Positions 1 to 64,000 of a DNA stretch of 64,000 bases are shown here, piece by piece. Location: the NCBI GenBank assembly GCA_018818785.1, contig JAHIRF010000002.1:135874-199873 (forward strand), given 5' to 3'. Source of the DNA: Thermoplasmatota archaeon (GTDB taxonomy: Archaea > Thermoplasmatota > Thermoplasmata > UBA10834). The translations under genes and the position numbers were made by a program. How positions within the stretch are numbered: the stretch's first letter is position 1; each line of letters starts with the position of its first letter. Under the pieces are notes generated by a model. That model was not told where the DNA came from and made no database searches. It saw nothing but the letters and a program-made list of their open reading frames with translations.

Positions 1-3000
1 AAATGACCTTATCAGATCAGATCTCGTCGACAGGGGTGCCATGTTCCATGAAGGGCAGATCACGCACAGATACGGGCACTGCTGGCGATGTAAGAGGCCG
101 ATCATATACAGGATAACCGAGCAATGGTTCCTGAAGGTCACCGACATAAAGGCGCAGCTCGAAGCTGCCAACGACCAGATCAAGTGGTATCCCGACTGGG
201 CCGGCTCATCCAGGGAGAAGGACTGGATAGCCAATGCAAGGGACTGGTGCATCAGCAGGCAGAGGTACTGGGGGACACCCGTTCCCATCTGGAGATGCGC
301 ATGCGGCAACGTCAAGGTGATCTCATCGATTGAGGAGCTCAAGTCTGGCCGAGGATACGTGGACGGTATGGATGTGCATCGCCCATGGATCGATAATATC
401 ACATTCGATTGCGAGAAGTGCGGGCAGACGATGACCAGGACACCAGATGTTCTGGATGTCTGGTTCGACGCGGGAGTCTGTTCTTGGGCGTCCTTGGGAT
501 ACCCAGCGAGCAAGGATGACTTCGATAAATGGTGGCCAAGCGAGTGGGTCACCGAGGCTCACGATCAGACCCGAGGCTGGTTCTACTCTCAGCTAGTGAC
601 GGGAGTTGTTGCATTCGGCAGATCACCATACAATTCCGTTCTCATGCACGGATGGGCACTTACGCCCCAGGGAGAGGCCATGTCTAAGAGCGAAGGCACG
701 GCAATAGACCCAATAGGTGCGGTGAACACACTTGGCGCCGACGCGCTGAGACTATATCTCCTGAAGGCCAACGCCCCTTGGGAGGACATTCTCTTCCAGA
801 CTGAGGGCGTCAAGGCGGCTAACAGGATCATAAACATCTTCTGGAACGTCTACAAATTCGCAGTCCTGTACATGTCGATAGATAAATTCGACGAATCACA
901 ATGGCGGACCCAATCTCTCAGAGAGACCTTCAGGCCAGAGGATCGATGGATGCTCTCCCGCATCGAGACGATGAAGAGGGACTTCACGCAGGCAATGGAG
1001 ATATATGAGGTGCATCGAGCGGCGAGGATACTCGAGGACTTCATAGTGACGGATCTCTCGCGATGGTACGTCAAGGTAGTGAGGGATAGACTCTGGAAGG
1101 AGGGGGATGACAGGGACAAGACCGCTGCGTTCAAAGTGCTGCACGAGGCGCTGTCAACATCTGCGACCATGCTCGCTCCAATAGCACCTCATGTTTGCGA
1201 AGCAATCTACACCAACCTCAACTCAAGGCCTGAGAGCGTGCACATGGTTCAATGGCCGACTCATGATCCAAGTTGGATCGATGAGGGTCTGGAAGAGGGC
1301 ATGGACCTCGTAAGGGAGATATCCGAGGTGATCGCCCGCATGCGCCAGGAGGCGAATGTGAACCTCCGATGGCCCTTGAAGCGCATCATCATCAAACCGC
1401 AGAATGATGATGTCGCTGATGCGCTGATACAGCTCAAGAATGTCATCCTGTCCCAGAACAACATCAAGGATATGCATGTCGTGCCGGTAGGTGAGGAATG
1501 GGACGAGATGGTCCTGAGCGTGGTTCCGAACCCCAACGCCATAGGGAAGGTCTATCGCCAGTGGTCGAGCAAGATCGCGGTTCTTCTCAAGAACAGGCCT
1601 GCGAAGTCGATCAAGGCCGGTATCGACAAGGGCGAGTACTCACTCGGTATCGAGGGCCAACTCGTCAAGATCCTTCCGAACATGGTGTCCTTCACTTCGA
1701 CGCTCCCACCAGATGTGGTCAGTGACGAGTTCTCCAAGGGTCTGTTCTATGTCGACCTCGAGGAGACCCCCGCGCTCGAAGCGGAGGGATTCGCGAGAGA
1801 GACCATCAGACGGATACAGCAGATGAGAAAGGACATGGGCCTCAACGTAGAGGAATTCATAAAGATAGAGATAGAGTGTTCGCGCAAGATCGAGAACGCC
1901 ATAGAGACCTGGAAGGACCATATCTCAAGGGAGACCAGGGCCAAACGGCTCGAGGTCGCCAATTCTCCAAGAGGGGAATACATCGTCGAGTGGAATGTCT
2001 CGAATGAACAACTCCTGATAGGCATAACCTCACTTAAGATGAAGAAGGCATTGGACGAGCTCGGAGCGATTCCTGGCATGACCGCCGAAAAGGCGCTCAA
2101 GATATTCGACCATGGCTACACTACGGTTGACGCCCTCAAGAACGCATCGATCGAAGACATAGCCTCGATCGATGGCATCACGAACGTCGATGGTAAGAAG
2201 ATCCATGACCATCTAAATGGGGTCGTCCACACAGAACCAGCTCCTGCAGCACCGCCAGCCCCGAGTGTCGCGCAGGCTACTACGGACGTAGCAGCTGCCC
2301 CTCCCCCGAACGAATTCATCGAGCGATTGAAAGCCGTTCCCGGCATGACAGCATCGCTGGCGGACGGATTGTACAGGGCAGGTTTCGTGTCCGAGGAATC
2401 CATCAGGAACGCTTCTGTGGACGATATGATGAAGGTGGACGGAATAAGTCTCGATGTCGCAACCCAGTTATTGGACGCATCCATGAACCCTTCCGTTTCT
2501 GACGGAGCGGCTCAAGTAGCACCCAAGAAGATAGAGCCAGGCGTGAGCGATCTCGAAAGGTCGTTTTCATACCTTGTCGAAGAGGACAGGCCCGAGACAT
2601 CGTACAGTCTGTTCGTAAGCGCGCTCAATAAGGGCATGAAGGGATATTGTGTCACGAGGAATTATCCCGCGAAGATACGCACCAAATTCGACCTCAAGGA
2701 TACGCCATTGGTTTGGCTCTCTAATGTAGGTCGCGAGAACGCCATCAGACCGAAGGACCTCGAGAAGCTGAGCGTCTCCCTGGAACAATTCCTCTCGCAA
2801 CCGGGCGGGGGAATCGTGCTCCTGGATGGTCTGGAGTATCTGATCACCAATAACAATTTCATAACCGTGTTGAGGCTGATACAATCCCTGAGGGATCAGG
2901 TCGCGATCAATCAATCCATACTCCTCATGGCTGTGAACAAGTCGACACTTGAGAGCCATCAGCTCAATCTGCTGGAGCGAGAGGTGGACTACACCATAAC

Positions 3001-3007
3001 TGGATGA
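1..3007 (+). CDS. ileS: Isoleucyl-tRNA synthetase, C-terminal ~2/3 (5' end lies outside the window). An in-frame C-terminal extension of about 330 aa follows: 2-4 helix-hairpin-helix motifs, a Pro/Ala-rich linker, then a DUF835-like domain (~2550..3007).
   Basis: Class I aaRS motifs are present (HCWRCKRPII, PDVLDVWFDAG, KMSKS as 'AMSKSEG'), followed by an anticodon-binding region. After about aa 665 come HhH-like repeats ('GAIPGMTAEKALKIFDHGYTTVDALKNASIEDIASIDGI', 'VPGMTASLADGLYRAGF...VDGISLDVATQLL'). The final ~150 aa aligns with two other proteins in this window (the 14495..15208 and 51324..53171 products). No stop codon interrupts the frame. Confidence 0.8.
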   Translation, partial: NDLIRSDLVDRGAMFHEGQITHRYGHCWRCKRPIIYRITEQWFLKVTDIKAQLEAANDQIKWYPDWAGSSREKDWIANARDWCISRQRYWGTPVPIWRCACGNVKVISSIEELKSGRGYVDGMDVHRPWIDNITFDCEKCGQTMTRTPDVLDVWFDAGVCSWASLGYPASKDDFDKWWPSEWVTEAHDQTRGWFYSQLVTGVVAFGRSPYNSVLMHGWALTPQGEAMSKSEGTAIDPIGAVNTLGADALRLYLLKANAPWEDILFQTEGVKAANRIINIFWNVYKFAVLYMSIDKFDESQWRTQSLRETFRPEDRWMLSRIETMKRDFTQAMEIYEVHRAARILEDFIVTDLSRWYVKVVRDRLWKEGDDRDKTAAFKVLHEALSTSATMLAPIAPHVCEAIYTNLNSRPESVHMVQWPTHDPSWIDEGLEEGMDLVREISEVIARMRQEANVNLRWPLKRIIIKPQNDDVADALIQLKNVILSQNNIKDMHVVPVGEEWDEMVLSVVPNPNAIGKVYRQWSSKIAVLLKNRPAKSIKAGIDKGEYSLGIEGQLVKILPNMVSFTSTLPPDVVSDEFSKGLFYVDLEETPALEAEGFARETIRRIQQMRKDMGLNVEEFIKIEIECSRKIENAIETWKDHISRETRAKRLEVANSPRGEYIVEWNVSNEQLLIGITSLKMKKALDELGAIPGMTAEKALKIFDHGYTTVDALKNASIEDIASIDGITNVDGKKIHDHLNGVVHTEPAPAAPPAPSVAQATTDVAAAPPPNEFIERLKAVPGMTASLADGLYRAGFVSEESIRNASVDDMMKVDGISLDVATQLLDASMNPSVSDGAAQVAPKKIEPGVSDLERSFSYLVEEDRPETSYSLFVSALNKGMKGYCVTRNYPAKIRTKFDLKDTPLVWLSNVGRENAIRPKDLEKLSVSLEQFLSQPGGGIVLLDGLEYLITNNNFITVLRLIQSLRDQVAINQSILLMAVNKSTLESHQLNLLEREVDYTITG

Positions 3008-3013
3008 GCCTGC

Positions 3014-3805
3014 TCAGGACAGCAGTTTGCAGACGATCTTCTGCAATCCGGGGACTGTGGGGAATCTTCCGACATCCTCGGGAGATACCCATTCATATCC
3101 TTGGTGTTCCCAATCTATCGATACCTGTGGATCGCGCACATCGAACAGGAATGAGTGTACGGTCCACACGACGTCGCCGTCTCTGAAGCTCTGAGGGTCG
3201 ATCGAGCGTGCCATGCGGGCGTTCTTCAAACTGACTTCCTCTTCGAGTTCACGTTTTGCGGCAACCTTCGGAGCCTCTCCCGGCTCTATGAACCCAGAAA
3301 CTCCGGCCCATAGTCCGCGATAGGAACCGACCTCGAGGCTCCTCTGCAACAGGAGTATCTTCCCTTTGTGCCTGAGAATGTTGGTGACGACCTGTTTCTC
3401 CTCCACATTCCTCAATTCGAGAGTCCCTGACTCTGCATCGACTATGGCCTTGTCCGATGTCCTCAAGAGGGATACGTCGATGCCATCTATCATCGGTATG
3501 CCCGCGATTATCGCACCCGTCGCCACAATAGGCTCCGCGATTGTATTGACTATAGCAGCTGGAGACGCATTCAGGATCTTGAGCTGATACATAGAATAGG
3601 AGCCGACCGTGCTGCCTTTACCATATGGGAATGCCAGGACGGTCTTCGAGACGCTCTTGCCCCTGCACTCGCATTCTGGATCGAGGATCCGGCCAGTCTT
3701 GGGGTCCACTCCTCCCAGGAATGAGAGTGGGATGCTGCTGGCCAGTACGGCGCCCTTTGCCATGCCGGCTCTGATGCACCTTCCCTTTATTATCGTGATA
3801 TCGCC
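3014..3805 (-). CDS. Phosphomevalonate dehydratase small subunit (aconitase X swivel domain, DUF126) fused to a C-terminal Nudix hydrolase domain. The start is probably non-ATG near 3800, because the long ORF to 3943 overlaps the upstream gene by 154 nt.
   Basis: 'IKGRCIRAGMAKGAVLASSIPLSFLGGVDPKTGRIL...GKSVSKTVLAFPYGKGSTVGSYSMY...PAAIVN' matches the AcnX small-subunit pattern. The C-terminal 'GLWAGVSGFIEPGEAPKVAAKRELEEEVSL' is a Nudix box (G-x5-E-x7-REuxEExGu). Confidence 0.7.
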   Translation of the reverse strand, partial: GDITIIKGRCIRAGMAKGAVLASSIPLSFLGGVDPKTGRILDPECECRGKSVSKTVLAFPYGKGSTVGSYSMYQLKILNASPAAIVNTIAEPIVATGAIIAGIPMIDGIDVSLLRTSDKAIVDAESGTLELRNVEEKQVVTNILRHKGKILLLQRSLEVGSYRGLWAGVSGFIEPGEAPKVAAKRELEEEVSLKNARMARSIDPQSFRDGDVVWTVHSFLFDVRDPQVSIDWEHQGYEWVSPEDVGRFPTVPGLQKIVCKLLS

Positions 3806-4959
3806 TCCAGGAGTTGGTCCGTGGTTCTGAATGTCGCCCTCTGTTTCCCAAGGGTCGGCAGATATACCATGGCCTTGCCTGAGTCTGAGGCCGTCCTCTT
3901 GAACATCTTCTCGATCGGCGCGACCACCATGCATGTATCGCATAGCACTTTGCCGAACCGCTTCAAGGTCTTGACTGCGTCAGGTGCGTTGGCATATGCT
4001 TTGCGCGAAGTGCAGAACCAGACGTTGCAGTCCTTTCGAGGGCGCTTTCCGTCCAGAGTACGAGCCATCCTGCGCAACTCCTGAGTGGAACAGTGGGGGC
4101 ATCCTATCGCCACCAGGTCCCATGAATCATCGCCAGAGAGAGAATCCTGGCATTCCTTCAATTCGGATTCAGGAAGCGAAACACATTCCTCTATCCTGCT
4201 TGTATCAATCTTCGATCTGACACCTGGTCTTCCGTAGAGATACATCGATACTGCACTCGTAGCGGCCATTGCGGCACCGAAGGATTTGTGTTCATCATTC
4301 GTCAAAGTAAGGTTAGTGATGTAGGGTATCCTGTTGCCAGCTATCCTGCCGACGACATAACCCAGCAACGGCACAGAGCCTTGAGGTATCGATTCCACAT
4401 CTATCTGCACGCTGGGAAGTCTGTTCTCGATGAGATGCAGCCCGTACTCGGCTGTCTTGCCGATGACGGCAGCTGCCAATGCAGAAGGCCCACCCTCTCT
4501 GTTGGTCAACGCCCCTAATACGGAGTTCGCGAATACCGTAGCGGACGACTCTGCCCACGCGATATGTTGTCCGGCCCGGGGTCGATTGCCTGCCAAATAG
4601 GGCGTGCAACTGTATAATGGTTCAAGGCCCATCGAAGCATATGCTCTGACGATCCTCATCTGCTTCTCCTTGAATCTCTCGTCGATACCCATCGATCGCC
4701 ATCTCAACACATCCATGCCCAAAGGGTTGACGGAAGCCCTCACTGAAACATGTGCCTCTGACGAGAAATCCTCGATGAACTTTATTCCCGCATCCCCGAC
4801 CGTCTTGAATGACGCTCCCGAGACCTGGGCCGATGATATCGGGACGAGTCTCTTCGCGCCATAGATATCACCTAGAGCGACCAGAAGCTCTATCGCCTTC
4901 TGTCTCCCGAACCCTTCCTCGCCTTTCAGAATCCGCTCTTCCTTCGAAGTGAGATGCAT
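3790..4959 (-). CDS. Phosphomevalonate dehydratase large subunit (aconitase X catalytic domain, DUF521)
   Basis: 389 aa. 'SSAQVSGASFKTVGDAGIKFIED...SVNPLGMD...YSCTPYL...AWAESSATVFANSVLGALTNREGGPSALAAAVIGKT' is typical of the AcnX/DUF521 family. It lies immediately upstream of, and on the same strand as, the DUF126 small subunit. Confidence 0.72.
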   Translation of the reverse strand: MHLTSKEERILKGEEGFGRQKAIELLVALGDIYGAKRLVPISSAQVSGASFKTVGDAGIKFIEDFSSEAHVSVRASVNPLGMDVLRWRSMGIDERFKEKQMRIVRAYASMGLEPLYSCTPYLAGNRPRAGQHIAWAESSATVFANSVLGALTNREGGPSALAAAVIGKTAEYGLHLIENRLPSVQIDVESIPQGSVPLLGYVVGRIAGNRIPYITNLTLTNDEHKSFGAAMAATSAVSMYLYGRPGVRSKIDTSRIEECVSLPESELKECQDSLSGDDSWDLVAIGCPHCSTQELRRMARTLDGKRPRKDCNVWFCTSRKAYANAPDAVKTLKRFGKVLCDTCMVVAPIEKMFKRTASDSGKAMVYLPTLGKQRATFRTTDQLLEAISR

Positions 4960-5189
4960 CGTCTAGAAAAAGGGCGCCCAGTATAATATTGTGATGGGAG
5001 TGGAGGCGGGCCTGTCGGGAATTTCGGACGCATATTATTGACGTCTTTCGAACCCGAGTTCGAGGCTCCGGAAGCCCCTGTGATATCCAAGCTACACTAC
5101 AGGCCCAGTCTGTCGAAAAGCAGAGTGCGTATATCTACCTTGGCAATGCCGGCGCTCCATGGTCGTCTCGTCAAATATGATGATCATGG

Positions 5190-6062
5190 CTACATGGAAA
5201 TGCCGATCAATGTCAAGCCGAAGACGACAGTCATGACTGCTACGGCCTGGACCCAGTTAATCTTCTCCTTGAGAATGGAAAGGGCCAATATCACAGTCAC
5301 TATGGGATATGCACTTGATATCGGCACCACCAACGATGCGTTGCCTCCCTCGAGCGCGTACGTGTACGCGAATGCGCCGACAACATTCAATGACAGGGCC
5401 ACAGCACCGAATGTCCAAGCCATTCGTGTCGGGTCTTCAGACCTCATAGGTGCAGGCCGGATCCTCCGAGCCCATGCGTAGATCAAGGGCGCGGTCAGAG
5501 ATGAAAGGACGTAGAACCCGAATAGGTTCCCTGGGCCAACGCGATCGACAGCTACCTTTGAGGACAGACTCCATACACCCCATGCAAAGAATGCAATTAT
5601 CGCGAATATCATCGATCGTTTGCTCAATGCGTTGACTGCTTTCTTGTCAGGCTCATACGATAGGGCAATCACCCCTGCCACTATGGCTGCTACCCCCATC
5701 ACCTGTGTGAAACTGAGATCTTCGGATAGGAGAAGCACCGCTCCCAAGACCGTGAGCGCAGGATATGCGGCGGATATCGTCCCGGCTATCGCCACCTGCC
5801 CATCCAATATAGACTCGAAATAGCATAGGAAACCGGATATTCCTATTATGCAGGAGCCTGCCGCGAGGAGGGCATCGTCGAGGGATATGGGAATGTCCTC
5901 ACGCCAGAGCAGGAACGCAATGGTATACATCACACCTTCGACCAGTGTGATCAGGAGTGCGACCCTGGCTACGCCTAGACGACCTGTGCTGTACTTGGCG
6001 AATATACCGCTAAGACCCCAGAATAGGGCAACAACCGCCGCTAGCAGGAACCAGCTCTCCAT
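5190..6062 (-). CDS. DMT/EamA-family permease (10-TM)
   Basis: 290 aa, two repeated hydrophobic halves, 'FWGLSGIFAKY' and 'FAWGVWSLSSK' EamA-like repeats. Confidence 0.65.
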   Translation of the reverse strand: MESWFLLAAVVALFWGLSGIFAKYSTGRLGVARVALLITLVEGVMYTIAFLLWREDIPISLDDALLAAGSCIIGISGFLCYFESILDGQVAIAGTISAAYPALTVLGAVLLLSEDLSFTQVMGVAAIVAGVIALSYEPDKKAVNALSKRSMIFAIIAFFAWGVWSLSSKVAVDRVGPGNLFGFYVLSSLTAPLIYAWARRIRPAPMRSEDPTRMAWTFGAVALSLNVVGAFAYTYALEGGNASLVVPISSAYPIVTVILALSILKEKINWVQAVAVMTVVFGLTLIGISM

Positions 6063-6198
6063 CGAAACCCAACCTATGAATCAATGCGTAGCTGGCGGTG
6101 AATCAACCATCTGCTAATCAAGCTTTCTGAGCATTGACGCAAAAGAGACGGACGGGTGAGCAAACCTAATAGCCATATGGCCATCATGCGGGTAGATA

Positions 6199-6588
6199 AT
6201 GACTCGTAGACGACCTTTCGGGGTGACGATCCTCGCAATAGCACAATTGGTCTCAGCGATCCAGTTCCTGTTCGTGGCCTTTGTCATATTGGCGATCTCA
6301 GATTCATCGACTGAGCACACGGGGATCCTTTTCGCGACTGGCCTCGTCTACTTGGCAATGAGCGTATTGTACTTCTTCATCACTGCAGGGTATCTCAAAG
6401 GACGCGAATCATCGAGACGATGGGGGAGGAGGGCTGCGATCTTCGCAATGATAATCGCAGTCGCTGTAATATCTCTGAATGGAGTGATCACAGATCCTCG
6501 AACTCCAGTGCTGACTCTAATCCTCAATCTCTTCATATTCATCTATCTGGGCCGAAAGAAGGTCCGATCTTACTTCAGGTATCGCTAG
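6199..6588 (+). CDS. Small integral membrane protein (4 predicted TM), function unknown
   Basis: 129 aa, four hydrophobic helices, no recognizable motif. Confidence 0.4.
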   Translation: MTRRRPFGVTILAIAQLVSAIQFLFVAFVILAISDSSTEHTGILFATGLVYLAMSVLYFFITAGYLKGRESSRRWGRRAAIFAMIIAVAVISLNGVITDPRTPVLTLILNLFIFIYLGRKKVRSYFRYR

Positions 6589-6668
6589 AACCGATTAGAA
6601 TCTATGCAGAAATATGAAAGGGATTTATGTTGGGTTTGATCAAAGGCGAATCGTTCCATCGATGGAAC

Positions 6669-6866
6669 TTACTTCGCCTTCTTGAACTCGGTGTATCCGC
6701 ACTTGCCGCAGGCGACTCGGTTCGGGTGCTCGGCCATGAAGACGCCTGGTCCGCACTTGGGACAGTGATTCCGCGTCCTCTTGATCTTGCCATCCTCGAC
6801 CTTGAAGAAATCCTTCTTCGCCGTCCTGATCTGCTTCGGCTTCGGTTTCTTGTCCTTTTCCGCCAT
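6669..6866 (-). CDS. rps27ae: Ribosomal protein S27a (eS31)
   Basis: 65 aa, 'KRTRNHCPKCGPGVFMAEHPNRVACGKCGYTEF' zinc-ribbon typical of S27a. Confidence 0.85.
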   Translation of the reverse strand: MAEKDKKPKPKQIRTAKKDFFKVEDGKIKRTRNHCPKCGPGVFMAEHPNRVACGKCGYTEFKKAK

Positions 6867-6879
6867 AGTCGCTACCTCC

Positions 6880-7227
6880 TCACTTCGCCTTCGGTGGTGC
6901 GCGTGCAGCCTTCTGCTTCTTCACGACTGCAACCTTTTCCTTGAGCTTGTTCCTTACGAGTATGTGCTCACGCTCGTACTTCATGACTGCGTCCTTGGTC
7001 TTGTACACCTTGGCATAGCCGACCGTCTCCATCCTGCCGAACTCGGAGGTCATGGAATCAATGACGATTCTCTCCTTCGGGGCCTTCAGAAGCGATGACA
7101 GTTTGTCCTTTACAGCATCTCTCTGGGGAGTTCCCTCCTTTGAGTGGGATGCCTTGAATGTGACCTCGATCCTCTCGAGCAGCTCGTTTTCCTTCTTGTC
7201 GACAATCTCGATCTCCATGGTCTTCAC
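6880..7227 (-). CDS. rps24e: Ribosomal protein S24e (eS24)
   Basis: 115 aa, 'MEIEIVDKKENELLERIEVTFKASHSKEGTPQRDAVKDKL' matches the S24e N-terminus. Adjacent to S27a as in the conserved archaeal cluster. Confidence 0.85.
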   Translation of the reverse strand: MKTMEIEIVDKKENELLERIEVTFKASHSKEGTPQRDAVKDKLSSLLKAPKERIVIDSMTSEFGRMETVGYAKVYKTKDAVMKYEREHILVRNKLKEKVAVVKKQKAARAPPKAK

Positions 7228-7772
7228 CGTATCATGCGATTTATGGCCGCTGTCGCGAACGCCCGCGATTCGCCATTCACGTCTACTACTGCTAACCCCT
7301 TATTGGGTATTCCATATATGATTTGCGCTCCCTCAGGGGCGTATGCTATGGCCACAAGGGCTGCCAGATCCTCTTCGCCCTCCACCTTCACCTTGGTGCG
7401 TGCATCCGATCTCGCGGCGTCCCTCACAGCCCTCCACATTCCGGGAGTTATCTTCCCGGCAGGATTCACGACTGTCACCAATGTCCCGGACATTGTCTCT
7501 ATGCGATTCCTCGAACCGCAATCTATGGACCGTTGCGTTTTGTAATCGAACACCGCCAGATCGGGTTCGATGCCCAAGTCCAGAAGTGTCGTCGTTACGA
7601 CATCACCAACGGTTATGACGCGCCTTGCGCCCTTGATTCGCTCATTCAAGTCGGTGACTCCGACCAACTCACCGAAGGGTCTCGCGAGCTCTTCTCGCAT
7701 ATCATCTGGAAGGACAAGGTCATCTGCTGGGAACGATTCATCGAACCCGCAGGGCGAACTTGCCGTTGACAC
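7224..7772 (-). CDS. DUF359 protein (putative GTP-dependent dephospho-CoA kinase). The start may instead be the internal Met at ~7700.
   Basis: Has the 'LPDDMREELARPFGEL...ITVGDVVT...DYKTQR' pattern. Its position immediately downstream of rpS24e/rpS27a is the conserved archaeal context for DUF359. The overlapping start and stop codons indicate an operon. Confidence 0.55.
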   Translation of the reverse strand: MSTASSPCGFDESFPADDLVLPDDMREELARPFGELVGVTDLNERIKGARRVITVGDVVTTTLLDLGIEPDLAVFDYKTQRSIDCGSRNRIETMSGTLVTVVNPAGKITPGMWRAVRDAARSDARTKVKVEGEEDLAALVAIAYAPEGAQIIYGIPNKGLAVVDVNGESRAFATAAINRMIR

Positions 7773-7923
7773 TTAAGCCCATCCTCCTGGCGATCTCGGA
7801 CTTGCTGTGGTCAATGATTACCACGTAACCCTGCCACTCCTTGGAGGTATCGGCACCGCAGAGAGGGCATTTATCGGCTTCGGTGATCGCGCTGCACTTC
7901 TTGCAGGCCCTCTCAATCTTCAT
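7738..7923 (-). CDS. spt4: Transcription elongation factor Spt4 / RNA polymerase subunit E''
   Basis: 'ACKKCSAITEADKCPLCGADTSKEWQGYVVIIDHSKSEIARRMG' zinc-ribbon plus NGN-binding region, located downstream of rpoE'. The start is probably the internal Met at 7923, giving a 4-nt overlap with rpoE'. Confidence 0.75.
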   Translation of the reverse strand: MKIERACKKCSAITEADKCPLCGADTSKEWQGYVVIIDHSKSEIARRMGLSVNGKFALRVR

Positions 7924-8483
7924 TTCTTGTCCTCCTTCTTCATCCGTTCTTCCTGGATCCATTCGATCTTCCCAAGGCCAGGTTGACGCATCGTCAGTCC
8001 AATCTTGCTCTCCCTCGGGTTCCTCTCGTTGATGCTCAATGACACTATCCTTGCTCTTACGCTGTCGCCAATGCGCAGCTCACGCTTGGTATCCTTGCCG
8101 AGCAAGCGTCTGCCGTCCACATCGACATCGATCCGATCGTCCATGATCTGACTGATGTGGAGAAGTCCATCAAGCGGGCCGAATCTGACGAACGCGCCGA
8201 ACTTCATCACCTCACATACAGTACCTTCAACTATCTCATGCAAGGTGGGTCGGAACATCAGAGTCTCAAACTGGACCTTCTGATATATCGCTCCGTCTCC
8301 ATGGATTATCCTACCATCACCCTGAGGTTCGATGTTCCTGACGAGCACGGTGTAGCTGCCATCACCCTCGACCTTGTTCTGGAAGGATTCTTGGGTCAGG
8401 CGCTCGGCAAGCTTATGGAAATCCTCTCCCAGCAAGTTCGGAGGGACCCTGACGACGTCCTCTTTTGATGCTATTACGTACAT
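7920..8483 (-). CDS. rpoE: DNA-directed RNA polymerase subunit E' (Rpb7 homolog, S1 domain)
   Basis: 187 aa, 'LRIGDSVRARIVSLS' S1 domain, N-terminal Rpb7-like fold, with the RpoE'-Spt4 gene pair conserved. Confidence 0.8.
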   Translation of the reverse strand: MYVIASKEDVVRVPPNLLGEDFHKLAERLTQESFQNKVEGDGSYTVLVRNIEPQGDGRIIHGDGAIYQKVQFETLMFRPTLHEIVEGTVCEVMKFGAFVRFGPLDGLLHISQIMDDRIDVDVDGRRLLGKDTKRELRIGDSVRARIVSLSINERNPRESKIGLTMRQPGLGKIEWIQEERMKKEDKK

Positions 8484-8530
8484 TTAGACAGTCCTCTAAT
8501 GCAACGGATCGCAGGTTTCTCGATTACGCT

Positions 8531-8541
8531 TTATATATATA
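8531..8541 (-). promoter_or_regulatory. AT-rich TATA-like element upstream of rpoE'
   Basis: 'ctttatatatatatgg' lies ~45-55 nt upstream of the rpoE' start on the minus strand. Confidence 0.35.
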
Positions 8542-8548
8542 TGGTTTG

Positions 8549-8570
8549 CCGAGGGGATTGACCCCCTCGG
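8549..8570 (-). terminator. Perfect hairpin (8-bp stem) downstream of the H+-PPase gene
   Basis: 'ccgaggggattgaccccctcgg': CCGAGGGG / CCCCTCGG with a 6-nt loop, 9 nt past the hppA stop codon. Confidence 0.4.
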
Positions 8571-8578
8571 GTCTGAGT

Positions 8579-10783
8579 TTAAGATATCACGAACAGTCCG
8601 ACGAACACGAGCGTCACTGTCGAGAGCAGTTTGACGAGCACGTGTATCGAAGGTCCTGCAGTGTCCTTCAACGGGTCACCGACGGTGTCTCCTACGACCG
8701 CAGCTGCGTGCGTGGGTGATCCCTTTCCACCAAAGTTCCCAGACTCGACGTATTTCTTGCCGTTGTCCCATGCCCCGCCGCCGTTGTTGAACATGTTGGC
8801 GACCATGATTCCAGTGATCGTGCCGACCATGAGCAGACCGCCGACGGCCTGTGGCGCATCGTAGCCGGCCTGGTTCATCAGGACTCCGAAGAGCACTGGC
8901 ACGAGGACGGGCAACAATGCGGGAAGGATCATAGCTTTCAATGCGCCCTTTGTAGCGATATCGACACAGGCCGCATAGTCTGGCTTTGCGGTTCTCTCCA
9001 TTATTCCAGGTATCTCCTTGAACTGCCTGCGGACTTCAGTGATCATCTTCCCTGCGGTCTTTCCGACGGCCCTGATGGCCAATGAAGCGAACAGGAAGAC
9101 AAGCATGGCTCCGAGCAACGCACCCGCGAAGACATCCGGTTGAGCGAGATCCACCTTGAATGCATCTGCCAGGCTGCCTCCGGTCTTGTCGGCAACACGC
9201 TCGAAATAGGCGCCGAACAATAGGAATGCTGCAAGTGCTGCACTTGCCATCGCGTATCCCTTGGTCAAGGCCTTTGTGGTGTTCCCACAGGCATCGAGCC
9301 TGTCGGTCCTCCGTCTGATATCCTCTGGCTGCCTTGACATCTCGACTATTCCACCAGCGTTATCTGTGATGGGTCCGAAAGTGTCCGTTGCAAGTATGAA
9401 TGCACATGTGGCGAGCATACCCATGGTAGCCACTGCGGTGCCGTAGAACCCGTAGACCAGGTGTATAGTTGCGTCATCCACAGCCTCTGCAGGAGCTGCT
9501 GCCTGTCCGAGTGCGAATGCACCCAAGAGAGCAATGATTATTGCGATAACCGGGAGAGCCGTGCTCTCCATCGCGATGGACAAACCGGTTATGATGTTCG
9601 TCGCCGGTCCAGTCTTCGAAGCCTCTGCTATCTCCTTTACAGGTCTCCAGCTTCCAGATGTGTAGTATTGAGTTATGTATACGATTACTATGCTCAGGCC
9701 GATTCCGATGAGTCCTGCAGCGAAGAAGTACAGGTAATTGTCTCCCAACATGTACTTGGTAGATATGTAGAAGAACACCGCTGCGAGCAGGCACGTCACA
9801 TAAAGGCCCTTGTTAATCCCGCTCATCGGGTCCTTGTTTTCATCCTTTATCTTGACGAGCAATACACCAGCCATCGATGCGAATATTCCGAACGATCTGG
9901 CGACCAGAGGGAAGAATATCCACGCGAGGGCGGCCTCTGGAGTCCAGCCAAGAGTCGTTATAGAGAATCCGTATAGTGTCAGACCGAGAACCATCGCACC
10001 GATATTCTCTGCGGCCGTCGACTCGAACAGGTCGGCGCCTCTGCCTGCGCAGTCACCGACATTGTCACCGACGAGGTCAGCTATGACTGCAGGGTTCCTC
10101 GGGTCGTCCTCTGGAATTCCGGCCTCAATCTTTCCGACGAGGTCCGCGCCAACATCAGCAGCTTTTGTGTATATCCCGCCACCAAGCTGAGCGAACAGCG
10201 CAGCGAAACTGGCCCCGAACGCGAACCCAATGGCTGCGTTGAGGGAGTCTCTCACTTCGAGCCCGACGCCAGCAGAGAAAACATAATAGATGCCGGCTAC
10301 TCCAATCAAGCTGAGCGAAACGACCGCCATGCCAGAGACAGCTCCGCCGCGGAACGATGTGACAAGAGCCTCGTTCAGAGATCTCCTTGCAGCAGCTGCC
10401 GTCCTTATGTTGGACCGGACGCTGACATACATTCCAATGTAGCCAGATAGTGCAGACGCGCCCGCACCGACCATGAATGATGCGCCTACCCAATAATAGG
10501 GTTCGATGAAGATTCCAATGAGGACTGCCAGTATCACGCTGATTATGATGATGGTCGTGTACTGGCGCTTCATATAAGCCATCGCACCCTGCTTGATAGC
10601 GTCACTGATCTCCTGCATCTCGGGTGTCCCAAGATCCTTTCTGAAAACATACCAGGTCAGATAGCCTGCGAAGGCAAGACCGACCAATCCCGCAATCGGA
10701 ATCACAAGTGTGATGTCTACCATCCTAAACTCTCCGTTACCGATTGCCGCAGGATTAGGCTCCCAATATAAATTATTAACCAA
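8579..10783 (-). CDS. hppA: Membrane-bound proton/sodium-translocating pyrophosphatase (V-type H+-PPase)
   Basis: 734 aa, multi-TM, with conserved 'GGIYTKAADVGADLVGKIE', 'DNVGDNVGDCAGRGADLFES' and 'GDTVGDPLKDTAGPS' motifs. Confidence 0.9.
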   Translation of the reverse strand: MVNNLYWEPNPAAIGNGEFRMVDITLVIPIAGLVGLAFAGYLTWYVFRKDLGTPEMQEISDAIKQGAMAYMKRQYTTIIIISVILAVLIGIFIEPYYWVGASFMVGAGASALSGYIGMYVSVRSNIRTAAAARRSLNEALVTSFRGGAVSGMAVVSLSLIGVAGIYYVFSAGVGLEVRDSLNAAIGFAFGASFAALFAQLGGGIYTKAADVGADLVGKIEAGIPEDDPRNPAVIADLVGDNVGDCAGRGADLFESTAAENIGAMVLGLTLYGFSITTLGWTPEAALAWIFFPLVARSFGIFASMAGVLLVKIKDENKDPMSGINKGLYVTCLLAAVFFYISTKYMLGDNYLYFFAAGLIGIGLSIVIVYITQYYTSGSWRPVKEIAEASKTGPATNIITGLSIAMESTALPVIAIIIALLGAFALGQAAAPAEAVDDATIHLVYGFYGTAVATMGMLATCAFILATDTFGPITDNAGGIVEMSRQPEDIRRRTDRLDACGNTTKALTKGYAMASAALAAFLLFGAYFERVADKTGGSLADAFKVDLAQPDVFAGALLGAMLVFLFASLAIRAVGKTAGKMITEVRRQFKEIPGIMERTAKPDYAACVDIATKGALKAMILPALLPVLVPVLFGVLMNQAGYDAPQAVGGLLMVGTITGIMVANMFNNGGGAWDNGKKYVESGNFGGKGSPTHAAAVVGDTVGDPLKDTAGPSIHVLVKLLSTVTLVFVGLFVIS

Positions 10784-10959
10784 CTAAGTGCGCAGCTTGT
10801 GCTCTTGAATGTCCGTTATGCCAGCATTATAAACGGCGATACAAATCATGTGTGATAGCCGCTGACAATACGAATCACGACTCGTCGGGTCGAAACAGAC
10901 CGAAAACGATAGAGAAATGATTTGGGGAAAATGGTTTGCGGGCAAATATCGCCGAACGC

Positions 10960-11190
10960 CTATCTCTCGATGAGCGTCTCGACGTATCTCACGAAGCCAA
11001 GCTTCTGGATCTTATCTGCGATCTGGCCGACCTTCTCGAGACCCTGCACGTCCAAGAATGCGACGTAGTCATAGTGTCCGAACACTGTGAATCCGTCTTT
11101 GACTCCAGGGATCTTCGTTATCTTCCCCGCGTCCGTGTATGTCTTAGGCTCCAACATTACGAGTACAACTGCCTTAACCATTTGAATCAC
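10960..11190 (-). CDS. Stand-alone RAM (Lrp/AsnC C-terminal ligand-binding) domain protein
   Basis: 76 aa, 'MIQMVKAVVLVMLE...IPGVKDGFTVFGHYDYVAFLDV' beta-alpha-beta-beta-alpha-beta pattern of the AsnC_trans_reg domain. Confidence 0.55.
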   Translation of the reverse strand: MIQMVKAVVLVMLEPKTYTDAGKITKIPGVKDGFTVFGHYDYVAFLDVQGLEKVGQIADKIQKLGFVRYVETLIER

Positions 11191-11191
11191 C

Positions 11192-11422
11192 TCAGATCTC
11201 CGGGAATCCGATCAGGGTTTCGACTATCTCGACGCCCTCGGAGCCGTATATGGTCATCCCTATCTTCGCGATCTTTGCCAGATCCATGTCCTCGGTTTCG
11301 ATAGCTACATCCCATCTTCCATGCACTGGGAAAGCTTCGACTACGCCTGGCAGTTTCTTAGCAATATCCACGATCTTCTTGGTCTTCAGCAACTTGCAGC
11401 AGACTAATATGCATGCCTTTAC
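11192..11422 (-). CDS. Second stand-alone RAM-domain protein (paralog of the gene just downstream). The long ORF extends to 11521, but the start is probably the Met at 11422.
   Basis: 'MVKACILVCCKLLKTKKIVDIAKKLPGVVEAFPVHGRWDVAIETED' is collinear with the adjacent 76-aa protein. Confidence 0.5.
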   Translation of the reverse strand, partial: VKACILVCCKLLKTKKIVDIAKKLPGVVEAFPVHGRWDVAIETEDMDLAKIAKIGMTIYGSEGVEIVETLIGFPEI

Positions 11423-11615
11423 CATGGAATCCCTTCCGTTGAGGCAGCAAACGGAGTCTATATGTATATAATCTATCCGAAACCACGCATGGAATGGATT
11501 TATGGAGTCTTGGGGAACCACGTTACGCCATTATCATCATTCGTGACGATTCGAACAAAAAGCATTATGACGCAACACAATGATTTTACACATGAGACGC
11601 AATGGCGTCGTATAG

Positions 11616-12317
11616 GTGATTCATATGGGTCCTCCGGAGGAAAGCGTCCAGAAGAAGCGTGATTTTCAGAAAACCAAAGATGATGATCTAGATGCATTCC
11701 TTACGAAGAGGGAACCTTCCAAGAACGCTAAGCCAGTATCATCTGAACTATCGACTAAGAAGCCCCAATCATCGGAATCGGATGAGGATCAACCACCTAA
11801 GGAGACTTCCGATGAGGAGCACGATAATCAGATCAAAGCCGCTAGGACTGGCAGGGCTGCCGCCGAAGCATATCACGATGTCGCTGTCCTGAGGAAGAAA
11901 TCGCATGAACACAGTCACAAGGCGTCCAAGTTCTTCCACAAATACAAGAGCAACGAGGCCAGACGCCAGAAATGCTCCTCCAGGGCCGTCGCATACCGCG
12001 AGAAGGCGTCTGAGCGGAGGGAGAAGGCAAAGGAGCACAGAGCGGCTACCAAAGAATATGATCTGGAGCTGAGGGGCGCTGCGCAGGGCAAGGGGGATCT
12101 GAGCCCTGAGGCACTGAGGAACAAGATCGCTGTCCTTGAGCGCAAGACGGCGAAGCAGGAGTCAAAAGCGAGAAAATACGAATCACTGGCTGCTGATCAG
12201 ACTGAGAAGGCCGCCAAATACAGGACGAGAGCGGCCAAGTTCCTCGAGAAGAACAAGTCGCACGAGAGCGAGTCCCGGATGTATGGGAAGAGGGCAGACA
12301 ACCTCGAGAAGGTCTAG
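11616..12317 (+). CDS. Highly charged, low-complexity, coiled-coil-like protein, function unknown
   Basis: 233 aa rich in K/E/A/R. Repeated 'KAxKYRxRAAKF'-like heptads and an acidic S/D/E N-terminal region. Confidence 0.4.
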   Translation: MIHMGPPEESVQKKRDFQKTKDDDLDAFLTKREPSKNAKPVSSELSTKKPQSSESDEDQPPKETSDEEHDNQIKAARTGRAAAEAYHDVAVLRKKSHEHSHKASKFFHKYKSNEARRQKCSSRAVAYREKASERREKAKEHRAATKEYDLELRGAAQGKGDLSPEALRNKIAVLERKTAKQESKARKYESLAADQTEKAAKYRTRAAKFLEKNKSHESESRMYGKRADNLEKV

Positions 12318-12327
12318 AATCTCGATA

Positions 12328-12747
12328 TCATCGTGTCTTCCGACTCATCTCCTGGCCTTGGGCAGACCAGTGTAGGAAGGATGGTTCATCTTCCAGATCG
12401 ACCGTTTCTGAGCTAGATTCGCCGTTGGCTTTGACGAATACGCGCAGTCTCCCGTCCTGAAGGACCACCTCGGCGGATTCGACCGTCGAACGGTACATAG
12501 CCACGGACTTGCCACCGATGGACACTGCCTTGTCCTCTTCTCGGATCATGCCCGCCTGTTTGAGCAGACGTATCCGTCTGTAGCAGGCCGCGATGGGTAT
12601 CCCTAGCGCTTCGCTGATCTCCGTGGCGTTCATGGCCTGCACCTCCGTCATGGAGAGTATCTCCGATGAATGTTCGTCGAGCATGAGTTTGAAGGAATCC
12701 ATGGCATTCATCGAGTCACGACCTATATCCTCGACAGACCTGACCAT
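12328..12747 (-). CDS. Winged-helix (ArsR/TrmB-like) transcriptional regulator. The 18522..18893 product is a paralog.
   Basis: 'EISEALGIPIAACYRRIRLLKQAGMI' HTH. Shares the motif 'IPIAACYRRI' with the 18522..18893 product. Last gene of the KaiC-like operon. Confidence 0.55.
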   Translation of the reverse strand: MVRSVEDIGRDSMNAMDSFKLMLDEHSSEILSMTEVQAMNATEISEALGIPIAACYRRIRLLKQAGMIREEDKAVSIGGKSVAMYRSTVESAEVVLQDGRLRVFVKANGESSSETVDLEDEPSFLHWSAQGQEMSRKTR

Positions 12748-13670
12748 TCCTGGTCGAAGTTGCTGCCTCCAATACCTTGTAGATGGACAGATGAGTGTTC
12801 GAAACCCGGCTTGTTGGCGGCCCTTTGGAGATAATTCACATCACCAGTCTCTATATCGAGATGAAGGAACACGACATTGTCCACTTTGAGGACTGGCAGT
12901 ATCTTGCCCGCATCCATGCCTTCGGGGTTCTCCACCATCTGGCCACACGCGGAACACTTGCCTGAATCGAGAGGTCCATGCTGTCCACAGAACGGACAGT
13001 CTACCTCGTCGAGTGGGTTGTTGTCGAACTCCATGTCTGTGAATATTCCTACGATACCGGTGTCTCCCAGCTCCAACCGGGTGCCGCATATCGGACACCT
13101 GTCAGTGTTCAATTCAACGACAGTACCACAATGTGTGCACTCGAAAACGAAGTCGGGACCACCTTTGTCGTCCTGCAGATAATGCAGGATGCCCAACTCG
13201 GCATCGAAGTGTATCAGGGGATTGCCGTCCTTCGTGACGAAATCCTCGGGTTGGAATTCTTTGAGATTCTCAGCGCGCAGGAGTTCCTCCATCTCAGCCT
13301 CGTCTATTCCTTGTATGTACAATGCGCGGCACTTCGGACACCTCTCTGCGCCATCGGGCATCTGGGTGTTGCACTCGAAGCATTGGAATGTCTTCATGAC
13401 GGGTCTTGGAGGAGCGTTAGAAGATCTAGCGACAAACTGGTCTAGAACTTGAGCGGTGATCTGGATATCATCGCGTGTAATCTTGGGCGCCTTCAGGGCA
13501 TCAGCCATATGTTTCCTGCTCATAGGCTTCGCCTTGACAACCCGTCTTAGATGCCTCTTCTCTTCCTTGACAGTGATGAAGGTACCTTTCTTTCCTAATC
13601 TCCTGGCCTTCGCTGGGGCATTCGCATCCTCGTCGACCCCTTCATCAGTCTGTTGGCGTTTCGCTTTCAT
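12723..13670 (-). CDS. Four-zinc-ribbon protein, function unknown
   Basis: 315 aa with four CxxC...CxxC pairs (CFEC..CPKC; CTHC..CPIC; CPFC..CSAC). Basic N-terminus. Confidence 0.5.
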   Translation of the reverse strand: MKAKRQQTDEGVDEDANAPAKARRLGKKGTFITVKEEKRHLRRVVKAKPMSRKHMADALKAPKITRDDIQITAQVLDQFVARSSNAPPRPVMKTFQCFECNTQMPDGAERCPKCRALYIQGIDEAEMEELLRAENLKEFQPEDFVTKDGNPLIHFDAELGILHYLQDDKGGPDFVFECTHCGTVVELNTDRCPICGTRLELGDTGIVGIFTDMEFDNNPLDEVDCPFCGQHGPLDSGKCSACGQMVENPEGMDAGKILPVLKVDNVVFLHLDIETGDVNYLQRAANKPGFEHSSVHLQGIGGSNFDQEWSGLSRI

Positions 13671-13805
13671 ATCCCAGATCCTCTCGTCAGATGTTTCGAA
13701 TCGTTTCTCTCAGCTCAACGATTGGATAGGATTACTTATACCGGTGTCGACACGGTAATCAGCGCTGATAACACCAGACCCTGCCAGTCTTCAGGCGTCG
13801 GAGGC

Positions 13806-14498
13806 TCAGAATCGCGCCTTCAGCACTATCACGCCGTCTTTGCGTGTTATATCAACCGATTGCTTCCCAGTCAGATGGTTGGTGCCTCTCATCTTGAGCA
13901 CCTCTATGTATTTGCGCCTGGCATCTCCTTCGTCGGAGAGCATCAGAAGGATGACCCCATCTACCGCGTACGATATCTCCGCGGGGTACAGTTCACCCGG
14001 ATGTACTTCACCTGTCAGAATGGTGACGGCCTGCCAGTTCTTCAATCGGGTCGCGAGATCGAACGCGAATACCCTGTAGTCATCTTTCATCATCGTACCC
14101 ACCACCGTGATTGGATCGATGACGATCCTGTTGGGCATCACCTCGGCGATCTTCTTGTCTATGATGTCGAGTATCTCTTCACCACTCCTCTTTCGGAGTT
14201 CGAGGCCGAGGTCGAAGTAGACTATCTCCTTGCCGTAGAACTCACGCTTGGCGAACTCGAACTGAGTGGCATATCTCAGCATCCACTGCGCAGGCTCGCT
14301 GAGTGTGCTTATGTAGAGGCACTGCTCGCCATTCTCAGCACCTGAGAACATGAATTTCTGGGCGAACGTGGTCTTGCCAGATCCCGCACCGCCAGCTACG
14401 AGGACAACCGATGGATAGGGGAAGCCTCCTTCGATCATATCGTCCAGGCCAGGAATGCCACTGCTCAGTCTCGGGAAGCCATTCTCGATCATATTCAA
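13806..14498 (-). CDS. KaiC-like / RecA-superfamily ATPase (single KaiC domain)
   Basis: Walker A 'VLVAGGAGSGKTTFAQKF', KaiC-like 'CLYISTLSEP', Walker B 'RIVIDPITVV'. 230 aa. Confidence 0.8.
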   Translation of the reverse strand: MNMIENGFPRLSSGIPGLDDMIEGGFPYPSVVLVAGGAGSGKTTFAQKFMFSGAENGEQCLYISTLSEPAQWMLRYATQFEFAKREFYGKEIVYFDLGLELRKRSGEEILDIIDKKIAEVMPNRIVIDPITVVGTMMKDDYRVFAFDLATRLKNWQAVTILTGEVHPGELYPAEISYAVDGVILLMLSDEGDARRKYIEVLKMRGTNHLTGKQSVDITRKDGVIVLKARF

Positions 14499-15208
14499 AT
14501 CACTCCTTTCGAAATATCGCTCTTCGCCAGTCCTCCGGGACTGCCCTGGAAGACATGTCTTATCTGCATATCAGGTGACAGTTCGATCGTCTTCGTCGCG
14601 ATTTCAGACACAAACTCGAAGAGGACCGGATGAACCTCCTTGTCCATCGCCAAGACGGTGATCACTCTCTGGGAGGCTCTGTTCCTCAGCACCGCGAGAT
14701 ACTTCGTGAAGAATGTCTCCACGCTCGCCATCGTGTTATAGGTCAGCAGGGTGGATACATTGTCCATCACGACGAACTCGACCATTGAGAACTCTGATGA
14801 GATATCAGGGTTCGAGCCATTCGAACCTGCTATGAACTCCGGTAGAACCTCGATGTGAAACGGTCCTTTCTGGAATTCAGCAGCGACCGCACCGCCTTTC
14901 GTATCTGACGATTGGACCGATATGGCATCAACGAAAGACAGATTGGTCTGATCGATGCCATGGAGCTGGAGGAGATGTGAGACATATTGGTGGGGTCTAT
15001 CGATCGTTATCATGATGCCTTTCTTCTGTTTTCGCTCCAGGAGCGCTTTCAGAAGAACCAAGTTCAATCGGACCAGATTCGTATACTTCACCGATATGAG
15101 ATACAGCCCGCTCTCTCCTTCAGTCTGAATCTCTGAGCTGATGATCTTGACTAGCTGGAGATCCTTCTCATTCACTCGTCGCACACCCACTACACGACTA
15201 TCACTCAA
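14495..15208 (-). CDS. Stand-alone DUF835-like domain protein. The gene overlaps the KaiC-like ATPase start by 4 nt.
   Basis: 'GIMITIDRPHQYVSHLL...NLSFVDAIS' and 'VEFVVMDNVSTLLTYNTMASVETFFTKYLAVLRNRASQRVITVLAMDKEV' align collinearly with the C-terminal domains of the IleRS extension and of the 51324..53171 product. No Walker A motif. Confidence 0.5.
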   Translation of the reverse strand: MSDSRVVGVRRVNEKDLQLVKIISSEIQTEGESGLYLISVKYTNLVRLNLVLLKALLERKQKKGIMITIDRPHQYVSHLLQLHGIDQTNLSFVDAISVQSSDTKGGAVAAEFQKGPFHIEVLPEFIAGSNGSNPDISSEFSMVEFVVMDNVSTLLTYNTMASVETFFTKYLAVLRNRASQRVITVLAMDKEVHPVLFEFVSEIATKTIELSPDMQIRHVFQGSPGGLAKSDISKGVI

Positions 15209-15417
15209 TAATGCGTTATTTCATATAAGCAGATTCCCGAGATTATCCAGTGAGATATGCATTCGAACGACCATTGATCCTCAATCTAAACGGCCCGACT
15301 CATTCCCAGCAGACATTACCAAGCGTTTGCCATACATCGAAAAAGATATAAACGGGACCTATCATTGTCCTCACTGCGTCCACAGTCTAATGGGTGTTCT
15401 GACGGCGTTGGTACAGT

Positions 15418-16290
15418 ATGACGGAAGAGCTTGTTGCAGAACTCGAAGAAAAGCGGGCACGGCACAATGCCGATGCCGAACGGCACAAGAGGCTCAGAGA
15501 TGAGCTTAATGAGAAGACTAGGGAATGGGCCGACCGAAGAGATGAATTGAATGCACAGGTTCGAAAGCTCATAGAAGAGGCCAACGCCAGACGCGAGACG
15601 AGGGACAAGCTCAACGCCGAGGTCAGAGAGGTCAAAGCCAAGAGAGACGATTGGAACAGGAAGTTCAACGACCAGAGCGATAAGGTCATCACACTCAAGC
15701 GGGAGAACATGCCCAAGAGCGGCCAATCAATCCGAAAGTACAAGGCTGAGCTCAGGACGCTCGAGAAGAGACACATGACCTCGGTCCTCACCACCGAGAA
15801 GGAGAGAGCCCTGGTCGAAGAGATATCATCGCTCAGCAACAAGATACGCTCCCTCGAGAAAGAGATGGAGCAGTTCACCGAGGTCAAGACTGCCGAGCAC
15901 GACGCAAGAGAGGCGAAGGATCAGGCTGAGACATTCCACAGGCAGGTCTCCGAATACGCCGAGAAGGCGCAGATGGAGCACGATGCCATGCTGAAGCTCT
16001 ACGAGGAAGCGGACGCCATCAGAAAGGAGGCCGACGATGCCCAAGAGAAGTTCATCGATGCCAAACTAACCGCTGACGAGGAGCACCGTGAGCATATAGA
16101 GCACATCCGACAGGTTCACGATTTCGACAAGATCATAACTGGCATCCGTGACAAGAGTCGCAAGTCCCGCAGAGAGAATGACGAGAGTTCTGTCAAGAAA
16201 GAGGCCGAGGAGATCTACGATAAGTTCCGGAGCGGAGAGAAGCTCAGCACCGAGGACATCATGGTGCTTCAGAAATCCGGTTACATGTGA
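15418..16290 (+). CDS. Archaeal coiled-coil protein (COG1340-like)
   Basis: 290 aa, almost entirely heptad-repeat E/K/R-rich sequence, upstream of SRP54. Confidence 0.45.
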   Translation: MTEELVAELEEKRARHNADAERHKRLRDELNEKTREWADRRDELNAQVRKLIEEANARRETRDKLNAEVREVKAKRDDWNRKFNDQSDKVITLKRENMPKSGQSIRKYKAELRTLEKRHMTSVLTTEKERALVEEISSLSNKIRSLEKEMEQFTEVKTAEHDAREAKDQAETFHRQVSEYAEKAQMEHDAMLKLYEEADAIRKEADDAQEKFIDAKLTADEEHREHIEHIRQVHDFDKIITGIRDKSRKSRRENDESSVKKEAEEIYDKFRSGEKLSTEDIMVLQKSGYM

Positions 16291-16591
16291 GGTGCACCGG
16301 CTCCACATGAAGCGGGGGTTCTGCCAGTTGAAAAAGCGACGTTATTCCCGCGATATGCTGGCTATGTACTTCGTTTAAGACCTCTGCCCCGGCAAAGTAT
16401 TTAAGGGCTGATTCGATAATTATAAATAGGGCACCGCCAATATATCACCCGGGAAATTTTGGGCTAGTTGTTAGAGTGCATCCCATCCCTTCTGACAAGG
16501 CTAGCCCTTCCCTTCCCTTTTTTTGTAAATGGAAGAACGGTTGCACAACATATTTATCCGAAGCGTAGCTTAGCGGCGGAAGTAGATTCAG

Positions 16592-17932
16592 ATGGTGCTG
16601 GAAAACCTCGGTGGCGCTCTGAAAGACGCAATCAAAAAGATCGCCAACGCATCACATGTTGACCAGAAGCTTGTCAAGGAAGTCGTGAAGGATATTCAGC
16701 GCGCGCTCCTTCAGGCAGATATCAATGTCAAACTAGTCATCTCGATGACTAAGGAGCTCGAGCAACGGGCGCTCACGGAGAAGCCCCCTGCAGGCATGAG
16801 CTCGCGGGAACATGTCATAAAGATAGTGTATGAGGAGCTAGTGAAGCTCATCGGAAAGGGAGGGGAGATACCTGCCAAACCCCAGCGGATACTTATGGTG
16901 GGGCTCTATGGTCAGGGAAAGACTACCACATCGGGCAAATTGGCTAAGGACCTCCACAAGAGAGGCATGAAGGTCGGCCTTGTCGCTGCCGATGTCCACC
17001 GACCTGCTGCCTTTGATCAGCTCACCCAGATTGGCGCCAAGATAAACGTGCCAGTGTTCGGCGACCCCAAGGAGAAGAGCGCAGTCAAGATAGCCAAGCG
17101 GGCAATGAAAGAGTTCGAGGGCTACGATGTCATCATATTCGACACATCAGGCAGACACGCCCTGGAGGCCGACCTCATCGATGAGATAGAATCGGTCGCC
17201 AAGATAGTCGACGCGGAGCAGAAGATACTCGTCCTTGACGCGCAGACTGGGCAGCAGGCAGGGCCTCAAGCCAAGGCGTTCCATGATGCAGTCCATGTCA
17301 CTGGCGTCATAATAACCAAGTTGGATGGCACTGCCAAGGGCGGAGGGGCGCTCAGCGCAGTCGCGGAGACCGGCGCCCCGATCTGTTATGTGGGAGTGGG
17401 CGAGCATCTTGAGGATATCGAGCGGTTCGACCCCGATCGTTTCATAAGCAGGCTTCTGGGGATGGGGGATATCAAGTCCCTCATAGAGGTCGCGAGCGAG
17501 GTCATGGATGAGGAGAAGGCCGAAGAGGCTGCGCGTAAGATGATGTCCGGCAAGTTCTCCTTGAAAGAGATGTACGATCAGATGGAGATGCTCCAGGGTA
17601 TGGGGCCTCTGAAGAAGATCGCGTCCATGCTTCCGGGTATGTCTGACAAGCTACAAGAGCAGGACATGGAGGCGACCCAGGAGCGCTTGGTAAGGTTCAG
17701 GGTCATAATGGATTCGATGACCGAGGAGGAGCTTGAGAACCCCAAGCTCATCAAGTCGTCCAGGATCATAAGGGTCGCGCGCGGGAGCGGCACGACCACA
17801 AAAGAAGTCAAGGAGCTGCTGAAGCAGTATGACATGTCCAAGAAAGCCATGAAGGGTTTCATGGGCAACCGGAAGATGCGGAGGCAGCTCATGAAGCAGT
17901 TCAAGGGCGCTGACTTCTCCAAGGAGGCATGA
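16592..17932 (+). CDS. srp54: Signal recognition particle protein SRP54
   Basis: N domain, G domain ('GLYGQGKTTTSGKLA', 'DTSGR', 'TKLDG') and a Met-rich C-terminal M domain. Confidence 0.9.
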   Translation: MVLENLGGALKDAIKKIANASHVDQKLVKEVVKDIQRALLQADINVKLVISMTKELEQRALTEKPPAGMSSREHVIKIVYEELVKLIGKGGEIPAKPQRILMVGLYGQGKTTTSGKLAKDLHKRGMKVGLVAADVHRPAAFDQLTQIGAKINVPVFGDPKEKSAVKIAKRAMKEFEGYDVIIFDTSGRHALEADLIDEIESVAKIVDAEQKILVLDAQTGQQAGPQAKAFHDAVHVTGVIITKLDGTAKGGGALSAVAETGAPICYVGVGEHLEDIERFDPDRFISRLLGMGDIKSLIEVASEVMDEEKAEEAARKMMSGKFSLKEMYDQMEMLQGMGPLKKIASMLPGMSDKLQEQDMEATQERLVRFRVIMDSMTEEELENPKLIKSSRIIRVARGSGTTTKEVKELLKQYDMSKKAMKGFMGNRKMRRQLMKQFKGADFSKEA

Positions 17933-18525
17933 CAATGAGACGATTCGTCGTATTGGGCCATAGGGCCATCACGTCTGCTGATTTCAAACTCGATGACCTC
18001 TGCGGGTCAACCGGTCGGTTGGATATCCTCCTCAGATGCGTCAATTCGGCGTTCTTCCTATCACATTCGATCCGAAGGGATGTGGAGATCACGCTCATGC
18101 TCCTCGGAGAGCCCAACCCACCAAAGACCATACGGATCGACGGCTCGGAGGTCAAATACCTCAATCCTGACGAGAGGAGCACCGCCGCCCTGATAAGGAA
18201 CGCACTCATGCAGAAGGGCGAGGGCGAGAGAAGGTGCTCTCCGGGCATATATGTCTCTGAGCGGAGCTACCAGGATGTCCTGTCGAACATATCGAAGGAG
18301 TCCCAGATGTACTATCTCAAAGAGGATGGGGCGGACATCAGGTCTTGCGACTTCGTCCAGGACAACACATTCGTCATGGGGGACGATCAGGACCTCACTC
18401 CTGAGGAGGAGGAGATACTGATGAACTACGAGCCGAAGAAGATATCATTGGGACCTGTCAGCTACCACGCGGACCATTGCGTGACACTAGTCAATAACGA
18501 GCTCGACCGAAAGAACATCGCCTAA
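17929..18525 (+). CDS. trmY: tRNA (pseudouridine54-N1)-methyltransferase TrmY (DUF358, SPOUT)
   Basis: 'MRRFVVLGHRA...GRLDILLRCVNSAFFLSHSIRRDVEITLMLLGEPNPPKTIRIDGSEVKYLNPDERSTAALI' matches the TrmY pattern. Confidence 0.72.
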   Translation: MTMRRFVVLGHRAITSADFKLDDLCGSTGRLDILLRCVNSAFFLSHSIRRDVEITLMLLGEPNPPKTIRIDGSEVKYLNPDERSTAALIRNALMQKGEGERRCSPGIYVSERSYQDVLSNISKESQMYYLKEDGADIRSCDFVQDNTFVMGDDQDLTPEEEEILMNYEPKKISLGPVSYHADHCVTLVNNELDRKNIA

Positions 18526-18893
18526 GAATATTTGGTCCCGAGACGCGTGACCCTATTCCCTGCGTCTGGCTCATCCGAATCGCCGTTCTCAGGGTGAACA
18601 TCGAACTTCAGCGAGAACCTGCCTTTTGAGAATTTGATCGCAGCCGACTTGAGACGGCACTTGTACATCCTCACTCTACGACCTTTATAGACCTCCTTGT
18701 CCTGGTCTATGGTAATGAGCCCTGCATCTTCCAGCTCATGTATACGCCTATAGCAGGCCGCGATGGGTATACGGCATAGCTTGCTCAGCTTCTGGGCGGA
18801 CATGGGGGATGTATAGGTGTACGCAAGGATCTTCTGGGAATAATTATCCGCCAGAAGCTTGGACACCTCCTTGGACTTCTCTTCGGGGGTCAT
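18522..18893 (-). CDS. Winged-helix transcriptional regulator, paralog of the 12328..12747 product
   Basis: 'LSKLCRIPIAACYRRIHELEDAGLI' shares the IPIAACYRRI motif with the KaiC-operon regulator. Confidence 0.5.
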   Translation of the reverse strand: MTPEEKSKEVSKLLADNYSQKILAYTYTSPMSAQKLSKLCRIPIAACYRRIHELEDAGLITIDQDKEVYKGRRVRMYKCRLKSAAIKFSKGRFSLKFDVHPENGDSDEPDAGNRVTRLGTKYS

Positions 18894-19048
18894 CTAGCTC
18901 CATTGAATGAGTAATTGCAGCATTTAAGCTGGTTTTCGTCAGGTTATCAGTGGTGATAAGGAACCTGGCAATATCCGGAATGTCCGATTCATACGCGCGA
19001 AACAATTATCTCTCCCGGGTATATGTCCTATCATCGGGAGAAAGTCCC

Positions 19049-20386
19049 ATGCCAGTCTGTCCATTGGATTTCAGGTACGGCAGAGCCGAGATGAAGGAGA
19101 CATTTGACGAGGAGAACCGTCTTCAGCGACTGCTAGATGTGGAGGCGGCGTTGTCGCTGGCTCATGCGAAGGTCGGGAACATCAAACAGGACCATGCAGA
19201 CATCATAAAGAAGACTGCATCCACAAGGTACGTCAAACTCTCTCGGGTGCAGGAGATCGACGCCAAGATAAACCATGAGATAACGGCGTTGATACGCGCG
19301 TTGAGCGAGCAATGTGGCGAGAGCGGGAAATACGTACACGTGGGCGCTACCTCCAATGACATCCTCGATACGGCTGCCGCACTACAGATCAAGGACGCTA
19401 TCGAGATCATCCAGAAGGATCTTGCCGAGTTCAAGAAGGTGCTTGCAGAGAGAGCCAGGGAGCACCGAGACACGATCATGGTCGGAAGGACACATGGCCA
19501 ATATGCCTTGCCGATCACATTCGGACTGAAGGTCGCCAACTACGCTCTCGAGATGCACAGGCAGGAGCAGCGGCTGAGGGAATGCTCCGCACGGATACTC
19601 GTAGGCAAGATGAGTGGGGCGGTAGGTACCGGCGCAGGCTTCGGGCCCAAGGCAACGGAGATCCAGAAGGCAGTGATGGAGGAACTTGGCCTAGGAGTTG
19701 AGGAAGGACCGACCCAGATAGTAGGTCGTGACAGGTATGTCGAGCTCATGTCCGTGCTTACGAACATCGCGTGCTCCATCGAGAAGTTCGCGACGGAGGT
19801 CAGGAACCTCCAGAGAGGGGAGCTTGGAGAGGTATCCGAGCCGTTCGATGAGAACAACCAGGTCGGCAGCTCTACGATGGCGCATAAGAAGAATCCTGTC
19901 ACGGCAGAGAATGTATGCGGCCTAGCGAGGATCGTCCGCGGCTTCATGACACCTGCTTTCGAGAGCGCGATCCTATGGCACGAGAGGGACCTTACAAACT
20001 CATCAGCGGAGCGATTCTTCATCCCGCATTCGTTCATACTCTTGGATGACATGCTCGCAAAGATGACCAAGATGTACGCGGGCCTCGTCGTCAACAAGGA
20101 GCAGATGCAACGCAACCTTGCCAGAGCTGGTAGCGTCATAATGGCAGAATCAGTCATCCTCGCCCTTGTCGGGAAAGGCATGGGCAGACAGGATGCTCAC
20201 GAACTGATACGGAAATGCAGCATGGAATCCCAGCGTGCATGCGAGGATTTCAAATCATATCTGATGGCGAACAAGGACGTAACTGGCCTGCTGTCGGAGG
20301 CGGATATAGATGCCGCATTGGATCCCAGGGCGTATCTTGGTACGACGGGACAGACTGTGGACAACATTCTAAAAATTGTAGGCTGA
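19049..20386 (+). CDS. purB: Adenylosuccinate lyase
   Basis: Fumarate-lyase signature 'GSSTMAHKKNP'. The N-terminus 'MPVCPLDFRYGR' is typical of PurB. The ORF extends upstream to 18950, but 19049 is the likely start. Confidence 0.88.
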   Translation: MPVCPLDFRYGRAEMKETFDEENRLQRLLDVEAALSLAHAKVGNIKQDHADIIKKTASTRYVKLSRVQEIDAKINHEITALIRALSEQCGESGKYVHVGATSNDILDTAAALQIKDAIEIIQKDLAEFKKVLAERAREHRDTIMVGRTHGQYALPITFGLKVANYALEMHRQEQRLRECSARILVGKMSGAVGTGAGFGPKATEIQKAVMEELGLGVEEGPTQIVGRDRYVELMSVLTNIACSIEKFATEVRNLQRGELGEVSEPFDENNQVGSSTMAHKKNPVTAENVCGLARIVRGFMTPAFESAILWHERDLTNSSAERFFIPHSFILLDDMLAKMTKMYAGLVVNKEQMQRNLARAGSVIMAESVILALVGKGMGRQDAHELIRKCSMESQRACEDFKSYLMANKDVTGLLSEADIDAALDPRAYLGTTGQTVDNILKIVG

Positions 20387-20430
20387 CGAAAGTTAGAAAT
20401 ATCTCTCGTCAGCTCCCCAGCTAGCATACG

Positions 20431-20502
20431 GGCCCTTAGATCAGTGGAAGATCGCTTCCTTCGCAAGGAAGAGGTCGTGGGTTCAAATCCCACAGGGTCC
20501 AT
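20431..20502 (+). tRNA. tRNA-Ala (anticodon CGC)
   Basis: 72-nt cloverleaf. Acceptor GGGCCCT/AGGGTCC with G3:U70, anticodon loop TTCGCAA, T-arm GTGGG-TTCAAAT-CCCAC. No encoded CCA. Confidence 0.85.
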
Positions 20503-20538
20503 TCTAAGCCTGACTGGCCAATTTTCAATCAGCCGGAA

Positions 20539-21696
20539 TTGATTTCTCCCCTGTCCCAACAAACTCCTTCATCTTCTTTCTCTTCCGAAGCCTCCCGGGA
20601 CCATGAAGATTATCGAATCTTTCAGTATGTCAACGACTTCGAGGAGGTCAGGCTCAAGCTAGTAAAGGGCAAATTAGACCTGAACCTGCCTGAGGACCGG
20701 GATCTATGCATAAAACTCTATCAGAAATGGGTCACAGACGACAATTACATGGTTCTGAGAAAAATCGACCCTCGTGGACCAATCGAGTATCAGGTATGCA
20801 AGGCTCGCAAGCGTGGAAACGATGTAGACGCATACAGGATCCATCGACAGCTTCGCATCATAAAGGACTCAATCGTCGAATATGCTCAAAGCAATCAACG
20901 CCTGAGGGCTACTAGGGCCGTCCATGTGACGGGCACGATTGACCCTAGATTGGTCGATAATGATCTCGAATACGCTTGGCAGTACCTTGGATACTGGTTC
21001 AATATGTTCCTGGCAAGCCTGAGAAAGCGATGTGTCAGAAACATCACGCTCAAGGAAGAGAAGGAAAAAGCCAAGGAACTCAAGATTCGAGTATATCGGT
21101 CCTGGGAGTCCCATGGATCGGGATGGCCCCATTTCCATGCTATTCTATGTTTTGAGGGATACTCCTGGACAATCTTCCAAGATTCAAAGTCGAGGTGGCG
21201 ACTCAATGACAAGGACACATTCCAAGATGCTTGGAGCTTCGGATGGATAGATGTAGTAGCCCTCACCCCTGGCACGACTAACAAGAATGTCGAGAAGGTC
21301 GTATCGTATGTCAGCAAGTATGTGGGCAAAGGGGCCACTGAGATGGATTATCGTCATGTGGAATCCTGGCCTCGAAAGAGACTCCTGACCGAATCGCTTT
21401 TATGGTACTTTGGCAAAAGGTCATATTCGATCAGTCGTGGGCTATTGGAGGGACATGACCACCCTAACGACTTGAAAAAACGTATAAGCACAATTCAAAC
21501 GAACATAGAAGGAGAATGCGTCCCAGAGCTTGAAATTGTGTGGGAATTCATTGGAATGGTGCGCGGAAAAGACACCGAATTGGATGGCTACACCTGGGTC
21601 AAGACGTATACGGATCCACCTGATTGGCTAGACCTATGCTGGAAACCTTGTCGTAGCTACGTGGGAACATGTTGGATGAATACTTGGGGGAGTTGA
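20539..21696 (+). CDS. rep: Rolling-circle replication initiator (HUH superfamily Rep)
   Basis: Motif 1-like 'AVHVTGTI', HUH motif 'WPHFHAILCF', Tyr motif 'VSYVSKYVGK'. First gene after the tRNA att site. Confidence 0.6.
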   Translation: MISPLSQQTPSSSFSSEASRDHEDYRIFQYVNDFEEVRLKLVKGKLDLNLPEDRDLCIKLYQKWVTDDNYMVLRKIDPRGPIEYQVCKARKRGNDVDAYRIHRQLRIIKDSIVEYAQSNQRLRATRAVHVTGTIDPRLVDNDLEYAWQYLGYWFNMFLASLRKRCVRNITLKEEKEKAKELKIRVYRSWESHGSGWPHFHAILCFEGYSWTIFQDSKSRWRLNDKDTFQDAWSFGWIDVVALTPGTTNKNVEKVVSYVSKYVGKGATEMDYRHVESWPRKRLLTESLLWYFGKRSYSISRGLLEGHDHPNDLKKRISTIQTNIEGECVPELEIVWEFIGMVRGKDTELDGYTWVKTYTDPPDWLDLCWKPCRSYVGTCWMNTWGS

Positions 21697-21697
21697 G

Positions 21698-21907
21698 ATG
21701 TTCGTTTGCGACGGATGTCAACATGAATTCGATTTTCTAATGATTATCTGTGGCCTAGCGTTGTGCAATGAATGTCTTAAACCGTACGATGACGCATTAT
21801 CGGAATGTCAATCGCATAAAGAATTGGACATTGTGGGTCGACGGATACGTTCGGATATTCTGTCTTTTCGAAAAGGGGAGAGAGTCAATAAGTGTTTTAG
21901 AGAGTAG
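21698..21907 (+). CDS. Small zinc-finger protein (element cargo)
   Basis: 69 aa, 'CDGCQHEF...CGLALCNEC' Cys4-type pattern. Confidence 0.35.
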   Translation: MFVCDGCQHEFDFLMIICGLALCNECLKPYDDALSECQSHKELDIVGRRIRSDILSFRKGERVNKCFRE

Positions 21908-21926
21908 TGGTCGGAGGTCGTCAGTC

Positions 21927-22787
21927 TCATGATTCGTTATGCTTTTCGCAAGTGATAGTTCTTGTATTGATTTCCTTGAGCAGTTCTTTGACTCCAGGCA
22001 ATTTCGTCAGAGAGCGTTGCCATCGGTCGAATGATTCAGTATAGAATTCAATGACAAAACCTTCGGAGAAGACAAGCAAAGTACGGTCTGGACGATTGAG
22101 GAATGCGAGTTCTAGATTCTTAGGCTTGATCTCGTCTTCGAATTTCCACTCGTACTTTTGATTCTTGCTTACCCTTTTGTCCTTGCGGTTGATGAATTCG
22201 TCGATTTCGAAGGTGAGATTATCTGGATCTTCTTGATTCAGTAGCGGCATTATTGCGTCTCTCAATGGTCCGCTTTTCAGAACCATGGCTTTTCTATGCT
22301 TCGGAGGGTGGATGAATCGAGATAAGGATTTCTTGAAGTAGAGATTCATTCTTTCCATGTCTTTCTTGTTATTGACTGATGTGATCTTTGGCGGAGGAGA
22401 ACCCGGCCTCGAAAGGAGAATCATGAAAGAGTTCAGAAACTCTTCAATCGTGATGAGTCTGTAATATTTATGAGCTTTTTCTCGGTCTGGTTCTCTTTCG
22501 TCAGTGAGGTGGGGTTCGAATCCAAGCGACTTCTGAACCAGACCCAGATGGACAGATGGGTCAATACTTGCGTGTGCCTTCACAATTGTTTCGTATTCGT
22601 TGATTTGTTTTGATACAATTTTGAGAATTGCGATTCCTTCAGCTGAAATCGTCATCTTCTTCTTGATGTGCTTCTTGCTCATCCTTTCGGAATAATATTG
22701 CTTTGATATAAAGCGTGAGAGGTATGGATCGAATGCTGTTGCTTGTGAGGATAGAATAATGCCTTTAGGCTGCCGAAACCGAATCAA
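21927..22787 (-). CDS. Hypothetical protein (element cargo), AT-rich codon usage
   Basis: 286-aa ORF, K/E-rich, no motif recognized. Confidence 0.35.
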   Translation of the reverse strand: MIRFRQPKGIILSSQATAFDPYLSRFISKQYYSERMSKKHIKKKMTISAEGIAILKIVSKQINEYETIVKAHASIDPSVHLGLVQKSLGFEPHLTDEREPDREKAHKYYRLITIEEFLNSFMILLSRPGSPPPKITSVNNKKDMERMNLYFKKSLSRFIHPPKHRKAMVLKSGPLRDAIMPLLNQEDPDNLTFEIDEFINRKDKRVSKNQKYEWKFEDEIKPKNLELAFLNRPDRTLLVFSEGFVIEFYTESFDRWQRSLTKLPGVKELLKEINTRTITCEKHNES

Positions 22788-22977
22788 GAGGGGGTATGAG
22801 CGCAGTTGCGTTAGAGGCGTTCTAGAGGGGGCTTGGAAGAGGTCAGATGAAGAGGGAGGGAACAGAAGAAGACTGGTAATGAGAGTTGGCTCTTAGCCTG
22901 GTGGCAGGACTGAATGGGGATTCCCCGGAAGCCTTTATGTAGCGAGTTGACGGTCAGAGAAGACAAGGGGTGGAATT

Positions 22978-23268
22978 GTGAATAGCAGTGAACCCGATTC
23001 AGATCAGGGAGAACCAACCTGGTTCAAGACATGGTGGGAGAGGGAGGAGAAACGTCGCTCGAGACGCGAGCTGACTGAAGGCGGTTTTGGCATATTCACC
23101 ATCGGTCTCGGAGGCATCGCAGTCGGTCTGGGATTGGCCGCACTTGAGGACGCCAATACTGTGGCGGTTGCCCAAGTCCTCTTGGTCAGCATGTTCGCCA
23201 TGATTGTGGGGATGGTGATAGCTATGGCCAGTCTGTTCGGTTACAGGCGGAAAAGGGGTCCCAAATGA
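22978..23268 (+). CDS. Small membrane protein (element cargo)
   Basis: 96 aa, 2 TM after a charged N-terminus. Confidence 0.35.
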   Translation: MNSSEPDSDQGEPTWFKTWWEREEKRRSRRELTEGGFGIFTIGLGGIAVGLGLAALEDANTVAVAQVLLVSMFAMIVGMVIAMASLFGYRRKRGPK

Positions 23269-23435
23269 CGAATTTTCTGGAGGGACTTGTTGGCTTATCT
23301 GTTGGTTTGGTGCTTTCCGCGATTATAGCAAATGCTCTATGGACGATACAGCCAATTGGTACAGTGCTGATTGGTGTCATAGATGTCGTGGCCGTCGTCG
23401 CATACGTCAAGGGATTGGCGGGTGGCAGAGGATAG
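23265..23435 (+). CDS. 56-aa two-TM peptide. Its ATG overlaps the stop of the 22978..23268 gene (ATGA).
   Basis: Direct translation gives 'MTNFLEGLVGLSVGLVLSAIIANALWTIQPIGTVLIGVIDVVAVVAYVKGLAGGRG'. Below the ORF-track length threshold. Confidence 0.3.
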   Translation: MTNFLEGLVGLSVGLVLSAIIANALWTIQPIGTVLIGVIDVVAVVAYVKGLAGGRG

Positions 23436-23493
23436 AGTCCGGTTCTAATCTGACTGGGAGAAGACCATAGAGTGGAAATGTGCCACTCGAGCA

Positions 23494-24045
23494 TTAGTAG
23501 AGTTTGCCTCGCTCATATCTGAACGAAGCGTGCTCATGCTTCTTGTCTCGTAACACTGATCTGAACAGGCTAGGGTACTCGATTTCCTCAAGAGGTAGGC
23601 AATAGACTTCGTCTGGCATTGACGGCTCTCCCCCTAGGCCCAGAACCATAAACACAGTCTCTGGACATACTCCCTTCTGAAAGCTGCGATACGCTTCCAG
23701 GCGGTCCTGTTCACATATCTTGAACTTGTCATCATAGAGTCTGGCTCTCCATTTCGCTTCGACCCAGAACTTGTCCCTGCTCCTTCGGTCCTTTATGTAG
23801 AGGTCCGGCTTTCTGCTGCCTTCGGGATCATCCCTCTGCTTGATTTCGAAATCGCGATTCGGAAACATGTTTTCCACGAACGCTTCGAAATCCTTGCCTT
23901 TCGCATACTGGACAGGATCATAGTTTCGCTTCAATTGAACCAATCCCGGACATTGATGACAAGGAGACCAGATAGTTGTTTCGGAAGGTCCCGCCTGGGT
24001 CTCCAGGCTTTTTTGCTCAGAAAAGCCCAGAGAGAGGAGACACAA
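23494..24045 (-). CDS. PD-(D/E)xK nuclease-fold protein (restriction-endonuclease-like / NERD-like)
   Basis: 'RKPDLYIKD...KFWVEAKWR' gives D...(D)-x(n)-E-x-K spacing. 183 aa. Confidence 0.45.
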   Translation of the reverse strand: MCLLSLGFSEQKSLETQAGPSETTIWSPCHQCPGLVQLKRNYDPVQYAKGKDFEAFVENMFPNRDFEIKQRDDPEGSRKPDLYIKDRRSRDKFWVEAKWRARLYDDKFKICEQDRLEAYRSFQKGVCPETVFMVLGLGGEPSMPDEVYCLPLEEIEYPSLFRSVLRDKKHEHASFRYERGKLY

Positions 24046-24133
24046 TCAGGATTACGTTGTCTGCGTACCTCAATCCAAAAAGCATAATTCTCATTGATTA
24101 CCAGCCAAGCACCCGTATTCTGAGGGGAGATGC

Positions 24134-25159
24134 TTGGCTTATGGTGGCAAAGGAACTAATCGGAGTATGACAATTAGGTGCCTATATGTTGGTTTGCCAA
24201 CAGGGAGGTTGACAGATACGGAGAGCGAATCGGAGACTAGAAGTCACAACAAGAAGGTTGATAGCATCAACAAATCAGGCTATGGTTTCCAGAGAAAGAT
24301 TGCACTTGAGATCTCTAGCACCGAGAAATGGGATGTTGAGATTGAGAAGCCCCTCGTAAGATTCGAAGAAAGGTCGGTGGAAGAGGTCAAGGTTGACATC
24401 TTAGCTCGCTCCAGACGGAAGTTCAGCGATATGCCTAGAGCAGTTTCTGTGATTGAATGCAAGAGACATGATCCCAAGTATTCAGAATGGCTCTTCTTCT
24501 CTCGAGGCAGCAATCTTGGAGAGATTGAAGGTCGAGAGAAATTCCCATCAGTTTGGTGTCACCTCACCGGTGGCAGTTATTCCTTCGATAACAAACATCA
24601 CAAGACGGGTAGAATGGGGATGTACGAGGGTTATTTCCCAAGTCTGGCTGAATGGGCTGATATCAAATACAGTGATTCTTTTGGGGTTCCGACGAGGCGC
24701 GATGGTACGATTGGTGCCGCAGACTCAGGAGTGATTCAGCATGCTGCTAACCAGGTGGCTCGGGGAGTGCTCGGCGCTGTTCATAGCCTCCACGAATACC
24801 GAAACTCGCGGAGGAAAGAGCGATTTCTTCCTCTTACGGGGAATCATCTAGTCCTTCCAGTCCTTGTCACAACTGCTCCAATTTACGTGTGCCATGTTGA
24901 TGATGCAGCCACGGACTTACTGCAGGGCAGTATTCCTCCCGACGGTCTAGAGACTGAATCGAAGAAGTGTCTGCTATTCAGATATTCGCTCCCTATAGGT
25001 CTTTGGTTCCCACCTGATACGCTCGCAGGAGACGGATTGCCGGACCTGACGTCACTCTCCGTATGGGTAGTCAGTTCATCATTCTGCAAAGAGTTCTTTT
25101 CGCTCGTTGACAAAGACGCTGCTCATTGGCAAGAAATGGCTCCGATTCAGGGACAGTGA
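24134..25159 (+). CDS. Putative PD-(D/E)xK-like nuclease / hypothetical protein (element cargo)
   Basis: 'VKVDILARSRRKFSDMPRAVSVIECKRHD' is a candidate D...E-x-K motif. 341 aa. Transcribed divergently from the 23494..24045 gene. Confidence 0.35.
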   Translation: MAYGGKGTNRSMTIRCLYVGLPTGRLTDTESESETRSHNKKVDSINKSGYGFQRKIALEISSTEKWDVEIEKPLVRFEERSVEEVKVDILARSRRKFSDMPRAVSVIECKRHDPKYSEWLFFSRGSNLGEIEGREKFPSVWCHLTGGSYSFDNKHHKTGRMGMYEGYFPSLAEWADIKYSDSFGVPTRRDGTIGAADSGVIQHAANQVARGVLGAVHSLHEYRNSRRKERFLPLTGNHLVLPVLVTTAPIYVCHVDDAATDLLQGSIPPDGLETESKKCLLFRYSLPIGLWFPPDTLAGDGLPDLTSLSVWVVSSSFCKEFFSLVDKDAAHWQEMAPIQGQ

Positions 25160-25171
25160 TACAGGAAGAAT

Positions 25172-26500
25172 TCATTCTTCTGAAATGATGTCTCTGAAGT
25201 CCTCGAATGTCTCTGGATAGAAGACCTCGATGTCACACGGGATTTCAGAGAATTCCTTTAATGACAGAATATTGTCGACGACGGATGCTCCAACGCACTG
25301 GGGGATATTCGTTACAAGGTATGCGCTGCTAACGTGAATATCGGCCTTGTCATAGGTCCTCCAATGATTGGAAAGCTGGTTGAGATCTTCACGGATTTGC
25401 GATTCCAGGGTTCGTCCAGGTGAGTCGAGATGGTGAACCTTAGATTCGACGATTCCAATTTCGTTCTCATCCTCCATTTGAAATACCGCGTCCTTCTCGG
25501 TGTCATCGGCCAGTCCTTCCACATATACACCAGGTGCCCAGCTGCGGCCGCTTTCTCGGAGGCTCCAGTGTACCGTGGTGCCCAGCAAACCGTCGCGGGC
25601 ATCCAGCAATTTGGCAAGTGGCGATTTTGGGTAGTAGAATGTACCCACAGCCATTTCGGACTTGCAGACTGGGCAGGTCGAGACCGGAGGGTCCTGGCTA
25701 GCTACCGCAAAGTACGATTGAGGATGTTTCCTGCATTGAGTGCACCAAACTAGCGATGTCGCCGGGGACAAGAGACAGAAGCGGTCGGCAAGCTGTTTTA
25801 GTGTGCGGTGATATTCTTCATAGCTCTGTCTGGAGGACACAAGGAGATTTTCTAGGTGCTTCCGGCCGAATTGCAGCGCACCATATTTCCATATTGAAAA
25901 AATGCTAGCTAGGGCAGGAACCACCAAATCTCCGGCTCTGCTCGTGATTGTGTTTACGACTTTTCTTAGCCCATCTTCACTGTACATCTGAATGATTCTG
26001 TTTGTTACCTCTCTGGTGACGATCTCCGTCCTGATCTCTTCCTCTCGTTCAGTTTCAAGTGATGGAAGCTTCGCGGTCGTTTCCTGAAACTGCTCTTCAA
26101 AACCCGCGAGAATATCAGGTAGGATTGGAAGAAACCTATTCAAGGCGTCGTATACATGGACTCGGAGCTCGGCGTCAGACTTGCTTGCTTCGTAGGCCAA
26201 TGGATCGTGGTCACGGAAGGGCATGCTTTCATCATAAAAGATGGGGAGAACAACTCCCTTGAATGGCATGTAGTCATGCCTGTGGCGCCAGAGAAACTTG
26301 CGAATGTCCTCCTCCGTCGCGACCGCGTCAAAAAGCTGTGTAAGTTCTGGGACCGATTGAATGGTCTTCAACGAATTCAGCTGGTCTGAATCACACTTCA
26401 GCTTCCTTTTGGAGCCGTCCCTGAGGGTGACCGTTTCAAGAATGTTCATTAGGTCATGGTCATCGATTTTCACAGCCCTCGGATGGGGTCTACATGCCAT
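25172..26500 (-). CDS. Large hypothetical protein with an internal zinc ribbon (element cargo)
   Basis: 442 aa, 'CTQCRKHPQ...CPVCKSE' zinc ribbon, no other recognizable domain. Confidence 0.35.
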   Translation of the reverse strand: MACRPHPRAVKIDDHDLMNILETVTLRDGSKRKLKCDSDQLNSLKTIQSVPELTQLFDAVATEEDIRKFLWRHRHDYMPFKGVVLPIFYDESMPFRDHDPLAYEASKSDAELRVHVYDALNRFLPILPDILAGFEEQFQETTAKLPSLETEREEEIRTEIVTREVTNRIIQMYSEDGLRKVVNTITSRAGDLVVPALASIFSIWKYGALQFGRKHLENLLVSSRQSYEEYHRTLKQLADRFCLLSPATSLVWCTQCRKHPQSYFAVASQDPPVSTCPVCKSEMAVGTFYYPKSPLAKLLDARDGLLGTTVHWSLRESGRSWAPGVYVEGLADDTEKDAVFQMEDENEIGIVESKVHHLDSPGRTLESQIREDLNQLSNHWRTYDKADIHVSSAYLVTNIPQCVGASVVDNILSLKEFSEIPCDIEVFYPETFEDFRDIISEE

Positions 26501-26682
26501 AAACCTTCAGGTCCGGTATTAGGTCTACTACAGACTATAGACTGTAGAAAGTAGTCAGTTATCTTACTGGCCTTGGGGCGAACCGCAAGATACAAATGCA
26601 CGAAGTCTGTTAAGATTTATGGATCGTGTAACCTGGAATTTTGGCTTTGGTCTGATTCCTTTCGCGGCCTAGTGGCCCTCTG

Positions 26683-27987
26683 TTGTATTTAATTTTGATA
26701 TTGTTGATCCAGCCAGCACGACTAGGTTGCGAAAGATTGATCAACAAAGGAGACGAAGAATCGTCGTGGGCGGGCAGTTGGCGCTTGAGAGAAAACGTTA
26801 ACTCCCTAGATAGTGATGTAACGAGCGGTCCTGAGGATGGGACAACTCAGGACCGCAAGGGATACAATGAACCCGGTCGTGAACCCAGATCGGGGCAGGG
26901 GAGACGGAAGAGCTCGACGCATAGAAGAAGGAAGCCAGGAAGGGAGCGTGGTCCGAGGTCAAATGGCCCTTATCCGTTCCTGACTGAGCTTAAGGTCTAT
27001 CTGAAGGACGTGGAGCATGCACATGCGGAATCCACACTGACAGACATGGCAAGGAAGCTGCGGCATATCCATGATGTTCTCAAGGAGCTGAAATCGAAGG
27101 GACTTGTACAGACTACAAGTCCCCGAAAGATGGGAGAACAAGAGATCTTTGCATTTGTTGCATGGATGAACGCCAAGGATGGCCTGCGTTCAAGGCCTTT
27201 GGGCGAAGCCACTCAGAAGAAGACGCTTCACCAGTTGAAGAGCTTCCTGGCGCATCTCGACAATGGCGTAATCGACAGAATGCTGAAGAAGAAGCAGCTG
27301 AGGATGCCGCGAGAACGGAATGTTCCTCGTGAATCGTTTGAGGCGGATGAGCTTGCCCAGATTATGACGAGTCTCAAAGAGGCGGCTGCCAAGGGGTCAA
27401 TGAATGCCTTCGGCGTGTTTGGCCATGCTCTGTTCTGCGGATATGCGGGCACGAGACTCAAGGAGGTCAGGCTAGCTCAGAGAGGCGACTACTTGGCCAA
27501 GTTCTATGAATTGACCGTGCTTCATCCAAAGGGCGAGAAGTCCTGGGGAGATCCACGAATAGCACAAATCTGCCCTCCTGGGAGGCCGTTCGCCGACGAT
27601 TTCATGGCTATGCGCGACCGAGAGCTAAGGAAGTCCGACATCCTTGACAGCAAGGCGATCCCATTGGTGCCTAGAGTCATAGGAGGCAGAGTCGAACGCT
27701 GGCCAGATTCGGTCCTTCATAACGTGAAGTGCGAGGTCGAGCGTGACCGTATGCTGCAGTTCGACTTTCGCAAGCTGAGAAGAACTTACGGCCAGAACGC
27801 TTTAGATGCCGGTACGCCAATGGACTTCGTGAGTGGAGCTCTAGGTCACGCACACGTGGCGACGACTCAAAGGTCCTACGTCCGTCTGAAAAGCAGTAGA
27901 GTCTTTGCGGAGATAGACCGTGCCTATGCGAATGCGTCTGTAAATTCAATCCCCGTTGATTGCGATAAGGCCAGGTGTTCGAAATGA
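26683..27987 (+). CDS. int: Tyrosine recombinase / phage-type integrase. The true start is probably internal, near 27046; the first ~120 codons of the ORF are low-complexity.
   Basis: Catalytic region 'FRKLRRTYGQNALDAGTPMDFVSGALGHAHVATTQRSYVRL' shows the R...HxxR...Y pattern. Confidence 0.72.
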   Translation: MYLILILLIQPARLGCERLINKGDEESSWAGSWRLRENVNSLDSDVTSGPEDGTTQDRKGYNEPGREPRSGQGRRKSSTHRRRKPGRERGPRSNGPYPFLTELKVYLKDVEHAHAESTLTDMARKLRHIHDVLKELKSKGLVQTTSPRKMGEQEIFAFVAWMNAKDGLRSRPLGEATQKKTLHQLKSFLAHLDNGVIDRMLKKKQLRMPRERNVPRESFEADELAQIMTSLKEAAAKGSMNAFGVFGHALFCGYAGTRLKEVRLAQRGDYLAKFYELTVLHPKGEKSWGDPRIAQICPPGRPFADDFMAMRDRELRKSDILDSKAIPLVPRVIGGRVERWPDSVLHNVKCEVERDRMLQFDFRKLRRTYGQNALDAGTPMDFVSGALGHAHVATTQRSYVRLKSSRVFAEIDRAYANASVNSIPVDCDKARCSK

Positions 27988-28367
27988 GGAGCCACAGGGT
28001 CCACCATCCATGAGAAAAGGACATAAGGGCGGACTACCAGGGAAAGATTCTTGTGCTGAAGAGAACGATTGCAGCAAGGGAGTCGACTTGAATTCTGATT
28101 CAGAGAGACCCGTCAAGGCCAATGCTCCTGTCCGAATTCCCCGGATACTGCTCATGATTGGCAGTATTGGGGTGATCCGAGGGGTTCTAGCATGCATCAG
28201 GCGTGTAGGAAGAAGAAAAGGAGTTTAGCTCCGGGCCAATTCCCCGCTGATTGAATCCGAGTCCTGACATACTGGCTCCTCAGGGATTCAAATCCCCTTC
28301 AGTTTGAATCCTGATGTAAGGGGCCGTAGACACGGAATAGGAATCTTCAAGCCATGAACAGCGATTT

Positions 28368-28868
28368 ATGGTTGAGGAAATGGCGCTTAGATTGAGCAGA
28401 TCGATTAGACAATTCGGCCTGATAGCTGCAGTGGTGGGCGTAGTGGCCATTCTTGCATTTGCAGCCTATGTTCTTGTCTTCTCGACCATTACGGTGTCCG
28501 GCGTGGTGGACCACAAGACGATTGTTGGAATAAGGGACGACTGTCAGTACACCCTTGTGGTCATCGTTCCCTGGGGCATACAGGTCCAGGATTCAGCCCT
28601 TCAGAGTCTCTTCTCTGATAAGGATGTCAATTTGACGATTGACGAGTCATTGGAGTGGGATATCAGGTCTTGCGGATATGCAGAGATACGCTACCTAGCT
28701 AGCGTGAGATTGTCAACGGGAGACTCGGTCAATGATATTGAACCAGGAGGAACTCTCGCCTACTTCGTTAAGAGAGATGACTTCAACAAACTAGGATTCA
28801 TTGATAACCACACAATCAGTGTAGAGAAGTTCGAATTCGCCACCATCAGAGATGTGGACAAGGGTTGA
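28368..28868 (+). CDS. N-terminally membrane-anchored protein (element cargo)
   Basis: 166 aa, with one TM ('FGLIAAVVGVVAILAFAAYVLVF') followed by a soluble domain. Confidence 0.35.
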   Translation: MVEEMALRLSRSIRQFGLIAAVVGVVAILAFAAYVLVFSTITVSGVVDHKTIVGIRDDCQYTLVVIVPWGIQVQDSALQSLFSDKDVNLTIDESLEWDIRSCGYAEIRYLASVRLSTGDSVNDIEPGGTLAYFVKRDDFNKLGFIDNHTISVEKFEFATIRDVDKG

Positions 28869-28925
28869 ACGCCTTCTGATGTGCAGTTACGATGAATCCT
28901 GTGTAGAATGATGGAAGGGGTTTGG

Positions 28926-29055
28926 TGAGGGGCAACGATCCCCTCCTAAAATGACCAAAGCGTTTGCTATCTCTCAACGCGTCTCCTCGGCGAAGGTGCC
29001 CTAACAAGGGCATTTTGGACTATGAGCCAGTCATCTTCGTGGTCCATCATCCCAA
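28926..29055 (+). repeat. Copy 1 of a ~130-nt imperfect direct repeat. It contains two hairpins and ends in a degenerate copy of the tRNA 3' end.
   Basis: 'gaggggcaacgatcccctc' and 'gccctaacaagggc' palindromes. About 85% identical to 29692..29830. Confidence 0.6.
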
Positions 29056-29141
29056 TGAGTCGATGAGAAGAAGCCATAAGAGCGGAATGCCTGAGTAAAC
29101 TAGATAACAATCCATGTCCATCAACATATAGAGGACTGGCG

Positions 29142-29534
29142 ATGAGGTGTCCGCATTGTGCATTTGAGAGTCCACCAGATAACAATTACTGCGGCCGCTG
29201 TGGAGGAAAACTGGGAGCGATGAGTCCTAACTCAAACGTGCCTGAATGGTTGCGTGACGAAGGGAGAGGTGTTGGAGGAAGCCTATATCCTGAGGCGTCC
29301 TTCATCGACCCTGCTTCGTGGAGCATTGCCCAGAAGAAGAGATGGACAGCATTGGGTGGCATTGCGATGGCATTCATGGTTACATTCATTCTGGCGATAG
29401 CGTTCACGACCACTGACGCATTCACACGAGACCTCTTCTTAATCATGGCCCTTGTCCTTGCGTTCGTATTTGGGTCGATGATTGCTGCCCGCTGCTACAG
29501 AATGTCTATCCGCAAGAAGGAACTCGAGCAATGA
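29142..29534 (+). CDS. Zinc-ribbon + 2-TM small protein
   Basis: 'CPHCAFESPPDNNYCGRCGG' N-terminal ribbon, C-terminal hydrophobic helices, 130 aa. Confidence 0.45.
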   Translation: MRCPHCAFESPPDNNYCGRCGGKLGAMSPNSNVPEWLRDEGRGVGGSLYPEASFIDPASWSIAQKKRWTALGGIAMAFMVTFILAIAFTTTDAFTRDLFLIMALVLAFVFGSMIAARCYRMSIRKKELEQ

Positions 29535-29691
29535 ACCGTCACTGGTGCAAAATGTATGCATGAACCGATTCGGAGAACTCGGATGCGAACATCAATTTTA
29601 TGAGATTCATTGATTGCTATGATGATTCATTGCGATTAGATCGTGGGTGTACCTGTTGAAGGGTCATGAGCTGAGGATGTTGAAGAGGTTT

Positions 29692-29830
29692 AGTGAAGGG
29701 TAATTAACCCCTCTAAAAAGAACAACGGGTTTGCTACCTCTCAATCCGCTTCCTCGGCGAAGATGCCCTAACAAGGGCATTTCGGGGTGTGAGCCAGTCA
29801 TCTTGATGGTCCCTAATCCCACAGGGTCCA
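29692..29830 (+). repeat. Copy 2 of the ~130-nt repeat. It ends with the exact 16-nt tRNA-Ala 3' end (attR, 29815..29830).
   Basis: 'AATCCCACAGGGTCCA' is identical to 20487..20502. Confidence 0.7.
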
Positions 29831-29880
29831 CCAATTCTGAGAAAAGGCCAAAGGGGGGCAAATAGAGGCTTCCCCAGCAA

Positions 29881-30123
29881 ATGATATATGTTCACGATTC
29901 AGTGGCAATCATCATGCAATGCATGCAATGCGGTGCCTCCAATCCGGAAAATGCCAAATCCTGTCAACTTTGCATGAACTCTTTGGAGATAGAAGATTAC
30001 AAAGATCCAGCATTCTACGCAGAGTCACCTTCTTGGAACTCATATGGCAACATCATACTCATACTGGGGCTGCTGTTCACGGCATTCTTCTTGGTGTCGA
30101 TGCTCCTTGTATTCTTCTTTTGA
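29881..30123 (+). CDS. Zinc-ribbon + TM small protein
   Basis: 'CMQCGASNPENAKSCQLC' followed by one TM. 80 aa. Confidence 0.4.
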   Translation: MIYVHDSVAIIMQCMQCGASNPENAKSCQLCMNSLEIEDYKDPAFYAESPSWNSYGNIILILGLLFTAFFLVSMLLVFFF

Positions 30124-30223
30124 CGGAAGAAGAGAATGAGTTCGAGCTGAGTTTTCGCATGTCTTCCAAAGATGCTGGGGTAAGAAAATGTGATAGAGGC
30201 GGAAGAGCTGACTGTGGAAATGG

Positions 30224-31270
30224 CTACTCAGAATTACTCTTCAGGCGCCATATCTTACGATCTCCTGGCGCGCCATACTGAAAGTAGTGAAAGAGAATCA
30301 CTGAGGTAAGCATGATCAGCTGACCTATCACGCACAGATACCATCCAAGCTGAAGCTTTGCAGCGAATACAGCGCCAACAGTCATAGTTCTGTACTCCCC
30401 GAACACCAGTCCCCAAAACAGAGTCAATGCAAGAGTGACGATCAGTAGGTCCTGAGCGAACTGCAAGATAACCAGACCACTCATCTTGCGGACGAACAAG
30501 CACAGAATGACCAGCGCAGTGGACAGGACTGCTATAACAAGCACAAGGTATACCAGTGGTGAGACTTCGGACCCGTTGTTGGAATAAGGACTCTGACCGT
30601 ACAAGCTTGATGCGGACCCGGAGTTCCAGGCCAGGAAGAATCCCGCCACTGTAATGGCACATCCAAAGACGATGATGGGAATGGATACCCAGAAGAGAGA
30701 TGCTGTGTGGGATTTCGCGGGTGACAGTCTAATCGAATTGCGATTTCCGTCATTTGACTTACAGGCTTCATGATACATGCCCAGTGTTAGCAGGCACGCG
30801 GCCGAACCAGAAAACAACGCAATGAACCACCCAATCACCATTTCGTCAAGTGCAGACCAGAGAACAGATAGATCTGCCGACCCAATTGGCCAAGGCAATT
30901 CCCAGTGGACATAGAGCAATGGTCCCGCCAGGGCCAAGCTGTTCAACATCGACGAGGCACGAAGGGCTACGGTATGCTCCCTCTTCTTGGCGATGGCGAA
31001 CATAGAGAGGAGAAGGGAGATGATTGCGGCCGTAAAGCATATAAAGAGTGCGATCGCCGTGTAGAAAGTAAGACCACTTGAAGGACCGTCCATAAGACTC
31101 GGATACAGCAATTCAAGCGGTCCAGCATAAGAGATACTCGCATAGATCCGCTCCCAGGGAAGGAAATATGCGACTATTACGAGAACCTGAGCGAGCGCTA
31201 GACAATAGCGAAGCCAGAATGCCTTTGCCTTAACCGTACCCTTCAACGATGCTCGCTTCCACCCAGACAT
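30224..31270 (-). CDS. Polytopic membrane protein (about 9 TM), function unknown
   Basis: 348 aa, hydrophobic throughout. Confidence 0.45.
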   Translation of the reverse strand: MSGWKRASLKGTVKAKAFWLRYCLALAQVLVIVAYFLPWERIYASISYAGPLELLYPSLMDGPSSGLTFYTAIALFICFTAAIISLLLSMFAIAKKREHTVALRASSMLNSLALAGPLLYVHWELPWPIGSADLSVLWSALDEMVIGWFIALFSGSAACLLTLGMYHEACKSNDGNRNSIRLSPAKSHTASLFWVSIPIIVFGCAITVAGFFLAWNSGSASSLYGQSPYSNNGSEVSPLVYLVLVIAVLSTALVILCLFVRKMSGLVILQFAQDLLIVTLALTLFWGLVFGEYRTMTVGAVFAAKLQLGWYLCVIGQLIMLTSVILFHYFQYGAPGDRKIWRLKSNSE

Positions 31271-31371
31271 CCATTTAAATCATGCTTTTGCGCTATATTA
31301 ATATCACTCGGATAGACAAGGATTGTAGCTGGAATGCAGATTCGCATATACCGTGGGAAAGGCCATAGGAC

Positions 31372-31836
31372 CTATTTCTTCTGAGGCGCGCCACAAAACG
31401 GGCACTTGCTTGACGTGACCTCTATCAAGGCGTTGCAGTATGGGCATGGATACTTGACAATCTCCCTGACCACTTCCTTCACGATCGTTGGCTGTGAAGA
31501 GTGAGTAGTCTCTGCACTCTGGCTTGCCATTCCGCTCTGAATAGCAGTTATCCACGGTTCAGGCGTATCGACTTGGAATTCATGGCGGGGAATCCCTGAC
31601 ATCTCTGTAGTGTCAACTACTACCACAAGAATCGGCTTCTGAACCATCCCAAGGATCTTGTTCGCCCTCTGGACATTCATTGACTTAATTGCCTTGAGCG
31701 GAATGGATTGGGTAACATAGTCCTTCCGATTTACCAGACCGCTTCGAGTGACGAACTTGAGCTGCCCGTTCTCCAGCTCAAGAACGCCTGGATTGCCCCT
31801 ATACCAAGCTGGCGATGAATAGGACAGCACACTCAC
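31372..31836 (-). CDS. PH/GRAM-like domain protein with a C-terminal zinc ribbon
   Basis: 'VLELENGQLKFVTRSG' bacterial-PH-like N-terminus, 'CPYCNALIEVTSSKCPFCGA' ribbon. Confidence 0.4.
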   Translation of the reverse strand: MSVLSYSSPAWYRGNPGVLELENGQLKFVTRSGLVNRKDYVTQSIPLKAIKSMNVQRANKILGMVQKPILVVVVDTTEMSGIPRHEFQVDTPEPWITAIQSGMASQSAETTHSSQPTIVKEVVREIVKYPCPYCNALIEVTSSKCPFCGAPQKK

Positions 31837-32156
31837 CTATCTGTTCATCGTTCTGCCGCACTGCGGACAAACCGCCTTGGGAGCTGACAGCAATGCCTTG
31901 TGCTTTGGAACGCATCCGAAACAGTAGACCTTCCCAGCGTTCTGTCATCCCTGAGTCTTGCAGATCAATCCCGGTGGCTGCATTAATCCTCCAACCGATT
32001 TCCCACAGTTCACACATATGCCTCGCACCATAACCACTCCGACCTGGCATTTTCCTTTCGGCTCATAAGCCTTCCTGTATTCTCTCTTTAGAAAAGGCCA
32101 TAGAGGCGGATAGGTATTTAGCCAACTGAGGGCTTTCAGCTATCGGGGGATCCAGA

Positions 32157-32720
32157 ATGGCGAAAGCGGCACTTATGATGGGGATTGCAGTCGCTGTTGT
32201 TGCTCTGATTATCGTTTCATTGTCGTGGGCATACTACAGTCCAGAGTATTCGTGGGATGCCTCTATACGGGACAGCGACGGCGATGGTTATCCCGATAAC
32301 ATCGATCCATATCCTGATGACCCTGCGAAGTGGACATCCCCTTCGGTGACTCCTACAACATCAATTGCGCATGTCACCGTATTCAACGGCATCAAGTTCA
32401 TAATTGGCGCAGGCGCTGAGGTGCCTTGGTCAGATGTCACAATCATACTTTCGGATGGGAGCCAACATGAGGCATGGGACAACATCTCGTCATCAGATCT
32501 GGATGACACAATCTATGATTCCCAAAGCTACGGAGATGAATATGTCGGCGAGTTATGCGTCTCTCTCGTCGTCACAGACCTAGACGGTAATGGTCGAATG
32601 GACGAAATGGACTACTTCACCCTGATAGCAGACGAGTTCTCATATGGGCAGACCTACAGCATTTTCTTGGTCTATGATCCCACTGCAGAGGAAATCACTC
32701 GATGCATCTTCACTGGGTAG
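32157..32720 (+). CDS. Membrane-anchored extracellular protein with a thrombospondin-type-3-like Asp-rich calcium-binding repeat
   Basis: N-terminal TM, 'DSDGDGYPDNIDPYPDD'. Confidence 0.4.
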   Translation: MAKAALMMGIAVAVVALIIVSLSWAYYSPEYSWDASIRDSDGDGYPDNIDPYPDDPAKWTSPSVTPTTSIAHVTVFNGIKFIIGAGAEVPWSDVTIILSDGSQHEAWDNISSSDLDDTIYDSQSYGDEYVGELCVSLVVTDLDGNGRMDEMDYFTLIADEFSYGQTYSIFLVYDPTAEEITRCIFTG

Positions 32721-32783
32721 AGGGTCCTTGTACCGAGAAAACGCCATAGAGGCGGAAGGACATGCAGCGAACGGTCGATAGAA

Positions 32784-33158
32784 ATGGCAAAGAAGATGAT
32801 TGTATGCAAGAAATGTGGAGTCAAGAATCCAGACTATGCCTTCCGTTGTGGCTCTTGTGCCTCCACGCTCCGCAGTCCTACTGCCAAGGATTCGCGTGCA
32901 ACTCGAGGAGAACAGACATCAGAGGGCCTAGTCGATTCCGTCGACGGACATATGACCAATGACCGAAAACCGATCTGGCAAACAAGATATCGTAACCGCG
33001 TTGCGTTGAACTTGTTCTTGATCGCCCTTTTCGCATTCATTCTTATCATGGACATATTGTCTGGTGCAAGCGCTCTCAACATTGCTGTTGTGCTGGTGTT
33101 TCTGGCTCTTTCCACCACGCGGTTCCTCCTTACTTGGCGGAGGATCCAACAAGCGTAG
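32784..33158 (+). CDS. Zinc-ribbon + 2-TM small protein
   Basis: 'CKKCGVKNPDYAFRCGSC' ribbon, C-terminal TM helices, 124 aa. Confidence 0.45.
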   Translation: MAKKMIVCKKCGVKNPDYAFRCGSCASTLRSPTAKDSRATRGEQTSEGLVDSVDGHMTNDRKPIWQTRYRNRVALNLFLIALFAFILIMDILSGASALNIAVVLVFLALSTTRFLLTWRRIQQA

Positions 33159-33278
33159 CATCGTTCCTCTGATCCAATCCTATTCAGACGATCATCGACT
33201 AGTTGCTACTCCCGTTGCATAGACCCTGGCGAATGTGTCTGTCCAGAAGGATCTCAGGCATTGGACTCTAGTCTCAGC

Positions 33279-33827
33279 CTATGCAAGCAGGCCAGCGGAC
33301 TTCAGCTCTTCTGTGATCTTGTCGACGGCAGTCTCGGCATCCTCAGGCTTTCGGGCGCCAGTGCAAACAAGTTTCCCGCTGCCGAACAGAAGCATAACTA
33401 CCTTCGGCACGTCGAGACGGTACACGAGTCCGGGGAATTGCTCAGGTTCGTACTCGACCTTCTCAAGACCAAGTGTGATAGCCGTCGCATTGAGGTTGAT
33501 CTTCGCCCCGAGGTTGCTTGTGGCAACGATGTTCTGCACCACGATATCTGGCTCTTTCGTGATCACAACACCAGCAGCTTCTATCTCCTTGACCACCTTG
33601 CCAACAGCAGTCTTGACCTGCTCGAGGCTCTTGGCTCCCGTGCAAACGACCTTTCCGCTCCTGAAAAGCAGCGTCGCCGTCTTAGGTTCTTTGAGCCTGT
33701 ATATCAGACCTGGGAACTGCTCAGGTTCGTATTCCGCACCGTCAAGCGTAATCGCAATCGCCTGAAGATCTAGCTCCACCCCTAGAGATGCTGAGGCGAC
33801 AACGTTCTCTATCTTAATCACTGCCAT
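33279..33827 (-). CDS. tbp: TATA-box binding protein
   Basis: Two direct repeats containing 'NVVASASLGVELDL...YEPEQFPGLIYRL' and 'NIVATSNLGAKINL...YEPEQFPGLVYRL'. Confidence 0.92.
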   Translation of the reverse strand: MAVIKIENVVASASLGVELDLQAIAITLDGAEYEPEQFPGLIYRLKEPKTATLLFRSGKVVCTGAKSLEQVKTAVGKVVKEIEAAGVVITKEPDIVVQNIVATSNLGAKINLNATAITLGLEKVEYEPEQFPGLVYRLDVPKVVMLLFGSGKLVCTGARKPEDAETAVDKITEELKSAGLLA

Positions 33828-34018
33828 AGGATATGCACCGACCTAACAGTAATGCAATGGATGGCTTATATAGTTTATAAATGAGCGCTTAGTCGGCAAT
33901 GAAGCTCCTCAAAATCGAAAATGTCGATTGTGGCTCATCTTTTATATCCATTTTGGTTTAATTCGAATTGTAGCACGCTGCCCTTATAGCGTCTTCGTCA
34001 CTATCCTATACGATACCA

Positions 34019-34408
34019 TCATTTCCGGCGAATATCACGCAGCTTCACCTCAAGGGCGATAGTATCGAGCAACATACGGAGGCGTCGTCCCTTGCTTTCC
34101 ACCTCTTCGCGGCTAACCGAAGAAGACTCAGGACACAGTTCGTCCACCATCACCTCACCGTCGACAGACATGTTCACAGGGTAGATGACGCAGCCTAAGG
34201 GCCTACGCGAGTACTCCCTGCATCGCTTCATCCCATGATCGTAGAAGAAACAGTATCCTCCAATGTTGCGCAGCCTAGGTATACTATCAACGCCGCGATT
34301 CACGAAATCCTCTCGATTATGACCATTTCTCTCGAGTCGCGCAATATCTGCATCGCATAGCTCCATCTCAGTATCGCTACAGCACTTCTCGCAATGAGAA
34401 CATCGCAT
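34019..34408 (-). CDS. YkgJ-family putative Zn/Fe-chelating CxxCxxCC protein
   Basis: 'CSHCEKCCS' at the N-terminus. 129 aa. Confidence 0.5.
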   Translation of the reverse strand: MRCSHCEKCCSDTEMELCDADIARLERNGHNREDFVNRGVDSIPRLRNIGGYCFFYDHGMKRCREYSRRPLGCVIYPVNMSVDGEVMVDELCPESSSVSREEVESKGRRLRMLLDTIALEVKLRDIRRK

Positions 34409-34539
34409 CGAACCTACGAGGTCTGCGGGATAGTTAAAGCTTGGGGCCGTCCGAGCAGATATGTGTTGTGAAAAGAGGCTGGCGCCATTGGTGCGATCGG
34501 TCTCCTTGAAATGCCATTTGCATCAGCCTGCAACAGATG

Positions 34540-35103
34540 TCATTGCAGCTGTTTTCGGCGGTAACAATCCCTCGAATGGTCGTTTACCATACCCACTGCC
34601 TCCATGAAGGCGTAGCATATTGTGGGTCCCACGAATCTGAATCCCCTTCTCTTGAGATCCTTGCTCATCTCGATGGCCTCATCGGACGTAGTCAAGAGTC
34701 TGCACGATTCTCTCTTGGGAGTCATTGTTGGCTTTCCCCTGACGAATTGCCATATGTATGAGTCGAAGGTCCCGAATTCATGCTGAACCCTCACGAATGC
34801 CTTTGCATTGGTTATCGCCGATTCAATCTTCAAACGGTTCCGAATGATGCCCCCATTAGATAATAGCCTGCGGATGTCTTTAGGTCCATAGGCTGCGACC
34901 TTCACGGGATTGAAGTCATCAAACGCCTTCCGATAATTCTCCCGCCTGCGCAATATCGTCATCCACGTGAGGCCTGCCTGCGCCCCCTCAAGCACGAGGA
35001 ATTCGAATAATCTACATTCGTCATGTACCGGCACGCCCCATTCCTTGTCATGGTATTCTATCGAAAGTGGGTCGTCACTAACCCATTCACAGCGCTTCTT
35101 CAT
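34540..35103 (-). CDS. tag: DNA-3-methyladenine glycosylase I
   Basis: 'RCEWVSDDPLSIEYHDKEWGVPVHDECRLFEFLVLEGAQAGLTW' is typical of Tag. Confidence 0.8.
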   Translation of the reverse strand: MKKRCEWVSDDPLSIEYHDKEWGVPVHDECRLFEFLVLEGAQAGLTWMTILRRRENYRKAFDDFNPVKVAAYGPKDIRRLLSNGGIIRNRLKIESAITNAKAFVRVQHEFGTFDSYIWQFVRGKPTMTPKRESCRLLTTSDEAIEMSKDLKRRGFRFVGPTICYAFMEAVGMVNDHSRDCYRRKQLQ

Positions 35104-35295
35104 CCTATCCCACATAAATATCATCAAATGGCGGATAATAGCTTCGCAAATAGAGAGCCGTAATACTATGGATTACCCAACGATGTTGAATTCGACTTGA
35201 CCAAAATATAGAAAATATGCGACACTCATGATGGTCTGAGGGATTTCATCACCTCATTGGGCCTCAATGAATGATCAATCTATGACGGGAATCGT

Positions 35296-35973
35296 GTGCC
35301 GATGATGACCATGAACAAGAAACAGACTGTGAGCACAGAGGAGGTCGGAAGGAAGCTGCACCTCGATTACATGTACTCCTCCAAGGACGAATATCAGAAG
35401 ATCCTTGACAATACCAACACCCTTCTGAAACATATACGCAAGCAAAGCCTGGATATCGACAAATTCTTCGACGAGATCATCACGGTCATCAGAAGACGTC
35501 TTTGGATAAGAGAAGTCACTGTCGCTCTGTTCAATCCCGAGAAGAGCTGCTACATGTACAGGTACATGGGCGGTCTCAGGAACGATACCTGGGAAGCACA
35601 TAAAAGCCTATCATACACAAAAGAGGAGCTTGTCAACCCTAATGTGTACAAATCGAGGGAGATCAGCAAAGAGACCATCCTCTTCCTGGCAGAGGACAAC
35701 CCCTACGGGGAGGGTGAGGCTAAGACATACAATCGTCCTGCGATGCTGGAATCCATGAGGCGCTCGGCTGAGGACAGCATAGAGGGCGACTACTTCGATA
35801 TCTGGATACGTGGGAAAAACGACGATATACTGGGCTGGATAGAGATATCTGGAACCATTGATTACAAATTTCCCACCATAGAATCGCTGAAATGGATAGA
35901 GATACTGGCTTCACTGGCAGGCTTGGCAATAGGACTCTCAAATGTCAAGAATGAAAAGGGAAGAAGATTTTGA
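35296..35973 (+). CDS. Hypothetical protein (possible GAF-like fold)
   Basis: 225-aa ORF, no clear motif. Confidence 0.3.
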   Translation: MPMMTMNKKQTVSTEEVGRKLHLDYMYSSKDEYQKILDNTNTLLKHIRKQSLDIDKFFDEIITVIRRRLWIREVTVALFNPEKSCYMYRYMGGLRNDTWEAHKSLSYTKEELVNPNVYKSREISKETILFLAEDNPYGEGEAKTYNRPAMLESMRRSAEDSIEGDYFDIWIRGKNDDILGWIEISGTIDYKFPTIESLKWIEILASLAGLAIGLSNVKNEKGRRF

Positions 35974-36026
35974 CCAGACCCGTTCGTTCAAGCCTGGTCG
36001 TCGGGTTTTCCTCTGAACTTGTTCCA

Positions 36027-37034
36027 CTAGCGCTTTCTCAGTTTTGGATTGAATATCTCGTCCATTGCATATCCAATGAGGGTGAACCCAAGAACGACAG
36101 CCACAATGCACAACCCAGGCACCACAATCCATAAATAGAGGCCTTGGCGAATGGCGAATGCTGCGTCGGCATCAGCAATCATGTTCCCCCAGGTCACCAC
36201 CTTTGATGAATCGGGTCCGAGTGAGATGTAGCTCAAGGTGCTCTCCGAGAGGATCGAAAGCGCTATCGTCAATATCGCGTTGGCAAACATCAACGGGAAG
36301 ACATTCGGGAAGATATGCTTCCTGACGATGTAATAGTCGCCCGCGCCTACGGCCTTGGCACGTTCCACGAAGGATCGTTCCTTGAGAGAGAACACCTGCG
36401 CCCTGACTATCCTCGCTGTGCTTGACCATCCAGTTATCCCGATGACGAACACGACCTTGGTGACGCTAGCACCTCCTGGCAAGACCGCTGCAAAGACTAT
36501 CATCAATGCCAGCCAAGGTATGACGAGGAACACGTCAGTGATTCTCATCAGGACGTCGTCCTTTATGCCACCCCAATATCCGCTGAGCAATCCAACACCA
36601 GCGCCCATACCCATGGATACCGCTGTAGCCACCAATCCAACTAATAGCGAGACTCTCGTGCCATATACAACTCTTGCTAGAACATCCTGATAGTATGAAT
36701 CCGTGCCCAGCCAGTGTTTGAGTGAAGGCGGCGACTCCTTTGGTGTGCTGTAATCCTGGTCAAAGGGTCCGTATGCCTGGTCCCAACCGCCGATGATAGA
36801 GAGTAATGACATCACCAGTGGAGAGAACACGGCCATCACCACGAATATCATCAGTATTATCAAGCCGGCCATTCCTAGCCGGTTCTTGCGGTATATGCGC
36901 CACATTTTCAACGCATTCTTCTTCATCAGGCGCATTTTCTCTATCGTAGGTTCGGATAGACCAATACGAAATCGAGGTTTGGTCGGAGCCTTGCTGTCCT
37001 TGGGAATATGTATTGAATCATCCATAGCAATCAC
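36027..37034 (-). CDS. Peptide/nickel ABC transporter permease (DppC/OppC type)
   Basis: 6 TM, 'GTDSYYQDVLARVVYG' N-terminal motif and the EAA-like region of binding-protein-dependent permeases. Confidence 0.78.
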   Translation of the reverse strand: MIAMDDSIHIPKDSKAPTKPRFRIGLSEPTIEKMRLMKKNALKMWRIYRKNRLGMAGLIILMIFVVMAVFSPLVMSLLSIIGGWDQAYGPFDQDYSTPKESPPSLKHWLGTDSYYQDVLARVVYGTRVSLLVGLVATAVSMGMGAGVGLLSGYWGGIKDDVLMRITDVFLVIPWLALMIVFAAVLPGGASVTKVVFVIGITGWSSTARIVRAQVFSLKERSFVERAKAVGAGDYYIVRKHIFPNVFPLMFANAILTIALSILSESTLSYISLGPDSSKVVTWGNMIADADAAFAIRQGLYLWIVVPGLCIVAVVLGFTLIGYAMDEIFNPKLRKR

Positions 37035-38011
37035 TCCATCTTCACCCTCGGGTCCATATAGACCAGCAGCACGTCAGCAATCAAATTAGCGATGATCACT
37101 ACTACGGCAATCAAGAAAAATGCCGCCTCTAATAATGGAAAATCCTTATCGATGGTGGCCTTCACGGTCAACCACCCTATCCCGGGATAATCGAAGACGA
37201 CTTCGGCTTGGAAGGCGCCACCTACGACGAATGCGATATCGATCGCAATCAGCGCGACCATAGGAAGCATGGCATTGGGTAGTGCGTGATCCTTCAGGAC
37301 CTTTCGTTCGGTCATACCCTTGGCCCTGGCAGTGGTTATGTACTCCTCGGTCATCACATCGATCAAAGAACCCCGCATGATGAGGGAAAAAGCGGCAATA
37401 CTCCCTATGGTCAGGGCCGTAGCTGGTAATACCAAATGCGATAACATGTCTTTGATCGAGATCCATGTGAACTCGAACCTCGTGCCGTACTCCAATGCAC
37501 CACCAGAGGGGGTCCACTTGAGTTCGGTAGCGAATATGACGATGAGCATCATCGCAAACCAGAAGGTTGGCATTGCATAGAAGAACAATGAAAATGCCAT
37601 TGATCCAGTGTCGAAGGCGCCTCCACGCTTCCATGCAGCCAGAATTCCAATCGACATCCCGATGACTATCATAAGTATCGACGAAGTTCCCGTGAGAATC
37701 AGGGTCCACACCATGTTGTCAAGTATGATGTCCATGGCGGGCCTAAGCGGTTCCGAGATAGCATTCCCGAAGTTGAGTGTGAACACGTTCTCAATGTACT
37801 TGAGAAATTGCACATAAATCGGTTGATCGAGCCCGAAATCATGAATGAACTGTTCCTTATATTCATCGGATACCCTAGTATTGTTCCTGAGATTCATCAA
37901 AGGGTCACCGGGTATGACTCGGAAAAGGAAGAAGTTCATCACGACTACCATGAGGAGGGTTATGAAGGAGTTAAAGGCCTTTCTTGCAATCAATATCTTG
38001 CCGTTTCTCAT
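37031..38011 (-). CDS. Peptide/nickel ABC transporter permease (DppB/OppB type)
   Basis: 'FLFRVIPGDPL' is typical of the DppB N-terminus. 6 TM. 4-nt overlap with the downstream permease. Confidence 0.78.
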   Translation of the reverse strand: MRNGKILIARKAFNSFITLLMVVVMNFFLFRVIPGDPLMNLRNNTRVSDEYKEQFIHDFGLDQPIYVQFLKYIENVFTLNFGNAISEPLRPAMDIILDNMVWTLILTGTSSILMIVIGMSIGILAAWKRGGAFDTGSMAFSLFFYAMPTFWFAMMLIVIFATELKWTPSGGALEYGTRFEFTWISIKDMLSHLVLPATALTIGSIAAFSLIMRGSLIDVMTEEYITTARAKGMTERKVLKDHALPNAMLPMVALIAIDIAFVVGGAFQAEVVFDYPGIGWLTVKATIDKDFPLLEAAFFLIAVVVIIANLIADVLLVYMDPRVKME

Positions 38012-38152
38012 CGTAGCACCTAATGCATTGTTACCTTGAGAGGACTGAGCACGGATTCCACCTATTCACTATCCACACTTCTCTCCAGCTTATGCACTGC
38101 ATCCTGGAATGAAATGGAAAACGGTTTGAAGAAGGGGTTTATCACGACACTA

Positions 38153-40816
38153 TCAGGATGTCAGTGGCGGTTCTTCAGGCGGGGATGGTGGCTCGGCGCT
38201 CTTCCTGCGCTTCATCATCATGATAGCAGCCAATGCTCCGACTATCGCGATCACCGCGATTATCCCCGCGATGGCCACTGCGCTTATTCCGCCAGAATCA
38301 TCCTTCACTGGTGTCAGATTCACATTGCATACGGTCGTATTGCCAGCTGTGACCTCCGCGGTGGTGACATTCTTCTCGTATCCAATCTTTGTCACGTTGA
38401 CGATCACAGTCCCTGCTTCGACAGCGATGAACGAATAGAATCCTGTAGCGTTCGTCGTGAATTTCTTCGTCTTATCGCCATACGTTATCTCCACGGTAGC
38501 ACTTGCGATCGATGCACCTGTCTCGTTGTCGTATACGTAGCCAGACAGAGTTCCAGATGTCAGTGCCAGCGTAAGGTTCACCCATGTTGTCTCACCGGCA
38601 ACGATAATGGCATCACCGGAAGCTATTCCATATCCGGTCTTCGATGCATTGACCATATACGAACCTTCAGGCAATGACACCATGTATGCTCCATCGACGT
38701 CAGTTGATCTCGACTGGTCACTAACGAGGATTGTCGCTCCTACGATACCAACAGAGTCCTCATCGGACACGACGCCTCTTAGCCATCCACTACCCTCCGC
38801 CAAATCGGTTACATTGACGACAAGATCATCCACACCGGAAAGTCCGCCTGGATCTGTGACCCTCAACATCACGCTGACAATGCCAGTCTGGTCGAATTTA
38901 TATGATACCGTACGACCATCAAGCACTGTGCTGGACAAATCCGGTTCTGTGAACTCCCACTCCCAGGTGAGCGTTTCTGTTGCATCGTTCTCGTCATCCG
39001 CTTCACCTGTGAACGACAATGTCTCTCCAACAGTACACGATTGATCCTGGCCCGCGTTCACGTTCTCCGGAGGCATCGGATCGACCCAATCTGCCACAGG
39101 CGTGACTTCGAAGAAGAACCACATCGATCCAGGAGTCATACCCGCATTGGCCGTCATGTCTGGATAGTTGGTGAATCTCTCTGTGGTGTATGCATATAGA
39201 CCCATTGGATAGTACAACACAACATACGGGCACTGATCATAGAGGAGCGCCTGCATTTCGAGGATGATAGATTGTCTTTCCTCTTTATCCACCGTGGTTT
39301 GCTGTTCTAGGTACATACGATCATAGGTCGCATTGGACCAGAAGGAGTCAGACCACCGTGTCCAGTCCTGTGGACTCTGCGGAATCTGGTCAGTTGTCTG
39401 CGTCGAAAGCATGAAGTTCGGATCAACATCGGTGTCCCATGCCCATATGAACAGATCCATCTGACAGCCGAGCCATAGGTTGTACATCTGCCCCTCGGAT
39501 ATACCCGCAGGAGTAGCCTTTATGCCAATCTCAGCTAGCGAGTCCTCAATGTCAATCGCAGCTGAACGGTCGTCGGTCTTGTCACTCCTGTAGTAGAACG
39601 AGAATTCCAGATCGACTCCAGATGTGCCGTTGTCTCTGATATCGTTGCCGTCAGTGTCAACGTATCCAGCTGCGTCCAGAAGTGCATTCGCCTTGGCGAT
39701 CTGATAATCCCACCTGGTCTCCTCATCGACATAGTAATGCCAATATGAAGTCGCGGTCGGAATAATCGAATCACCGACTTCTGCGAGTCCTTCCATGACG
39801 TCGTTGACAATGTAGTCCTTGTCCGTCGCCATAGCGATCGCCTGACGAACAGAAAGGTTGGTAGTCTCGAGATTGTCACTGGCCTTGGGGAAGTTCTCTC
39901 GCAGTTCAGGAGAGGCACAGTTGATACCTAGTTCGAATATCGACAGAGCCTTTACAGCCTGTCCCGCGATTCCATCCGTCTCAAGCGTCTCAGTCCAGAG
40001 TCTTGCGGGAACACCCATTGCGACATCGATATCATCCGCCCAGAGTGCCTCCATCATCGTGGTATCTGACAAGAATATCTTGAAGAGAACCTGATCGACC
40101 ACGACCTGGTCGATATAATACTCGTCCCAGGCAAGCATTCGAATCCACCCAAGCGTGGCATCATACTCATCGAGGATCAGCGGCCCAGAGCCGATGGGGC
40201 CGTCAGGAAATGCGGTCTGGTCCCATGGATCAATCTTGTCAAGTTTGTCCACATCGACTTCGCTCCATAGATGCTCGGGCAATATCGGCACCATGATGGT
40301 CAACATCGTGGCCTTCTTGACATCAGTGGTGATCTGTACGGTGTAATCATCGATAGCAACAACAGGATGCACAATGTTTGACAGATAGTCGATCCAGAGC
40401 GCGCATGTGTCTGGATTCTCAAGTATCGTATTGTATGTGAATACTACATCATCTGCGGTCACATCCTGGCCGTCGTGCCATTTGGCGTTCTCAACGAGGT
40501 TGAATGTCCAGACGAGACCAGATGCGTCAGTCGTCCAGGATTCCGCCAACTGATCTCCTGGAGATAGGTCCGGTTCAACGGATGTGAGCGTGTCATACAC
40601 GAGGAAATTTATCGTGTACGATATGCTCAAGGCCATCTTGAATGGATTCAGAGTATCCGGTTTCTGAAGGACTCCAACGATCAACTCGGAGTCCTCTTCA
40701 GCTGCCCCAGATTGTTTCGAAACCATTGGGAAGGCAAATAGCCCCACCAACAGAACAAGCGCACATATAGCCGCGGCAAGGTGCCGTCTTCCTGCACCGT
40801 AGTTCAGATGATTCAC
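38153..40816 (-). CDS. Family-5 (Dpp/Opp-type) extracellular solute-binding protein. A long C-terminal extension of PKD/Ig-like and carboxypeptidase-regulatory-like beta domains ends in a TM anchor.
   Basis: Signal peptide plus an SBP_bac_5-like region (~550 aa). The C-terminus has 'VSVMLRVTDPGG', 'GVVSDEDSVGIVGATILV' and 'SGYVYDNETGASIASATVEI' Ig/CarboxypepD_reg-like repeats, then a TM helix and a PPSPPEEPP tail. Confidence 0.65.
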   Translation of the reverse strand: MNHLNYGAGRRHLAAAICALVLLVGLFAFPMVSKQSGAAEEDSELIVGVLQKPDTLNPFKMALSISYTINFLVYDTLTSVEPDLSPGDQLAESWTTDASGLVWTFNLVENAKWHDGQDVTADDVVFTYNTILENPDTCALWIDYLSNIVHPVVAIDDYTVQITTDVKKATMLTIMVPILPEHLWSEVDVDKLDKIDPWDQTAFPDGPIGSGPLILDEYDATLGWIRMLAWDEYYIDQVVVDQVLFKIFLSDTTMMEALWADDIDVAMGVPARLWTETLETDGIAGQAVKALSIFELGINCASPELRENFPKASDNLETTNLSVRQAIAMATDKDYIVNDVMEGLAEVGDSIIPTATSYWHYYVDEETRWDYQIAKANALLDAAGYVDTDGNDIRDNGTSGVDLEFSFYYRSDKTDDRSAAIDIEDSLAEIGIKATPAGISEGQMYNLWLGCQMDLFIWAWDTDVDPNFMLSTQTTDQIPQSPQDWTRWSDSFWSNATYDRMYLEQQTTVDKEERQSIILEMQALLYDQCPYVVLYYPMGLYAYTTERFTNYPDMTANAGMTPGSMWFFFEVTPVADWVDPMPPENVNAGQDQSCTVGETLSFTGEADDENDATETLTWEWEFTEPDLSSTVLDGRTVSYKFDQTGIVSVMLRVTDPGGLSGVDDLVVNVTDLAEGSGWLRGVVSDEDSVGIVGATILVSDQSRSTDVDGAYMVSLPEGSYMVNASKTGYGIASGDAIIVAGETTWVNLTLALTSGTLSGYVYDNETGASIASATVEITYGDKTKKFTTNATGFYSFIAVEAGTVIVNVTKIGYEKNVTTAEVTAGNTTVCNVNLTPVKDDSGGISAVAIAGIIAVIAIVGALAAIMMMKRRKSAEPPSPPEEPPLTS

Positions 40817-41020
40817 TTATACTAGTCCCCCTACTATCCGCCTGAACCTGGAGAATTAGATCCCCCGGCCCTAAGCAATGCAAGCCGGATTATACAAGAT
40901 GCTATAAAAACGATGGCATTTACAGACACGAATGCGGAGCATAATCGAATAATGATGTCGATTACCGACGCATCTGAAAGGCCAGAATCAAAATCTATGC
41001 ACGTAAATAACCATTCGAAC

Positions 41021-41030
41021 TCCTTTTATA
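41021..41030 (+). promoter_or_regulatory. TATA box of the SRP RNA gene
   Basis: 'ttttatatta' about 20-25 nt upstream of the predicted RNA 5' end. Confidence 0.4.
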
Positions 41031-41047
41031 TTAGGTGCATGCATTTG

Positions 41048-41368
41048 CGAGTCGCTAGGCTTGACCGGGACGTTCGGCGTGTCCTTATACACCAAAATCG
41101 TCGACAGTGGGGGTGACAGCTGGGGACGTCGTAACCGAACCGGCGCCAGTCCAGAAGCCGACAGTGAGGCCCTGTCCGATGGGGTTGAAGGGGGCTATAT
41201 GCTCCTGCCGGAGGGCGGGGGTGTGTGCCTTTGTCGCGGAGATCGGGTCAGGCCCTGACGGGAGCAGCCTTACCGCGAACTATCAACGCTCACCGGGAAG
41301 CGGGACCGAGGAGGTTTCTGGGTCGCTGGCGCATGGAGAGGCCGGCAACCCCAGTGGCCTAGCACTCC
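41048..41368 (+). ncRNA. Signal recognition particle RNA (7S RNA)
   Basis: Helix-8 core 'GGTCAGGCCCTGACGGGAGCAGCC' matches the universally conserved SRP RNA motif (CAGG-stem-loop-stem-AGCAG). The 5' 'gagtcgctaggc' pairs with the 3' 'gcctagcactcc' (helix 1). Internal long-range complementarity runs 'ctgggg'/'ccccag' and 'ggcgccag'/'ctggcgc'. GC-rich, with a T-rich stretch after the 3' end. No convincing ORF. Confidence 0.55.
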
Positions 41369-41531
41369 TCCTTTTCTCTCAAGAGAGTCGAGCACGGCGG
41401 ACGCCGCAGCGTGACAGCATCCTTTTACTAGCTCAACCTACCCGAGCGTTTAGGCGCCCTCTCGGATTGGTTGCTAACCGCTGTGTTACCGTGTTTCTCG
41501 CTCTTCCTATCAACATGAAGCGCCAGCGTGC

Positions 41532-42512
41532 TCATAGCTTTTGCGGAGTCGAGCATCCAAAGGTATCAGTCCCGAAATCGAACAGGGTGCGACTCTCACC
41601 TTGGTGGATCAAATCGAGTCTTTGTGAGCTGGTGACCACGCCGCAGCGCGCGCCCTGTACGCCTGCGCGCTTGAACCCGTTCAAGACGGATCTGGCCTTG
41701 CTTGGCTCACATGTCACGACGAAACCGAATCCCTGATACGCGAGGAGCCATTGCAGGAGGTCGACATTGCGGGGTCTGGGTATCAACGATACATCTACCT
41801 CCGCTCCGCACGAGCTTGATTCCAAGAGCATGCCAAGCGTGCCCAACGATCCTGGATTGCTGATATCCTTCCCAGAGCTGAGCATTGGCGCCATCCTGTG
41901 CATCAACCTCACAAGTTTCTGGACCTCAAGGGAGGTTTTCATGCTCGTCGTATCCCAGGAATATCTGAGTCCCCGAGTGAATCTTCCTACCAAATCCATC
42001 GCGAATATGATCGAATCGCCGGCCTTTGCCCCGGAGCTCAGTAGGAGATGCTCCCTGTCAGTCCTTCCCAGTATCGCCACATCGATCGCGTCATAAATCG
42101 TGTCAGGGTGCAGGTGCCCACCCACCATGGGGACACCGAACTTATCACAAGCGGACCTCATGCCATCGACGATCTTCCTGCGTTTCGCCGCATCAGAGCA
42201 CGATAAGACATTGACTGCTGCCATGGGCAAGCCACCCATCGCGGAGATGTCGTTGACGTTGACAAGCACTGCGCAATAGCCCGCCCATCGCGGATTCTTC
42301 TGTATTAGGTCAGGTCGTATGCCATCAGCAGCCATCAGCAACACTTCCGACCCGAACTCCATGGCGGCCGCATCCTCCCCGTGGGTCGCGATCACGCCCT
42401 TGGCATAAAGGGGGAGCAGCCTCGAAGCGACTGAGGATATAGCGGATTTCCTGACCACCCCTCGATAGGCTCTGATCGCCTCAACCAGCTTGTCAGCATC
42501 TATCATGTCCAC
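41532..42512 (-). CDS. AIR-synthase-related (PurM-superfamily) protein
   Basis: 'GEDAAAMEFGSEVLLMAADGI', 'NVNDISAMGG' and 'VGGHLHPD' are typical PurM-like N- and C-domains. Confidence 0.55.
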   Translation of the reverse strand: MDMIDADKLVEAIRAYRGVVRKSAISSVASRLLPLYAKGVIATHGEDAAAMEFGSEVLLMAADGIRPDLIQKNPRWAGYCAVLVNVNDISAMGGLPMAAVNVLSCSDAAKRRKIVDGMRSACDKFGVPMVGGHLHPDTIYDAIDVAILGRTDREHLLLSSGAKAGDSIIFAMDLVGRFTRGLRYSWDTTSMKTSLEVQKLVRLMHRMAPMLSSGKDISNPGSLGTLGMLLESSSCGAEVDVSLIPRPRNVDLLQWLLAYQGFGFVVTCEPSKARSVLNGFKRAGVQGARCGVVTSSQRLDLIHQGESRTLFDFGTDTFGCSTPQKL

Positions 42513-42540
42513 GACACCGCCATCTATCGGATACTTCGAT

Positions 42541-43161
42541 TCAGAGTTTGGTCTGGACGGTCTCCTTCATGTGCGATCGTAGGTTGAACCGTTCGGCCAC
42601 GATCTCCGCCAGAACCTTCATGAACTCCTCTTCGAGATCTGCTTCCACTATCGTCGGTATGTCGCTGTTCGGGACCTTGTATCCCATGCGAGTCAACACA
42701 ACCTTCGCGTCGGTCCGTTCCTCTGGGGTGGCCTTCCTCCCCTCGATGACACCATCCAGATTGCATCTGCGGACCTCCATATCGAACACAGCCCTCTTGA
42801 AGAGTCTTTGGAGACAGTAGGCAGCCAGTGAGGCTCTCTCGGTAGCCGTCCCTGCATTCATAGAGGCGGCCTCGCCTATGAGTTCGTATATGTTCTTCTC
42901 CCTGGTGGATGATATTGAGAATACTTTTGCGGGCTTGATATCTCTAGCTCTGAGTATGTTCATGTCTGCGAGGGCCTTCAGATACCCTGTCAACTCAAGC
43001 CTATGGAGCTTGATGCCCTTGGTGCCGAGCTCCCGACATATGCCGCTTATCGATGCGGGGTCCTTCTTCAGTATCTCGAGGACGAGTTCCTTCATGTCCT
43101 TCTCTGGCGAGAACATAGTACCGGACTTGGTAACAGATTCGGTAATAAAACCCTTTCTCAA
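42541..43161 (-). CDS. Hypothetical protein with a probable N-terminal wHTH
   Basis: 'ISGICRELGTKGIKLHRLELTGYLKALADMNIL'. Confidence 0.3.
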   Translation of the reverse strand: MRKGFITESVTKSGTMFSPEKDMKELVLEILKKDPASISGICRELGTKGIKLHRLELTGYLKALADMNILRARDIKPAKVFSISSTREKNIYELIGEAASMNAGTATERASLAAYCLQRLFKRAVFDMEVRRCNLDGVIEGRKATPEERTDAKVVLTRMGYKVPNSDIPTIVEADLEEEFMKVLAEIVAERFNLRSHMKETVQTKL

Positions 43162-44765
43162 TTCAGCAGGGCGGGCCCGATCAATTGCCAGAGGATTAGG
43201 AATAGCACGGACAACGCGAACATGAGCGTGAGGGTGCCGACGGCTTTCTCCCTCTGCTCGGTCGAAAGGCCTTTCCTGATCTTGCTGAGCAGATAATCCG
43301 CCGAATCACGGAACAGATATCCTCCATCTAGAGGTACCGCAGGCAGGACGTTGGTCAGGCCGAGCATCAAGTTCAGCCAGAATATCCAATACAATGAATT
43401 GGTGAGGATCCAGAAGGCTCCCGCAGGCATCCACGCGAACGCACCGCTCGGTTCGTAGAGGTCAGTGACCGGTGACCGCAACGGAGCCAAATCAAGGAAC
43501 GGCAGCGCTATCAGTCTAAGCCAGGACCTGGAGAAATCGTCTAGATTCCTGTCGCCATCGAATGGATCGGAAAGAATAGCCGCATAGTAATCGGCATCTT
43601 CGACGTCGAGCCCCATGTTGAGGAAGCCCGCCCCGAGATATCCCTGACCATAGAATGAATCCTCGTTGTCCGAGGGGTAGAATTCATCATAGAAATCGTA
43701 CTTATCTGAAAGCGTGAGCGAAGTTATCGTCTCATTGAACTGGAAGGATTCGCTCGCATCATCGTAGCTCATGATGGAGACATTGACGACCTGGTCCGAG
43801 TGGGTCGCCACCATCGCCTGCCTCAGGTCGTCCAGGTTCCTGAGCTCAGTATCGTTCAACGAGAGGATTACCATCCCTGCATGCAGGCCGCCGATGTTCG
43901 CAGCATAATCCTTCACAGTGTACGAAACGACTAATCCGTACACGACACCCGAGGCAGTCAGATGTTCTCCAGAGAAGGTGTATTCGACATCCACCAAGGA
44001 GCCAGGGGCTATGGAAGATAGCTCATCGAGATCTTCAGCAGAGGTCAACCCGACACCGCCGACGGAGGTAACCACGCTCGAGGTCGTGACACCTGCGAAA
44101 TTGACAGGCGAACCCTCCACCACACCCATGGTTAGAGCCCCATCCTCGGCAGGTTCCACGGAGGCCATCATGACGCCTGAGAACAAGGATAGTACCACAA
44201 TGGCGACGATTATGTTCGTCGCCGGACCCGCCGCGAAGACTCTCGCCCTGATCTTCCGCGTGGTCGACCGCAGCTCCATCTCATCAGGTTCCACAAATGC
44301 TCCCACGGGGAACACGAAGAAGAGCACTCCCAGGGATACGAGCTTCAAGTTGCCCAGGCGGGTCATGATGCCATGTGCCAGTTCATGCACGACGATGGCG
44401 ACCACGAGCCCCAGTATGCCGTATCCCAGAGGTATGATAGGGTTTATTCCCGGGATCCCAAGTATCAGCTCAGGGGAAGGGGCTTGCGCGACCTGGTCGA
44501 CTATGGTCGCCTCCCACAAGAGGAGCACCATGATAATCACCATGGACCCTGCACATATCCATAGTGACAGCTTCCCATAGATGGTCCAGAGCAGCTTTCG
44601 TTGTGATACTCGGTCGATGAAGTCCCTGCCCTTCTGGGTCTTCATCATTATCATCGGACCCATTAGACTCAAGTTGTGACGTTCGAGCCATTTGGTCCTG
44701 TTCAGAACGTATATCAGAAGAATCCAAGCGATGAACACTATGAGCGCGATAAGGTATCCGTTCAT
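43158..44765 (-). CDS. Site-2 protease (M50 family intramembrane metalloprotease) with PDZ domains
   Basis: 'HELAHG' zinc motif, 'NVLPAVPLDGG' LDG motif, and a central PDZ-like region. Confidence 0.8.
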   Translation of the reverse strand: MNGYLIALIVFIAWILLIYVLNRTKWLERHNLSLMGPMIMMKTQKGRDFIDRVSQRKLLWTIYGKLSLWICAGSMVIIMVLLLWEATIVDQVAQAPSPELILGIPGINPIIPLGYGILGLVVAIVVHELAHGIMTRLGNLKLVSLGVLFFVFPVGAFVEPDEMELRSTTRKIRARVFAAGPATNIIVAIVVLSLFSGVMMASVEPAEDGALTMGVVEGSPVNFAGVTTSSVVTSVGGVGLTSAEDLDELSSIAPGSLVDVEYTFSGEHLTASGVVYGLVVSYTVKDYAANIGGLHAGMVILSLNDTELRNLDDLRQAMVATHSDQVVNVSIMSYDDASESFQFNETITSLTLSDKYDFYDEFYPSDNEDSFYGQGYLGAGFLNMGLDVEDADYYAAILSDPFDGDRNLDDFSRSWLRLIALPFLDLAPLRSPVTDLYEPSGAFAWMPAGAFWILTNSLYWIFWLNLMLGLTNVLPAVPLDGGYLFRDSADYLLSKIRKGLSTEQREKAVGTLTLMFALSVLFLILWQLIGPALLN

Positions 44766-44813
44766 TTCAGGTGACCAACTGTCTGCGCATCAGGATACTG
44801 ATATTAATTGGTT

Positions 44814-45236
44814 TCATTCTTTTTCGTTGTGATCATCTGGGGAACCAGGCACTTCGGGGCGATGTCGGGCCCATTCCTCATCCGACAATTCATCGTATAC
44901 ATCCGTCGAATGATCCACATCCACCTTGACTGCCTCATCCATCTGCGCCAGTCTGATGATCTGATCCTTCTTCAGTATCCAGAAATGAATCCGCCAGAGC
45001 TTGCCCTTCTTGATCAGGACCTCTTCCTGTGTCGTTGTGAGCATTCCGGCCTCCTCGAGCATGTAGAAGACATCTCGATCCTCTGGAGTCAGTCTATTAT
45101 CGATGACTTCGTCTGTGTATCCGAAGAAACTCATCAGGTATTCTGCTAGCTTCGCGATCTCCTCAGAGGACATCCCTTTCTTGCCGATGGTCCTCTTGAG
45201 AGCTAGTTCCACCTGCTGCATGGTGACAATAGTCAT
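44814..45236 (-). CDS. Conserved hypothetical protein
   Basis: 140-aa ORF, acidic C-terminus. Confidence 0.3.
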   Translation of the reverse strand: MTIVTMQQVELALKRTIGKKGMSSEEIAKLAEYLMSFFGYTDEVIDNRLTPEDRDVFYMLEEAGMLTTTQEEVLIKKGKLWRIHFWILKKDQIIRLAQMDEAVKVDVDHSTDVYDELSDEEWARHRPEVPGSPDDHNEKE

Positions 45237-45301
45237 CCCAATCCCGAAGATGAAACTCAGTACACTCCTATAAGACTGTCGAATAAGAATAATGCAGAGG
45301 T

Positions 45302-45988
45302 CTATGTCCGGGACCTGTGATCCACGACTTTGAAATCAGGCCCAGAGATGCCGGCAATGATACGCTCGGCCCAGTGCAACTTCCTTCGCTTGACTGCCAA
45401 TGTCTTCCCCGGCTTGGACGAGGGGTTGTCGAAGTCGAATCCGATCAGATGCGCCTTCTTTGCCCCCAGCTCCGAGGATATGCACACTGCTCTGTCCCCG
45501 TCAGTGAATCCACCGAAATTGTAGAGGCCTGTCACCGGTTCGCACTGACATGTCCCCACGATCGGCCCAGTGAATAGTGGGACATAGGCCTTGAGCGACG
45601 GGACGTTGTCGCCGTGGGCATGTACGAACACCACGGTCCCCTCCGCGTTCGCGTCCACCTGGTCTCCGACCACACCATCCAAGTCGGTCACGATCAGCTT
45701 AGGCTTGATTCCAGAATCCAATAGGTGCGTGGTTGCGCCATCTGCCGCGATCACGAAAGCCTGCGAGGGGATGGATGACAATTCATTCGAGAGGCACTCC
45801 CCTCCACCGCAGACATACACCTCATCCGGAAACCCTCTCAGGAGGTAATCCATGACTCCAACGCAATCAGTCGCTCGGGGCATCAGCAGTTCGGCGAGGG
45901 TATGCGCAGATACGATATCCTCATCTTCGGAGAATCCGAACTCGGAAGAGATATGCCGGTAGATCGGCATCCAATCCGCGAGTCTCAA
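45302..45988 (-). CDS. DUF115 / MptE-like protein (putative archaeal 6-hydroxymethyl-7,8-dihydropterin pyrophosphokinase)
   Basis: 'VITDLDGVVGDQVDANAEGTVVFVHAHGDN' pattern. Confidence 0.45.
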   Translation of the reverse strand: MRLADWMPIYRHISSEFGFSEDEDIVSAHTLAELLMPRATDCVGVMDYLLRGFPDEVYVCGGGECLSNELSSIPSQAFVIAADGATTHLLDSGIKPKLIVTDLDGVVGDQVDANAEGTVVFVHAHGDNVPSLKAYVPLFTGPIVGTCQCEPVTGLYNFGGFTDGDRAVCISSELGAKKAHLIGFDFDNPSSKPGKTLAVKRRKLHWAERIIAGISGPDFKVVDHRSRT

Positions 45989-45992
45989 GAGG

Positions 45993-47150
45993 TCACGCTC
46001 CGGACGCCTGACGCGTTTTGCCCGCCTCGCTTCTGAGAGATGCGTTCAATACTGAGCTGAATATGGCGATTAGGATACCGGTTATCATCTCTGCGATTAC
46101 CACGGTGAGGTCGTAGTCTCCATATCCGATGAAATAGGATAGGGCGTCTGCGGAACCCTGGACGATGAAACCCGTTGCGAGCACGGAGACCATCATGACG
46201 ATGAACGACCAACGGATCTTTCCCGTCTGCATGAATGTCGTGACAGACTTGCCCGATTCGAAGGCGAACACGCCGAATACGATGAACCACACAGCACCGG
46301 ATACGAAAATCAGTATCGAGATGGCCAGGCTCCGCTCATGCGACAGGAGTGATTCACGATATACCGTGGCCATATCGAACCCTATCAGCAGGCCTACAAC
46401 CCCGAGGACCAGCCCTATTATTGCGAACGGGATCGCAAGGCTTCCCTGTCTAATGGATCTCTTGGTCCGGACGATGCGCTCGCGCAGGGCATCCGCCCAC
46501 CTGTAGGACCACCCCAGCAGGTACAGCCCAAGGACGATGCCTATGACCCCGACGGCCATCTGAGAAAGCAGACCGATATCTTCGTAATTCTGTTCTACGA
46601 ATTCCACGATCTTGACTATCAGCGATAGCATGCCCCAGATGATGAGCACGAGTGAGAGAGGGACTACCCATTTCCGTCTCATCTTCTCGTCCTGGAGGGT
46701 CTTGACGATGAGGTAATATGTGCCCTCGATGCTCTTGCTCTGCTTCACGTAGACGCGCCGTACAGAATCGATCTTGATCCTCGAGGAAATCACGGGGTAT
46801 ATCGCCTCGTCCTCGACCCCGTCACTGACGAGGATGGCACGGTCGGGTTTCACGACCTCAAGGACGTTCTCCAGCTGAGTAGCGAGTATGAGGTCGGATT
46901 GGAAGCCCACATGCGAATCACCCGAGATGGTAGCTATCTCCGCGTCCATACCCCGTTTCACAAGGTCGTCGTAGAGCTGCAAGCCAGACAGGATGGTGTT
47001 CGTGTCGACCTCCTCGGGGTCCGCAAGTCCGAGCGCCAGTGCAGATTCGATGTTCTCTTCTCTACCGATGACAGGACCGTTTATACCCGCCTTTGAGCCT
47101 AGGTCGTCATCCCTGTCTACGCATAGAACGAGAATCCTCATCAGACCCAC
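45993..47150 (-). CDS. DUF373-family membrane protein
   Basis: N-terminal soluble domain 'RILVLCVDRDDDLG...AILVSDGVEDE', followed by 6-7 TM. Confidence 0.5.
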   Translation of the reverse strand: MGLMRILVLCVDRDDDLGSKAGINGPVIGREENIESALALGLADPEEVDTNTILSGLQLYDDLVKRGMDAEIATISGDSHVGFQSDLILATQLENVLEVVKPDRAILVSDGVEDEAIYPVISSRIKIDSVRRVYVKQSKSIEGTYYLIVKTLQDEKMRRKWVVPLSLVLIIWGMLSLIVKIVEFVEQNYEDIGLLSQMAVGVIGIVLGLYLLGWSYRWADALRERIVRTKRSIRQGSLAIPFAIIGLVLGVVGLLIGFDMATVYRESLLSHERSLAISILIFVSGAVWFIVFGVFAFESGKSVTTFMQTGKIRWSFIVMMVSVLATGFIVQGSADALSYFIGYGDYDLTVVIAEMITGILIAIFSSVLNASLRSEAGKTRQASGA

Positions 47151-47254
47151 CTAATGGCCCGCAGGGTTATTTTACTCTGCGCCTGGGAGATACTGGCTCA
47201 GACAATCATGGGTTTGGTTAAAAATGCTTATATAATAACCACCGATTTATCTGT

Positions 47255-47899
47255 ATGATGGCCAAAAAATTCGACCGCGCCGAACCCAAGAAAGAATGCC
47301 CTAGTTGTGGTCTCGGCGTTTCACTCGAGGCCAACATATGTGAATTCTGTGGCTGGGACTTCGAAGAGGAGGATGAGTGGATACTCCAGATCGAGAAGCT
47401 CGAGAGGGAGCTCATGCTCGAGAAGCAGAAGTTCGAGCCCGGTTCAGTCAACCACATGATAGAATCAACGCTCAGTAATCCTGTCCTTGATAGAACCGAG
47501 ACGCGTTGCGATGATGATAAGCCCGCGACTGCTAGCGACCTCCTTGCAGGTGGAAGAGCAGCGAACAACCCGCCTGTGAGAAGGGTACAAGAGCCAGCAT
47601 CCGTACACATGGCACATCCTAAGGCGGCGATGCCGAAGAACGAACCCAAGGTCGCCGCGGAACCCACTCCAAAGACAAGGACTGTCAGGAGCGTCAAGAA
47701 ACCATCTCCTGCGCCGGTCGTCGAGCCCGAACCCCTGGTCGAGGAGCAGTCGCTCCCCGAATTCGTGCCGGAGACCCGAGCACCCGCTCAGAGGACTATC
47801 AGGAAGGTGCGGCAGGTGGCTGCACCAAAGCCCGCGCCGATGCCCGTGCCAACGGAACCTCCGAAGAAGACCCGCGCGATCAGGCGCGTGAAGGATTGA
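47255..47899 (+). CDS. N-terminal zinc-ribbon protein with a long Pro/Lys/Ala-rich disordered tail
   Basis: 'CPSCGLGVSLEANICEFCGW'. The tail carries the repeats 'PKTRTVRSVKK' and 'KKTRAIRRVKD'. Confidence 0.4.
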   Translation: MMAKKFDRAEPKKECPSCGLGVSLEANICEFCGWDFEEEDEWILQIEKLERELMLEKQKFEPGSVNHMIESTLSNPVLDRTETRCDDDKPATASDLLAGGRAANNPPVRRVQEPASVHMAHPKAAMPKNEPKVAAEPTPKTRTVRSVKKPSPAPVVEPEPLVEEQSLPEFVPETRAPAQRTIRKVRQVAAPKPAPMPVPTEPPKKTRAIRRVKD

Positions 47900-47982
47900 G
47901 ATGACGGAATATCGGTCCGGCACCACCGCTCTTGTTAAGTACGGATTGGATTATTATCTCAATTCCCGGGGAGAGTAGATAA

Positions 47983-48624
47983 TTGCGCATTCGTTGGCAT
48001 GGCCATGCGTGTTTTGAGGTCGGAGGGAGCGTCGATGTCGTCACGGACCCTCACGATGGTAAATCGATCGGCATACATGCACCTGACGCCAAGGCAGATC
48101 TAGTGTTGATATCTCACGGTCATTTCGACCACAACTGCCCTAAGGCCGTCGAGAAGGAAGATACAACGGTCATATCGGATCCGATCATGACCGTCGAGCA
48201 AGGGGTCAGAGTGGAAGGCATAGAAGCCGACCACGATGATGCTGGAGGGAAGAAGAGAGGAAAGGTGACCATCTTCAAGTTCGAGCTTGACGGCATGTCC
48301 TTCTGTCATTTGGGTGACCTCGGCCACGAACTCGACGATTCGACGGTTGAGCAGCTTGCACCGATCGATTTCCTGTTCGTCCCTGTCGGGGATGTGTTCA
48401 CGATAGGACCTGAATCCGCTGTGAGAACGATAAAGAAGCTCGGACCCAAAGTGGCAGTGCCCATGCATTACCGCACTTCGGGCCTTTCCCTATCAATCAA
48501 GCCTATACAGAATTTCCTCGACCTCTGCGACAAGGGACAAGTCGTCAGAGTCGGCAACGAAGTCGACTTCTCGTCGGAAGATCTACCAGAGGAAGGCACG
48601 GAGATCTGGCTGTTCTCGCTTTAG
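47983..48624 (+). CDS. MBL-fold metallo-hydrolase
   Basis: 'ISHGHFDH' metal-binding motif. Confidence 0.7.
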   Translation: MRIRWHGHACFEVGGSVDVVTDPHDGKSIGIHAPDAKADLVLISHGHFDHNCPKAVEKEDTTVISDPIMTVEQGVRVEGIEADHDDAGGKKRGKVTIFKFELDGMSFCHLGDLGHELDDSTVEQLAPIDFLFVPVGDVFTIGPESAVRTIKKLGPKVAVPMHYRTSGLSLSIKPIQNFLDLCDKGQVVRVGNEVDFSSEDLPEEGTEIWLFSL

Positions 48625-48633
48625 CCAACCACA

Positions 48634-49293
48634 TCAGTATAGCCCTAGACCGTCCTCTAGTTTACCCAGCTCTATGGGGGTGCTCTTGCCACCGATGTAC
48701 GCACCCTTGCTGTTCGCAACGGCGCATGCACCGAGGTACGGCGTCCCGTAGTTCAATGTTGCAAGCGCGGCAGGCACTTTGAAGAACGCGGATATCTCCT
48801 TCAGCTCGTCCTGCGATGTCCGCGGGTGACATACGATGCCCTTTGATGTCACAATAGCTACTGAGCCCACAGTATCTATGCAAGCGATGGTCCTGCGCAG
48901 AACCTCAACTCCAAGGGTATCTTCTATGATCTTAACAGATGATCGGGACGCATTGAGATTTACAAACGCCCCATGATCGTTGGCCAATATGTTATTCCCG
49001 GCGGCGTTCAACTTCTCCTCCATTATGCCTACCCTGAGGTCCTTCGGCAATCTCTTCAATTCGGACTTATCGGCGAAGTTCGTCACGACTATCCCGTTGG
49101 AATTCATCGAAGCGAGCGAACCGATCAAGACGGAGCCAGCGAGATACGTGCACAGGACATCGACGCCTAGAGCCTCCTGCAAATCGTCCTTGACCCAGGG
49201 ATCGGTCGCCTCGGGCAATATCGCCAGTTTCTCACTGGCTGCGCAAAAGACACCCACATAGGGACTACCCATCATCATGCCGATCTTGAGCAT
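48634..49293 (-). CDS. eif6: Translation initiation factor 6 (aIF6)
   Basis: 'GSPYVGVF', repeated 'GS..IG' pentein repeats, and position in the L39e-L31e-aIF6 cluster. Confidence 0.85.
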   Translation of the reverse strand: MLKIGMMMGSPYVGVFCAASEKLAILPEATDPWVKDDLQEALGVDVLCTYLAGSVLIGSLASMNSNGIVVTNFADKSELKRLPKDLRVGIMEEKLNAAGNNILANDHGAFVNLNASRSSVKIIEDTLGVEVLRRTIACIDTVGSVAIVTSKGIVCHPRTSQDELKEISAFFKVPAALATLNYGTPYLGACAVANSKGAYIGGKSTPIELGKLEDGLGLY

Positions 49294-49313
49294 CGATTCT
49301 ACTCCGAAAATCC

Positions 49314-49607
49314 TCACTCATCAGGAAGGGACACTTCGATCAGACCATCCTCGAACCGGATAGCCTTTACGCGCACCTTGCTGGGAGGATTCTCAATACC
49401 CTTCGACCACAGAAACTCATTCAGACGGTAATCGATCCATACATCCTTCTTAGGGGCATCCGCCTCATCCGAGGGGGCCCTGTCGGCCAGATGTCGGAGG
49501 ACATATTCCTTGATCTCCTTGATAGCTCTGGGCGCGCGCTTCGTCTTTGGCACATTCCTCGTCATGGGTAACGGAATTGTGAAAACTCTCTCTACTTCTT
49601 CGACCAT
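49314..49607 (-). CDS. rpl31e: Ribosomal protein L31e
   Basis: 'VFTIPLPMTRNVPKTKRAPRAIKEIKEYVLRH'. Confidence 0.85.
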   Translation of the reverse strand: MVEEVERVFTIPLPMTRNVPKTKRAPRAIKEIKEYVLRHLADRAPSDEADAPKKDVWIDYRLNEFLWSKGIENPPSKVRVKAIRFEDGLIEVSLPDE

Positions 49608-49616
49608 GGTAAGCCC

Positions 49617-49772
49617 TCACACCTTCAACTTGGTCCTTCTCCAGTGCCTTCGCTTCGGATGCCTGAGGAAGGTTCTGTTCGTCCTCATCATGACCCAGGC
49701 AGGGACTCTCCTGTTACTCTTGATGGCCTTCATTAGCCTGAGTTTTCTAGCAGTCGGTTTGTGCTTGGACAT
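49617..49772 (-). CDS. rpl39e: Ribosomal protein L39e (51 aa, absent from the >=60-aa ORF track)
   Basis: Direct translation of the minus strand gives '[51 protein letters not shown]'. Confidence 0.8.
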
Positions 49773-49776
49773 CGGG

Positions 49777-50118
49777 TCATCTCCTCTCAATCTTGATCTC
49801 TCTTTTCGTCGGCATGATCTTCCGCAGCAATTGCCTCAGGGTGTAATCGTCTATCTTCTGGTTCACCCGTCCCGATTGGACTAGCGTTATCAGCTGGTTC
49901 TCGACAGACTCGACCAGGTCGGGTCGGGTCATGCGCAAGTTGGCGAGCCTTTCTCTCGCCTCAGGGGTCAGTATCTGCCGCATGACCATGGCCTTCTGGG
50001 CGTCTACCTGCTTCGTCTGCTCATGCGCCATGGCCTCCTGCTGTGCTCTCAACTGGAGTTCCTGGATCTTGCGTTGCCTCAGAGCCGCTAGCTCATCTTC
50101 GTCTGGCATATCGCTCAC
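49777..50118 (-). CDS. PDCD5/TFAR19-like DNA-binding protein
   Basis: '[13 protein letters not shown]...[41 protein letters not shown]'. Confidence 0.75.
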
Positions 50119-50574
50119 TTAAAGATATTTTGTGAGTTCGGGGTTCTTGGCCGCAAGTTCCTTCAGGACCACGGTGGACACGCTGTCCACTAGTTTCTGG
50201 CCCATGGGGGAGATCTTCCTGCCTCCGTCCCGCTCTTTCTGTATCAGTTGGCTTTTCTCTAGCAATTGAATCGTCGAACGTGCTATCGAGCGCGAGCCCC
50301 TGACCGCCTTGTCGGGTTTGGCGCCGCGGTCCGCGTAACCACCATAGCAGGCGGCGAGCCTCGTCGAACCCATCGGACCGTCGATGTATATCTTCCTGAG
50401 GACGGCAGCGGACCTGATATACCACCAGTCTTCCTGCACAGGACTCTTTTCCTTGTGTCGTCCGGTCTTGACATATGCAGCCCATTCTGGCGGTTTTATC
50501 GTCTCGATCTTCTTCAGCTCTTCCGCAAGCCTTGGAATGAGCTTGTCTGCGGGCACATCAAACGCCGTAGCCAT
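50119..50574 (-). CDS. rps19e: Ribosomal protein S19e
   Basis: 'WWYIRSAAVLRKIYIDGPMG...RGSRSIARSTIQLLE'. Confidence 0.85.
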   Translation of the reverse strand: MATAFDVPADKLIPRLAEELKKIETIKPPEWAAYVKTGRHKEKSPVQEDWWYIRSAAVLRKIYIDGPMGSTRLAACYGGYADRGAKPDKAVRGSRSIARSTIQLLEKSQLIQKERDGGRKISPMGQKLVDSVSTVVLKELAAKNPELTKYL

Positions 50575-50754
50575 TGGATTACCTCAAACGAGTGTGACTT
50601 ACATACTGAAAGCATGTGCCACATGGGTGGCAAAACGCGGATAAGTTGGTGCTCATATTTAAATGCTTGTTGCCTATCGATATCGCCAGCATATGGACCG
50701 TATCTCTTTGGTAGCATATACACGACCAGGGGAAAAGGCTTTTGAGAGAAGTCG

Positions 50755-51318
50755 ATGCTTGTGGCAGCCGTGAGAACTGTAATCGGCATCACGGGAGCAT
50801 CGGGAACGACCTACGGCATAAGGCTTCTGAAAGCGCTCCCCGGCCATAAGACCGTCATCTTGTCCGAGGACGGGATGCATGTGGCCAGGATCGAGATGAA
50901 CCTCGATAGGATGGACATAGAAGCTCTGGCAGATTGCCATAATGACAACTCAGATCTGGCAGCTCCAGTTGCATCGGGATCGAGCAGATTCGATAATGTC
51001 ATCATAGCCCCTTGCAGCGTATCAACCATGTCTAAGATCGCCTGCGGGATATCGGACACGTTGATAACGAGAGTGGCATCGATCGCATTGAAGGAGAGGC
51101 GGAAGCTCGTCCTGCTCGTGCGCGAAACCCCTCTGTCGACGATACATCTGGAGAATATGCATAGGCTCTCAGCAGCCGGTGCCGTCATCATGCCCGCAAG
51201 TCCAGCGTTCTATCCGAACCCAGATACGGTCGATGACATGGTCGACTTCCTCGTCGGGAGAATCCTCGACGTACTCGACATAGAGAACTCATTATACAAG
51301 CGCTGGGAAGGAGAGTAG
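50755..51318 (+). CDS. ubiX: UbiX-family flavin prenyltransferase (prFMN synthase)
   Basis: 'VIGITGASGTTYGIRLL', 'IIAPCSVSTMSKIACG'. In archaea this partners the UbiD-type anhydromevalonate-phosphate decarboxylase of the mevalonate pathway. Confidence 0.78.
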   Translation: MLVAAVRTVIGITGASGTTYGIRLLKALPGHKTVILSEDGMHVARIEMNLDRMDIEALADCHNDNSDLAAPVASGSSRFDNVIIAPCSVSTMSKIACGISDTLITRVASIALKERRKLVLLVRETPLSTIHLENMHRLSAAGAVIMPASPAFYPNPDTVDDMVDFLVGRILDVLDIENSLYKRWEGE

Positions 51319-51323
51319 GTCCG

Positions 51324-53171
51324 TCACAGGTAATCGTGTACCTCGTCGAACTCGTCGCTGATGATCTTGTACTCATCCTCGGGAATGCGTTCCTTGTTCA
51401 CTGGGACGATGACCGATGCGCCGTGAATCGCGGATAGGTCGTTCACCCGCTTCACGAATGCCAGCGCCGCTTCGAACCCGTTTTCAGATAGTATGACCTC
51501 AAGGCCCTCTATCAGCAGTCCTGAGCGCTTCGTCGTCATCAGGAAAGTGGAGACGGTCTCCATCGCGTCCCCGTCCAGGTCGTGGATGTTCACGCTGTCT
51601 ATGTCGGTGGTGCTGTCGCACATGCATTTCACGTCGAAATCATCGCCGAGGTCGTGTTGCTCGCGCACCTTACCTGGGAATTCGTTCGTCATGATGAGCG
51701 CGGGTCGTCCAGAAAGTCCCATGGCGCGTATCATGCTGTATCCTCTTCGTGAATCGATGTCCACGATGATGTAGCTTCTACCGCCCTTCACCTCCTCCTG
51801 GAATGCACCACATCTAGTGCACTGAAGAGTATAGGGGTCTTCTTCGCCGGTTGACAGGAAGGTCTCATCACATGCCTTGCACTGGATCGACCGCGTGTGC
51901 TCTGGGAACAACACCTCGCCGCATTGCGGGCACGCCTGCGCCTTCTCCGCACAATCCATGTGCATCTGATGTCCGCAGATGCATTCGTAGAGTTCCTTCT
52001 CCGCATCAATCGGACGCATGCACATCTGACATCTCAGCATGTGGGAATCGTCATCCTGCTTCACGACCGCCTGCTTCACGGGGATGACGAGATCATCCGG
52101 TATCTCTAACGTCGCACGGTCATAGAGCGTCTTGGAGAACACGTAGCTTGCGAAGATGAACCCGGGCACCAGGAAATACATGTAGGAACCGTAAATCATC
52201 GTGCCCCTGCTGGCGAATGAGAACATGAATGGGAGCACATAGAACAGGGAAAGGATTCCGACCAGCGCCCATGTGAACCATCTCACAATCGGGAGCTGCT
52301 TGGCTGAACCTCTGAAACGCTTCGGATGCTGCATCAGATACTTGCTGAACCTCTTCGCCGATATCCTCAATATCAGTATGCATCCGAACAGGAGCACTAT
52401 GAAGGATATCTGGCTGTTCTCATAGATGCTGAAAGGCTCATAGGTCATGGTCTCTTGGACGGCCGACTCGCCCGGAAGAACCTCGCCCTCAAAGGTATAC
52501 CAGATGATCGTACCGATGGGGGTCCTTAGCTCGCTGATCTTTCCTGCAACCAGATCAGGGGATGTGAAGCTGCTCATGCCGAACATCATCACCCGGTCCT
52601 TCACTATCAATGTGCCATCGAATGTGAAGCCGGTGACAGTGTTGAGTGCACCAGCGAAGGTCTCCAACGGAACCTCCGATGGCCTCATGAGCTTCGTGAC
52701 GCTCTCGCCTATGCAATTGAACCTTATGCTGATGGACATCACATCGGTAGAGGAATATCTCGTGTCGACTATGCCCGATGTGGCATGTCTTAATTCGTAA
52801 TCGGTCATGTTCTCGAAGTCGGTGGGACTATTGATCGTCATGCCCCAATGCTGCCTGCCGGCCAGGGCATCCGTGAACGCGACAAGAAACGCTCTGGCCT
52901 CGGACACTTCGAGATACTGGTTATCGTTCGTGTCGAAATTTGTATAATATCCCCTGCTTTCGAATATGGATTGACGCAATTCGATGGCAGGGACGCCTTC
53001 GAATGTCAGCTGCACCTTGCCATCGCCTTCCATCGTGTCCAGGACGGTGAACGACATCTTCGATTCGATAATCATCACGTTCCCATCGTGGGCGGATGTT
53101 CCCATGGGAACTGAGACGATGAGTGCCATGCACAAGAAGAGGACCAACATTGCTGTCCTGAAACGCATCAT
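51324..53171 (-). CDS. Multidomain membrane protein: signal peptide, extracellular domain, ~4 TM, RING-H2-like zinc finger and further zinc ribbons, then a C-terminal DUF835-like domain
   Basis: 'CQMCMRPIDAEKELYECICGHQMHMDCAEKAQACPQCGE' (C3H2C3-like). The C-terminal 'RSGLLIEGLEVILSENGFEAALAFVKRVNDLSAIHGASVIVPVNKE' aligns with the IleRS extension and the 14495..15208 product. Confidence 0.55.
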   Translation of the reverse strand: MMRFRTAMLVLFLCMALIVSVPMGTSAHDGNVMIIESKMSFTVLDTMEGDGKVQLTFEGVPAIELRQSIFESRGYYTNFDTNDNQYLEVSEARAFLVAFTDALAGRQHWGMTINSPTDFENMTDYELRHATSGIVDTRYSSTDVMSISIRFNCIGESVTKLMRPSEVPLETFAGALNTVTGFTFDGTLIVKDRVMMFGMSSFTSPDLVAGKISELRTPIGTIIWYTFEGEVLPGESAVQETMTYEPFSIYENSQISFIVLLFGCILILRISAKRFSKYLMQHPKRFRGSAKQLPIVRWFTWALVGILSLFYVLPFMFSFASRGTMIYGSYMYFLVPGFIFASYVFSKTLYDRATLEIPDDLVIPVKQAVVKQDDDSHMLRCQMCMRPIDAEKELYECICGHQMHMDCAEKAQACPQCGEVLFPEHTRSIQCKACDETFLSTGEEDPYTLQCTRCGAFQEEVKGGRSYIIVDIDSRRGYSMIRAMGLSGRPALIMTNEFPGKVREQHDLGDDFDVKCMCDSTTDIDSVNIHDLDGDAMETVSTFLMTTKRSGLLIEGLEVILSENGFEAALAFVKRVNDLSAIHGASVIVPVNKERIPEDEYKIISDEFDEVHDYL

Positions 53172-53330
53172 GAGGACCAGTATGGCAGTATCTGGTCAGA
53201 TTGCTCTTAATGCTTTCGCATCTCATTATCACGCATCACAAGCAGAAGCCCTTGTACGGTAGACCTTCGGAATCGACATGGATTCCCTGGATCTGCGGCA
53301 ATAACGGAACCGGGACGATGCATCATGCAG

Positions 53331-56213
53331 CTATTCGGCATATACTGCGGGCCGACCAGGCTTCGCAAACCTGCTACGTCCTTTCGGGTCAACCAACTCG
53401 GGGTCGTCGACCGAACGAACTTCGACCGCACATCCGAACTGCTCGCCCAGGAAACCGCTGGCGGCTTTGAGTACCTCGAGCTCGTCGAATTTTGCAGACA
53501 GCATGACTCGGTCATGTTCGGCAGCCCTCGAAACCTCCTGTGCGACATCCTTTGCGAAAGCAGGTATTGCCTTCTTCATCTCAGGAGTCTTCGCATCGGG
53601 CATGGCAGCCTTTATCAATGCGGACACATCCACCTTTCCTTTCGGTTGACCGAGTGCAGCTGATAGCATCTCGATCTTCCACGATGGAGCCACCATGATG
53701 GAGATCTTCGTAGGGCTCATGCTCGTGACCTTCAGGATCTCAGATACATCCTGCATGAGATTCTGGATGAGCTTCTCCTTGGCCTCCTCCGATATCACTT
53801 CATCGTTCCTGCTTCCATCGGAGAGTCGGTGCAGAGATACGAACGGCTTCTGGCCTATGTGTTCCCATAGTTCCTCGGACAGATGAGGTGTGATCGGAGC
53901 CATGAGCGGTATCCAGGTTCTCAGCGCATCCATCAGGACGCTCCTGCTCTTTCCGCCTCGTCTGAGGTACCATTTGATATCCTGAGATATCTCGAAATAC
54001 ACTTCGTTGGAGTACGAGCGGATATCGTAGTCTGCCATATGCTCGTGGAGCTTGGCCAGGCGCATGTTCAACCTCGCCAAGAGCCACGCGTCCATTCCGG
54101 TGCTCTCCTCGGTCCCTATCCTCAGCAGATCATCCACAAGGATCCAGGTCTTCTCCAACCGGTCGCTGTAGCTCTCGACCTTCTCGTCATCCCAAGCAAC
54201 ATCGACGAAGAGAGAGGATATGTGCGCATAGAAGAGCCGCATCGCATCGACCCCGAACTTCTCTGCAGCATCGGGGATCGGCTGCGCGCCACCTTTCGAT
54301 TTGGATATCTTGCTACCTGTAGATGTGATGTACCAGTTGACCATGATCCCGTTCGGGCGGTGCTCCGGCCTCAAGATCGCCACATGGTTCATCAGGAAGA
54401 CCGGGAAGTGAACGGTCATGTGCTCCTTGCCCCCGAGGTTGATGTCGAGAGGATACCAGTACTCGAACTCGGCCCTCATCATGCCGAGGGTCTCCACGGA
54501 TACGCCCGATTCTGCCTCGACGACCGTCACATCCCCTTCACCAAGGATCACATAATCGAAGAACTTCTCAGTCATGCCATCGGGTTTTATGATGCCTTCG
54601 TTGGCGTATCTGGACAGGACATAATAGACAGGATACAACGTGCTATCGGCGATCGCCTCGATTATCCATCTCTGGTCGAACGGGAATCTCGTACCGAGCC
54701 AATTGCCAAGGCGGACACATGCTCTCTCCCTGTACCATTCTATGACGTTCTGTATGTTGTCGAAGTACTCCTTGGGCAGGATCTTCATCGTCCTTGCGTG
54801 CTCTTTCGACCGCTCCTTCAGGCCAGGGTTTGCATAATCGATGAACCATTGGTCGGGTATCTTCCGTACGAGGACCTTCTCACCGCATCGGCAGATGACC
54901 TCCTCAGACAGGTCGCGCATGATCGCCGCTTGGCTGCCAGAGAGCATCTGCGCCCTTATCGCATCCTTAGCGGCCTCGACAGGCTTTCCTGAGAACTCTC
55001 CACATGAAGAGTTCATGACACCCCTGTGGAAGCCGGCCTTGTAGACCTCCTTGGTCGCCTCATCCAATTTGGGATCGGCCATAGTCGAAATGCCCATCCT
55101 CTCGCATATCTCGACCGCGGGCATCGGCCCCCAGCCTGGTGTGTCTATGATCGCGATCGGCTTCGCACCCTCTATCATCTCATCCGTCAGATTGTACCGG
55201 GCCCTCATATCGGAGTTGCGCTTGAGCTCGACCAGACCGATCCAATCGACCGGTGCATCCGATGGGACACTCATGACGAGCCCGGTGCCAATGTTCGGAT
55301 CGCACAGATTCGACGGGAACACAGGGATCATCTTGCCCGTGAATGGCGCCTTGCACCTCTTCCCCATCAACGCGCTGCCGTCCGTCGAACCCAGCACCTT
55401 GACCGAATCCATCTGCAGCGCGAGCTTCTCGGCGGCGGGTCTGCTGACCACCCATGTCTCGCCATCAACCTCTGCATCGACGTATTCCACATCAGGGTTC
55501 ACCCAGAAGTTCGTGAGGCCGAACACGGTCTCAGGCCTCAGGGTCGCTGCAACCAGATTCCTGCCGTCATCGAGATCGAACTTCAGCAAGGTGTATTCCA
55601 GCACCTCGGCGGTCCCGCCCTTCTGAATGTCGGTCTCGGAGGCATCGATCGCAACCGGCCCATGCTCAAGACAGGCCGGTGCGAAATATGGTTTCTGAAT
55701 GAGCAGTCCATGTGCCTTCAGCTTGCGCATCTGCCATTCTATGAACCTGGAATAATCCGGATATGTCGTGCATGTGAACCTGCGCCAATCAGACATGAAG
55801 CCGAACCGCTTCCAATAATCATTCACATAGACCTCGTTGAAGAACCTGACGACACCATCTGCGTTCGCCAGAGATTCGATCGTCTCGGATGTGCACCCAT
55901 TGGCTTCCAGTATTCCGATAGTTGCTGGATCCCCTCGCTCCACCTTACGAGCGAAACTGATAGCGCCGTTGCCAGTAGAATGCGTCCCCACAGGGAACAG
56001 GACATTGTGTCCAGTCATCATCTTGTACCTGACGATCGCGTCGGTGATGGTGTATCCCCTCATATGCCCGACATGGAGATACCCTGTGACACCAGGGTAT
56101 GCGAATATCATGAAGAATTTCTTCTTTCCAGGCACGGGATTCGATTCGTTTATCCTGGCCTTGTACCAGGCGGTCCTCCATTTGGCTTCCATCGCCGAGA
56201 AATCCAGTGTCAT
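53331..56213 (-). CDS. leuS: Leucyl-tRNA synthetase (archaeal type)
   Basis: 'HVGHMRGY' HIGH motif, 'KISKSKG' KMSKS motif, CP1 editing domain. The long ORF extends to 56438, but the start is likely the Met at 'MTLDFSAMEAKW'. Confidence 0.9.
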   Translation of the reverse strand: MTLDFSAMEAKWRTAWYKARINESNPVPGKKKFFMIFAYPGVTGYLHVGHMRGYTITDAIVRYKMMTGHNVLFPVGTHSTGNGAISFARKVERGDPATIGILEANGCTSETIESLANADGVVRFFNEVYVNDYWKRFGFMSDWRRFTCTTYPDYSRFIEWQMRKLKAHGLLIQKPYFAPACLEHGPVAIDASETDIQKGGTAEVLEYTLLKFDLDDGRNLVAATLRPETVFGLTNFWVNPDVEYVDAEVDGETWVVSRPAAEKLALQMDSVKVLGSTDGSALMGKRCKAPFTGKMIPVFPSNLCDPNIGTGLVMSVPSDAPVDWIGLVELKRNSDMRARYNLTDEMIEGAKPIAIIDTPGWGPMPAVEICERMGISTMADPKLDEATKEVYKAGFHRGVMNSSCGEFSGKPVEAAKDAIRAQMLSGSQAAIMRDLSEEVICRCGEKVLVRKIPDQWFIDYANPGLKERSKEHARTMKILPKEYFDNIQNVIEWYRERACVRLGNWLGTRFPFDQRWIIEAIADSTLYPVYYVLSRYANEGIIKPDGMTEKFFDYVILGEGDVTVVEAESGVSVETLGMMRAEFEYWYPLDINLGGKEHMTVHFPVFLMNHVAILRPEHRPNGIMVNWYITSTGSKISKSKGGAQPIPDAAEKFGVDAMRLFYAHISSLFVDVAWDDEKVESYSDRLEKTWILVDDLLRIGTEESTGMDAWLLARLNMRLAKLHEHMADYDIRSYSNEVYFEISQDIKWYLRRGGKSRSVLMDALRTWIPLMAPITPHLSEELWEHIGQKPFVSLHRLSDGSRNDEVISEEAKEKLIQNLMQDVSEILKVTSMSPTKISIMVAPSWKIEMLSAALGQPKGKVDVSALIKAAMPDAKTPEMKKAIPAFAKDVAQEVSRAAEHDRVMLSAKFDELEVLKAASGFLGEQFGCAVEVRSVDDPELVDPKGRSRFAKPGRPAVYAE

Positions 56214-56280
56214 CTTGGTCAGCCAGCAATATGACGGAAGGGTTGATACCAATAAAAGGTTTCTTGAGAAGCCGATATCC

Positions 56281-56577
56281 TCAGGCTCCGCGCCTCTTGC
56301 TGTGCAAGAAGAACGCAGCTGGACCCGCAGTCGCCGACACCACTCCCACGAGGCTGAGCACAAGCCCGATGAACAATGGCAGGGAGGATGAGCTGAAGAC
56401 CTCATGGGATTCGGATGTCGATCCATCGCTACCCGCACTGACCGTTTCGAGTGAGGATAGAGAGTATACTGTTATGACGAAACCCATGACGAACAATGCT
56501 ATGCCGACCCCCACAACGATAGGTGTTCCCTTCAGCTTGAAGGGGCGCTTGCGGTCGCTATCATCATTTGATGCCAT
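56281..56577 (-). CDS. Small 2-TM membrane protein
   Basis: 98-aa ORF. Confidence 0.3.
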   Translation of the reverse strand: MASNDDSDRKRPFKLKGTPIVVGVGIALFVMGFVITVYSLSSLETVSAGSDGSTSESHEVFSSSSLPLFIGLVLSLVGVVSATAGPAAFFLHSKRRGA

Positions 56578-56825
56578 CTAGTAGATTCCCCTCTAGTCTA
56601 AAAGATGCATACAAGATGCTGTTGATAAAACTTGCCGGTGTCCATGGACATATTGGTGCAATCATGGACCCGTATGACTGGCAGACCAATTTGAGGGCCA
56701 CGTTTCGACCGGCCAGGTGATTGGGTATGACATTATCAGACGAAATGTGACATTTTGGATACCTATATATATGATTGTATGACATATGTTCCTTCTGCGT
56801 CAGCAAATTGGGATGGGATGCACAC

Positions 56826-57206
56826 ATGAACGACCCGTTGGAAAATGAACGAATAACTCTTCGCCTTGATTCGGAGGATCTCCGGCTCATCGACGAGTTC
56901 ATAACGAACAGCAACGAGTTCTCCAACAGGTCGCAACTAGCACGCGCGGCAATACGCGCATACGTGGATGCAAAGCTAGGGTGTGCAGAGGGAGCGAGCA
57001 ACAAACCGAACGAGGTGGTCGTGGAGCTACCACCTCTAGTGATGGATACCGTAACACACCTCGTGACTGAGGGCGTCTACAATTCGGTGTCCGAGGCGCT
57101 AAGCGACTGCGCCCGACACCACTTCCTCCACGCGGAGCACGTGGAGACCATAAAGAAGGACGTTACGCAGCTGAGGAGCACGGTTAAGGTCGTTCCCCGA
57201 GCTTAG
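56826..57206 (+). CDS. Ribbon-helix-helix (CopG-like) DNA-binding protein, apparently with a tandem RHH. The start is likely the internal Met of the 56775 ORF.
   Basis: 'ITLRLDSEDLRLIDEFI...SNRSQLARAAIRAYV', then 'VVVELPPLVMDTVTHLVTEGVYNSVSEALSDCARHHF'. Confidence 0.5.
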   Translation: MNDPLENERITLRLDSEDLRLIDEFITNSNEFSNRSQLARAAIRAYVDAKLGCAEGASNKPNEVVVELPPLVMDTVTHLVTEGVYNSVSEALSDCARHHFLHAEHVETIKKDVTQLRSTVKVVPRA

Positions 57207-57298
57207 GCACTGTTTGTGGGCGCCTTGGCATGGTTGGGGGATTCTCTCAGTTGAGAGGACCCTCTCTCGAATGTCAACGGTGAACGGAGGCCAGAAGG

Positions 57299-58087
57299 AT
57301 GACGGCGGAAGAAGGGAACAGCACGGAAGAGATAATCAATTCATTGGGAGCGAGTCTGGGCGAACCGACGATAGCAGTTGTTGGCTGTGGAGGAGCGGGC
57401 TCGAACATCGTACATCGCATGTACTGGAAGCACAACAGGGTCGAGACCGTTGCCATCAACACGGATGAGGAGCACTTGAGAAAGACGGATGCCCACAGGA
57501 AAGTGTTGATAGGCAAGAACGTGTCCTTCGGCAAGGACGCCGGCGGTTACCCCGAGATCGGTGAGCACTGCGCAGAGAAGGCTCGCGAGGTCATACGAGA
57601 GGCGATAAAGGGCTACGACATCGTGTTCGTCGTCGCAGGAATGGGAGGCGGCACCGGTACGGGCGTAGCACCCATAGTGGCCAATGTCGCCAAGGAGATG
57701 AACGCGATCTCATTCGCTGTGCCGATACTTCCATTCGAGGTCGAGGGCGCCAATCGCATGAAGACTGCGGTGGATGGGCTCGCCAAGCTCAAGGATAATG
57801 CGAGCTTCACAATCGTGCTCGACAACAATAAGTTGATCGGCCTGGGAGACTCTCTGTCAGTCTCAGACGCTATGGGAGTCATCGACCGGAGCGTCATGAA
57901 GATCGTGGATTCCGTTTCGCAGCAGACCAGCTCGTATGTGAGCTCGCTCATGGAAGAGATATCAGGATTCACGGATACGGATGCATCGGAAGAAATGCCG
58001 CAGACCATGCCTTCAACGATGGAAGGACCGATGATACATGCGGATCTGAACCCGATGCTCAACAATTTCGGGCCTGGCTTCTTCTGA
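57299..58087 (+). CDS. FtsZ/tubulin-superfamily GTPase-domain protein. It is C-terminally truncated, with no T7-loop domain, and has an acidic tail.
   Basis: 'GCGGAGSN' (T1), 'GMGGGTGTG' tubulin signature (T4), and 'FTIVLDNNKL' match the FtsZ N-domain. The protein ends about 60 aa later, with no 'N-x-D-F-A-D' T7 motif. Confidence 0.65.
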   Translation: MTAEEGNSTEEIINSLGASLGEPTIAVVGCGGAGSNIVHRMYWKHNRVETVAINTDEEHLRKTDAHRKVLIGKNVSFGKDAGGYPEIGEHCAEKAREVIREAIKGYDIVFVVAGMGGGTGTGVAPIVANVAKEMNAISFAVPILPFEVEGANRMKTAVDGLAKLKDNASFTIVLDNNKLIGLGDSLSVSDAMGVIDRSVMKIVDSVSQQTSSYVSSLMEEISGFTDTDASEEMPQTMPSTMEGPMIHADLNPMLNNFGPGFF

Positions 58088-58121
58088 GAAGCCCATGGAC
58101 GAACGATCGGAGGGATAGCCC

Positions 58122-58529
58122 ATGAGACGCATCCTCAATGATTCCGGAAATTGGCTTAAGACGATTGACGAGTCAGAATGGAACGAAATCAGGAAGGACT
58201 ATCTCGAAGATGAGATCAGAAGCATATGTGAGCCTTTCGTCTTCGACCCGGATTCCGTCCCGGAGAATGAGGAGAAGTCGATCGGTTCGGTGTTCGTGCC
58301 TGCACGGTGTGGCACCGGAAAGCGTCTGAATGGAACCATCGGCAACGTGATGATGAAGAGGGTGTCTCATGATGATACGCACAGCTTTGAGGTTCACGTG
58401 AAGGTCTGGACCGCGTCCGGTCGCGAACCTCCGAGATTGGCAGATGTGCACGCGTGGAGATTCGATTCCGTACACGAAGCGGAGCGATTCATCTCGCCGC
58501 CGTCGAAGAATAACTTCGCTTGGGTATGA
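58122..58529 (+). CDS. Hypothetical protein downstream of the FtsZ-like gene
   Basis: 135-aa ORF. Confidence 0.3.
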   Translation: MRRILNDSGNWLKTIDESEWNEIRKDYLEDEIRSICEPFVFDPDSVPENEEKSIGSVFVPARCGTGKRLNGTIGNVMMKRVSHDDTHSFEVHVKVWTASGREPPRLADVHAWRFDSVHEAERFISPPSKNNFAWV

Positions 58530-58616
58530 TGATCGAACGAGAAACCCCTTCCGCGGGTGTTTTCAGATAGATTAAGACGACAAATGGTTTCTAGTCGCAA
58601 AGCGCTAACCATCTCG

Positions 58617-59717
58617 ATGAAGGCTGGCTTCGTCATCAATCCGATCGCCGGCATGGGAGGACCTGTCGGTCTGAAGGGTACCGACGGAATCGATGCGGTT
58701 GAAGAGGCCATAGATCGAGGCGCAGCCAGGACGGCTGAACGGAGGGCCATCGACTCATTGCAGGGAATCAAATCAGCAGAGCTCCCCATAGAGTTCGTCA
58801 CCTGTTCTGGAATCATGGGGGAGACCGCCCTTACCGCAGCCGGATTGGAGGCTCGCGTTGTCTGCAAATCCAAGCCTGAGACGGATTCCGCGGATACCAG
58901 GAACTGTGTGGCAAGGTTCATCGACGAAGGAGCTGAGATAATCATATTCGTCGGAGGAGACGGGACCGCGAGGGATGTTTTGTCCGTAGTTGGCTCAAGG
59001 CTCCCGATTCTAGGCGTTCCGGCAGGAGTCAAGATGCATTCCGCAGTCTTCCTTAACACACCCCAGGCCTTGTCACAGGTGATGGAGTCGTTCCTCAGAT
59101 CCAGATTATCTGAAGAAGCCGATGTGATGGACATAGATGAGGAGGCTTTCAGGGAGGGCAGGGCGATAAGTCGCCTATTCGGGGTGGCGCGGGTACCTGA
59201 CGACCGCGTCCACATGCAGACTGGAAAACAGTCCTTTGTTTCAGGCACGGCGGACGACGAAGCGTTGGAATTGGGGCGGTACATCGTCGACACGATGGAG
59301 CCTGACATCACGTACATAATTGGTCCAGGAGGCACAACTGCGCACGTCGCCAAAGCGATGCAGTCAGACAAGACATTGCTGGGCGTCGATGTATACAGGG
59401 ACGGATACATCGTCTGTCACGATGCTTCCGAGAGGGACCTGGAGGCAATCATGGCTTCAGGCAGACCGGCCAGGATAATCGTCTCGCCCATCGGCTCTCA
59501 AGGGTTCCTGTTCGGGCGAGGCAACCAGCAGATATCACCTGAGGTCATAAGACGCGTCGGATTGGAGAATGTGATCATCATATGCACGCCAACAAAGCTC
59601 CTGTCGACGCCTGTGATGAGAGTTGACACCGGAGATGCTTCATTGGATGCCCAGCTCAGAGGCAGCGCCAAGGTCGTGGTCGGCTACAAGAGAAGAAGGC
59701 TTGTGCGAATACTCTGA
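58617..59717 (+). CDS. ATP-NAD kinase-like protein (COG3199-type)
   Basis: 'IIFVGGDGTARDV' GGDG motif. The ORF extends upstream to 58557. Confidence 0.55.
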   Translation: MKAGFVINPIAGMGGPVGLKGTDGIDAVEEAIDRGAARTAERRAIDSLQGIKSAELPIEFVTCSGIMGETALTAAGLEARVVCKSKPETDSADTRNCVARFIDEGAEIIIFVGGDGTARDVLSVVGSRLPILGVPAGVKMHSAVFLNTPQALSQVMESFLRSRLSEEADVMDIDEEAFREGRAISRLFGVARVPDDRVHMQTGKQSFVSGTADDEALELGRYIVDTMEPDITYIIGPGGTTAHVAKAMQSDKTLLGVDVYRDGYIVCHDASERDLEAIMASGRPARIIVSPIGSQGFLFGRGNQQISPEVIRRVGLENVIIICTPTKLLSTPVMRVDTGDASLDAQLRGSAKVVVGYKRRRLVRIL

Positions 59718-59733
59718 TCTGATTCGGACTTGT

Positions 59734-60624
59734 TCATGTCCCCGAATCATCCTTCTCCAGAAGAATGGCCCAATTAGCCTCCACCGCGCTCTGTATCGAG
59801 GACACCTCAGCCGGAGTCAGATGAGCGAAACGCCCCTGTAGCTTCAGGTAGTCGCTCACTGGCAGACCCTTTCCTTTCCTCGTCACATGCACCTTCCCGT
59901 TCTCGATCTCGTAAAGGGGGAACACATGAGTATCGACCGCGAGTCTTGCGATCTCGATCGTATACATCGGATTGGCCTTCCAGCCAGGTGGGCACGGCGA
60001 GAGCGCGTGTATGAACTTCATTCCCTTGATGGCCTTTGCTTTCGCGACTTTCTTTATGAAATCCTCGGGGTGCGCCACAGACACCGTCGCCGTATATGGC
60101 ACTCTGTGAGCCTGCATTATGGCCATGATATCCTTCTTCTGCTCCTGCTTGAAGTCATGGTTCTTCCCGACCGGGGTCGTGGTGGTCCATGCCCCCCATG
60201 GAGTGGAACCGCTTCTCTGGATGCCAGTGTTCATGTATGCTTCGTTATCGTACATCACATAGATGGCGTCGGTCTGTCTCTCCGCCGCTCCGGACAACGA
60301 TTGTAGACCGATATCGACTGTCCCTCCGTCGCCAGCGAACCCGACTACGGTGACATCCTCCACCCCCTTCATATCCAGGGCGGCGCGCAATCCGGATATC
60401 GATGCGCCTGTGGCTTCGAAGGCCGAATACACGAGCGGAACCTTCAGACAGTTGCTAGGCCAGTATCCAGGCATCACCGCCCAGCAGCATGCAGGGATCG
60501 ATATGATGGTCCTCTCCCCGAGGCCTTTCAACAGGTATCTCATCACTAGGTTGGCACCGCATCCGGGACAACCCGTGCTTCCAGGATATGTGTGCTCTTC
60601 CTCTGGGATGGTCATCTTTGGCAT
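59734..60624 (-). CDS. porB: 2-oxoacid:ferredoxin oxidoreductase beta subunit (TPP-binding)
   Basis: 'CPGCG' and 'GDGG' TPP motifs. Confidence 0.8.
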   Translation of the reverse strand: MPKMTIPEEEHTYPGSTGCPGCGANLVMRYLLKGLGERTIISIPACCWAVMPGYWPSNCLKVPLVYSAFEATGASISGLRAALDMKGVEDVTVVGFAGDGGTVDIGLQSLSGAAERQTDAIYVMYDNEAYMNTGIQRSGSTPWGAWTTTTPVGKNHDFKQEQKKDIMAIMQAHRVPYTATVSVAHPEDFIKKVAKAKAIKGMKFIHALSPCPPGWKANPMYTIEIARLAVDTHVFPLYEIENGKVHVTRKGKGLPVSDYLKLQGRFAHLTPAEVSSIQSAVEANWAILLEKDDSGT

Positions 60625-61811
60625 CAATGCCACCTCCTCGGAAGACCCGCGACATCGACCCATTCGACATCGGTCTCCTCCCTGCGCTTGACGAAGAGTT
60701 GGATGTCGTCGAATATCTTCTCCAATATCTTCGGAGTTATGTCACGGCCACCCAGACCTGCTATGTAATTCTTCATCGCCGGCCTCTTCGGGCAGTCGTA
60801 AATCGATCCTTTGATCTCGGTGAAGAATGCACCTGAGACGCCGAAAGTATAGCTGCGATCGAGTACCGCGATGCCGGCCACCTTGCTTGCGAGTGCTCTG
60901 AACTCCTCGTGCGGGAACGGTCTGAACACCCTCAGTCTGGCAAGTCCTACCTTCTGTCCTTTCTCCCTCAGGCTGTCAACCACGTCCTTAGCGGTGGCAG
61001 CCGTGGATCCCGCGGCTACCAGTACCACCTCGGCGTCGTCGCAGCGGTAGTTCTCCAGCAGGCCCCCGTATTCCCTCCCGAACACTTGCTTGAACTCCTT
61101 CTCCACACGGAGTATCCTTTCCCGAGCCGCTTTCATCGCGAGCATCGCCTTGTATCTGAACTCCATGTACTGATCGGGTTTCACGAGCGATCCGAAGCCC
61201 ATGGGCTTGCCGATCTCCACCTTCAGCTCTGGCGAGAATGATGGTAGGAACGAATCGACGGCCTCCTGTTCAGGCATGTCGACCGGTTCGGATGTATGTG
61301 AGAGTATGAATGCGTCCTCTATCACCATCGCTGGAAGCATCACGTTTCTGCTTTCGCAGATCTTGTATGCCATGATCGTCGTGTCCAGGACCTCCTGATT
61401 GCTCGAACAGAAGAACTGCAGCCATCCCGTGTCCCTCTGGGCTATGGAGTCCATGTGATCGGCCCAAACGCTCCATGGTGGAGCCATGGCCCGGCTCACA
61501 TTTGTTATCACGATCGGCAGTCTTGCACCCGACGCCCACATGAGGACTTCGTGCATGAGGGTGAGGCCGTGTGAGCTAGTAGCCGTGTAAGTCCTCGCTC
61601 CCACGATGGACGCGGATATGCATGCCGCCATAGCGCTGTGCTCGCTCTCTACCGAGATGAACTTGGCCTTCAGCTCTCCGGTTGATACAAGCTCCGCGAG
61701 CTTCTCGACGATGGAAGTCTGAGGGGTGATCGGATAAGCCGCGATGACTTCCGCCCGAGATAGCTTCGCGCCATAGGCAGAGGCGTAGTTCCCGGTCATC
61801 ACCTGTCTCAT
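60624..61811 (-). CDS. porA: 2-oxoacid:ferredoxin oxidoreductase alpha subunit
   Basis: 'MTGNYASAYGAKLSRAEVIAAYPITPQT...SEHSAMAA' is typical of PorA. Confidence 0.8.
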   Translation of the reverse strand: MRQVMTGNYASAYGAKLSRAEVIAAYPITPQTSIVEKLAELVSTGELKAKFISVESEHSAMAACISASIVGARTYTATSSHGLTLMHEVLMWASGARLPIVITNVSRAMAPPWSVWADHMDSIAQRDTGWLQFFCSSNQEVLDTTIMAYKICESRNVMLPAMVIEDAFILSHTSEPVDMPEQEAVDSFLPSFSPELKVEIGKPMGFGSLVKPDQYMEFRYKAMLAMKAARERILRVEKEFKQVFGREYGGLLENYRCDDAEVVLVAAGSTAATAKDVVDSLREKGQKVGLARLRVFRPFPHEEFRALASKVAGIAVLDRSYTFGVSGAFFTEIKGSIYDCPKRPAMKNYIAGLGGRDITPKILEKIFDDIQLFVKRREETDVEWVDVAGLPRRWH

Positions 61812-62080
61812 TCGATACCCTCCTTGATCATCTCGATGCATTTCGCGGGACATTCAGCAGAACAGATGCCGCAGCCTTTGCAGTATTTCAAGTCGATGAC
61901 TGGCACGAAGTCCACGAGCTTTATCGCCGCATCAGGACAGAACTTCCAGCAGATAGTGCATCTCTTGCACTTCGATATATCGACGATTGGCCTGAATGCC
62001 CTCCAAAGGCCGGTCATGTTCATGGTACTTGGCGTGTTCGAGATCGGCGTCAGCGGTATCTCTTCGTAGCTCTTTGTCAT
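61808..62080 (-). CDS. porD: 2-oxoacid:ferredoxin oxidoreductase delta subunit (2x[4Fe-4S] ferredoxin)
   Basis: Two CxxCxxCxxxCP motifs. Confidence 0.8.
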   Translation of the reverse strand: MTKSYEEIPLTPISNTPSTMNMTGLWRAFRPIVDISKCKRCTICWKFCPDAAIKLVDFVPVIDLKYCKGCGICSAECPAKCIEMIKEGIE

Positions 62081-62634
62081 ACGGCAACCTCTCTAGTCCG
62101 CTCGTATGCTTCCCTGGCCGCCTCGACATTCTCGTCCTTCTTGACAGGGGCGACCTCCCGGATAATCTCCAACATCGCCTCTATTGACACCCAATCGCTC
62201 ATCTTGGCGAACCCACCCATGATCGCAGTGTTCACTATGGGAGTCATCTTGGATCCGATGCCATGTGTCGCGGCGATGGCCGTGGCGTCCAATGTATAGT
62301 ACTGGAATCGGTCCGATATTTCTGGGAGAGTCTTATCATCGGGGTAGTTTATCAGAACCTTGCCTCCAGGTTTGAGGCCTTCAAGGAGGTCCACGCCCTT
62401 AAGGAGAGTGCTGTCGAGCACGACGATGTAATCCGGTTCGTAGATGCTTGATTTGATCCGGATGGGATTCTTGTCAATACGAGCATATGCGGTGACTGGC
62501 GCGCCACGCCGCTCAACTCCGAAGAAAGGAAAGGATGATACTTCGAATCCCATTTTGAATGCTGCCTTCGCCAGGACTTCTGAAGCTATGACGACCCCCT
62601 GGCCGCCCCTACCATGAAACCTGACCTCAATCAC
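62077..62634 (-). CDS. porG: 2-oxoacid:ferredoxin oxidoreductase gamma subunit
   Basis: 'GRGGQGVVIASEVLAKAAF'. Confidence 0.8.
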   Translation of the reverse strand: MIEVRFHGRGGQGVVIASEVLAKAAFKMGFEVSSFPFFGVERRGAPVTAYARIDKNPIRIKSSIYEPDYIVVLDSTLLKGVDLLEGLKPGGKVLINYPDDKTLPEISDRFQYYTLDATAIAATHGIGSKMTPIVNTAIMGGFAKMSDWVSIEAMLEIIREVAPVKKDENVEAAREAYERTREVAV

Positions 62635-62756
62635 TCGGATGCACCAATTCGTGCGTTAGCGACTTCAGCATATTAAGTATTCTCTCACCTACTAGTACGG
62701 GACCTTGCATTGACATATCCTGGCACGCAAAGACGCGATTCGGAACGGATTTAGAT

Positions 62757-63227
62757 ATGAGATATGCACTTACACGAAATGTGAACAGGAGTTTCTCGTC
62801 TCTGAACGCCCGAGCGATCTGTCACTCGACCGAAGACGTCGAGAAGGTCAGGCAATCGATGCTCAATGCATTGGGGGAGATAGAGCTGCATGTTTCTGTG
62901 GCGAAGGGGCATCATGGAAATCCGATGGAGATAATCGAAGCGCGCACAGAAAAGATGCGTGAAATCGATGGTTTCTTCAAGAAGATGCAGGCAGAGGATC
63001 TTGAAGTGATCGACAGGACAATCGAATCGAGGATAGACGATGCATGCAACCTATTCCTCAGGTTGAGCAAACAAGATGCGTTTCATGAGATCATACGATT
63101 GGCCACCGATGATGATGCCATCGCCATCAGGATAAAAATAAGGGCATATCCAGCGAAGCGCGAGAGCGCCATTGTGCAGGCACGCGAGTATCTCGCAACC
63201 GCGCAAGACAAACTATCGAGTGCGTAG
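62757..63227 (+). CDS. UPF0201/COG1931-like putative RNA-binding protein
   Basis: 'ARAICHSTEDVEKV' N-terminal pattern. 156-aa ORF; the true start may be internal. Confidence 0.4.
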   Translation: MRYALTRNVNRSFSSLNARAICHSTEDVEKVRQSMLNALGEIELHVSVAKGHHGNPMEIIEARTEKMREIDGFFKKMQAEDLEVIDRTIESRIDDACNLFLRLSKQDAFHEIIRLATDDDAIAIRIKIRAYPAKRESAIVQAREYLATAQDKLSSA

Positions 63228-63297
63228 ATAGATGGCAAACGGCAACTCTTTCGATTGATTCTTATATGGAGCCTGGCATCCGGCATATGCGACACAA

Positions 63298-63382
63298 GCA
63301 GGGGTAGCCAAGTCCGGTCAACGGCGCAAGGCTTAGGACCTTGTCCAGCAGTGGTTCCGCGGTTCGAATCCGCGCCCCTGCA
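63298..63382 (+). tRNA. tRNA-Leu (anticodon TAG), long variable arm
   Basis: Acceptor GCAGGGG/CCCCTGC, anticodon stem CAAGG/CCTTG with loop CTTAGGA, variable arm TCCAGCAGTGGTTCC, T-arm CGCGG-TTCGAAT-CCGCG. Confidence 0.8.
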
Positions 63383-63452
63383 CCTCTTTTTCCACTGAAG
63401 GGCGTTCGACGCGAAAGAAACCGCAACTGCCTAGCTGTTTCCAATAGGGAGT

Positions 63453-63788
63453 CTATTTCGGGGTTTTGATTGACCGAATGACCAGAAATACTACTAAGGC
63501 GACAGGGGCAATTATGAGAATCGCACCAAGTATCTCTTCATTCTCGTAGATTAGAGTCACTCCAGAGACGACACCGAGAAGTAGTGCCACGAACACAAGT
63601 ACTCCGGTGACGGGTGGCACGGACCTGACTCTCCACCTCACACTCATTTCGTAAGGTTCACTTGCATGTACCAACCTTCTTGAAGATGGTCCGAAGCCAG
63701 CCATGAATGTCACAGAGATACGATTGAACCGAGAGGACATATAGGTTATCAGGGAAGCCCATGCAGCCAGAAACGTTATCAGCAGCAA
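63453..63788 (-). CDS. Small 3-TM membrane protein between tRNA-Leu and its partial duplicate
   Basis: 111-aa ORF. Confidence 0.3.
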   Translation of the reverse strand: MLLITFLAAWASLITYMSSRFNRISVTFMAGFGPSSRRLVHASEPYEMSVRWRVRSVPPVTGVLVFVALLLGVVSGVTLIYENEEILGAILIIAPVALVVFLVIRSIKTPK

Positions 63789-63808
63789 CCGCCCTACTAA
63801 AGGACGGG

Positions 63809-63860
63809 CTTAGGACTATGTCCAGCAGTGGTTCAGAGGTTCGAATCTGCGATCCGAAAC
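63809..63860 (+). repeat. Partial duplicate of the tRNA-Leu 3' half (anticodon loop to T-arm). Putative remnant att site.
   Basis: 'gcttaggactatgtccagcagtggttcagaggttcgaatctgcg' vs tRNA 'gcttaggaccttgtccagcagtggttccgcggttcgaatccgcg'. No 5' half or D-arm. Confidence 0.5.
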
Positions 63861-63940
63861 ATCAAGGGGCTCATAGGGTTACCTCACAAAGAATATTAAC
63901 ATCGCGACTCAATAATCAAGAAAGGTGTTCGAATGGAGTG

Positions 63941-64000
63941 CCCAAACTGCGGAAAGGAGCTGATGGCGAACGCAACGACGTGTCGTGCGTGTGGAAGCAC
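63941..64000 (+). CDS. Start of another zinc-ribbon protein (truncated by the window end)
   Basis: 'MECPNCGKELMANATTCRACGS'. Confidence 0.3.

Follow-up and report, generated by a model that had tools for sequence, protein, structure and literature searches.

Archaeal cryptic integrated elements and integrative plasmids are, like the element described here, small and equipped with a tyrosine integrase, often reside in a tRNA gene between short att repeats, and carry a replication protein and otherwise unknown genes without virion or conjugation genes; arrays formed through re-use of one site are already known among them, and the Thaumarchaeota element NitAQ6f-E2 is a cryptic integrated element with a rolling-circle Rep (PMC6563490). 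Likeness also extends to pSAM2-type AICEs, which are about 11 kb in size, are integrated into tRNA genes by a tyrosine integrase and possess a rolling-circle, phage-like Rep (PMC2440964). The betapleolipovirus SNJ2, of the Rep-Arvir type, is likewise a temperate element of archaea that resides in a tRNA gene; only once it has been excised and circularised is there a replication operon that includes the integrase, with an ORF spanning attP (PMC13107129). In the CIME/accretion arrays of streptococcal ICEs and IMEs, recombinase-free att-flanked units lie beside an integrase-bearing element at a tRNA 3′ end, as they do here (PMC5704250).

In this study, a window of 64,000 nt from a Thermoplasmatota archaeon was analysed, in which the initial annotation had placed a mobile element integrated site-specifically in the 3′ end of tRNA-Ala(CGC). 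That description was borne out, and an Archaea_SRP RNA match (Rfam) marks the host as an archaeon. The locus is probably an array in the 3′ end of this tRNA gene, composed of a 7.5-kb plasmid-like Rep-Int unit, which would pass through a cycle of excision and rep start, and two older short units (Table 1).

Table 1. Features of the tRNA-Ala(CGC) locus (coordinates refer to the window)
Feature	Coordinates	Strand	Basis or remarks
tRNA-Ala(CGC), integration target	20430..20501	+	ARAGORN, Rfam
attL core	20486..20501	+	16 nt common to 29815-29830
Left (P′) arm TTCTAAGCCTGACTGGCCAATTTTCAATCAGCCGGAATTGATTTCTCCCCTGTCCC	20502..20565	+	Alignment and junctions across elements
HUH rolling-circle Rep	20539..21696	+	385 aa counted from TTG
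69-aa Cys-rich (CxxC...CxxC) protein	21698..21907	+	Homologues in L001, L003, L004, L007, L022
Cargo ORF, 286 aa	21927..22787	-	Not common to related elements
Cargo ORF, 96 aa	22978..23268	+	Sub-threshold matches to uncharacterised Pfam families
Cargo ORF, 183 aa, D...ExK-like motif	23494..24045	-	Sub-threshold Mrr_cat match
Cargo ORF, 341 aa	24134..25159	+	No family found
Cargo ORF, 442 aa, near-orphan	25172..26500	-	No more than 4 homologues among 5.8 billion clusters
Tyrosine integrase	26683..27987	+	434 aa counted from TTG; phrog_1 E 3.6e-11
attR of Rep-Int unit, CCACAGGGTCCA + displaced CCA	27992..28006	+	Same spot relative to integrase stop in L004, L007, L022, L041
Short att-bounded unit 1	28004..29063	+	att copies; relic, one ORF, terminal module
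Short att-bounded unit 2	29064..29830	+	One ORF, terminal module, exact core

The identity of the target gene agreed with the initial annotation (Rfam tRNA, 69 bits), whose coordinates were shifted by +1. The 16-nt duplication of the tRNA 3′ end was exact, with AATCCCACAGGGTCCA present at 20486-20501 and 29815-29830 and nowhere else in the window. Three further features had been overlooked: a third att copy at 27992-28006, consisting of the 12-nt CCACAGGGTCCA followed by CCA and situated 5 nt past the integrase stop; a degenerate copy at 29049-29063; and a relic of a tRNA-Ala(UGC)-type arm at 28209-28300. The 12 nt at 27992-28003 are identical to the last 12 nt of the attL core (20490-20501). 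Direct repeats identical to the tRNA 3′ end bound the window element and the related elements at L004, L007, L022, L041 and L049. Those flanking Rep...Int were 16 nt in L004, 17 nt with one mismatch in L007, 19 nt in L022 and 18 nt in L041, the last in tRNA-Ala(UGC). In these four elements the second att copy directly followed the integrase stop; the 27992 copy of the window adjoins the integrase stop in the same manner, its position and flanks matching theirs, and the autonomous unit was therefore set as 20502-28003 (7.5 kb). What had been described as one element of about 9.3 kb was thus divided into this unit and a 1.8-kb accreted array.

An encoded CCA was absent 3′ of the window tRNA-Ala(CGC) and present in the closest relatives, the tRNA end in L008 and L009 being GGGTCCACCA with encoded CCA. 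attP and the tRNA 3′ end share the 12-nt core CCACAGGGTCCA. Upon integration, the tRNA 3′ end was rebuilt from element sequence without an encoded CCA, and the original 3′ end with its CCA was displaced to 27992-28006.

Related Thermoplasmata loci with purB-tRNA-Ala(CGC) synteny (n = 23) were used for comparison. Similarity to the window in blastn ended at 20501 in twelve of them and 2-7 nt farther on in seven, and ran on into element DNA in L022 and L028. With the break at or a few bases past 20501 in most related loci, the DNA that follows is foreign. Only L022 carried a related element at the same tRNA site. The element was absent from the closest relatives, which show 96.5% nucleotide identity in the flank, suggesting recent arrival. 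The initial annotation had named the same genes in syntenic position in close relatives as a finding that would speak against mobility; L008, L009 and L010 lacked these genes downstream of the tRNA. The empty-site comparison that it proposed gave a mixed outcome: the element was missing from related loci, but these three closest genomes carried other inserts after the tRNA, and no truly empty site was found in the same species. The GC content of the Rep-Int unit was 0.489, compared with 0.531 on both flanks. Of the AT-richer tract claimed at 21.7-26.5 kb, only 21.5-22.8 kb was clearly so (GC 0.434); reduced GC extended to about 33.3 kb.

The integrase gene was uninterrupted in the integrated state, and conservation of its product began near residue 49. 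Besides the phrog_1 match, it scored 24.4 bits against PF00589, under the cut-off of 27.1; the homologue in L004 has a precomputed PF00589 match. Residues R258, K283, R366, H389 and Y399 were invariant in four homologues. The ORF and these residues make a tyrosine recombinase probable, except that box II reads RKLRR (R363..R366), not HxxR, with Arg363 where His is usual. XerA and IntI4 were matched weakly by profile, across box II and the Tyr. The TGA stop (27985-27987) overlaps an ATG (27984-27986).

Both Rep motifs reported earlier, HFHAI and SYVSKYVGK, were present in the Rep ORF. In 28 homologues, H198 and H200 of motif II (PHFHAI) and Y257 and K260 of motif III (YxxK) were invariant, as were T131 and T133 of motif I (YVTGT). 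The second Tyr of SYVSKYVGK was not conserved in the family, which indicates a Rep of the single-Tyr type. Assignment to the HUH type was supported by the conservation of motifs I-III, by an HUH nuclease fold and by a match to Pfam PF23343 (REP_ORF2-G2P) that was above the cut-off, though marginally (29.0 versus 27.8 bits). The family comprised 570 clusters at E<=1e-10. Relatives of the Rep were found on contigs of small size whose ends repeat over 99-127 nt; these contigs were read as circles of 2.6-9.5 kb. A PF23343-type Rep was present in 5 of 6 small circular-looking contigs (three above the Pfam cut-off); of the six Rep relatives scanned, three passed the PF23343 cut-off and three fell just below it. 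No other replication gene was recognised among the ORFs scanned on the five contigs with a PF23343-type Rep.

The P′ arm falls within the rep reading frame and was single-copy in the window, with one copy in each related element. It is presumed to be a cis-acting site because it was near-identical among elements whose rep genes were only 66-69% identical, and it presumably serves as integrase arm and/or replication origin. Hairpin formation in it was not significant (z -0.01 to -1.55), so that no origin was identified.

From the reading frames, the following cycle can be proposed. The integrase would excise the 7.5-kb unit as a circle in which the int stop, att core, P′ arm and rep would lie in this order on one strand. 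Read through the att core, the ATGA at the int stop would be in frame with rep, and only in the circle would rep gain a start codon and coupling to int. The circularised rep would then start rolling-circle replication, and it would be largely silent while the element sits in the chromosome. Given this ATG in frame, integration may cut rep off from its start codon, with at most the first seven codons separated from the remainder. Upstream, the rep frame has no stop as far as 20440, within the tRNA, and no ATG. The ATGA overlap (GTGA in L041) was in frame with rep in five elements, which are not independent cases because they rest on closely similar DNA, and 36-49 codons past the core were stop-free in nine elements, the chance of being "in frame and open" being estimated as roughly 0.13. 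In L041, the stretch from the core to the conserved domain lacks any in-frame start codon. Translation of rep could in fact begin at the TTG at 20539, which is conserved in 8 of 9 elements. The predicted junction of the 7.5-kb circle is ...GAAATGAGGAGCCACAGGGTCCATTCTAAGCC.

A genomic island that was once integrated and has lost its mobility, now fixed and inert, is an unlikely reading. It would agree with the att relics and degenerate cores around the element, with an attR core reduced to 12 nt, and with L028, in which the tRNA is followed by a decayed P′ arm and no Rep. Searching JGI metagenome contigs and IMG/VR with the family-wide attP junction pattern gave 0 matches; this missing circle is weak evidence, because the source sample is apparently in neither collection. 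Identity over 12 nt would in turn be expected if attP and attB shared only 12 nt. Neither Rep nor the integrase is truncated or lacks any of the invariant catalytic residues, the P′ arm has remained whole, and the absence from the closest relatives points to recent arrival. These findings favour a mobile Rep-Int unit.

Behind this unit, 28004-29830 (1.8 kb) is an accreted array of two older short att-bounded units, each with one small ORF and a pseudo-tRNA module of about 120 nt and without a recombinase. Unit 1 contains the UGC-type arm relic and a 166-aa ORF (28368-28868), and closes with its module (28941-29063), which bears the degenerate core at its end. Unit 2 contains a 130-aa zinc-ribbon/membrane ORF (29142-29534), and its module (29708-29830) closes with the exact 16-nt core, followed by CCA at 29831-29833; the 16-nt repeat first noted is therefore supplied by the outermost unit. 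The module was common to all short units, which measured 0.45-1 kb with one ORF each, and the pairing of its hairpin was kept through sequence changes. In the window and in L022, where the array layout was repeated, the units are CIME-like in that they lie between att copies, lack a recombinase and stand in tandem next to an element bearing an integrase. In a sister genome (L077), the unit 1 ORF region recurs with 93% identity at another locus linked to a tRNA. Occurrence of the same units at different loci indirectly suggests that they may be mobilised by the neighbouring integrase. In L038, two unlike elements were observed in tandem.

Rather doubtful is a single 9.3-kb element bounded by the exact 16-nt repeats, which would include 28004-29830 and make the 27992 copy an internal relic. 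The outer repeats do have the longest identity (16 nt, versus 12 nt for the inner pair), the layout in L022 is identical, and bacterial composite arrays can excise and move whole (PMC5704250). In L004 and L041, however, the second att copy lies directly behind the integrase stop, and in L007 it is followed directly by an L003-type flank with nothing between. Short att-bounded units of this kind also occur elsewhere, in L077 and L078, with no Rep or integrase homologue detected in the stretch examined, and the 0.82-kb unit of L022 recurs in another context in L049 with 93% identity, the similarity beginning at the left core. Moreover, at the predicted junction of a 9.3-kb circle, ...GGTCCCTAATCCCACAGGGTCCATTCTAAGCC, the rep frame would be immediately preceded by TAA and would have no start codon. 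The 7.5-kb unit with two accreted short units is therefore preferred.

Only Rep, the 69-aa Cys-rich ORF and the integrase were common to related elements. The 69-aa ORF was kept directly downstream of Rep among elements; at the tblastn threshold applied, L041 yielded no homologue of it. Between these conserved core genes lies about 5 kb of unrelated cargo without assignable family. The 286-aa and 341-aa ORFs had no match in Pfam, PHROGs, PADLOC or NCBIfam, and at least one of the sub-threshold Pfam families matched by the 96-aa ORF is annotated as a membrane protein. Nuclease-like cargo, as the initial annotation had it, was not substantiated: the sole evidence was the Mrr_cat match of the 183-aa ORF (E 0.078, 13.5 bits versus a cut-off of 21), its AF2 model was unusable (pLDDT 41), and no PDB sequence match was found.

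It is improbable that the unit is a provirus, as had also been considered, of a small archaeal virus, such as a pleolipovirus-like or ssDNA virus. Archaeal viruses also have HUH Reps and tRNA integration, 7.5 kb fits in size, and divergent virion proteins could hide among the cargo ORFs, most of which lack a recognisable family. A virion module would be expected in common, yet the elements share only replication/integration genes; no virion-type gene or PHROG structural match was found, and IMG/VR and INPHARED held no relative. The minimal element L041 consists of only three ORFs in 4.2 kb, and the apparently circular contigs of Rep relatives carry metabolic or methylase cargo. In the lack of virion genes, the Rep-Int unit looks plasmid-like. 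That the repeat arose by chance in ordinary chromosomal DNA, for which only its shortness speaks, is a practically negligible possibility, since 0.01 matches to AATCCCACAGGGTCCA were expected on average (shuffles, with two in 0 of 100), in most related loci synteny breaks at or a few bases from the tRNA end, and five other elements had the att-Rep...Int-att architecture.

Elements of this kind are known, and the family is undescribed: comparison with INPHARED phages, PLSDB plasmids and IMG/VR gave no match, in accordance with the earlier statement that no named family obviously applies. SSV-type (type I) archaeal integrases have attP within the int coding sequence, and int is split on integration. 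The window element resembles SSV-type elements in that attP would lie within a coding sequence and integration would partition a gene; assignment to this type was rejected because its int is uninterrupted and stops 5 nt short of the core. A Pleolipoviridae-type provirus was rejected in the absence of any PHROG or Pfam match to spike, membrane protein or NTPase. A Rep-Arvir replicon (DUF7845, PF25227; family definition from PMC13107129) was likewise rejected, there being no such Pfam match and the Rep fold being HUH; the Rep of SNJ2 is a Rep_trans-like DUF7845 protein (PMC13107129). SNJ2 is moreover a virus with structural genes whose switch was shown experimentally, whereas that of the window is inferred from reading frames (PMC13107129). 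A pSAM2-type AICE did not fit either (RepSA, PF20199, E 0.014, 15 bits versus a cut-off of 34; no Tra-like ORF); these elements are bacterial and have FtsK-like transfer, Kor and Nudix genes, all absent here (PMC2440964). Unlike streptococcal CIMEs, the short units are archaeal, much smaller (0.45-1 kb, one ORF) and bear the module of about 120 nt with its pairing-preserving hairpin, and their mobilisation is putative (PMC5704250). The Rep is of the PF23343 type, in contrast to the SNJ1 RepA-like Rep of NitAQ6f-E2, and the host phylum also differs (PMC6563490). From the archaeal cryptic integrated elements in general, the window element is distinguished by an attP located exactly at the int-stop/rep-start junction and by the accompanying single-gene short units with a pseudo-tRNA module.

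Two exact copies of the 16-mer AATCCCACAGGGTCCA were found in the 64 kb of the window, the first at the 3′ end of a tRNA-Ala(CGC) gene on which ARAGORN and Rfam agreed; dinucleotide-preserving shuffles gave a mean of 0.01 matches, and none of 100 shuffles contained two. The initial annotation had reported this exact repeat and the tRNA, with coordinates one base too high. Genes for SRP54, an RNA methyltransferase and adenylosuccinate lyase (purB) lie upstream of the tRNA, and an Archaea_SRP RNA elsewhere in the window marks an archaeal host. Twenty-three loci carrying the lyase gene were retrieved from Thermoplasmata/Thermoplasmatota MAGs, and ARAGORN placed tRNA-Ala(CGC) directly 3′ of that gene in 19 of the 20 loci scanned. 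By blastn against the 23 loci, similarity to the window stopped at position 20501 in twelve and 2–7 nt past it in seven others; L008, 96.5% identical over 6.5 kb, was among the loci losing similarity at or near the tRNA end, and two loci (L022 and L028) ran on into element DNA. Similarity returned at about 32.2–33.3 kb in L010 and at about 35.5–36 kb in L011, L017, L025, L029, and L030. The tRNA 3′ end of the closest relatives is GGGTCCACCA; that of the window reads GGGTCCA followed by TTCT, and CCA is found instead after the copies at 27992 and 29815. The GC content was 0.531 in both flanks, 0.489 in the 7.5 kb following the tRNA (the Rep-Int unit), and about 0.49 from there to 33.3 kb. DNA has thus been inserted directly after the tRNA. 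No clean empty site was found within the same species.

Features of the window and of related loci (L-numbers)
Locus	Feature	Position	Remark
Window	tRNA-Ala(CGC)	20430-20501	
Window	16-mer AATCCCACAGGGTCCA	20486-20501; 29815-29830	exact copies
Window	Rep-Int unit	20502-28003	7.5 kb
Window	Rep ORF	20539-21696	
Window	Integrase ORF	26683-27987	
Window	ATGA overlap	27984-27987	integrase TGA and ATG
Window	CCACAGGGTCCA + CCA	27992-28006	5 nt past integrase stop
Window	Short units	28004-29063; 29064-29830	one small ORF each
Window	Relic of tRNA-Ala(UGC)-type arm	28209-28300	
Window	Hairpin and pseudo-tRNA module	28941-29063	degenerate core
Window	Hairpin and pseudo-tRNA module	29708-29830	exact 16-mer
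Window	GAAAAGRCCATAGGGGAGG	28014-28032; 29841-29859; 32091-32109; 32737-32755	weaker copy near 30183
Window	Lower-GC stretch	29831-33270	
Window	Small ORF of this stretch	29881-30123	
Window	154-aa ORF	31372-31836	
Window	TATA-binding protein gene	33279-33827	
Window	Archaea_SRP RNA	41053-41364	
L004	att, 16 nt	directly after integrase stop (second copy)	target pseudo-tRNA module + core; locus without a tRNA gene
L007	att, 17 nt, one mismatch	directly after integrase stop (second copy)	target pseudo-tRNA 3′ fragment + core; locus without a tRNA gene
L022	att, 19 nt	directly after integrase stop (second copy)	target same tRNA-Ala(CGC)
L041	att, 18 nt	directly after integrase stop (second copy)	target tRNA-Ala(UGC)
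L002	SMODS + Cap17-like genes	1377-5721	CBASS-like
L003	Second element type	9908-20528	
L004	TIR and SIR2 genes	1-2460	
L009	Integrase-like fragments and serine recombinase	11510-13400	fragments on minus strand
L077	tRNA with 30-nt intron	10617-10717 (-)	Rfam 58 bits; missed by ARAGORN

In the close relative L009 (97% amino acid identity in purB), integrase-like fragments with 29–46% identity to the window integrase were observed after the same tRNA-Ala(CGC), and a serine recombinase (Resolvase, E 1e-40) also lies 3′ of this tRNA. The tRNA-Ala(CGC) site is a hot spot, and elements of other types use it too.

ORF-by-ORF comparison showed that the elements have in common only Rep, a 69-aa Cys-rich ORF directly after it, and an integrase of approximately 412 aa, the remaining genes being unrelated cargo; L041 is a minimal element of 4.2 kb with three genes. 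The first att copy lies about 40–150 nt upstream of rep in the four relatives tabulated as att entries. Because the second copy directly follows the integrase stop in all four, and the window has the same arrangement within sequence that aligns with the post-integrase sites of the others, the self-sufficient unit is, on the sequence evidence, the 7.5-kb stretch ending at 28003. The integrative element of the initial annotation is real, and its size of ~9.3 kb was over-called because att copies had accreted behind it. The P′ arm, the ~60 nt following the tRNA, is near-identical between elements whose rep genes are only 66–69% identical; remoter relatives (43–45% identity) lie about 135 nt after tRNA-Ile(GAU), and in L049 two 15-nt att copies are separated by 7.15 kb. 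The element family is undescribed and of a known kind; no described relatives of this Thermoplasmatota replicon family were found in the searches made. Uncultured Thermoplasmatota thereby gain, in their mobilome, a family of integrative replicons of rolling-circle type that is so far uncharacterised, and the precise conserved att arms together with the three-gene L041 offer a possible vector backbone or model of an archaeal integration-replication switch. A second element type, found in L003, L014 (after the tRNA), and L042, has a related Rep, a different and shorter integrase (248 aa), an att core in the opposite orientation to rep and int, and the ~120-nt hairpin and pseudo-tRNA module as its rep-side arm.

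Both Rep and the integrase had been correctly recognised. Rep matched PF23343 (REP_ORF2-G2P) narrowly over the cut-off (29.0 bits against 27.8), and an alignment of 28 homologues showed motifs I (YVTGT), II (PHFHAI), and III (Y257..K260) to be invariant; in the SYVSKYVGK motif noted initially, this Tyr-Lys pair holds and the second Tyr is not conserved. The homologues all came from metagenomes or Thermoplasmatota MAGs. The Rep family is large, profile search giving 863 clusters at E≤1e-3, 570 at E≤1e-10, and 95 at E≤1e-30; ten that were looked up had no functional names, and their contigs were all 0.6–4.2 kb. No match was obtained for Rep in INPHARED phages and PLSDB plasmids (tblastn) or for its profile in IMG/VR, and a literature search on PF23343 found no paper. 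Folding of the P′ arm as ssDNA gave no significant origin hairpin, and no origin was identified. Six contigs of 2.6–9.5 kb with Rep relatives had terminal repeats of 99–127 nt and are apparently circles. Five of the six carried a PF23343-type Rep (three over the Pfam cut-off), with no other replication gene recognised among the ORFs scanned and with recognisable cargo that included a DNA methylase or FAD oxidoreductase. The contig L046, from the same sample as L005, measures 2736 nt including a terminal repeat of 127 nt and is apparently a circle of about 2.6 kb; the one gene that could be recognised on it encodes a Rep with 45% identity to that of the window.

The integrase matched phrog_1 (E 3.6e-11) and scored 24.4 bits against PF00589, under the cut-off of 27.1. 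Its residues R258, K283, R366, H389, and Y399 are invariant; box II, initially read as HxxR, is actually RKLRR, compared with the usual HxLRH. The architecture of the element and its conserved catalytic residues are directly observed. The integrase and the 183- and 341-aa ORFs had no matches among PDB sequences, and none of the five cargo ORFs between Rep and integrase exceeded threshold in Pfam, PHROGs, PADLOC, or NCBIfam. The description of this cargo as nuclease-like could not be confirmed, its sole support being one sub-threshold Mrr_cat match; a single-sequence AF2 model of the 183-aa ORF had a pLDDT of 41 and was unusable. Four matches, all unnamed hypothetical proteins, were found for the 442-aa ORF. 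An NCBI entry from a 'Candidatus Thermoplasmatota archaeon' MAG matched one cargo protein at 100% identity across 98% of that protein's length. Genes of anti-phage-defence type adjoin Rep elements in L002 (SMODS and Cap17-like) and L004 (TIR and SIR2), and Fic and an SDH-type protease are among the other cargo.

Whether the element is a plasmid or a virus was also considered. No structural gene was matched in PHROGs, and no module beyond replication and integration was found in common among the elements; together with the lack of relatives in IMG/VR, INPHARED, and PLSDB and the apparently circular contigs that carry Rep relatives, this favours a plasmid-like reading over a viral one. A pleolipovirus-type provirus was rejected, as no structural genes are common to the elements, as were an AICE (no transfer genes; RepSA under threshold), an SSV-type element (int not split), and a Rep-Arvir replicon (wrong fold).

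Behind the Rep-Int unit lie two short att-bounded units. Each ends in a ~120-nt module comprising a hairpin, a T-run, and a pseudo-tRNA 3′ half; the two copies are 81% identical, and the hairpin stays paired where the sequence differs, two compensatory pairs being seen in a set of five sequences. The module is also present in L003, L004, L022, L042, L043, L049, L077, and L078. A role as a split or functional tRNA was rejected for it, since its T-arm is degenerate and ARAGORN and a gathering-threshold Rfam scan of the window found no tRNA there. L022 shares the layout of the window: its Rep-Int unit is followed by units of 0.8 and 0.45 kb that both end in an att-like copy, and its match to the tRNA-downstream sequence of L027 begins only past the third att copy. 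Its 0.82-kb unit is 93% identical to a stretch within the tRNA-Ile-integrated element of L049, the similarity starting at the left core. A copy of the window's 166-aa unit, 93% identical, lies in the genome of L009 about 380 kb from the tRNA-Ala locus, where it adjoins an intron-containing tRNA, a P′-arm relic, and two modules; L038 holds two unlike elements in tandem. These three cases suggest that the short units are discrete. A further att array, at another tRNA, is that of L077, where a P′-arm relic, two modules, and a homologue of the 166-aa ORF lie by the intron-containing tRNA. Accretion of the kind seen in the window is known from tyrosine-recombinase elements (PMC6563490; PMC5704250), and the 16-nt repeat reported initially is therefore the outermost att copy of the window's array. 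An exact outer repeat can thus over-call element size where att copies accrete.

To the right of the array, the stretch up to 33270 has a lower GC content (0.496) and carries small zinc-ribbon and unidentified ORFs. It is not common to related genomes except for partial matches in L010, L023, and L002; for the 154-aa ORF, a 67%-identical stretch lies in L002, 1.6 kb from a Rep gene. The motif GAAAAGRCCATAGGGGAGG (≤3 mismatches) occurs four times in the window against 0.05 expected, always within the variable zone of 28.0–32.8 kb and in three cases a short way upstream of small ORFs. Copies in the purB loci numbered 19 on the downstream side of the tRNA and 7 on the upstream side; six of the 7 coincide with breaks in the similarity of L021 and L023 to the window, apparently small insertions. 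The motif looks like a promoter or leader travelling with small inserted genes. The variable island probably reaches about 33.3 kb. At its edge is a TATA-binding protein gene, which may be a lineage-specific paralogue; L010 has this gene at the matching position, and similarity returns only further to the right in L011 and L029.

In the proposed cycle, the integrase would recombine a 12-nt core, giving a circle in which int, core, P′ arm, and rep follow one another on a single strand. In the window, L004, L007, and L022, an ATG overlapping the integrase TGA (ATGA) opens a frame that continues through the core (codons S/P-H-R-V-H) into rep; in L041, GTGA takes this place in the same register, despite a different core sequence. 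Among nine elements, no stop was found in the 36–49 codons past the core, where the only in-frame start is a TTG within an invariant GAATTGA, L041 being without any. In the integrated state, the rep frame runs into the tRNA and has no ATG. The predicted junction of the 7.5-kb circle is GAAATGAGGAGCCACAGGGTCCATTCTAAGCC and that of a hypothetical 9.3-kb circle GGTCCCTAATCCCACAGGGTCCATTCTAAGCC, the latter with a TAA directly upstream of the rep frame; the predicted empty sites are GGTTCAAATCCCACAGGGTCCACCATCCATGAG on removal of the Rep-Int unit and GGTTCAAATCCCACAGGGTCCACCAATTCTGAG on removal of the whole array. Since the ATGA would be in frame with rep in the circle and no ATG is present on integration, rep may gain a start codon and coupling to int only once excised, a proposal for which we judge the chances to be about even; the cases are not independent, because the elements differ little in their junction DNA. 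The attP junction pattern was not found in JGI metagenome contigs and IMG/VR.

A wider, tentative and rather doubtful reading of these sequences is a two-tier system at Thermoplasmatota tRNA genes, in which excision-gated rolling-circle plasmids would coexist with single-gene cassettes mobilised in trans. The first tier would consist of small plasmids with attP within the 5′ end of rep, directly past the int stop codon, so that chromosomal integration would strip rep of its start codon and int coupling and act as an excision-gated replication switch. The second would consist of cassettes of 0.45–1 kb, each ending in the conserved hairpin and pseudo-tRNA module, which would use the integrase of the plasmids and pile up behind tRNA genes. 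The cassettes would be somewhat similar to those of integrons.

In SNJ2, excision restores an operon and an excision-gated replication switch has been shown (PMC13107129); the likeness of the proposed rep start to it is drawn from reading frames, and, different from SNJ2, the Rep is an unrelated one of HUH type. If the rep-start proposal is true, excision-gated replication arose independently with a different Rep superfamily.

Follow-up and report, generated by a model that had tools for sequence, protein, structure and literature searches.

Candidate PD-(D/E)xK nuclease genes on a small tRNA-integrated element of a Thermoplasmatota archaeon

Do neighboring nuclease-like genes on a small archaeal mobile element work together as one new defense system, or did they arrive there separately? 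The question is raised by a 64,000-nucleotide stretch of the genome of an uncultured Thermoplasmatota archaeon (contig JAHIRF010000002.1, positions 135,874 to 199,873), which we refer to as the window and within which all positions are given. The original prediction, made from the sequence alone, had proposed that three ORFs in the window, here called genes A, B, and C, form a single module with paired nucleases. The ORFs are present at the positions predicted, the motif strings quoted for them occur in their translations, and genes A and B are divergent and genes B and C convergent, with a 274-nt intergenic region between A and B and a 12-nt gap between B and C.

Anatomy of the integrated element

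The host element is about 7.5 kb long and is bounded by a tRNA-Ala attL (20486) and an att copy (27992). An integrase, a replication gene of its own, and flanking direct repeats that stem from the 3' end of a tRNA are all present, the features by which an integrated element is recognized, and GC content within the region falls to 0.45 to 0.51. The tRNA-Ala(CGC) gene (20430..20501, + strand) was found with ARAGORN and with the Rfam tRNA model (69 bits), and it was the only Rfam detection between 20000 and 30500. The left attachment repeat is the 3' end of this gene, AATCCCACAGGGTCCA (20486-20501, + strand; direct repeat D7), and the right attachment repeat, CCACAGGGTCCACCA (27992..28006, + strand; repeat families D2 and D7), begins 4 nt past the stop codon of the integrase ORF. 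A further copy of the tRNA-Ala 3' end at 29815-29830 matches better than the copy at 27992 and suggests a tandem or remnant element between the two.

The integrase ORF (26683..27987, + strand) was assigned to the tyrosine recombinases by PHROG (integrase, 3.6e-11) and Pfam (Phage_integrase, 2.8e-5); matches to the XerC/XerA models (1e-7 to 6e-5) were far under their cutoffs. Its true start probably lies downstream of about 26913. The replication gene (20539..21696, + strand) encodes a rolling-circle replication initiator with a Pfam REP_ORF2-G2P match of 1.4e-06 (29 bits, above the cutoff of 27.8), a PHROG replication initiation match of 0.002, and the HUH motif PHFHAIL and Y motif YVSKYVGK in its translation. 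Together with the tRNA-Ala att repeats, these two genes bear out the predicted location on a mobile element.

The remaining genes outside A, B, and C are small or have no assigned function. In profile scans with Pfam, PADLOC, NCBIfam, and PHROGs, the 286-aa product of 21927..22787 (- strand) had no match, and it had no relative in the related loci fetched. Two small overlapping ORFs (22978..23436, + strand), convergent with gene A, encode membrane proteins, as judged from their translations, of 96 aa (22978-23268) and 56 aa (23266-23436, read directly from the sequence), for which Pfam gave weak matches to transmembrane DUF families and nothing else. A 90-aa minus-strand ORF at 23222-23494 is probably spurious.

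Cryptic integrated elements (CIEs) were defined for Thaumarchaeota, where they contain an integrase, varied replication genes, and R-M components, with a rolling-circle Rep in one CIE (PMC6563490). Our element is like them in being small (<20 kb) and tRNA integrated, with a tyrosine integrase, a replication gene, and restriction-type cargo (PMC6563490), but its host phylum is Thermoplasmatota and its cargo would consist of orphan nuclease-fold genes alone, without methylases. We regard it as an archaeal cryptic integrated element that carries genes A, B, and C as its variable part.

D...ExK motifs in the products of genes A, B, and C

Gene A was first called as a 183-aa ORF (23494..24045, - strand) containing PDLYIKD...VEAKWR. 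The motif is there, and the length did not stand: the 10 homologues have 144 to 147 aa, except where an unrelated extension brings the length to 217 aa, and the 37 upstream codons are kept in the closest DNA relative alone, so the 183-aa form is over-extended. From this comparison, the true gene A is 23494-23934 (- strand), with a predicted TTG start and 146 aa. The longer form with an N-terminal CxxC was rejected, as the extension is not conserved. Residues E17, P43-D44, and E59-A-K61 do not vary among 11 sequences of 54 to 79% identity, in agreement with the D...ExK core predicted for this protein, which has no domain beyond the core. It is a minimal Mrr-like PD-(D/E)xK candidate. Weak matches to Pfam Mrr_cat (PF04471) were seen in 7 of the 11 family members at profile positions 5-57, the N-terminal half, with a subthreshold best E value of 0.0024; gene A itself scored 13.5 bits, under the 21-bit gathering threshold.

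Gene B was first called as a 341-aa ORF (24134..25159, + strand) containing VDILAR...VIECKR. It is annotated here with 316 aa from a TTG start at 24209 (24209..25159, + strand), and an ATG at 24167 is a possible alternative start. A word-index search returned the protein alone; its status as an orphan was rejected when an exhaustive phmmer search gave a large family of ~300-aa proteins in bacteria and archaea, with at least 244 representatives (clusters at 50% identity) at E<=1e-3. The predicted core was upheld, with D63 and E83-C-K85 present in about 98 to 98.7% of 150 representatives of ~20 to 45% identity; further core positions are W94, Q182, P217, T221, and A223 (316-aa numbering). The AlphaFold2 (AF2) model is confident (pLDDT 82.7, pTM 0.85) and places D63 in strand 57-68 and E83/K85 in strand 78-85, preceded by helix 25-36 and strand 41-52 and followed by helix 174-203 and strand 213-221. 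In the model, the family-invariant D...ExK residues sit on adjacent beta strands with a helix before them and a helix-strand after them, as expected of a PD-(D/E)xK-like core.

Gene C (25172..26500, - strand) encodes 442 aa. The alignment and the AF2 model distinguish a helical N-terminal region, in which a RAGDL motif is invariant, then a zinc ribbon, and finally a candidate PD-(D/E)xK domain at the C terminus (about nt 25175-25603). The invariant CxxC-19-CxxC ribbon (C253, C256, C276, and C279; nt 25664-25744; CTQC...CPVC) had been predicted. The accompanying statement that the protein has no identifiable enzymatic motif proved incomplete, given the invariant D337 and E352-x-K354 of a weakly supported candidate core, which fall in a predicted beta-beta-alpha-beta segment behind the zinc ribbon. 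The alignment comprises gene C and its three known relatives, down to 37% identity, and with four sequences invariance is weaker evidence here than for A and B. The model is poor overall (pLDDT 48.3), with residues about 340-440 at pLDDT 70-86; its C-terminal part has the order beta-beta-alpha-beta-alpha-beta, which includes strands at 337-341, 348-354, and 390-397 and a helix at 365-385.

Structure prediction, which had been proposed as a check on the nuclease fold, gave an arrangement in line with it for gene B. Foldseek searches did not reach significance. For B, nothing was found in PDB or BFVD at E<=1e-3; weak local matches were mostly to PD-(D/E)xK nucleases, and a whole-fold match was absent from PDB. 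For C, nothing was found in PDB at E<=1e-3, and the weak matches include Can2, R2 RLE, XisH, SfsA, EndoMS, LmuA, and Avs3. In C, as in the R2 retrotransposon RLE and Can2, a metal-binding Cys motif (Cys4/CCHC-type) directly precedes a PD-(D/E)xK-like domain; both are among its top, nonsignificant fold matches (9dou_A, E 0.1; 8q3y_A, E 0.14). Unlike them, C has no reverse transcriptase or CARF, and no relatives could be detected for its first 240 residues, which are helical. No significant Pfam match (Mrr_cat included) or PDB match was obtained for C.

None of the families in Pfam, NCBIfam, PHROG, PADLOC, or PDB covers A, B, or C, and phmmer and profile searches with each of the three gave nothing of use among PDB sequences. 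Scans of the proteins and family alignments against PADLOC, NCBIfam, and PHROG gave stray matches only; in PADLOC-DB v2.0.0, the three proteins were unmatched and the stray matches of their family members all had E>0.002. No hit to a PD-(D/E)xK family reaches a curated threshold, and all fold matches have E>1e-3. The motifs of A and B exceed chance because they are invariant across their families, and the weak sequence and fold matches mostly point to the PD-(D/E)xK superfamily, of which genes A and B are candidate members. Pairwise hhalign comparisons among the three families were not significant; hence, the families are not recent paralogues.

Methyltransferase domains were absent from the six large element ORFs in 20539-27987 (Pfam, NCBIfam, and PADLOC) and from the small ORFs (Pfam), and neither A, B, nor C has the adjacent cognate methyltransferase of a type II R-M system. 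The predicted absence of methyltransferase, helicase, and ATPase signatures holds in Pfam, NCBIfam, and PADLOC scans, and no known R-M or PADLOC defense model fits the three genes. One likeness is to Mrr. A, and B in register, have the order helix-E, (P)D, (I/V)E-x-K of Mrr_cat, and, as with Mrr, each is a stand-alone gene that has no methylase and sits in defense islands. The B profile aligns in register at D...IECK with a genuine Mrr_cat protein (E 0.001, probability 21%), and gene B itself does not match Pfam Mrr_cat. Unlike Mrr, A has no N-terminal DNA-recognition (winged-helix) domain and its score is below threshold, and in B there is a large insertion, together with a beta-rich extension at the C terminus that has no structural match. 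Only two observations would be in line with type IV restriction, namely, that no methylase is present and that there is a weak similarity to Mrr. There is also a likeness to Shedu (SduA) and NERD, single nuclease-fold genes patchily distributed in defense islands: B has a weak Foldseek match to SduA (8ps5, E 0.32), A relatives adjoin an SduA_C protein, and 3 of 72 B family members weakly match NERD. However, no PADLOC model, Shedu or other, fits A, B, or C, and the domain order differs, the nuclease core of B being N-terminal.

Genomic neighborhoods of the three families

We ran family HMMs against all ORFs of 29 related loci, of which 14, 12, and 3 ORFs matched A, B, and C, respectively. The three families never occurred in the same locus (many of the contigs are short and cover a few kb around the gene), and tblastn agreed in finding no joint locus. 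Other distinct contexts number five for A, five for B, and two for C, each without the remaining two families. This finding does not support the idea of one module with paired nucleases and corrects the reading of the locus as a three-gene system. Searches for further relatives of the A family (genome contigs) and of the C family (metagenome and viral contigs) confirmed none; tblastn of gene B against phage and plasmid collections gave no match.

Relatives of A and B are often near R-M, CRISPR-Cas, Shedu-like, HEPN, or OLD genes or adjoin integrases. A relatives are accompanied by type I CRISPR-Cas and an integrase (L004); by Mrr_cat, HEPN_AbiV, and an integrase in an element bordered by the tRNA-Ala 3' sequence seen here (L005 and L006); by type I R-M, SduA_C, and Mrr_cat (L009); and by BglII, HicA, and a DNA methylase (L014). 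B relatives occur with a methylase, DUF4268, HNH, and SLFN_AlbA_2 (L019) and with a PLD/SNF2 helicase, a MmeI-type methylase, and OLD/AAA_15 (L022 to L025). The original prediction had named occurrence outside mobile contexts as evidence against itself, and this applies in part: in two of four informative contexts, B relatives are not in defense islands but in a type IV pilus cluster (L026) or among housekeeping genes (L028). For C, one relative (L002, 66% identity) adjoins an integrase and another (L001, 37% identity) is near an Eco57I/TaqI_C methylase.

Comparison with L002 also revealed an apparently noncoding structured block between gene C and the integrase catalytic region (26534..26902, + strand). 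It is 73.5% identical between the two loci across 370 nt, and the mismatches are spread evenly across codon positions. The two integrases are otherwise unrelated and nonhomologous. The block has an RNA fold z score of -3.9 on the + strand and no match in Rfam, and a pattern search of metagenome and genome collections gave no match.

Explanations for the three genes

The explanation we favor, with moderate confidence, is that genes A, B, and C are independent of one another, that each is a unit of one gene with a PD-(D/E)xK-type core, and that they are stacked on an archaeal cryptic integrated element. They are probably defense-type cargo, and they are new families of an already known kind rather than a new multigene system. 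They would have been gained separately, with none dependent on the others, and each protein alone would act as a Mg2+-dependent endonuclease against incoming or competing DNA, in the mode of type IV or "orphan" restriction enzymes or of abortive-infection nucleases, with no methyltransferase alongside. The metal would be coordinated by the two acidic residues, D and E, with water activated by the lysine; C may recognize its target through the zinc ribbon together with the helical N terminus. Together, the three would make the element a small defense island protecting both host and element. If so, an archaeal integrative element as small as 7.5 kb has room for stacked orphan nucleases. The locus reveals no new multicomponent mechanism, and its value lies in candidate families for defense screens; the gene B family in particular (at least 244 clusters, uncurated) recurs beside DISARM-like, OLD, R-M, and HNH genes and is a candidate for defense system catalogues. 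A bolder version, which we consider possible and hold only tentatively, is that the B family is a new single-gene anti-mobile-element nuclease and C a second new, zinc-ribbon nuclease, both carried by the element as immune effectors. C is accompanied by a conserved block of structured RNA or origin-like type, and the element would then carry at least two undescribed immune effectors.

Cooperation of the nucleases in one new multicomponent defense or restriction-like system seems very unlikely to us. The genes are tightly packed on one element and match no known system, but the three families are never found together among the 29 related loci, the nearest relatives of A (79% and 60% identity) have neighbors different from those of gene A, the closest relatives of C (66%, L002) have a zinc-ribbon membrane-type protein in the place of B, and the orientations exclude a single operon. 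In another option, which we also consider unlikely, some or all of the genes serve element maintenance; for example, C could act in integration, excision, or rolling-circle replication, and A could resolve junctions. C and the ~370 nt upstream are kept as a block near nonhomologous integrases in two elements, A has a weak PHROG match labeled junction resolvase (E 0.14), and its size and E...D...ExK spacing are presumably like those of minimal archaeal resolvase-like PD-(D/E)xK proteins. Yet the 37% C relative is near a methylase with no integrase on its 6.6-kb contig, two A relatives (L009 and L014) lie in chromosomal R-M/CRISPR neighborhoods without Rep or integrase, the profile of A matches no solved structure in PDB at E<=10, Hjc included, and a resolvase is unnecessary for small rolling-circle elements.

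As orphans that lack methylases and sit on a small mobile element, the nuclease-fold genes could also be toxins, kept down by an unrecognized antitoxin or regulation and stabilizing the element by postsegregational killing. An A relative adjoins a HicA toxin gene, a 67-aa gene overlaps the start of A in L010 to L013, and a 148-aa gene consistently precedes A in L014 to L016. We judge such addiction modules rather unlikely, as no small partner gene is conserved across the contexts of A, B, and C and no candidate antitoxin ORF adjacent to them was found in the window. Finally, the genes might be inactive or decaying relics (scaffolds or proteins that only bind DNA) or partly miscalled ORFs. Gene B is without the glutamate found at position 159 in 81% of its family, the predicted start codon of both A and B is TTG, and inactive restriction-endonuclease-fold domains exist, such as Pfam NA-iREase1, which was seen in neighboring proteins. 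This we consider quite unlikely, since all three ORFs are intact and full length compared with their homologues, the core D/E/K residues are kept, and purifying selection on the families is visible at these positions.

Integrated element carrying the three genes

Genes A, B, and C, three neighboring nuclease-like genes at 23494 to 26500, were confirmed to sit within an integrated element, as the original prediction had it. The tRNA-Ala(CGC) at 20430 to 20501 is directly followed by a gene for a rolling-circle Rep (20539 to 21696), which matches Pfam REP_ORF2-G2P with 29 bits (cutoff of 27.8) and whose translation shows the HUH motif PHFHAIL and the motif YVSKYVGK. The final 16 nt of the tRNA, AATCCCACAGGGTCCA, are repeated exactly at 29815 to 29830, and a shorter copy of its 3' end, CCACAGGGTCCACCA, lies at 27992 to 28006, 4 nt past the stop of a tyrosine integrase ORF (26683 to 27987; PHROG integrase, 3.6e-11; XerC-type models). 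GC content is down to 0.45 to 0.51 across this stretch. From the tRNA 3' repeats, the Rep, the integrase, and the GC drop, the element therefore extends from about 20486 to 28006 (7.5 kb), and the sequence from there up to 29830 is a remnant or a second small insert. The make-up of the element matches that of the "cryptic integrated elements" of other archaea, in which an integrase is combined with restriction-modification (R-M) components and a range of replication genes, rolling-circle Rep among them (PMC6563490).

Between the integrase and the second tRNA 3' copy, stretches at 27992 to 28029, 28941 to 29061, and 29708 to 29856 contain extra copies resembling the attachment repeat and a 121-nt repeat with 81% identity, pointing to a second insert, in tandem or decayed, at 28030 to 29830. 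This possible insert encodes small membrane and zinc-ribbon proteins. Small ORFs at 29142 to 29534, 29881 to 30123, and 32784 to 33158 have an N-terminal CxxC...CxxC zinc ribbon and apparently hydrophobic stretches, and in a fourth (31372 to 31836), the ribbon is C-terminal instead. An ORF for a TATA-box-binding-protein-like product (33279 to 33827, minus strand), which has two internal repeats, marks the window as archaeal. Proteins identical to ones encoded in the window are on record under tags KKE24_00870 and KKE24_00875 ("MAG: Candidatus Thermoplasmatota archaeon").

L005/L006, which belong to the 29 fetched loci with relatives of A, B, or C (given as L numbers), contain a related integrated element, about 6.8 kb in size, at approximately 7013 to 13935. 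Its cargo comprises an integrase, an Mrr_cat protein, a gene A homologue, an HEPN_AbiV-like protein, and proteins of no known type. On either side of the segment with the A homologue lies a copy of the window's tRNA-Ala 3' sequence, one a 25-nt exact match and the other 88 nt with 83% identity, including the left end of the window element; ARAGORN did not detect an intact tRNA on the L005/L006 element. Judging from these shared flanks, gene A travels there on a related integrative element, in the company of other genes than in the window.

Proposed nuclease-fold assignments of genes A, B, and C

All three ORFs and all motifs of the original prediction were found in translations of the window, except that gene A had been over-called. 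Of its 10 homologues, one is 217 aa long and bears an unrelated extension, and the others have 144 to 147 aa. The longer form of gene A was rejected, as only the nearest DNA relative conserves its 37 upstream codons. On these grounds, gene A spans 23494 to 23934 (minus strand), with 146 aa and a TTG start. E17, P43-D44, and E59-A-K61 are invariant across the family (alignment, n = 11), and 7 of the 11 members match Mrr_cat at profile positions 5 to 57, the catalytic half, with a best E value of 0.0024 and every score under the gathering score. Gene A consists of the core only, without a recognizable DNA recognition domain. Searches of PDB, PADLOC, and NCBIfam gave no match, and PHROG gave no meaningful one.

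A DNA motif, (T/A)TCCGAAACAACTAT, at 23955 to 23975 (minus strand), about 25 to 45 nt ahead of where gene A starts, is also kept upstream of the gene A homologues of L004 and L005, although the flanks diverge, and may thus be a promoter or operator. Just downstream of gene A, a minus-strand 90-aa ORF (23222 to 23494) is probably spurious; it overlaps a more plausible 56-aa membrane ORF (23266 to 23436, plus strand), whose ATG overlaps the stop of a 96-aa membrane gene.

Gene B (24209 to 25159, plus strand) is annotated with 316 aa from a start at 24209. A word-indexed search returned gene B alone, and an exhaustive HMMER search returned 244 cluster representatives (E ≤ 1e-3), nearly all of 280 to 330 aa. 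Conservation was assessed on 150 representatives and also on a 72-sequence alignment. D63, E83, K85, W94, and T221 are each present in 98.7% of the 150 representatives, followed by P217 and A223 (98%), G240 (97.3%), G24 and Q182 (96.7%), and C84 (96%). Residue 159 (approximately nucleotides 24683 to 24685) is G in gene B and E in 81% of the family (n = 150), within a consensus R-E-x-K on a strand; among the closest relatives it varies (E, Q, E). None of the curated families checked covers this group. Scattered weak matches among its members are to NERD, HSDR_N_2, YhcG_C, Mrr_cat, and CARF_PDDEXK, all restriction-endonuclease-type (PD-(D/E)xK) families, and a profile comparison puts D...IECK of gene B in the same register as its counterpart in a genuine Mrr_cat protein of L005 (E value of 0.001, probability of 21%).

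The AlphaFold model of gene B is confident (pLDDT of 82.7, pTM of 0.85). An N-terminal helix and a first strand precede consecutive strands bearing D63 and E83-x-K85, and the ExK strand is followed by a long helix with Q182 and then the strand PVLVTTA; the modeled secondary-structure order is as expected for a restriction-endonuclease core. Residues 100 to 140 form a poorly predicted insertion, and the C-terminal extension is beta-rich. Foldseek against PDB and BFVD gave no significant matches. The weak local ones, spanning 45 to 90 columns, are dominated by PD-(D/E)xK proteins and include R2 RLE, SduA, MspJI, Exo5, RecU, EcoRV, Cas4, T7 endonuclease I-like, RecE-like, and UL24. The nuclease-like nature of A and B is thus supported by their conserved E/PD/ExK and D63/E83/K85 residues, with weak matches.

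Gene C (25172 to 26500, minus strand; 433 to 442 aa) has three known relatives (82%, 66%, and 37% identity). Alignment with them showed invariant RAGDL (188 to 192), C253/C256/C276/C279, MAVGTFYY, WAPGVY, DTEKDA including D337, and GIVE-x-K-x-H with E352 and K354. The model is poor overall (pLDDT of 48.3), with residues of about 340 to 440 at 70 to 86 and in the order strand 337 to 341, strand 348 to 354, helix 365 to 385, strand 390 to 397, helix, strand, helix. Pfam gave no relevant match and Foldseek no significant one; its weak list again includes Can2, R2 RLE, XisH, SfsA, EndoMS, LmuA, and the Avs3 nuclease end. The D337/E352/K354 region, overlooked when gene C was said to have no enzymatic motif, together with the local model order and the weak fold list, tentatively makes gene C a third candidate for the nuclease fold, an assignment less secure than those of A and B.

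Distribution of the three families

HMMs of the A, B, and C families were searched against all ORFs of the 29 loci and the window. Family A was matched in 14 loci (5 distinct contexts), B in 12 (5 contexts), and C in 3 (2 contexts); each HMM matches once in the window, none of the 29 loci holds more than one family, and tblastn agrees. No kinship between the families was detectable. The proposal of one new paired-nuclease system is therefore not supported.

In L004, the gene A relative has an integrase and a type I CRISPR-Cas operon nearby. Those of L005/L006 lie with Mrr_cat, integrase, and HEPN_AbiV-like genes, that of L009 with SduA_C, Mrr_cat, and type I R-M, that of L014 with BglII-like, HicA, and DNA methylase genes, and that of L010 with a spore-photoproduct-lyase-like gene. 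Relatives of B lie near methylase, DUF4268, HNH, and SLFN_AlbA_2 (L019) or PLD/SNF2 helicase, MmeI-type methylase, and OLD/AAA_15 (L022 to L025), and those in a type IV pilus cluster (L026) and among housekeeping genes (L028) are outside obviously mobile contexts, which in part goes against the original prediction. In L002/L003, gene C relatives are transcribed divergently from an integrase, an arrangement also seen in the window, and a double-zinc-ribbon protein occupies the position of B; the L001 relative is near an Eco57I/TaqI_C-type methylase. A 148-aa gene always upstream of the A homologue in L014 to L016 and a 67-aa gene overlapping its start in L010 to L013 are absent from the window. 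Pfam DZR double-zinc-ribbon proteins were found near the C relative of L002 and the A relative of L010.

A, B, and C are best read as stand-alone genes of the restriction-endonuclease fold that were acquired independently and form a small stack on a cryptic integrated element, amounting to a miniature defense island. By analogy with the superfamily, the D/E/K triad would carry out metal-dependent DNA cleavage, and because a methylase is absent, the enzymes would be either modification-dependent (type IV-like) or otherwise regulated. Alternatively, the three genes may have roles in element maintenance, act as addiction toxins, or be inactive relics. The families are new, uncurated, and of a known kind, and the B family, a candidate single-gene defense nuclease, is the most useful lead.

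Conserved block upstream of gene C

An apparently noncoding block of about 370 nt (26534 to 26902, plus strand) lies upstream of gene C, between it and the integrase catalytic region. Gene C and the block are conserved together with L002 (71% and 73.5% nucleotide identity; block counterpart at L002 1205 to 1572), and the two integrases are not related apart from this. Substitutions in the block fall evenly on the codon positions of the integrase frame (16/59, 12/60, and 15/60), so the integrase ORF is probably noncoding over its initial 75 or so codons. Rfam gave no match to the block, and no additional copy turned up in pattern scans. It folds better than shuffled sequence (z of −3.9 on the plus strand and −3.2 on the minus strand), and two hairpins, read from the alignment, keep pairing through substitutions that G-U pairs accommodate on the plus strand only. 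Possible identities of the block are the single-strand origin of the rolling-circle element, a small RNA, and the integrase leader.

Follow-up and report, generated by a model that had tools for sequence, protein, structure and literature searches.

Archaeal signal transduction is poorly understood. KaiC-like ATPases and their inactive relatives have been proposed as hubs of signalling, a view for which nearly all the evidence comes from genome comparisons. The closest described counterparts of the protein analysed here are archaeal response regulators of the REC-DUF835 type, in which DUF835, also called iKaiC, is catalogued as the output domain (PMC5847659). These regulators occur in Thermoplasmata and share with our protein the same Pfam domain, a KaiC/RecA-like fold, the lack of Walker A and a C-terminal DUF835 as presumed signalling output. 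Solved structures of the fold include ArlH/FlaH and the CI domain of KaiC, which bind ATP via a Walker A loop. Makarova et al. 2017 (mBio) is reportedly a further source on iKaiC and REC-DUF835 regulators. With respect to the zinc finger, E3 ligases such as RNF13, ZNRF3/RNF43 and the PA-TM-RING proteins follow the same order as our protein, with a signal peptide, an ectodomain, a membrane span and a cytosolic RING-type finger. Prokaryotic RING fingers, including the Prok-RING_1 family, are said to have been described by Burroughs, Iyer and Aravind in 2011 (Mol Biosyst).

Here we analysed a gene in a 64,000-nucleotide stretch of a Thermoplasmatota archaeon contig (the window), whose features are collected in Table 1. 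The open reading frame was confirmed as a coding gene, with about 115 full-length relatives at 37–95% identity. The family occupies 40 species-level loci, all in uncultured Thermoplasmata species, with one copy per genome. Its members appear to combine four parts in a single polypeptide: outside, an input domain with a candidate ligand site, then a relay through the membrane that is conserved, an adaptor resembling a RING finger, and an inactive KaiC domain as output. Mean pairwise identity rises from the ectodomain, the least conserved part (0.38), through the TM region (0.50), the RING-like finger (0.56) and DUF835 (0.64) to the zinc ribbon (0.71), the most conserved. In distant relatives the order of ectodomain, TM region, RING and DUF835 is preserved; their ectodomain varies, for example by MAM-like inserts, while Prok-RING_1 and DUF835 are retained. 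We found no description in the searchable literature of a RING-like finger, zinc ribbon and DUF835 fused behind a receptor ectodomain.

Table 1 Features of the gene and of related or adjacent genes in the window.
Feature	Position in window	Strand	Basis
Whole gene, 615 aa + stop codon	51324..53171	-	ORF list
Signal peptide, aa 1-27	53091..53171	-	Hydropathy; family cleavage-site pattern
Extracellular domain, aa 28-252, predicted alpha/beta sandwich, no recognised family	52416..53090	-	AF2, Pfam, Foldseek
EF-hand-like 12-residue loop, D80-T-N-D-N-Q-Y-L-E-V-S-E91	52899..52934	-	Column conservation, PROSITE pattern
Membrane region, aa 253-356	52104..52415	-	Hydropathy, charge, AF2 helices
Juxtamembrane segment (IPEExVIEVKQA), then flexible acidic linker, aa 357-379	52035..52103	-	Conservation; pLDDT
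RING-like binuclear zinc finger, C4HC3	51912..52034	-	Ligand conservation, Pfam, PDB sequence matches, AF2
C4 zinc ribbon, C431-x2-C434-x16-C451-x2-C454	51777..51911	-	Cys conservation, AF2 strands
DUF835 domain, aa 466-615, KaiC/RecA-like fold	51327..51776	-	Pfam PF05763, Foldseek
Second DUF835 domain, fused in frame to IleRS + HhH motifs	2573..3004	+	Pfam, 120 bits; phmmer
KaiC-like ATPase	13806..14498		PF06745, 145 bits
DZR protein	12723..13670		
237-aa protein adjoining the KaiC-like ATPase	14495..15208	-	
UbiX-family flavin prenyltransferase, convergent neighbour	50755..51318	+	NCBIfam NF004685, 224 bits

The N-terminus reads MMRFR, followed by a hydrophobic core and then TSA and H on either side of the predicted cleavage point. 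Across the family, position -3 is Ala, Val, Thr, Ser or Gly and position -1 is Ala, Ser or Gly (104 of 105 members in each case), and position +1 is Gln in 100 of 105, which together with hydropathy supports the signal peptide of the original prediction. That prediction also held an ectodomain, which stands, and about four TM helices. The membrane region instead consists of three predicted TM helices, a basic cytoplasmic loop (residues 270–293) and a short amphipathic helix. AF2 places helices at 253–281, 284–289, 294–316 and 330–355; the first, third and fourth of these are the membrane spans, to which only the cleaved signal peptide can be added. The loop between TM1 and TM2 carries seven Lys/Arg and no Asp/Glu, indicating that it lies inside. 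N-x-S/T sequons occur at 1.16 per 100 residues in the ectodomain versus 0.06 in the cytoplasmic part, an enrichment of about 20-fold on the outside. Invariant or near-invariant residues of the membrane region include R269, P271, H282, P283, R287, P314 and Y350. In the juxtamembrane segment, I357 and A368 are invariant and E364, K366 and Q367 are kept in at least 90% of members; the AF2 pLDDT falls below 50 over residues 364–377. The protein is thus predicted to be exported via a cleavable signal peptide, with a glycosylatable 225-residue ectodomain outside and three membrane crossings, and the model places the RING-like C4HC3 finger, the C4 zinc ribbon and a KaiC/RecA-fold DUF835 lacking Walker A in the cytoplasm.

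The ectodomain is modelled with confidence (pLDDT 94.8, pTM 0.91) and appears to add a domain with no detectable structural neighbour. It had no match in Pfam, and Foldseek searches of PDB and BFVD gave no convincing structural match (best TM-score 0.38, rmsd above 10 Å). Matches of the ectodomain profile to OspA (E 0.001) were judged to be compositional, arising from strands rich in Thr, Ser and Lys.

Within the ectodomain lies a putative cation-binding site. Like the canonical EF-hand of the calmodulin type (PROSITE PS00018), it is a loop of 12 residues, D-x-N-x-N-Q-x-L-E-x-x-E, flanked by two helices (residues 60–71 and 89–103 in the AF2 model), with conserved positions 1, 3, 5, 8, 9 and 12, a strand at positions 7–8 and a helix from position 10. 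Candidate oxygen ligands at positions 1, 3, 5, 9 and 12 are D80, N82, N84, E88 and E91. Among 116 members, position 1 is Asp in 104, position 5 is Asn or Asp in 110, position 8 is hydrophobic in 115 and position 12 is Glu in 111. Without its last position, PS00018 matches this site in 51 of the 116 members versus 48 of 5800 shuffles (0.8%); the strict pattern matches only four, and position 13 is where it breaks down in the window protein and in most members. Further departures from the canonical EF-hand are a Gln in place of Gly at position 6 and the setting of the loop, which is single, unpaired, extracellular and embedded in a beta-sandwich domain. Pfam EF-hand matches are weak (only 7 of 27 members, E ~1e-3), and calmodulin-type matches among PDB sequences have E-values of 0.002–0.03. 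In a library of 1.84 billion sequences, multi-stretch matches to short unannotated proteins were consistent with EF-hand repeats.

In the cytoplasmic part, a Cys/His cluster spans residues 381–417, with the spacing C381-x2-C384-x12-C397-x-C399-x4-H404-x2-C407-x6-C414-P-x-C417. The family pattern, C-x2-C-x12-C-x(1-2)-C-x4-H-x2-C-x6-C-x2-C, is compatible with the cross-brace of a RING/PHD binuclear treble clef, and no ligand is lost from more than one of the 116 members except C397 (Cys in 109, Ser in 6). AF2 predicts a hairpin (394–396/402–404) and a helix (405–410). This cluster had been described as a C3H2C3-like RING motif, and the literal C-x-H-x2-H-x2-C pattern of RING-H2 fingers is indeed present in the window protein via C399 and H401. 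However, His at 401 is found only in the closest relatives, the family having mostly Leu, Ala, Thr, Met or Phe there, so that the conserved ligand set is C4HC3. Nor did the HMM search bear out the RING-H2 label, with zf-RING_2 (PF13639) at 17–20 bits against a cut-off of 27.3 and zf-C3H2C3 (PF17122) at 11–16 bits against 27. From its conserved ligands, the finger of these archaea is predicted to be a C4HC3 motif of the binuclear-treble-clef type, not of the RING-H2 type.

Across members, the zinc module draws Prok-RING_1, C1 and PHD matches. Prok-RING_1 (PF14446), which has the same eight-ligand binuclear pattern, is the top Pfam family (E below 1 in 41 of 41 members, below 1e-4 in 28 of 41, best 1.8e-9). 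It exceeds the cut-off of 29.1 bits in the distant relative P0248 (33 bits) and is a precomputed match for P0034 and P0078; the window protein itself scores only 8.6 bits as a whole and 13.6 as an isolated module, below that cut-off. C1_2/DC1 (PF03107) does pass its cut-off in the window protein (28 versus 26 bits), but only over profile positions 13–48. An invariant Ala stands 13 residues before C381, and the first His specific to C1 is therefore absent; the last of the eight ligands, like that of RING and PHD fingers, is a C-terminal Cys. RING-type fingers are uncommon in archaea, as originally remarked, but they are already described in the Prok-RING families of Pfam.

The extra zinc ribbon of the original prediction is well supported. 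Of its four Cys residues, C451 and C454 are invariant and neither of the other two is missing from more than one of the 116 members; they form two CxxC knuckles with AF2 strands at 426–430 and 437–441. Many zinc-ribbon families in Pfam match it below threshold. Finger and ribbon together hold twelve conserved zinc ligands.

The C-terminal DUF835 assignment also stood, with PF05763 at 44.6 bits in the full protein and 48.7 in the domain alone (gathering cut-off 33.1) and a precomputed match in 114 of 115 relatives. ArlH/FlaH and KaiC CI (PDB 4yds, 4tlc), PH0250 and PH0284 are the closest solved folds (E 2.6e-5 to 6e-4, TM-score 0.47–0.56 on the target chain); FlaH 4yds is the best Foldseek match (E 2.6e-5, TMt 0.50), and KaiC CII, RecA and RAD51 were also matched. 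The fold matches have a probability of 1.00 and TM-scores of 0.45–0.56 on single-domain targets. Sequence similarity to these structures is undetectable: we found no relative of the domain among PDB sequences and no match of the protein to the KaiC-family ATPase model PF06745 at E≤10. Where Walker A would be expected, strand 466–470 is followed by DIDSRRG (DxDPRNA in the family) instead of GxxxxGK[ST], with no glycine-rich loop. On sequence and model, the domain is predicted to have a KaiC/RecA fold without Walker A and to be ATPase-dead. In contrast to REC-DUF835 regulators, where the input is a phospho-receiver, the input here appears to be a receptor that sits in the membrane and carries an extracellular domain, and the RING-like finger and ribbon are inserted before DUF835. 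The domain is also divergent, with 20–27% identity to stand-alone DUF835 proteins.

We found only two DUF835 matches among the ORFs of the window, where the original prediction had counted this domain as a third copy: one here and one at the tail of the IleRS ORF 2..3007(+). The two match each other by phmmer (E 1.9e-7), and the IleRS-HhH-DUF835 fusion recurs in relatives. The 237-residue protein adjoining the KaiC-like ATPase was considered as the third copy and rejected, since phmmer, family-profile hmmsearch, single-sequence hhalign and Pfam at E≤10 were all non-significant. Profile-profile hhalign with 31 homologues was marginal (E 0.062, probability 0.9%). The claim that the output domain is the same module as that beside the KaiC-like ATPase had been tied to a statistical match between the copies, and at this E-value we dropped it. 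The 237-residue protein has a sub-threshold KaiC match (E 0.026), and it and DUF835 may both fall within one broad class of inactive KaiC domains.

We favour, with about an even chance of being right, the view that the protein is a one-component receptor or transducer of the archaeal KaiC-type signalling network, its output being protein–protein contact via the RING-like/ribbon/inactive-KaiC module. The original picture of a transmembrane sensor with zinc fingers and a DUF835 output keeps its architecture here, and loses the RING-H2 label and the module shared with the KaiC neighbour. Ca2+ or another divalent cation would bind the ectodomain at the EF-hand-like loop, either as the signal itself or as a structural requirement for another ligand, and the conserved three-helix bundle and juxtamembrane segment could relay the change. 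The output would be a regulated protein–protein contact rather than catalysis, in which the inactive KaiC-like domain may bind to KaiC-like ATPases or to other DUF835 proteins of the cell, or assemble jointly with them, the three zinc sites serving as a putative adaptor surface. A fast-evolving ectodomain that acquires inserts is typical of ligand-facing sensor domains. It is distinctly doubtful, however, that the protein is a receptor for extracellular calcium or divalent cations, in which occupancy of the loop, within an ectodomain of a fold not seen before, would be relayed through the three-helix bundle and the module would nucleate mixed rings with other DUF835 proteins, including IleRS-HhH-DUF835, thereby linking the external ion to KaiC-type ATPases and perhaps even to translation. 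Compact, single-copy and well modelled, the family could give experiments a place to start: its ectodomain is defined, and it offers three zinc sites and a single DUF835 domain.

Rather unlikely is a role as a structural tether or scaffold, which would anchor a cytoplasmic DUF835/KaiC-like ring, possibly including IleRS-HhH-DUF835, to the membrane or envelope while a Ca2+-stabilised ectodomain contacts the cell surface layer. Such a role would suit a single-copy gene with a fixed place among housekeeping genes in 40 of 40 species and a C-terminal domain of the KaiC/RecA fold, whose domains typically oligomerise. Extracellular EF-hand-like loops are often structural, and the loop seen here is compatible with this. 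The fusion of the second DUF835 in the same genome to IleRS and the class-I aaRS genes beside several family members also fit a tether, although the aaRS adjacency is absent in the distant relatives P0240, P0241 and P0239. An ectodomain that evolves faster than the rest and gains inserts in relatives speaks against it, as does the use of DUF835 as a response-regulator output (PMC5847659).

It is very unlikely that the protein is a membrane-bound RING E3-type ligase, whose finger would recruit a charged carrier of a ubiquitin-like protein and direct substrate modification, like RNF13 and ZNRF3. Both of these transmembrane ligases are among the RING-H2 E3s that the zinc-module profile matches best in PDB sequences (E ~1e-3, range 0.001–0.02), the layout from signal peptide to RING is held in common, and two features of the E2 surface are present: Val, Ile or Leu after the first Cys (position 383, 101 of 116) and Pro after the seventh ligand (P415, 115 of 116). 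However, the central helix is four residues shorter than in RING-H2 fingers, with the alignments gapped there, and has no aromatic E2-contact residue (408 and 411 are Ala). Gly418 occupies the basic linchpin position after the last Cys, and the RING Pfam models remain below cut-off. The C4HC3 rather than C3H2C3 ligands, the three TM helices, the additional ribbon and the inactive KaiC domain also set the protein apart from the eukaryotic transmembrane ligases. No E2, E1 or ubiquitin-like gene was present in the 10 neighbourhoods examined, and E2 enzymes are not commonly known from Thermoplasmata. An oligomeric ligand-gated channel-like assembly, in which a beta-rich ectodomain would sit on a helical membrane bundle and a KaiC-like ring would do the gating from the cytoplasmic side, is extremely improbable. 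GLIC, nicotinic and GABA-A pentameric channels are among the top Foldseek matches whether the full-length model or the ectodomain is the query (E 2e-4 to 5e-3), but TM-scores of 0.11–0.25 and rmsd of 14–24 Å (0.16–0.25 and 13–17 Å for the ectodomain) mean that there is no real superposition, and the resemblance to Cys-loop receptors was ruled out on these values. Four helices of the ectodomain also have no counterpart in the Cys-loop fold, and the TM helices number three, not four.

The conserved neighbours of the gene are housekeeping genes (LeuRS, UbiX and an S19e cluster), and the context therefore gives little functional guidance. Within the window we found no co-transcribed partner gene. 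The UbiX neighbour is present in 40 of 40 loci and in the distant relatives L045, L048 and L050; it was considered as a signalling partner and set aside as a bona fide flavin prenyltransferase whose convergent orientation implies no operon. Adjacency to LeuRS is kept in the 40-species clade and in P0244 and was rejected as a functional link, since more remote relatives lack it; we treat it as synteny. Two distant relatives have a gene for a KaiC-like ATPase at a distance of two genes, and zinc-ribbon proteins accompany KaiC/DUF835 elsewhere in the window and in relatives.

The 615-aa protein encoded by the minus-strand ORF 51324-53171 is best explained as a one-component membrane receptor, a reading to which we give about an even chance. 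Input would come through the ectodomain, which is variable and glycosylated and probably contains a divalent-cation site, and a conserved helix bundle and juxtamembrane segment would act as the relay. The output would be non-catalytic, with a RING-like finger, a zinc ribbon, and an inactive KaiC domain making protein-protein contacts in a KaiC-type network. The original prediction was largely right in what it observed and partly right in how it interpreted it. The literature searched contains no description of the exact domain combination; the individual components, and inactive-KaiC outputs as a general idea, are already known.

Features of the 615-aa protein (aa) and of the window (nt, strand in brackets)
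Feature	Position	Description	Basis
EF-hand-like loop	aa 80-91	D80-T-N-D-N-Q-Y-L-E-V-S-E91, between model helices 60-71 and 89-103	profile match to PDB sequences
Loop conservation (of 116 members)	loop positions 1, 3, 5, 6, 8, 9, 12	D 104; N/S/D 84; N/D 110; Q 85; L/I/M/V 115; D/E/N/S 106; E 111	
Three TM helices	aa 253-281, 294-316, 330-355		hydropathy, AlphaFold2 model
Short amphipathic helix	aa 284-289		hydropathy, AlphaFold2 model
RING-like finger	first eight ligands	C381-x2-C384-x12-C397-x-C399-x4-H404-x2-C407-x6-C414-P-x-C417	
Zinc ribbon	last four ligands	C431-x2-C434-x16-C451-x2-C454	
IleRS-HhH-DUF835	2-3007 (+), runs off window start	tRNA-synt_1, Anticodon_1, DUF5915, two HhH, and DUF835 in one frame	
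Three-gene run	12723-15208 (-)	237-aa orphan (14495-15208), KaiC-like ATPase (13806-14498), 315-aa double-zinc-ribbon protein	
UbiX-family gene	50755-51318 (+)	bona fide flavin prenyltransferase	NCBIfam
LeuRS	53331-56438 (-)	directly upstream of the receptor gene, same strand	
Short FtsZ/tubulin-family protein	57299-58087 (+)	about 262 aa, GTPase domain only	

Searching 5.8 billion proteins yielded 115 clusters of relatives (37-95% identity), almost all full length at about 560-623 aa, from MAGs of uncultured Thermoplasmata, Thermoplasmatota, or 'Methanomassiliicoccus sp.'; those with names are labeled 'DUF835 domain-containing protein'. When one genome per species was scanned, 40 species carried the gene, each at a single locus, and all of them are uncultured Thermoplasmata-type MAGs. 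Given these full-length relatives and the single locus per species, the gene is real, present in one copy, and inherited vertically within one archaeal clade. An ectodomain profile run against a 1.84-billion-protein library retrieved 84 representatives at E<1e-3, and 12 of the 20 scanned have a C-terminal DUF835. Among the distant relatives, P0248 carries Prok-RING_1 at 33 bits, over the cut-off, and P0240 and P0241 carry it below threshold. The ectodomain-TM-RING-like-DUF835 plan therefore predates the 115-cluster family and extends beyond it. In five distant relatives (P0239, P0240, P0241, P0247, and P0249) the ectodomain is split by an InhA-like MAM/reelin-subrepeat-like insert, which brings most of them to 770-1230 aa with the C-terminal DUF835 kept; DUF835 was not detected in P0249.

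The predicted signal peptide was borne out as a Sec-type leader in which a basic start precedes a hydrophobic core. Cleavage-site positions -3 (A/V/T/S/G) and -1 (A/S/G) are each kept in 104 of 105 family sequences, and position +1 is Gln in 100 of 105 and His in the window protein. Hydropathy and the full-length AlphaFold2 model (mean pLDDT 87.1) place a TM region where about four helices had been proposed, but the count is three plus the cleaved leader. The TM1-TM2 loop has seven K/R and no acidic residues and is thus inside, which puts aa 28-252 outside the cell and aa 357-615 in the cytoplasm, in agreement with the proposed extracellular domain. N-x-S/T sequons support this topology independently: the ectodomain has 1.16 per 100 aa and the cytoplasmic part 0.06, with conserved columns at aa 118, 121, and 185.

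Modeled alone with 115 sequences (pLDDT 94.8, pTM 0.91), the ectodomain resembles a beta-sandwich and contains four helices. The Pfam search found no family for it, Foldseek found nothing in BFVD, and no PDB entry is a convincing structural neighbor; the best Foldseek matches (OST1, Cys-loop receptor ectodomains, and M1 aminopeptidase N-domains) have TM-scores of 0.16-0.38 and rmsd >10 Å. Unexpectedly, profile positions 39-74 match calmodulin-type EF-hands among PDB sequences (E 0.002-0.03). As in canonical EF-hands, the model has a strand at loop positions 7-8, and its exiting helix begins at position 10. The PROSITE EF-hand pattern minus its last position matches the aligned site in 51 of 116 members vs 48 of 5800 shuffled sequences, and no Pfam families other than EF-hand models recur among the ectodomains, although these match weakly. 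The profile also matches unannotated short proteins (217-340 aa) in the 1.84-billion-protein library, where the EF-hand-like segment falls in 4-7 repeated stretches, as it would in multi-EF-hand proteins. We infer that the loop binds metal.

Twelve Cys/His positions are conserved in the family. The finger had been read as C3H2C3-like and RING-H2-like, with C399 and H401 among its ligands, and in the window protein C-G-H-Q-M-H-M-D-C is indeed an exact fit to C-x-H-x2-H-x2-C. However, position 401 is mostly L/A/T/M/F across the family while C397 is kept (109 Cys and six Ser, some of the latter a shifted C-x2-C variant), so the pattern under selection is C4HC3, which is less close to RING-H2 than to PHD or RING-variant. 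The window protein scores 17 bits for zf-RING_2 (Pfam cut-off 27.3) and 28 bits for C1_2 (cut-off 26). The finger is not a RING-H2. It instead resembles Prok-RING_1-type fingers, whose cut-off the window protein misses (8.6 vs 29.1 bits) and relatives pass. Among 41 diverse members, Prok-RING_1 reaches E<1e-4 in 28 (best 1.8e-9), C1_2 in 18, C1_1 in 15, PHD in 4, and zf-RING_2 in 2. The modeled hairpin (394-396, 402-404) and the helix starting at H404-x2-C407 fit a treble clef, which would imply cross-brace zinc pairing. The proposed extra zinc ribbon is indeed a plain ribbon with four conserved Cys. In P0115, a 559-aa relative, the region between the first RING-like CxxC and the last ribbon CxxC is deleted, leaving C-x2-C-x14-C-x2-C and one potential zinc site; its source is a 2.8-kb contig, and the deletion may be an assembly artefact.

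A membrane RING E3-type ligase is improbable. RING-H2 ligases (RLIM, RNF38, Arkadia, NOT4, RNF13, and ZNRF3) top the PDB-sequence profile search with the zinc module, at E of about 1e-3 only and with a 4-residue gap needed in the central helix. Its set of E2-contact features is mixed: the finger has V/I/L after the first Cys and Pro after the seventh ligand, but it lacks an aromatic in its shortened helix and has Gly at the linchpin position. More serious, though still unlikely, is a structural tether that holds a DUF835/KaiC assembly at the membrane, and a channel-like oligomer is the least probable of all. Mean pairwise identity rises from the ectodomain (0.38) through the TM (0.50), RING (0.56), and DUF835 (0.64) regions to the ribbon, the most conserved stretch (0.71), a gradient that fits the receptor reading.

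The C-terminal DUF835 is over the Pfam cut-off. The best Foldseek PDB match of the full-length model is FlaH/ArlH (4yds; E 2.6e-5, probability 1.00), and KaiC CI and CII, PH0250, PH0284, RecA, and RAD51 also match at probability 1.00; no solved structure is related to this domain by sequence. The Walker A loop is absent, with strand 466-470 running into D-I-D-S-R-R-G. This agrees with 'DUF835 (iKaiC)', an inactivated KaiC-like domain described as an archaeal response-regulator output in Methanomicrobia and Thermoplasmata (PMC5847659). The domain had been counted as a third copy in the window, and two stand, the only other match among window ORFs being the tail of the IleRS ORF (phmmer E 1.9e-7, Pfam 120 bits). 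Many Thermoplasmata relatives likewise combine HhH and DUF835 with the C-terminal domain of IleRS (DUF5915), so the fusion is genuine rather than an assembly error. The supposed copy, encoded next to and upstream of the KaiC-like ATPase (PF06745, 145 bits; NCBIfam KaiC_arch_3), belongs to an orphan family with 89 relatives, no Pfam family, and a sub-threshold KaiC match. Its profile-profile comparison with DUF835 is suggestive to the eye and not significant (E 0.062, probability 0.9%), and the claim that the output is the module next to that ATPase is not supported. Through the 315-aa protein of the same run, zinc ribbons accompany KaiC-type domains at this locus; in the 615-aa protein the two are fused in one chain.

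The UbiX-family gene converges on the 3' end of the receptor gene in 40/40 loci, and also at distant-relative loci L045, L048, and L050; at L048 (7989-9252) and L050 (5284-6577) UbiX is immediately preceded by a co-directional KaiC-like ATPase gene. S19e follows UbiX in 39/40 loci, and wherever the genes of a locus were read, the remainder of the S19e/L39e/L31e/eIF6 cluster is there too. In about 22 loci LeuRS is the gene directly upstream, and in about 11 it lies one gene farther out. DUF835 receptor genes repeatedly have a class-I aminoacyl-tRNA synthetase gene as a neighbor (loci L001-L004, L046, and L047), and a divergent MetRS gene adjoins P0248; the adjacency is not kept at P0240, P0241, and P0239. 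We treat this conservation as synteny, and the recurrence of class-I synthetases near DUF835 is unexplained. The mechanical LeuRS ORF gives 1035 aa from GTG, ~75 aa longer than its 956-960-aa relatives, and translation probably begins at the Met of 'MTLDFSAMEAKW'. The short FtsZ-family protein scores 210 bits for NCBIfam ftsZ (cut-off 295) over profile positions 17-203 of 353, and relatives lie in the same place in L001 (3133-3924), L003 (1144-1935), and L047 (1509-2297).
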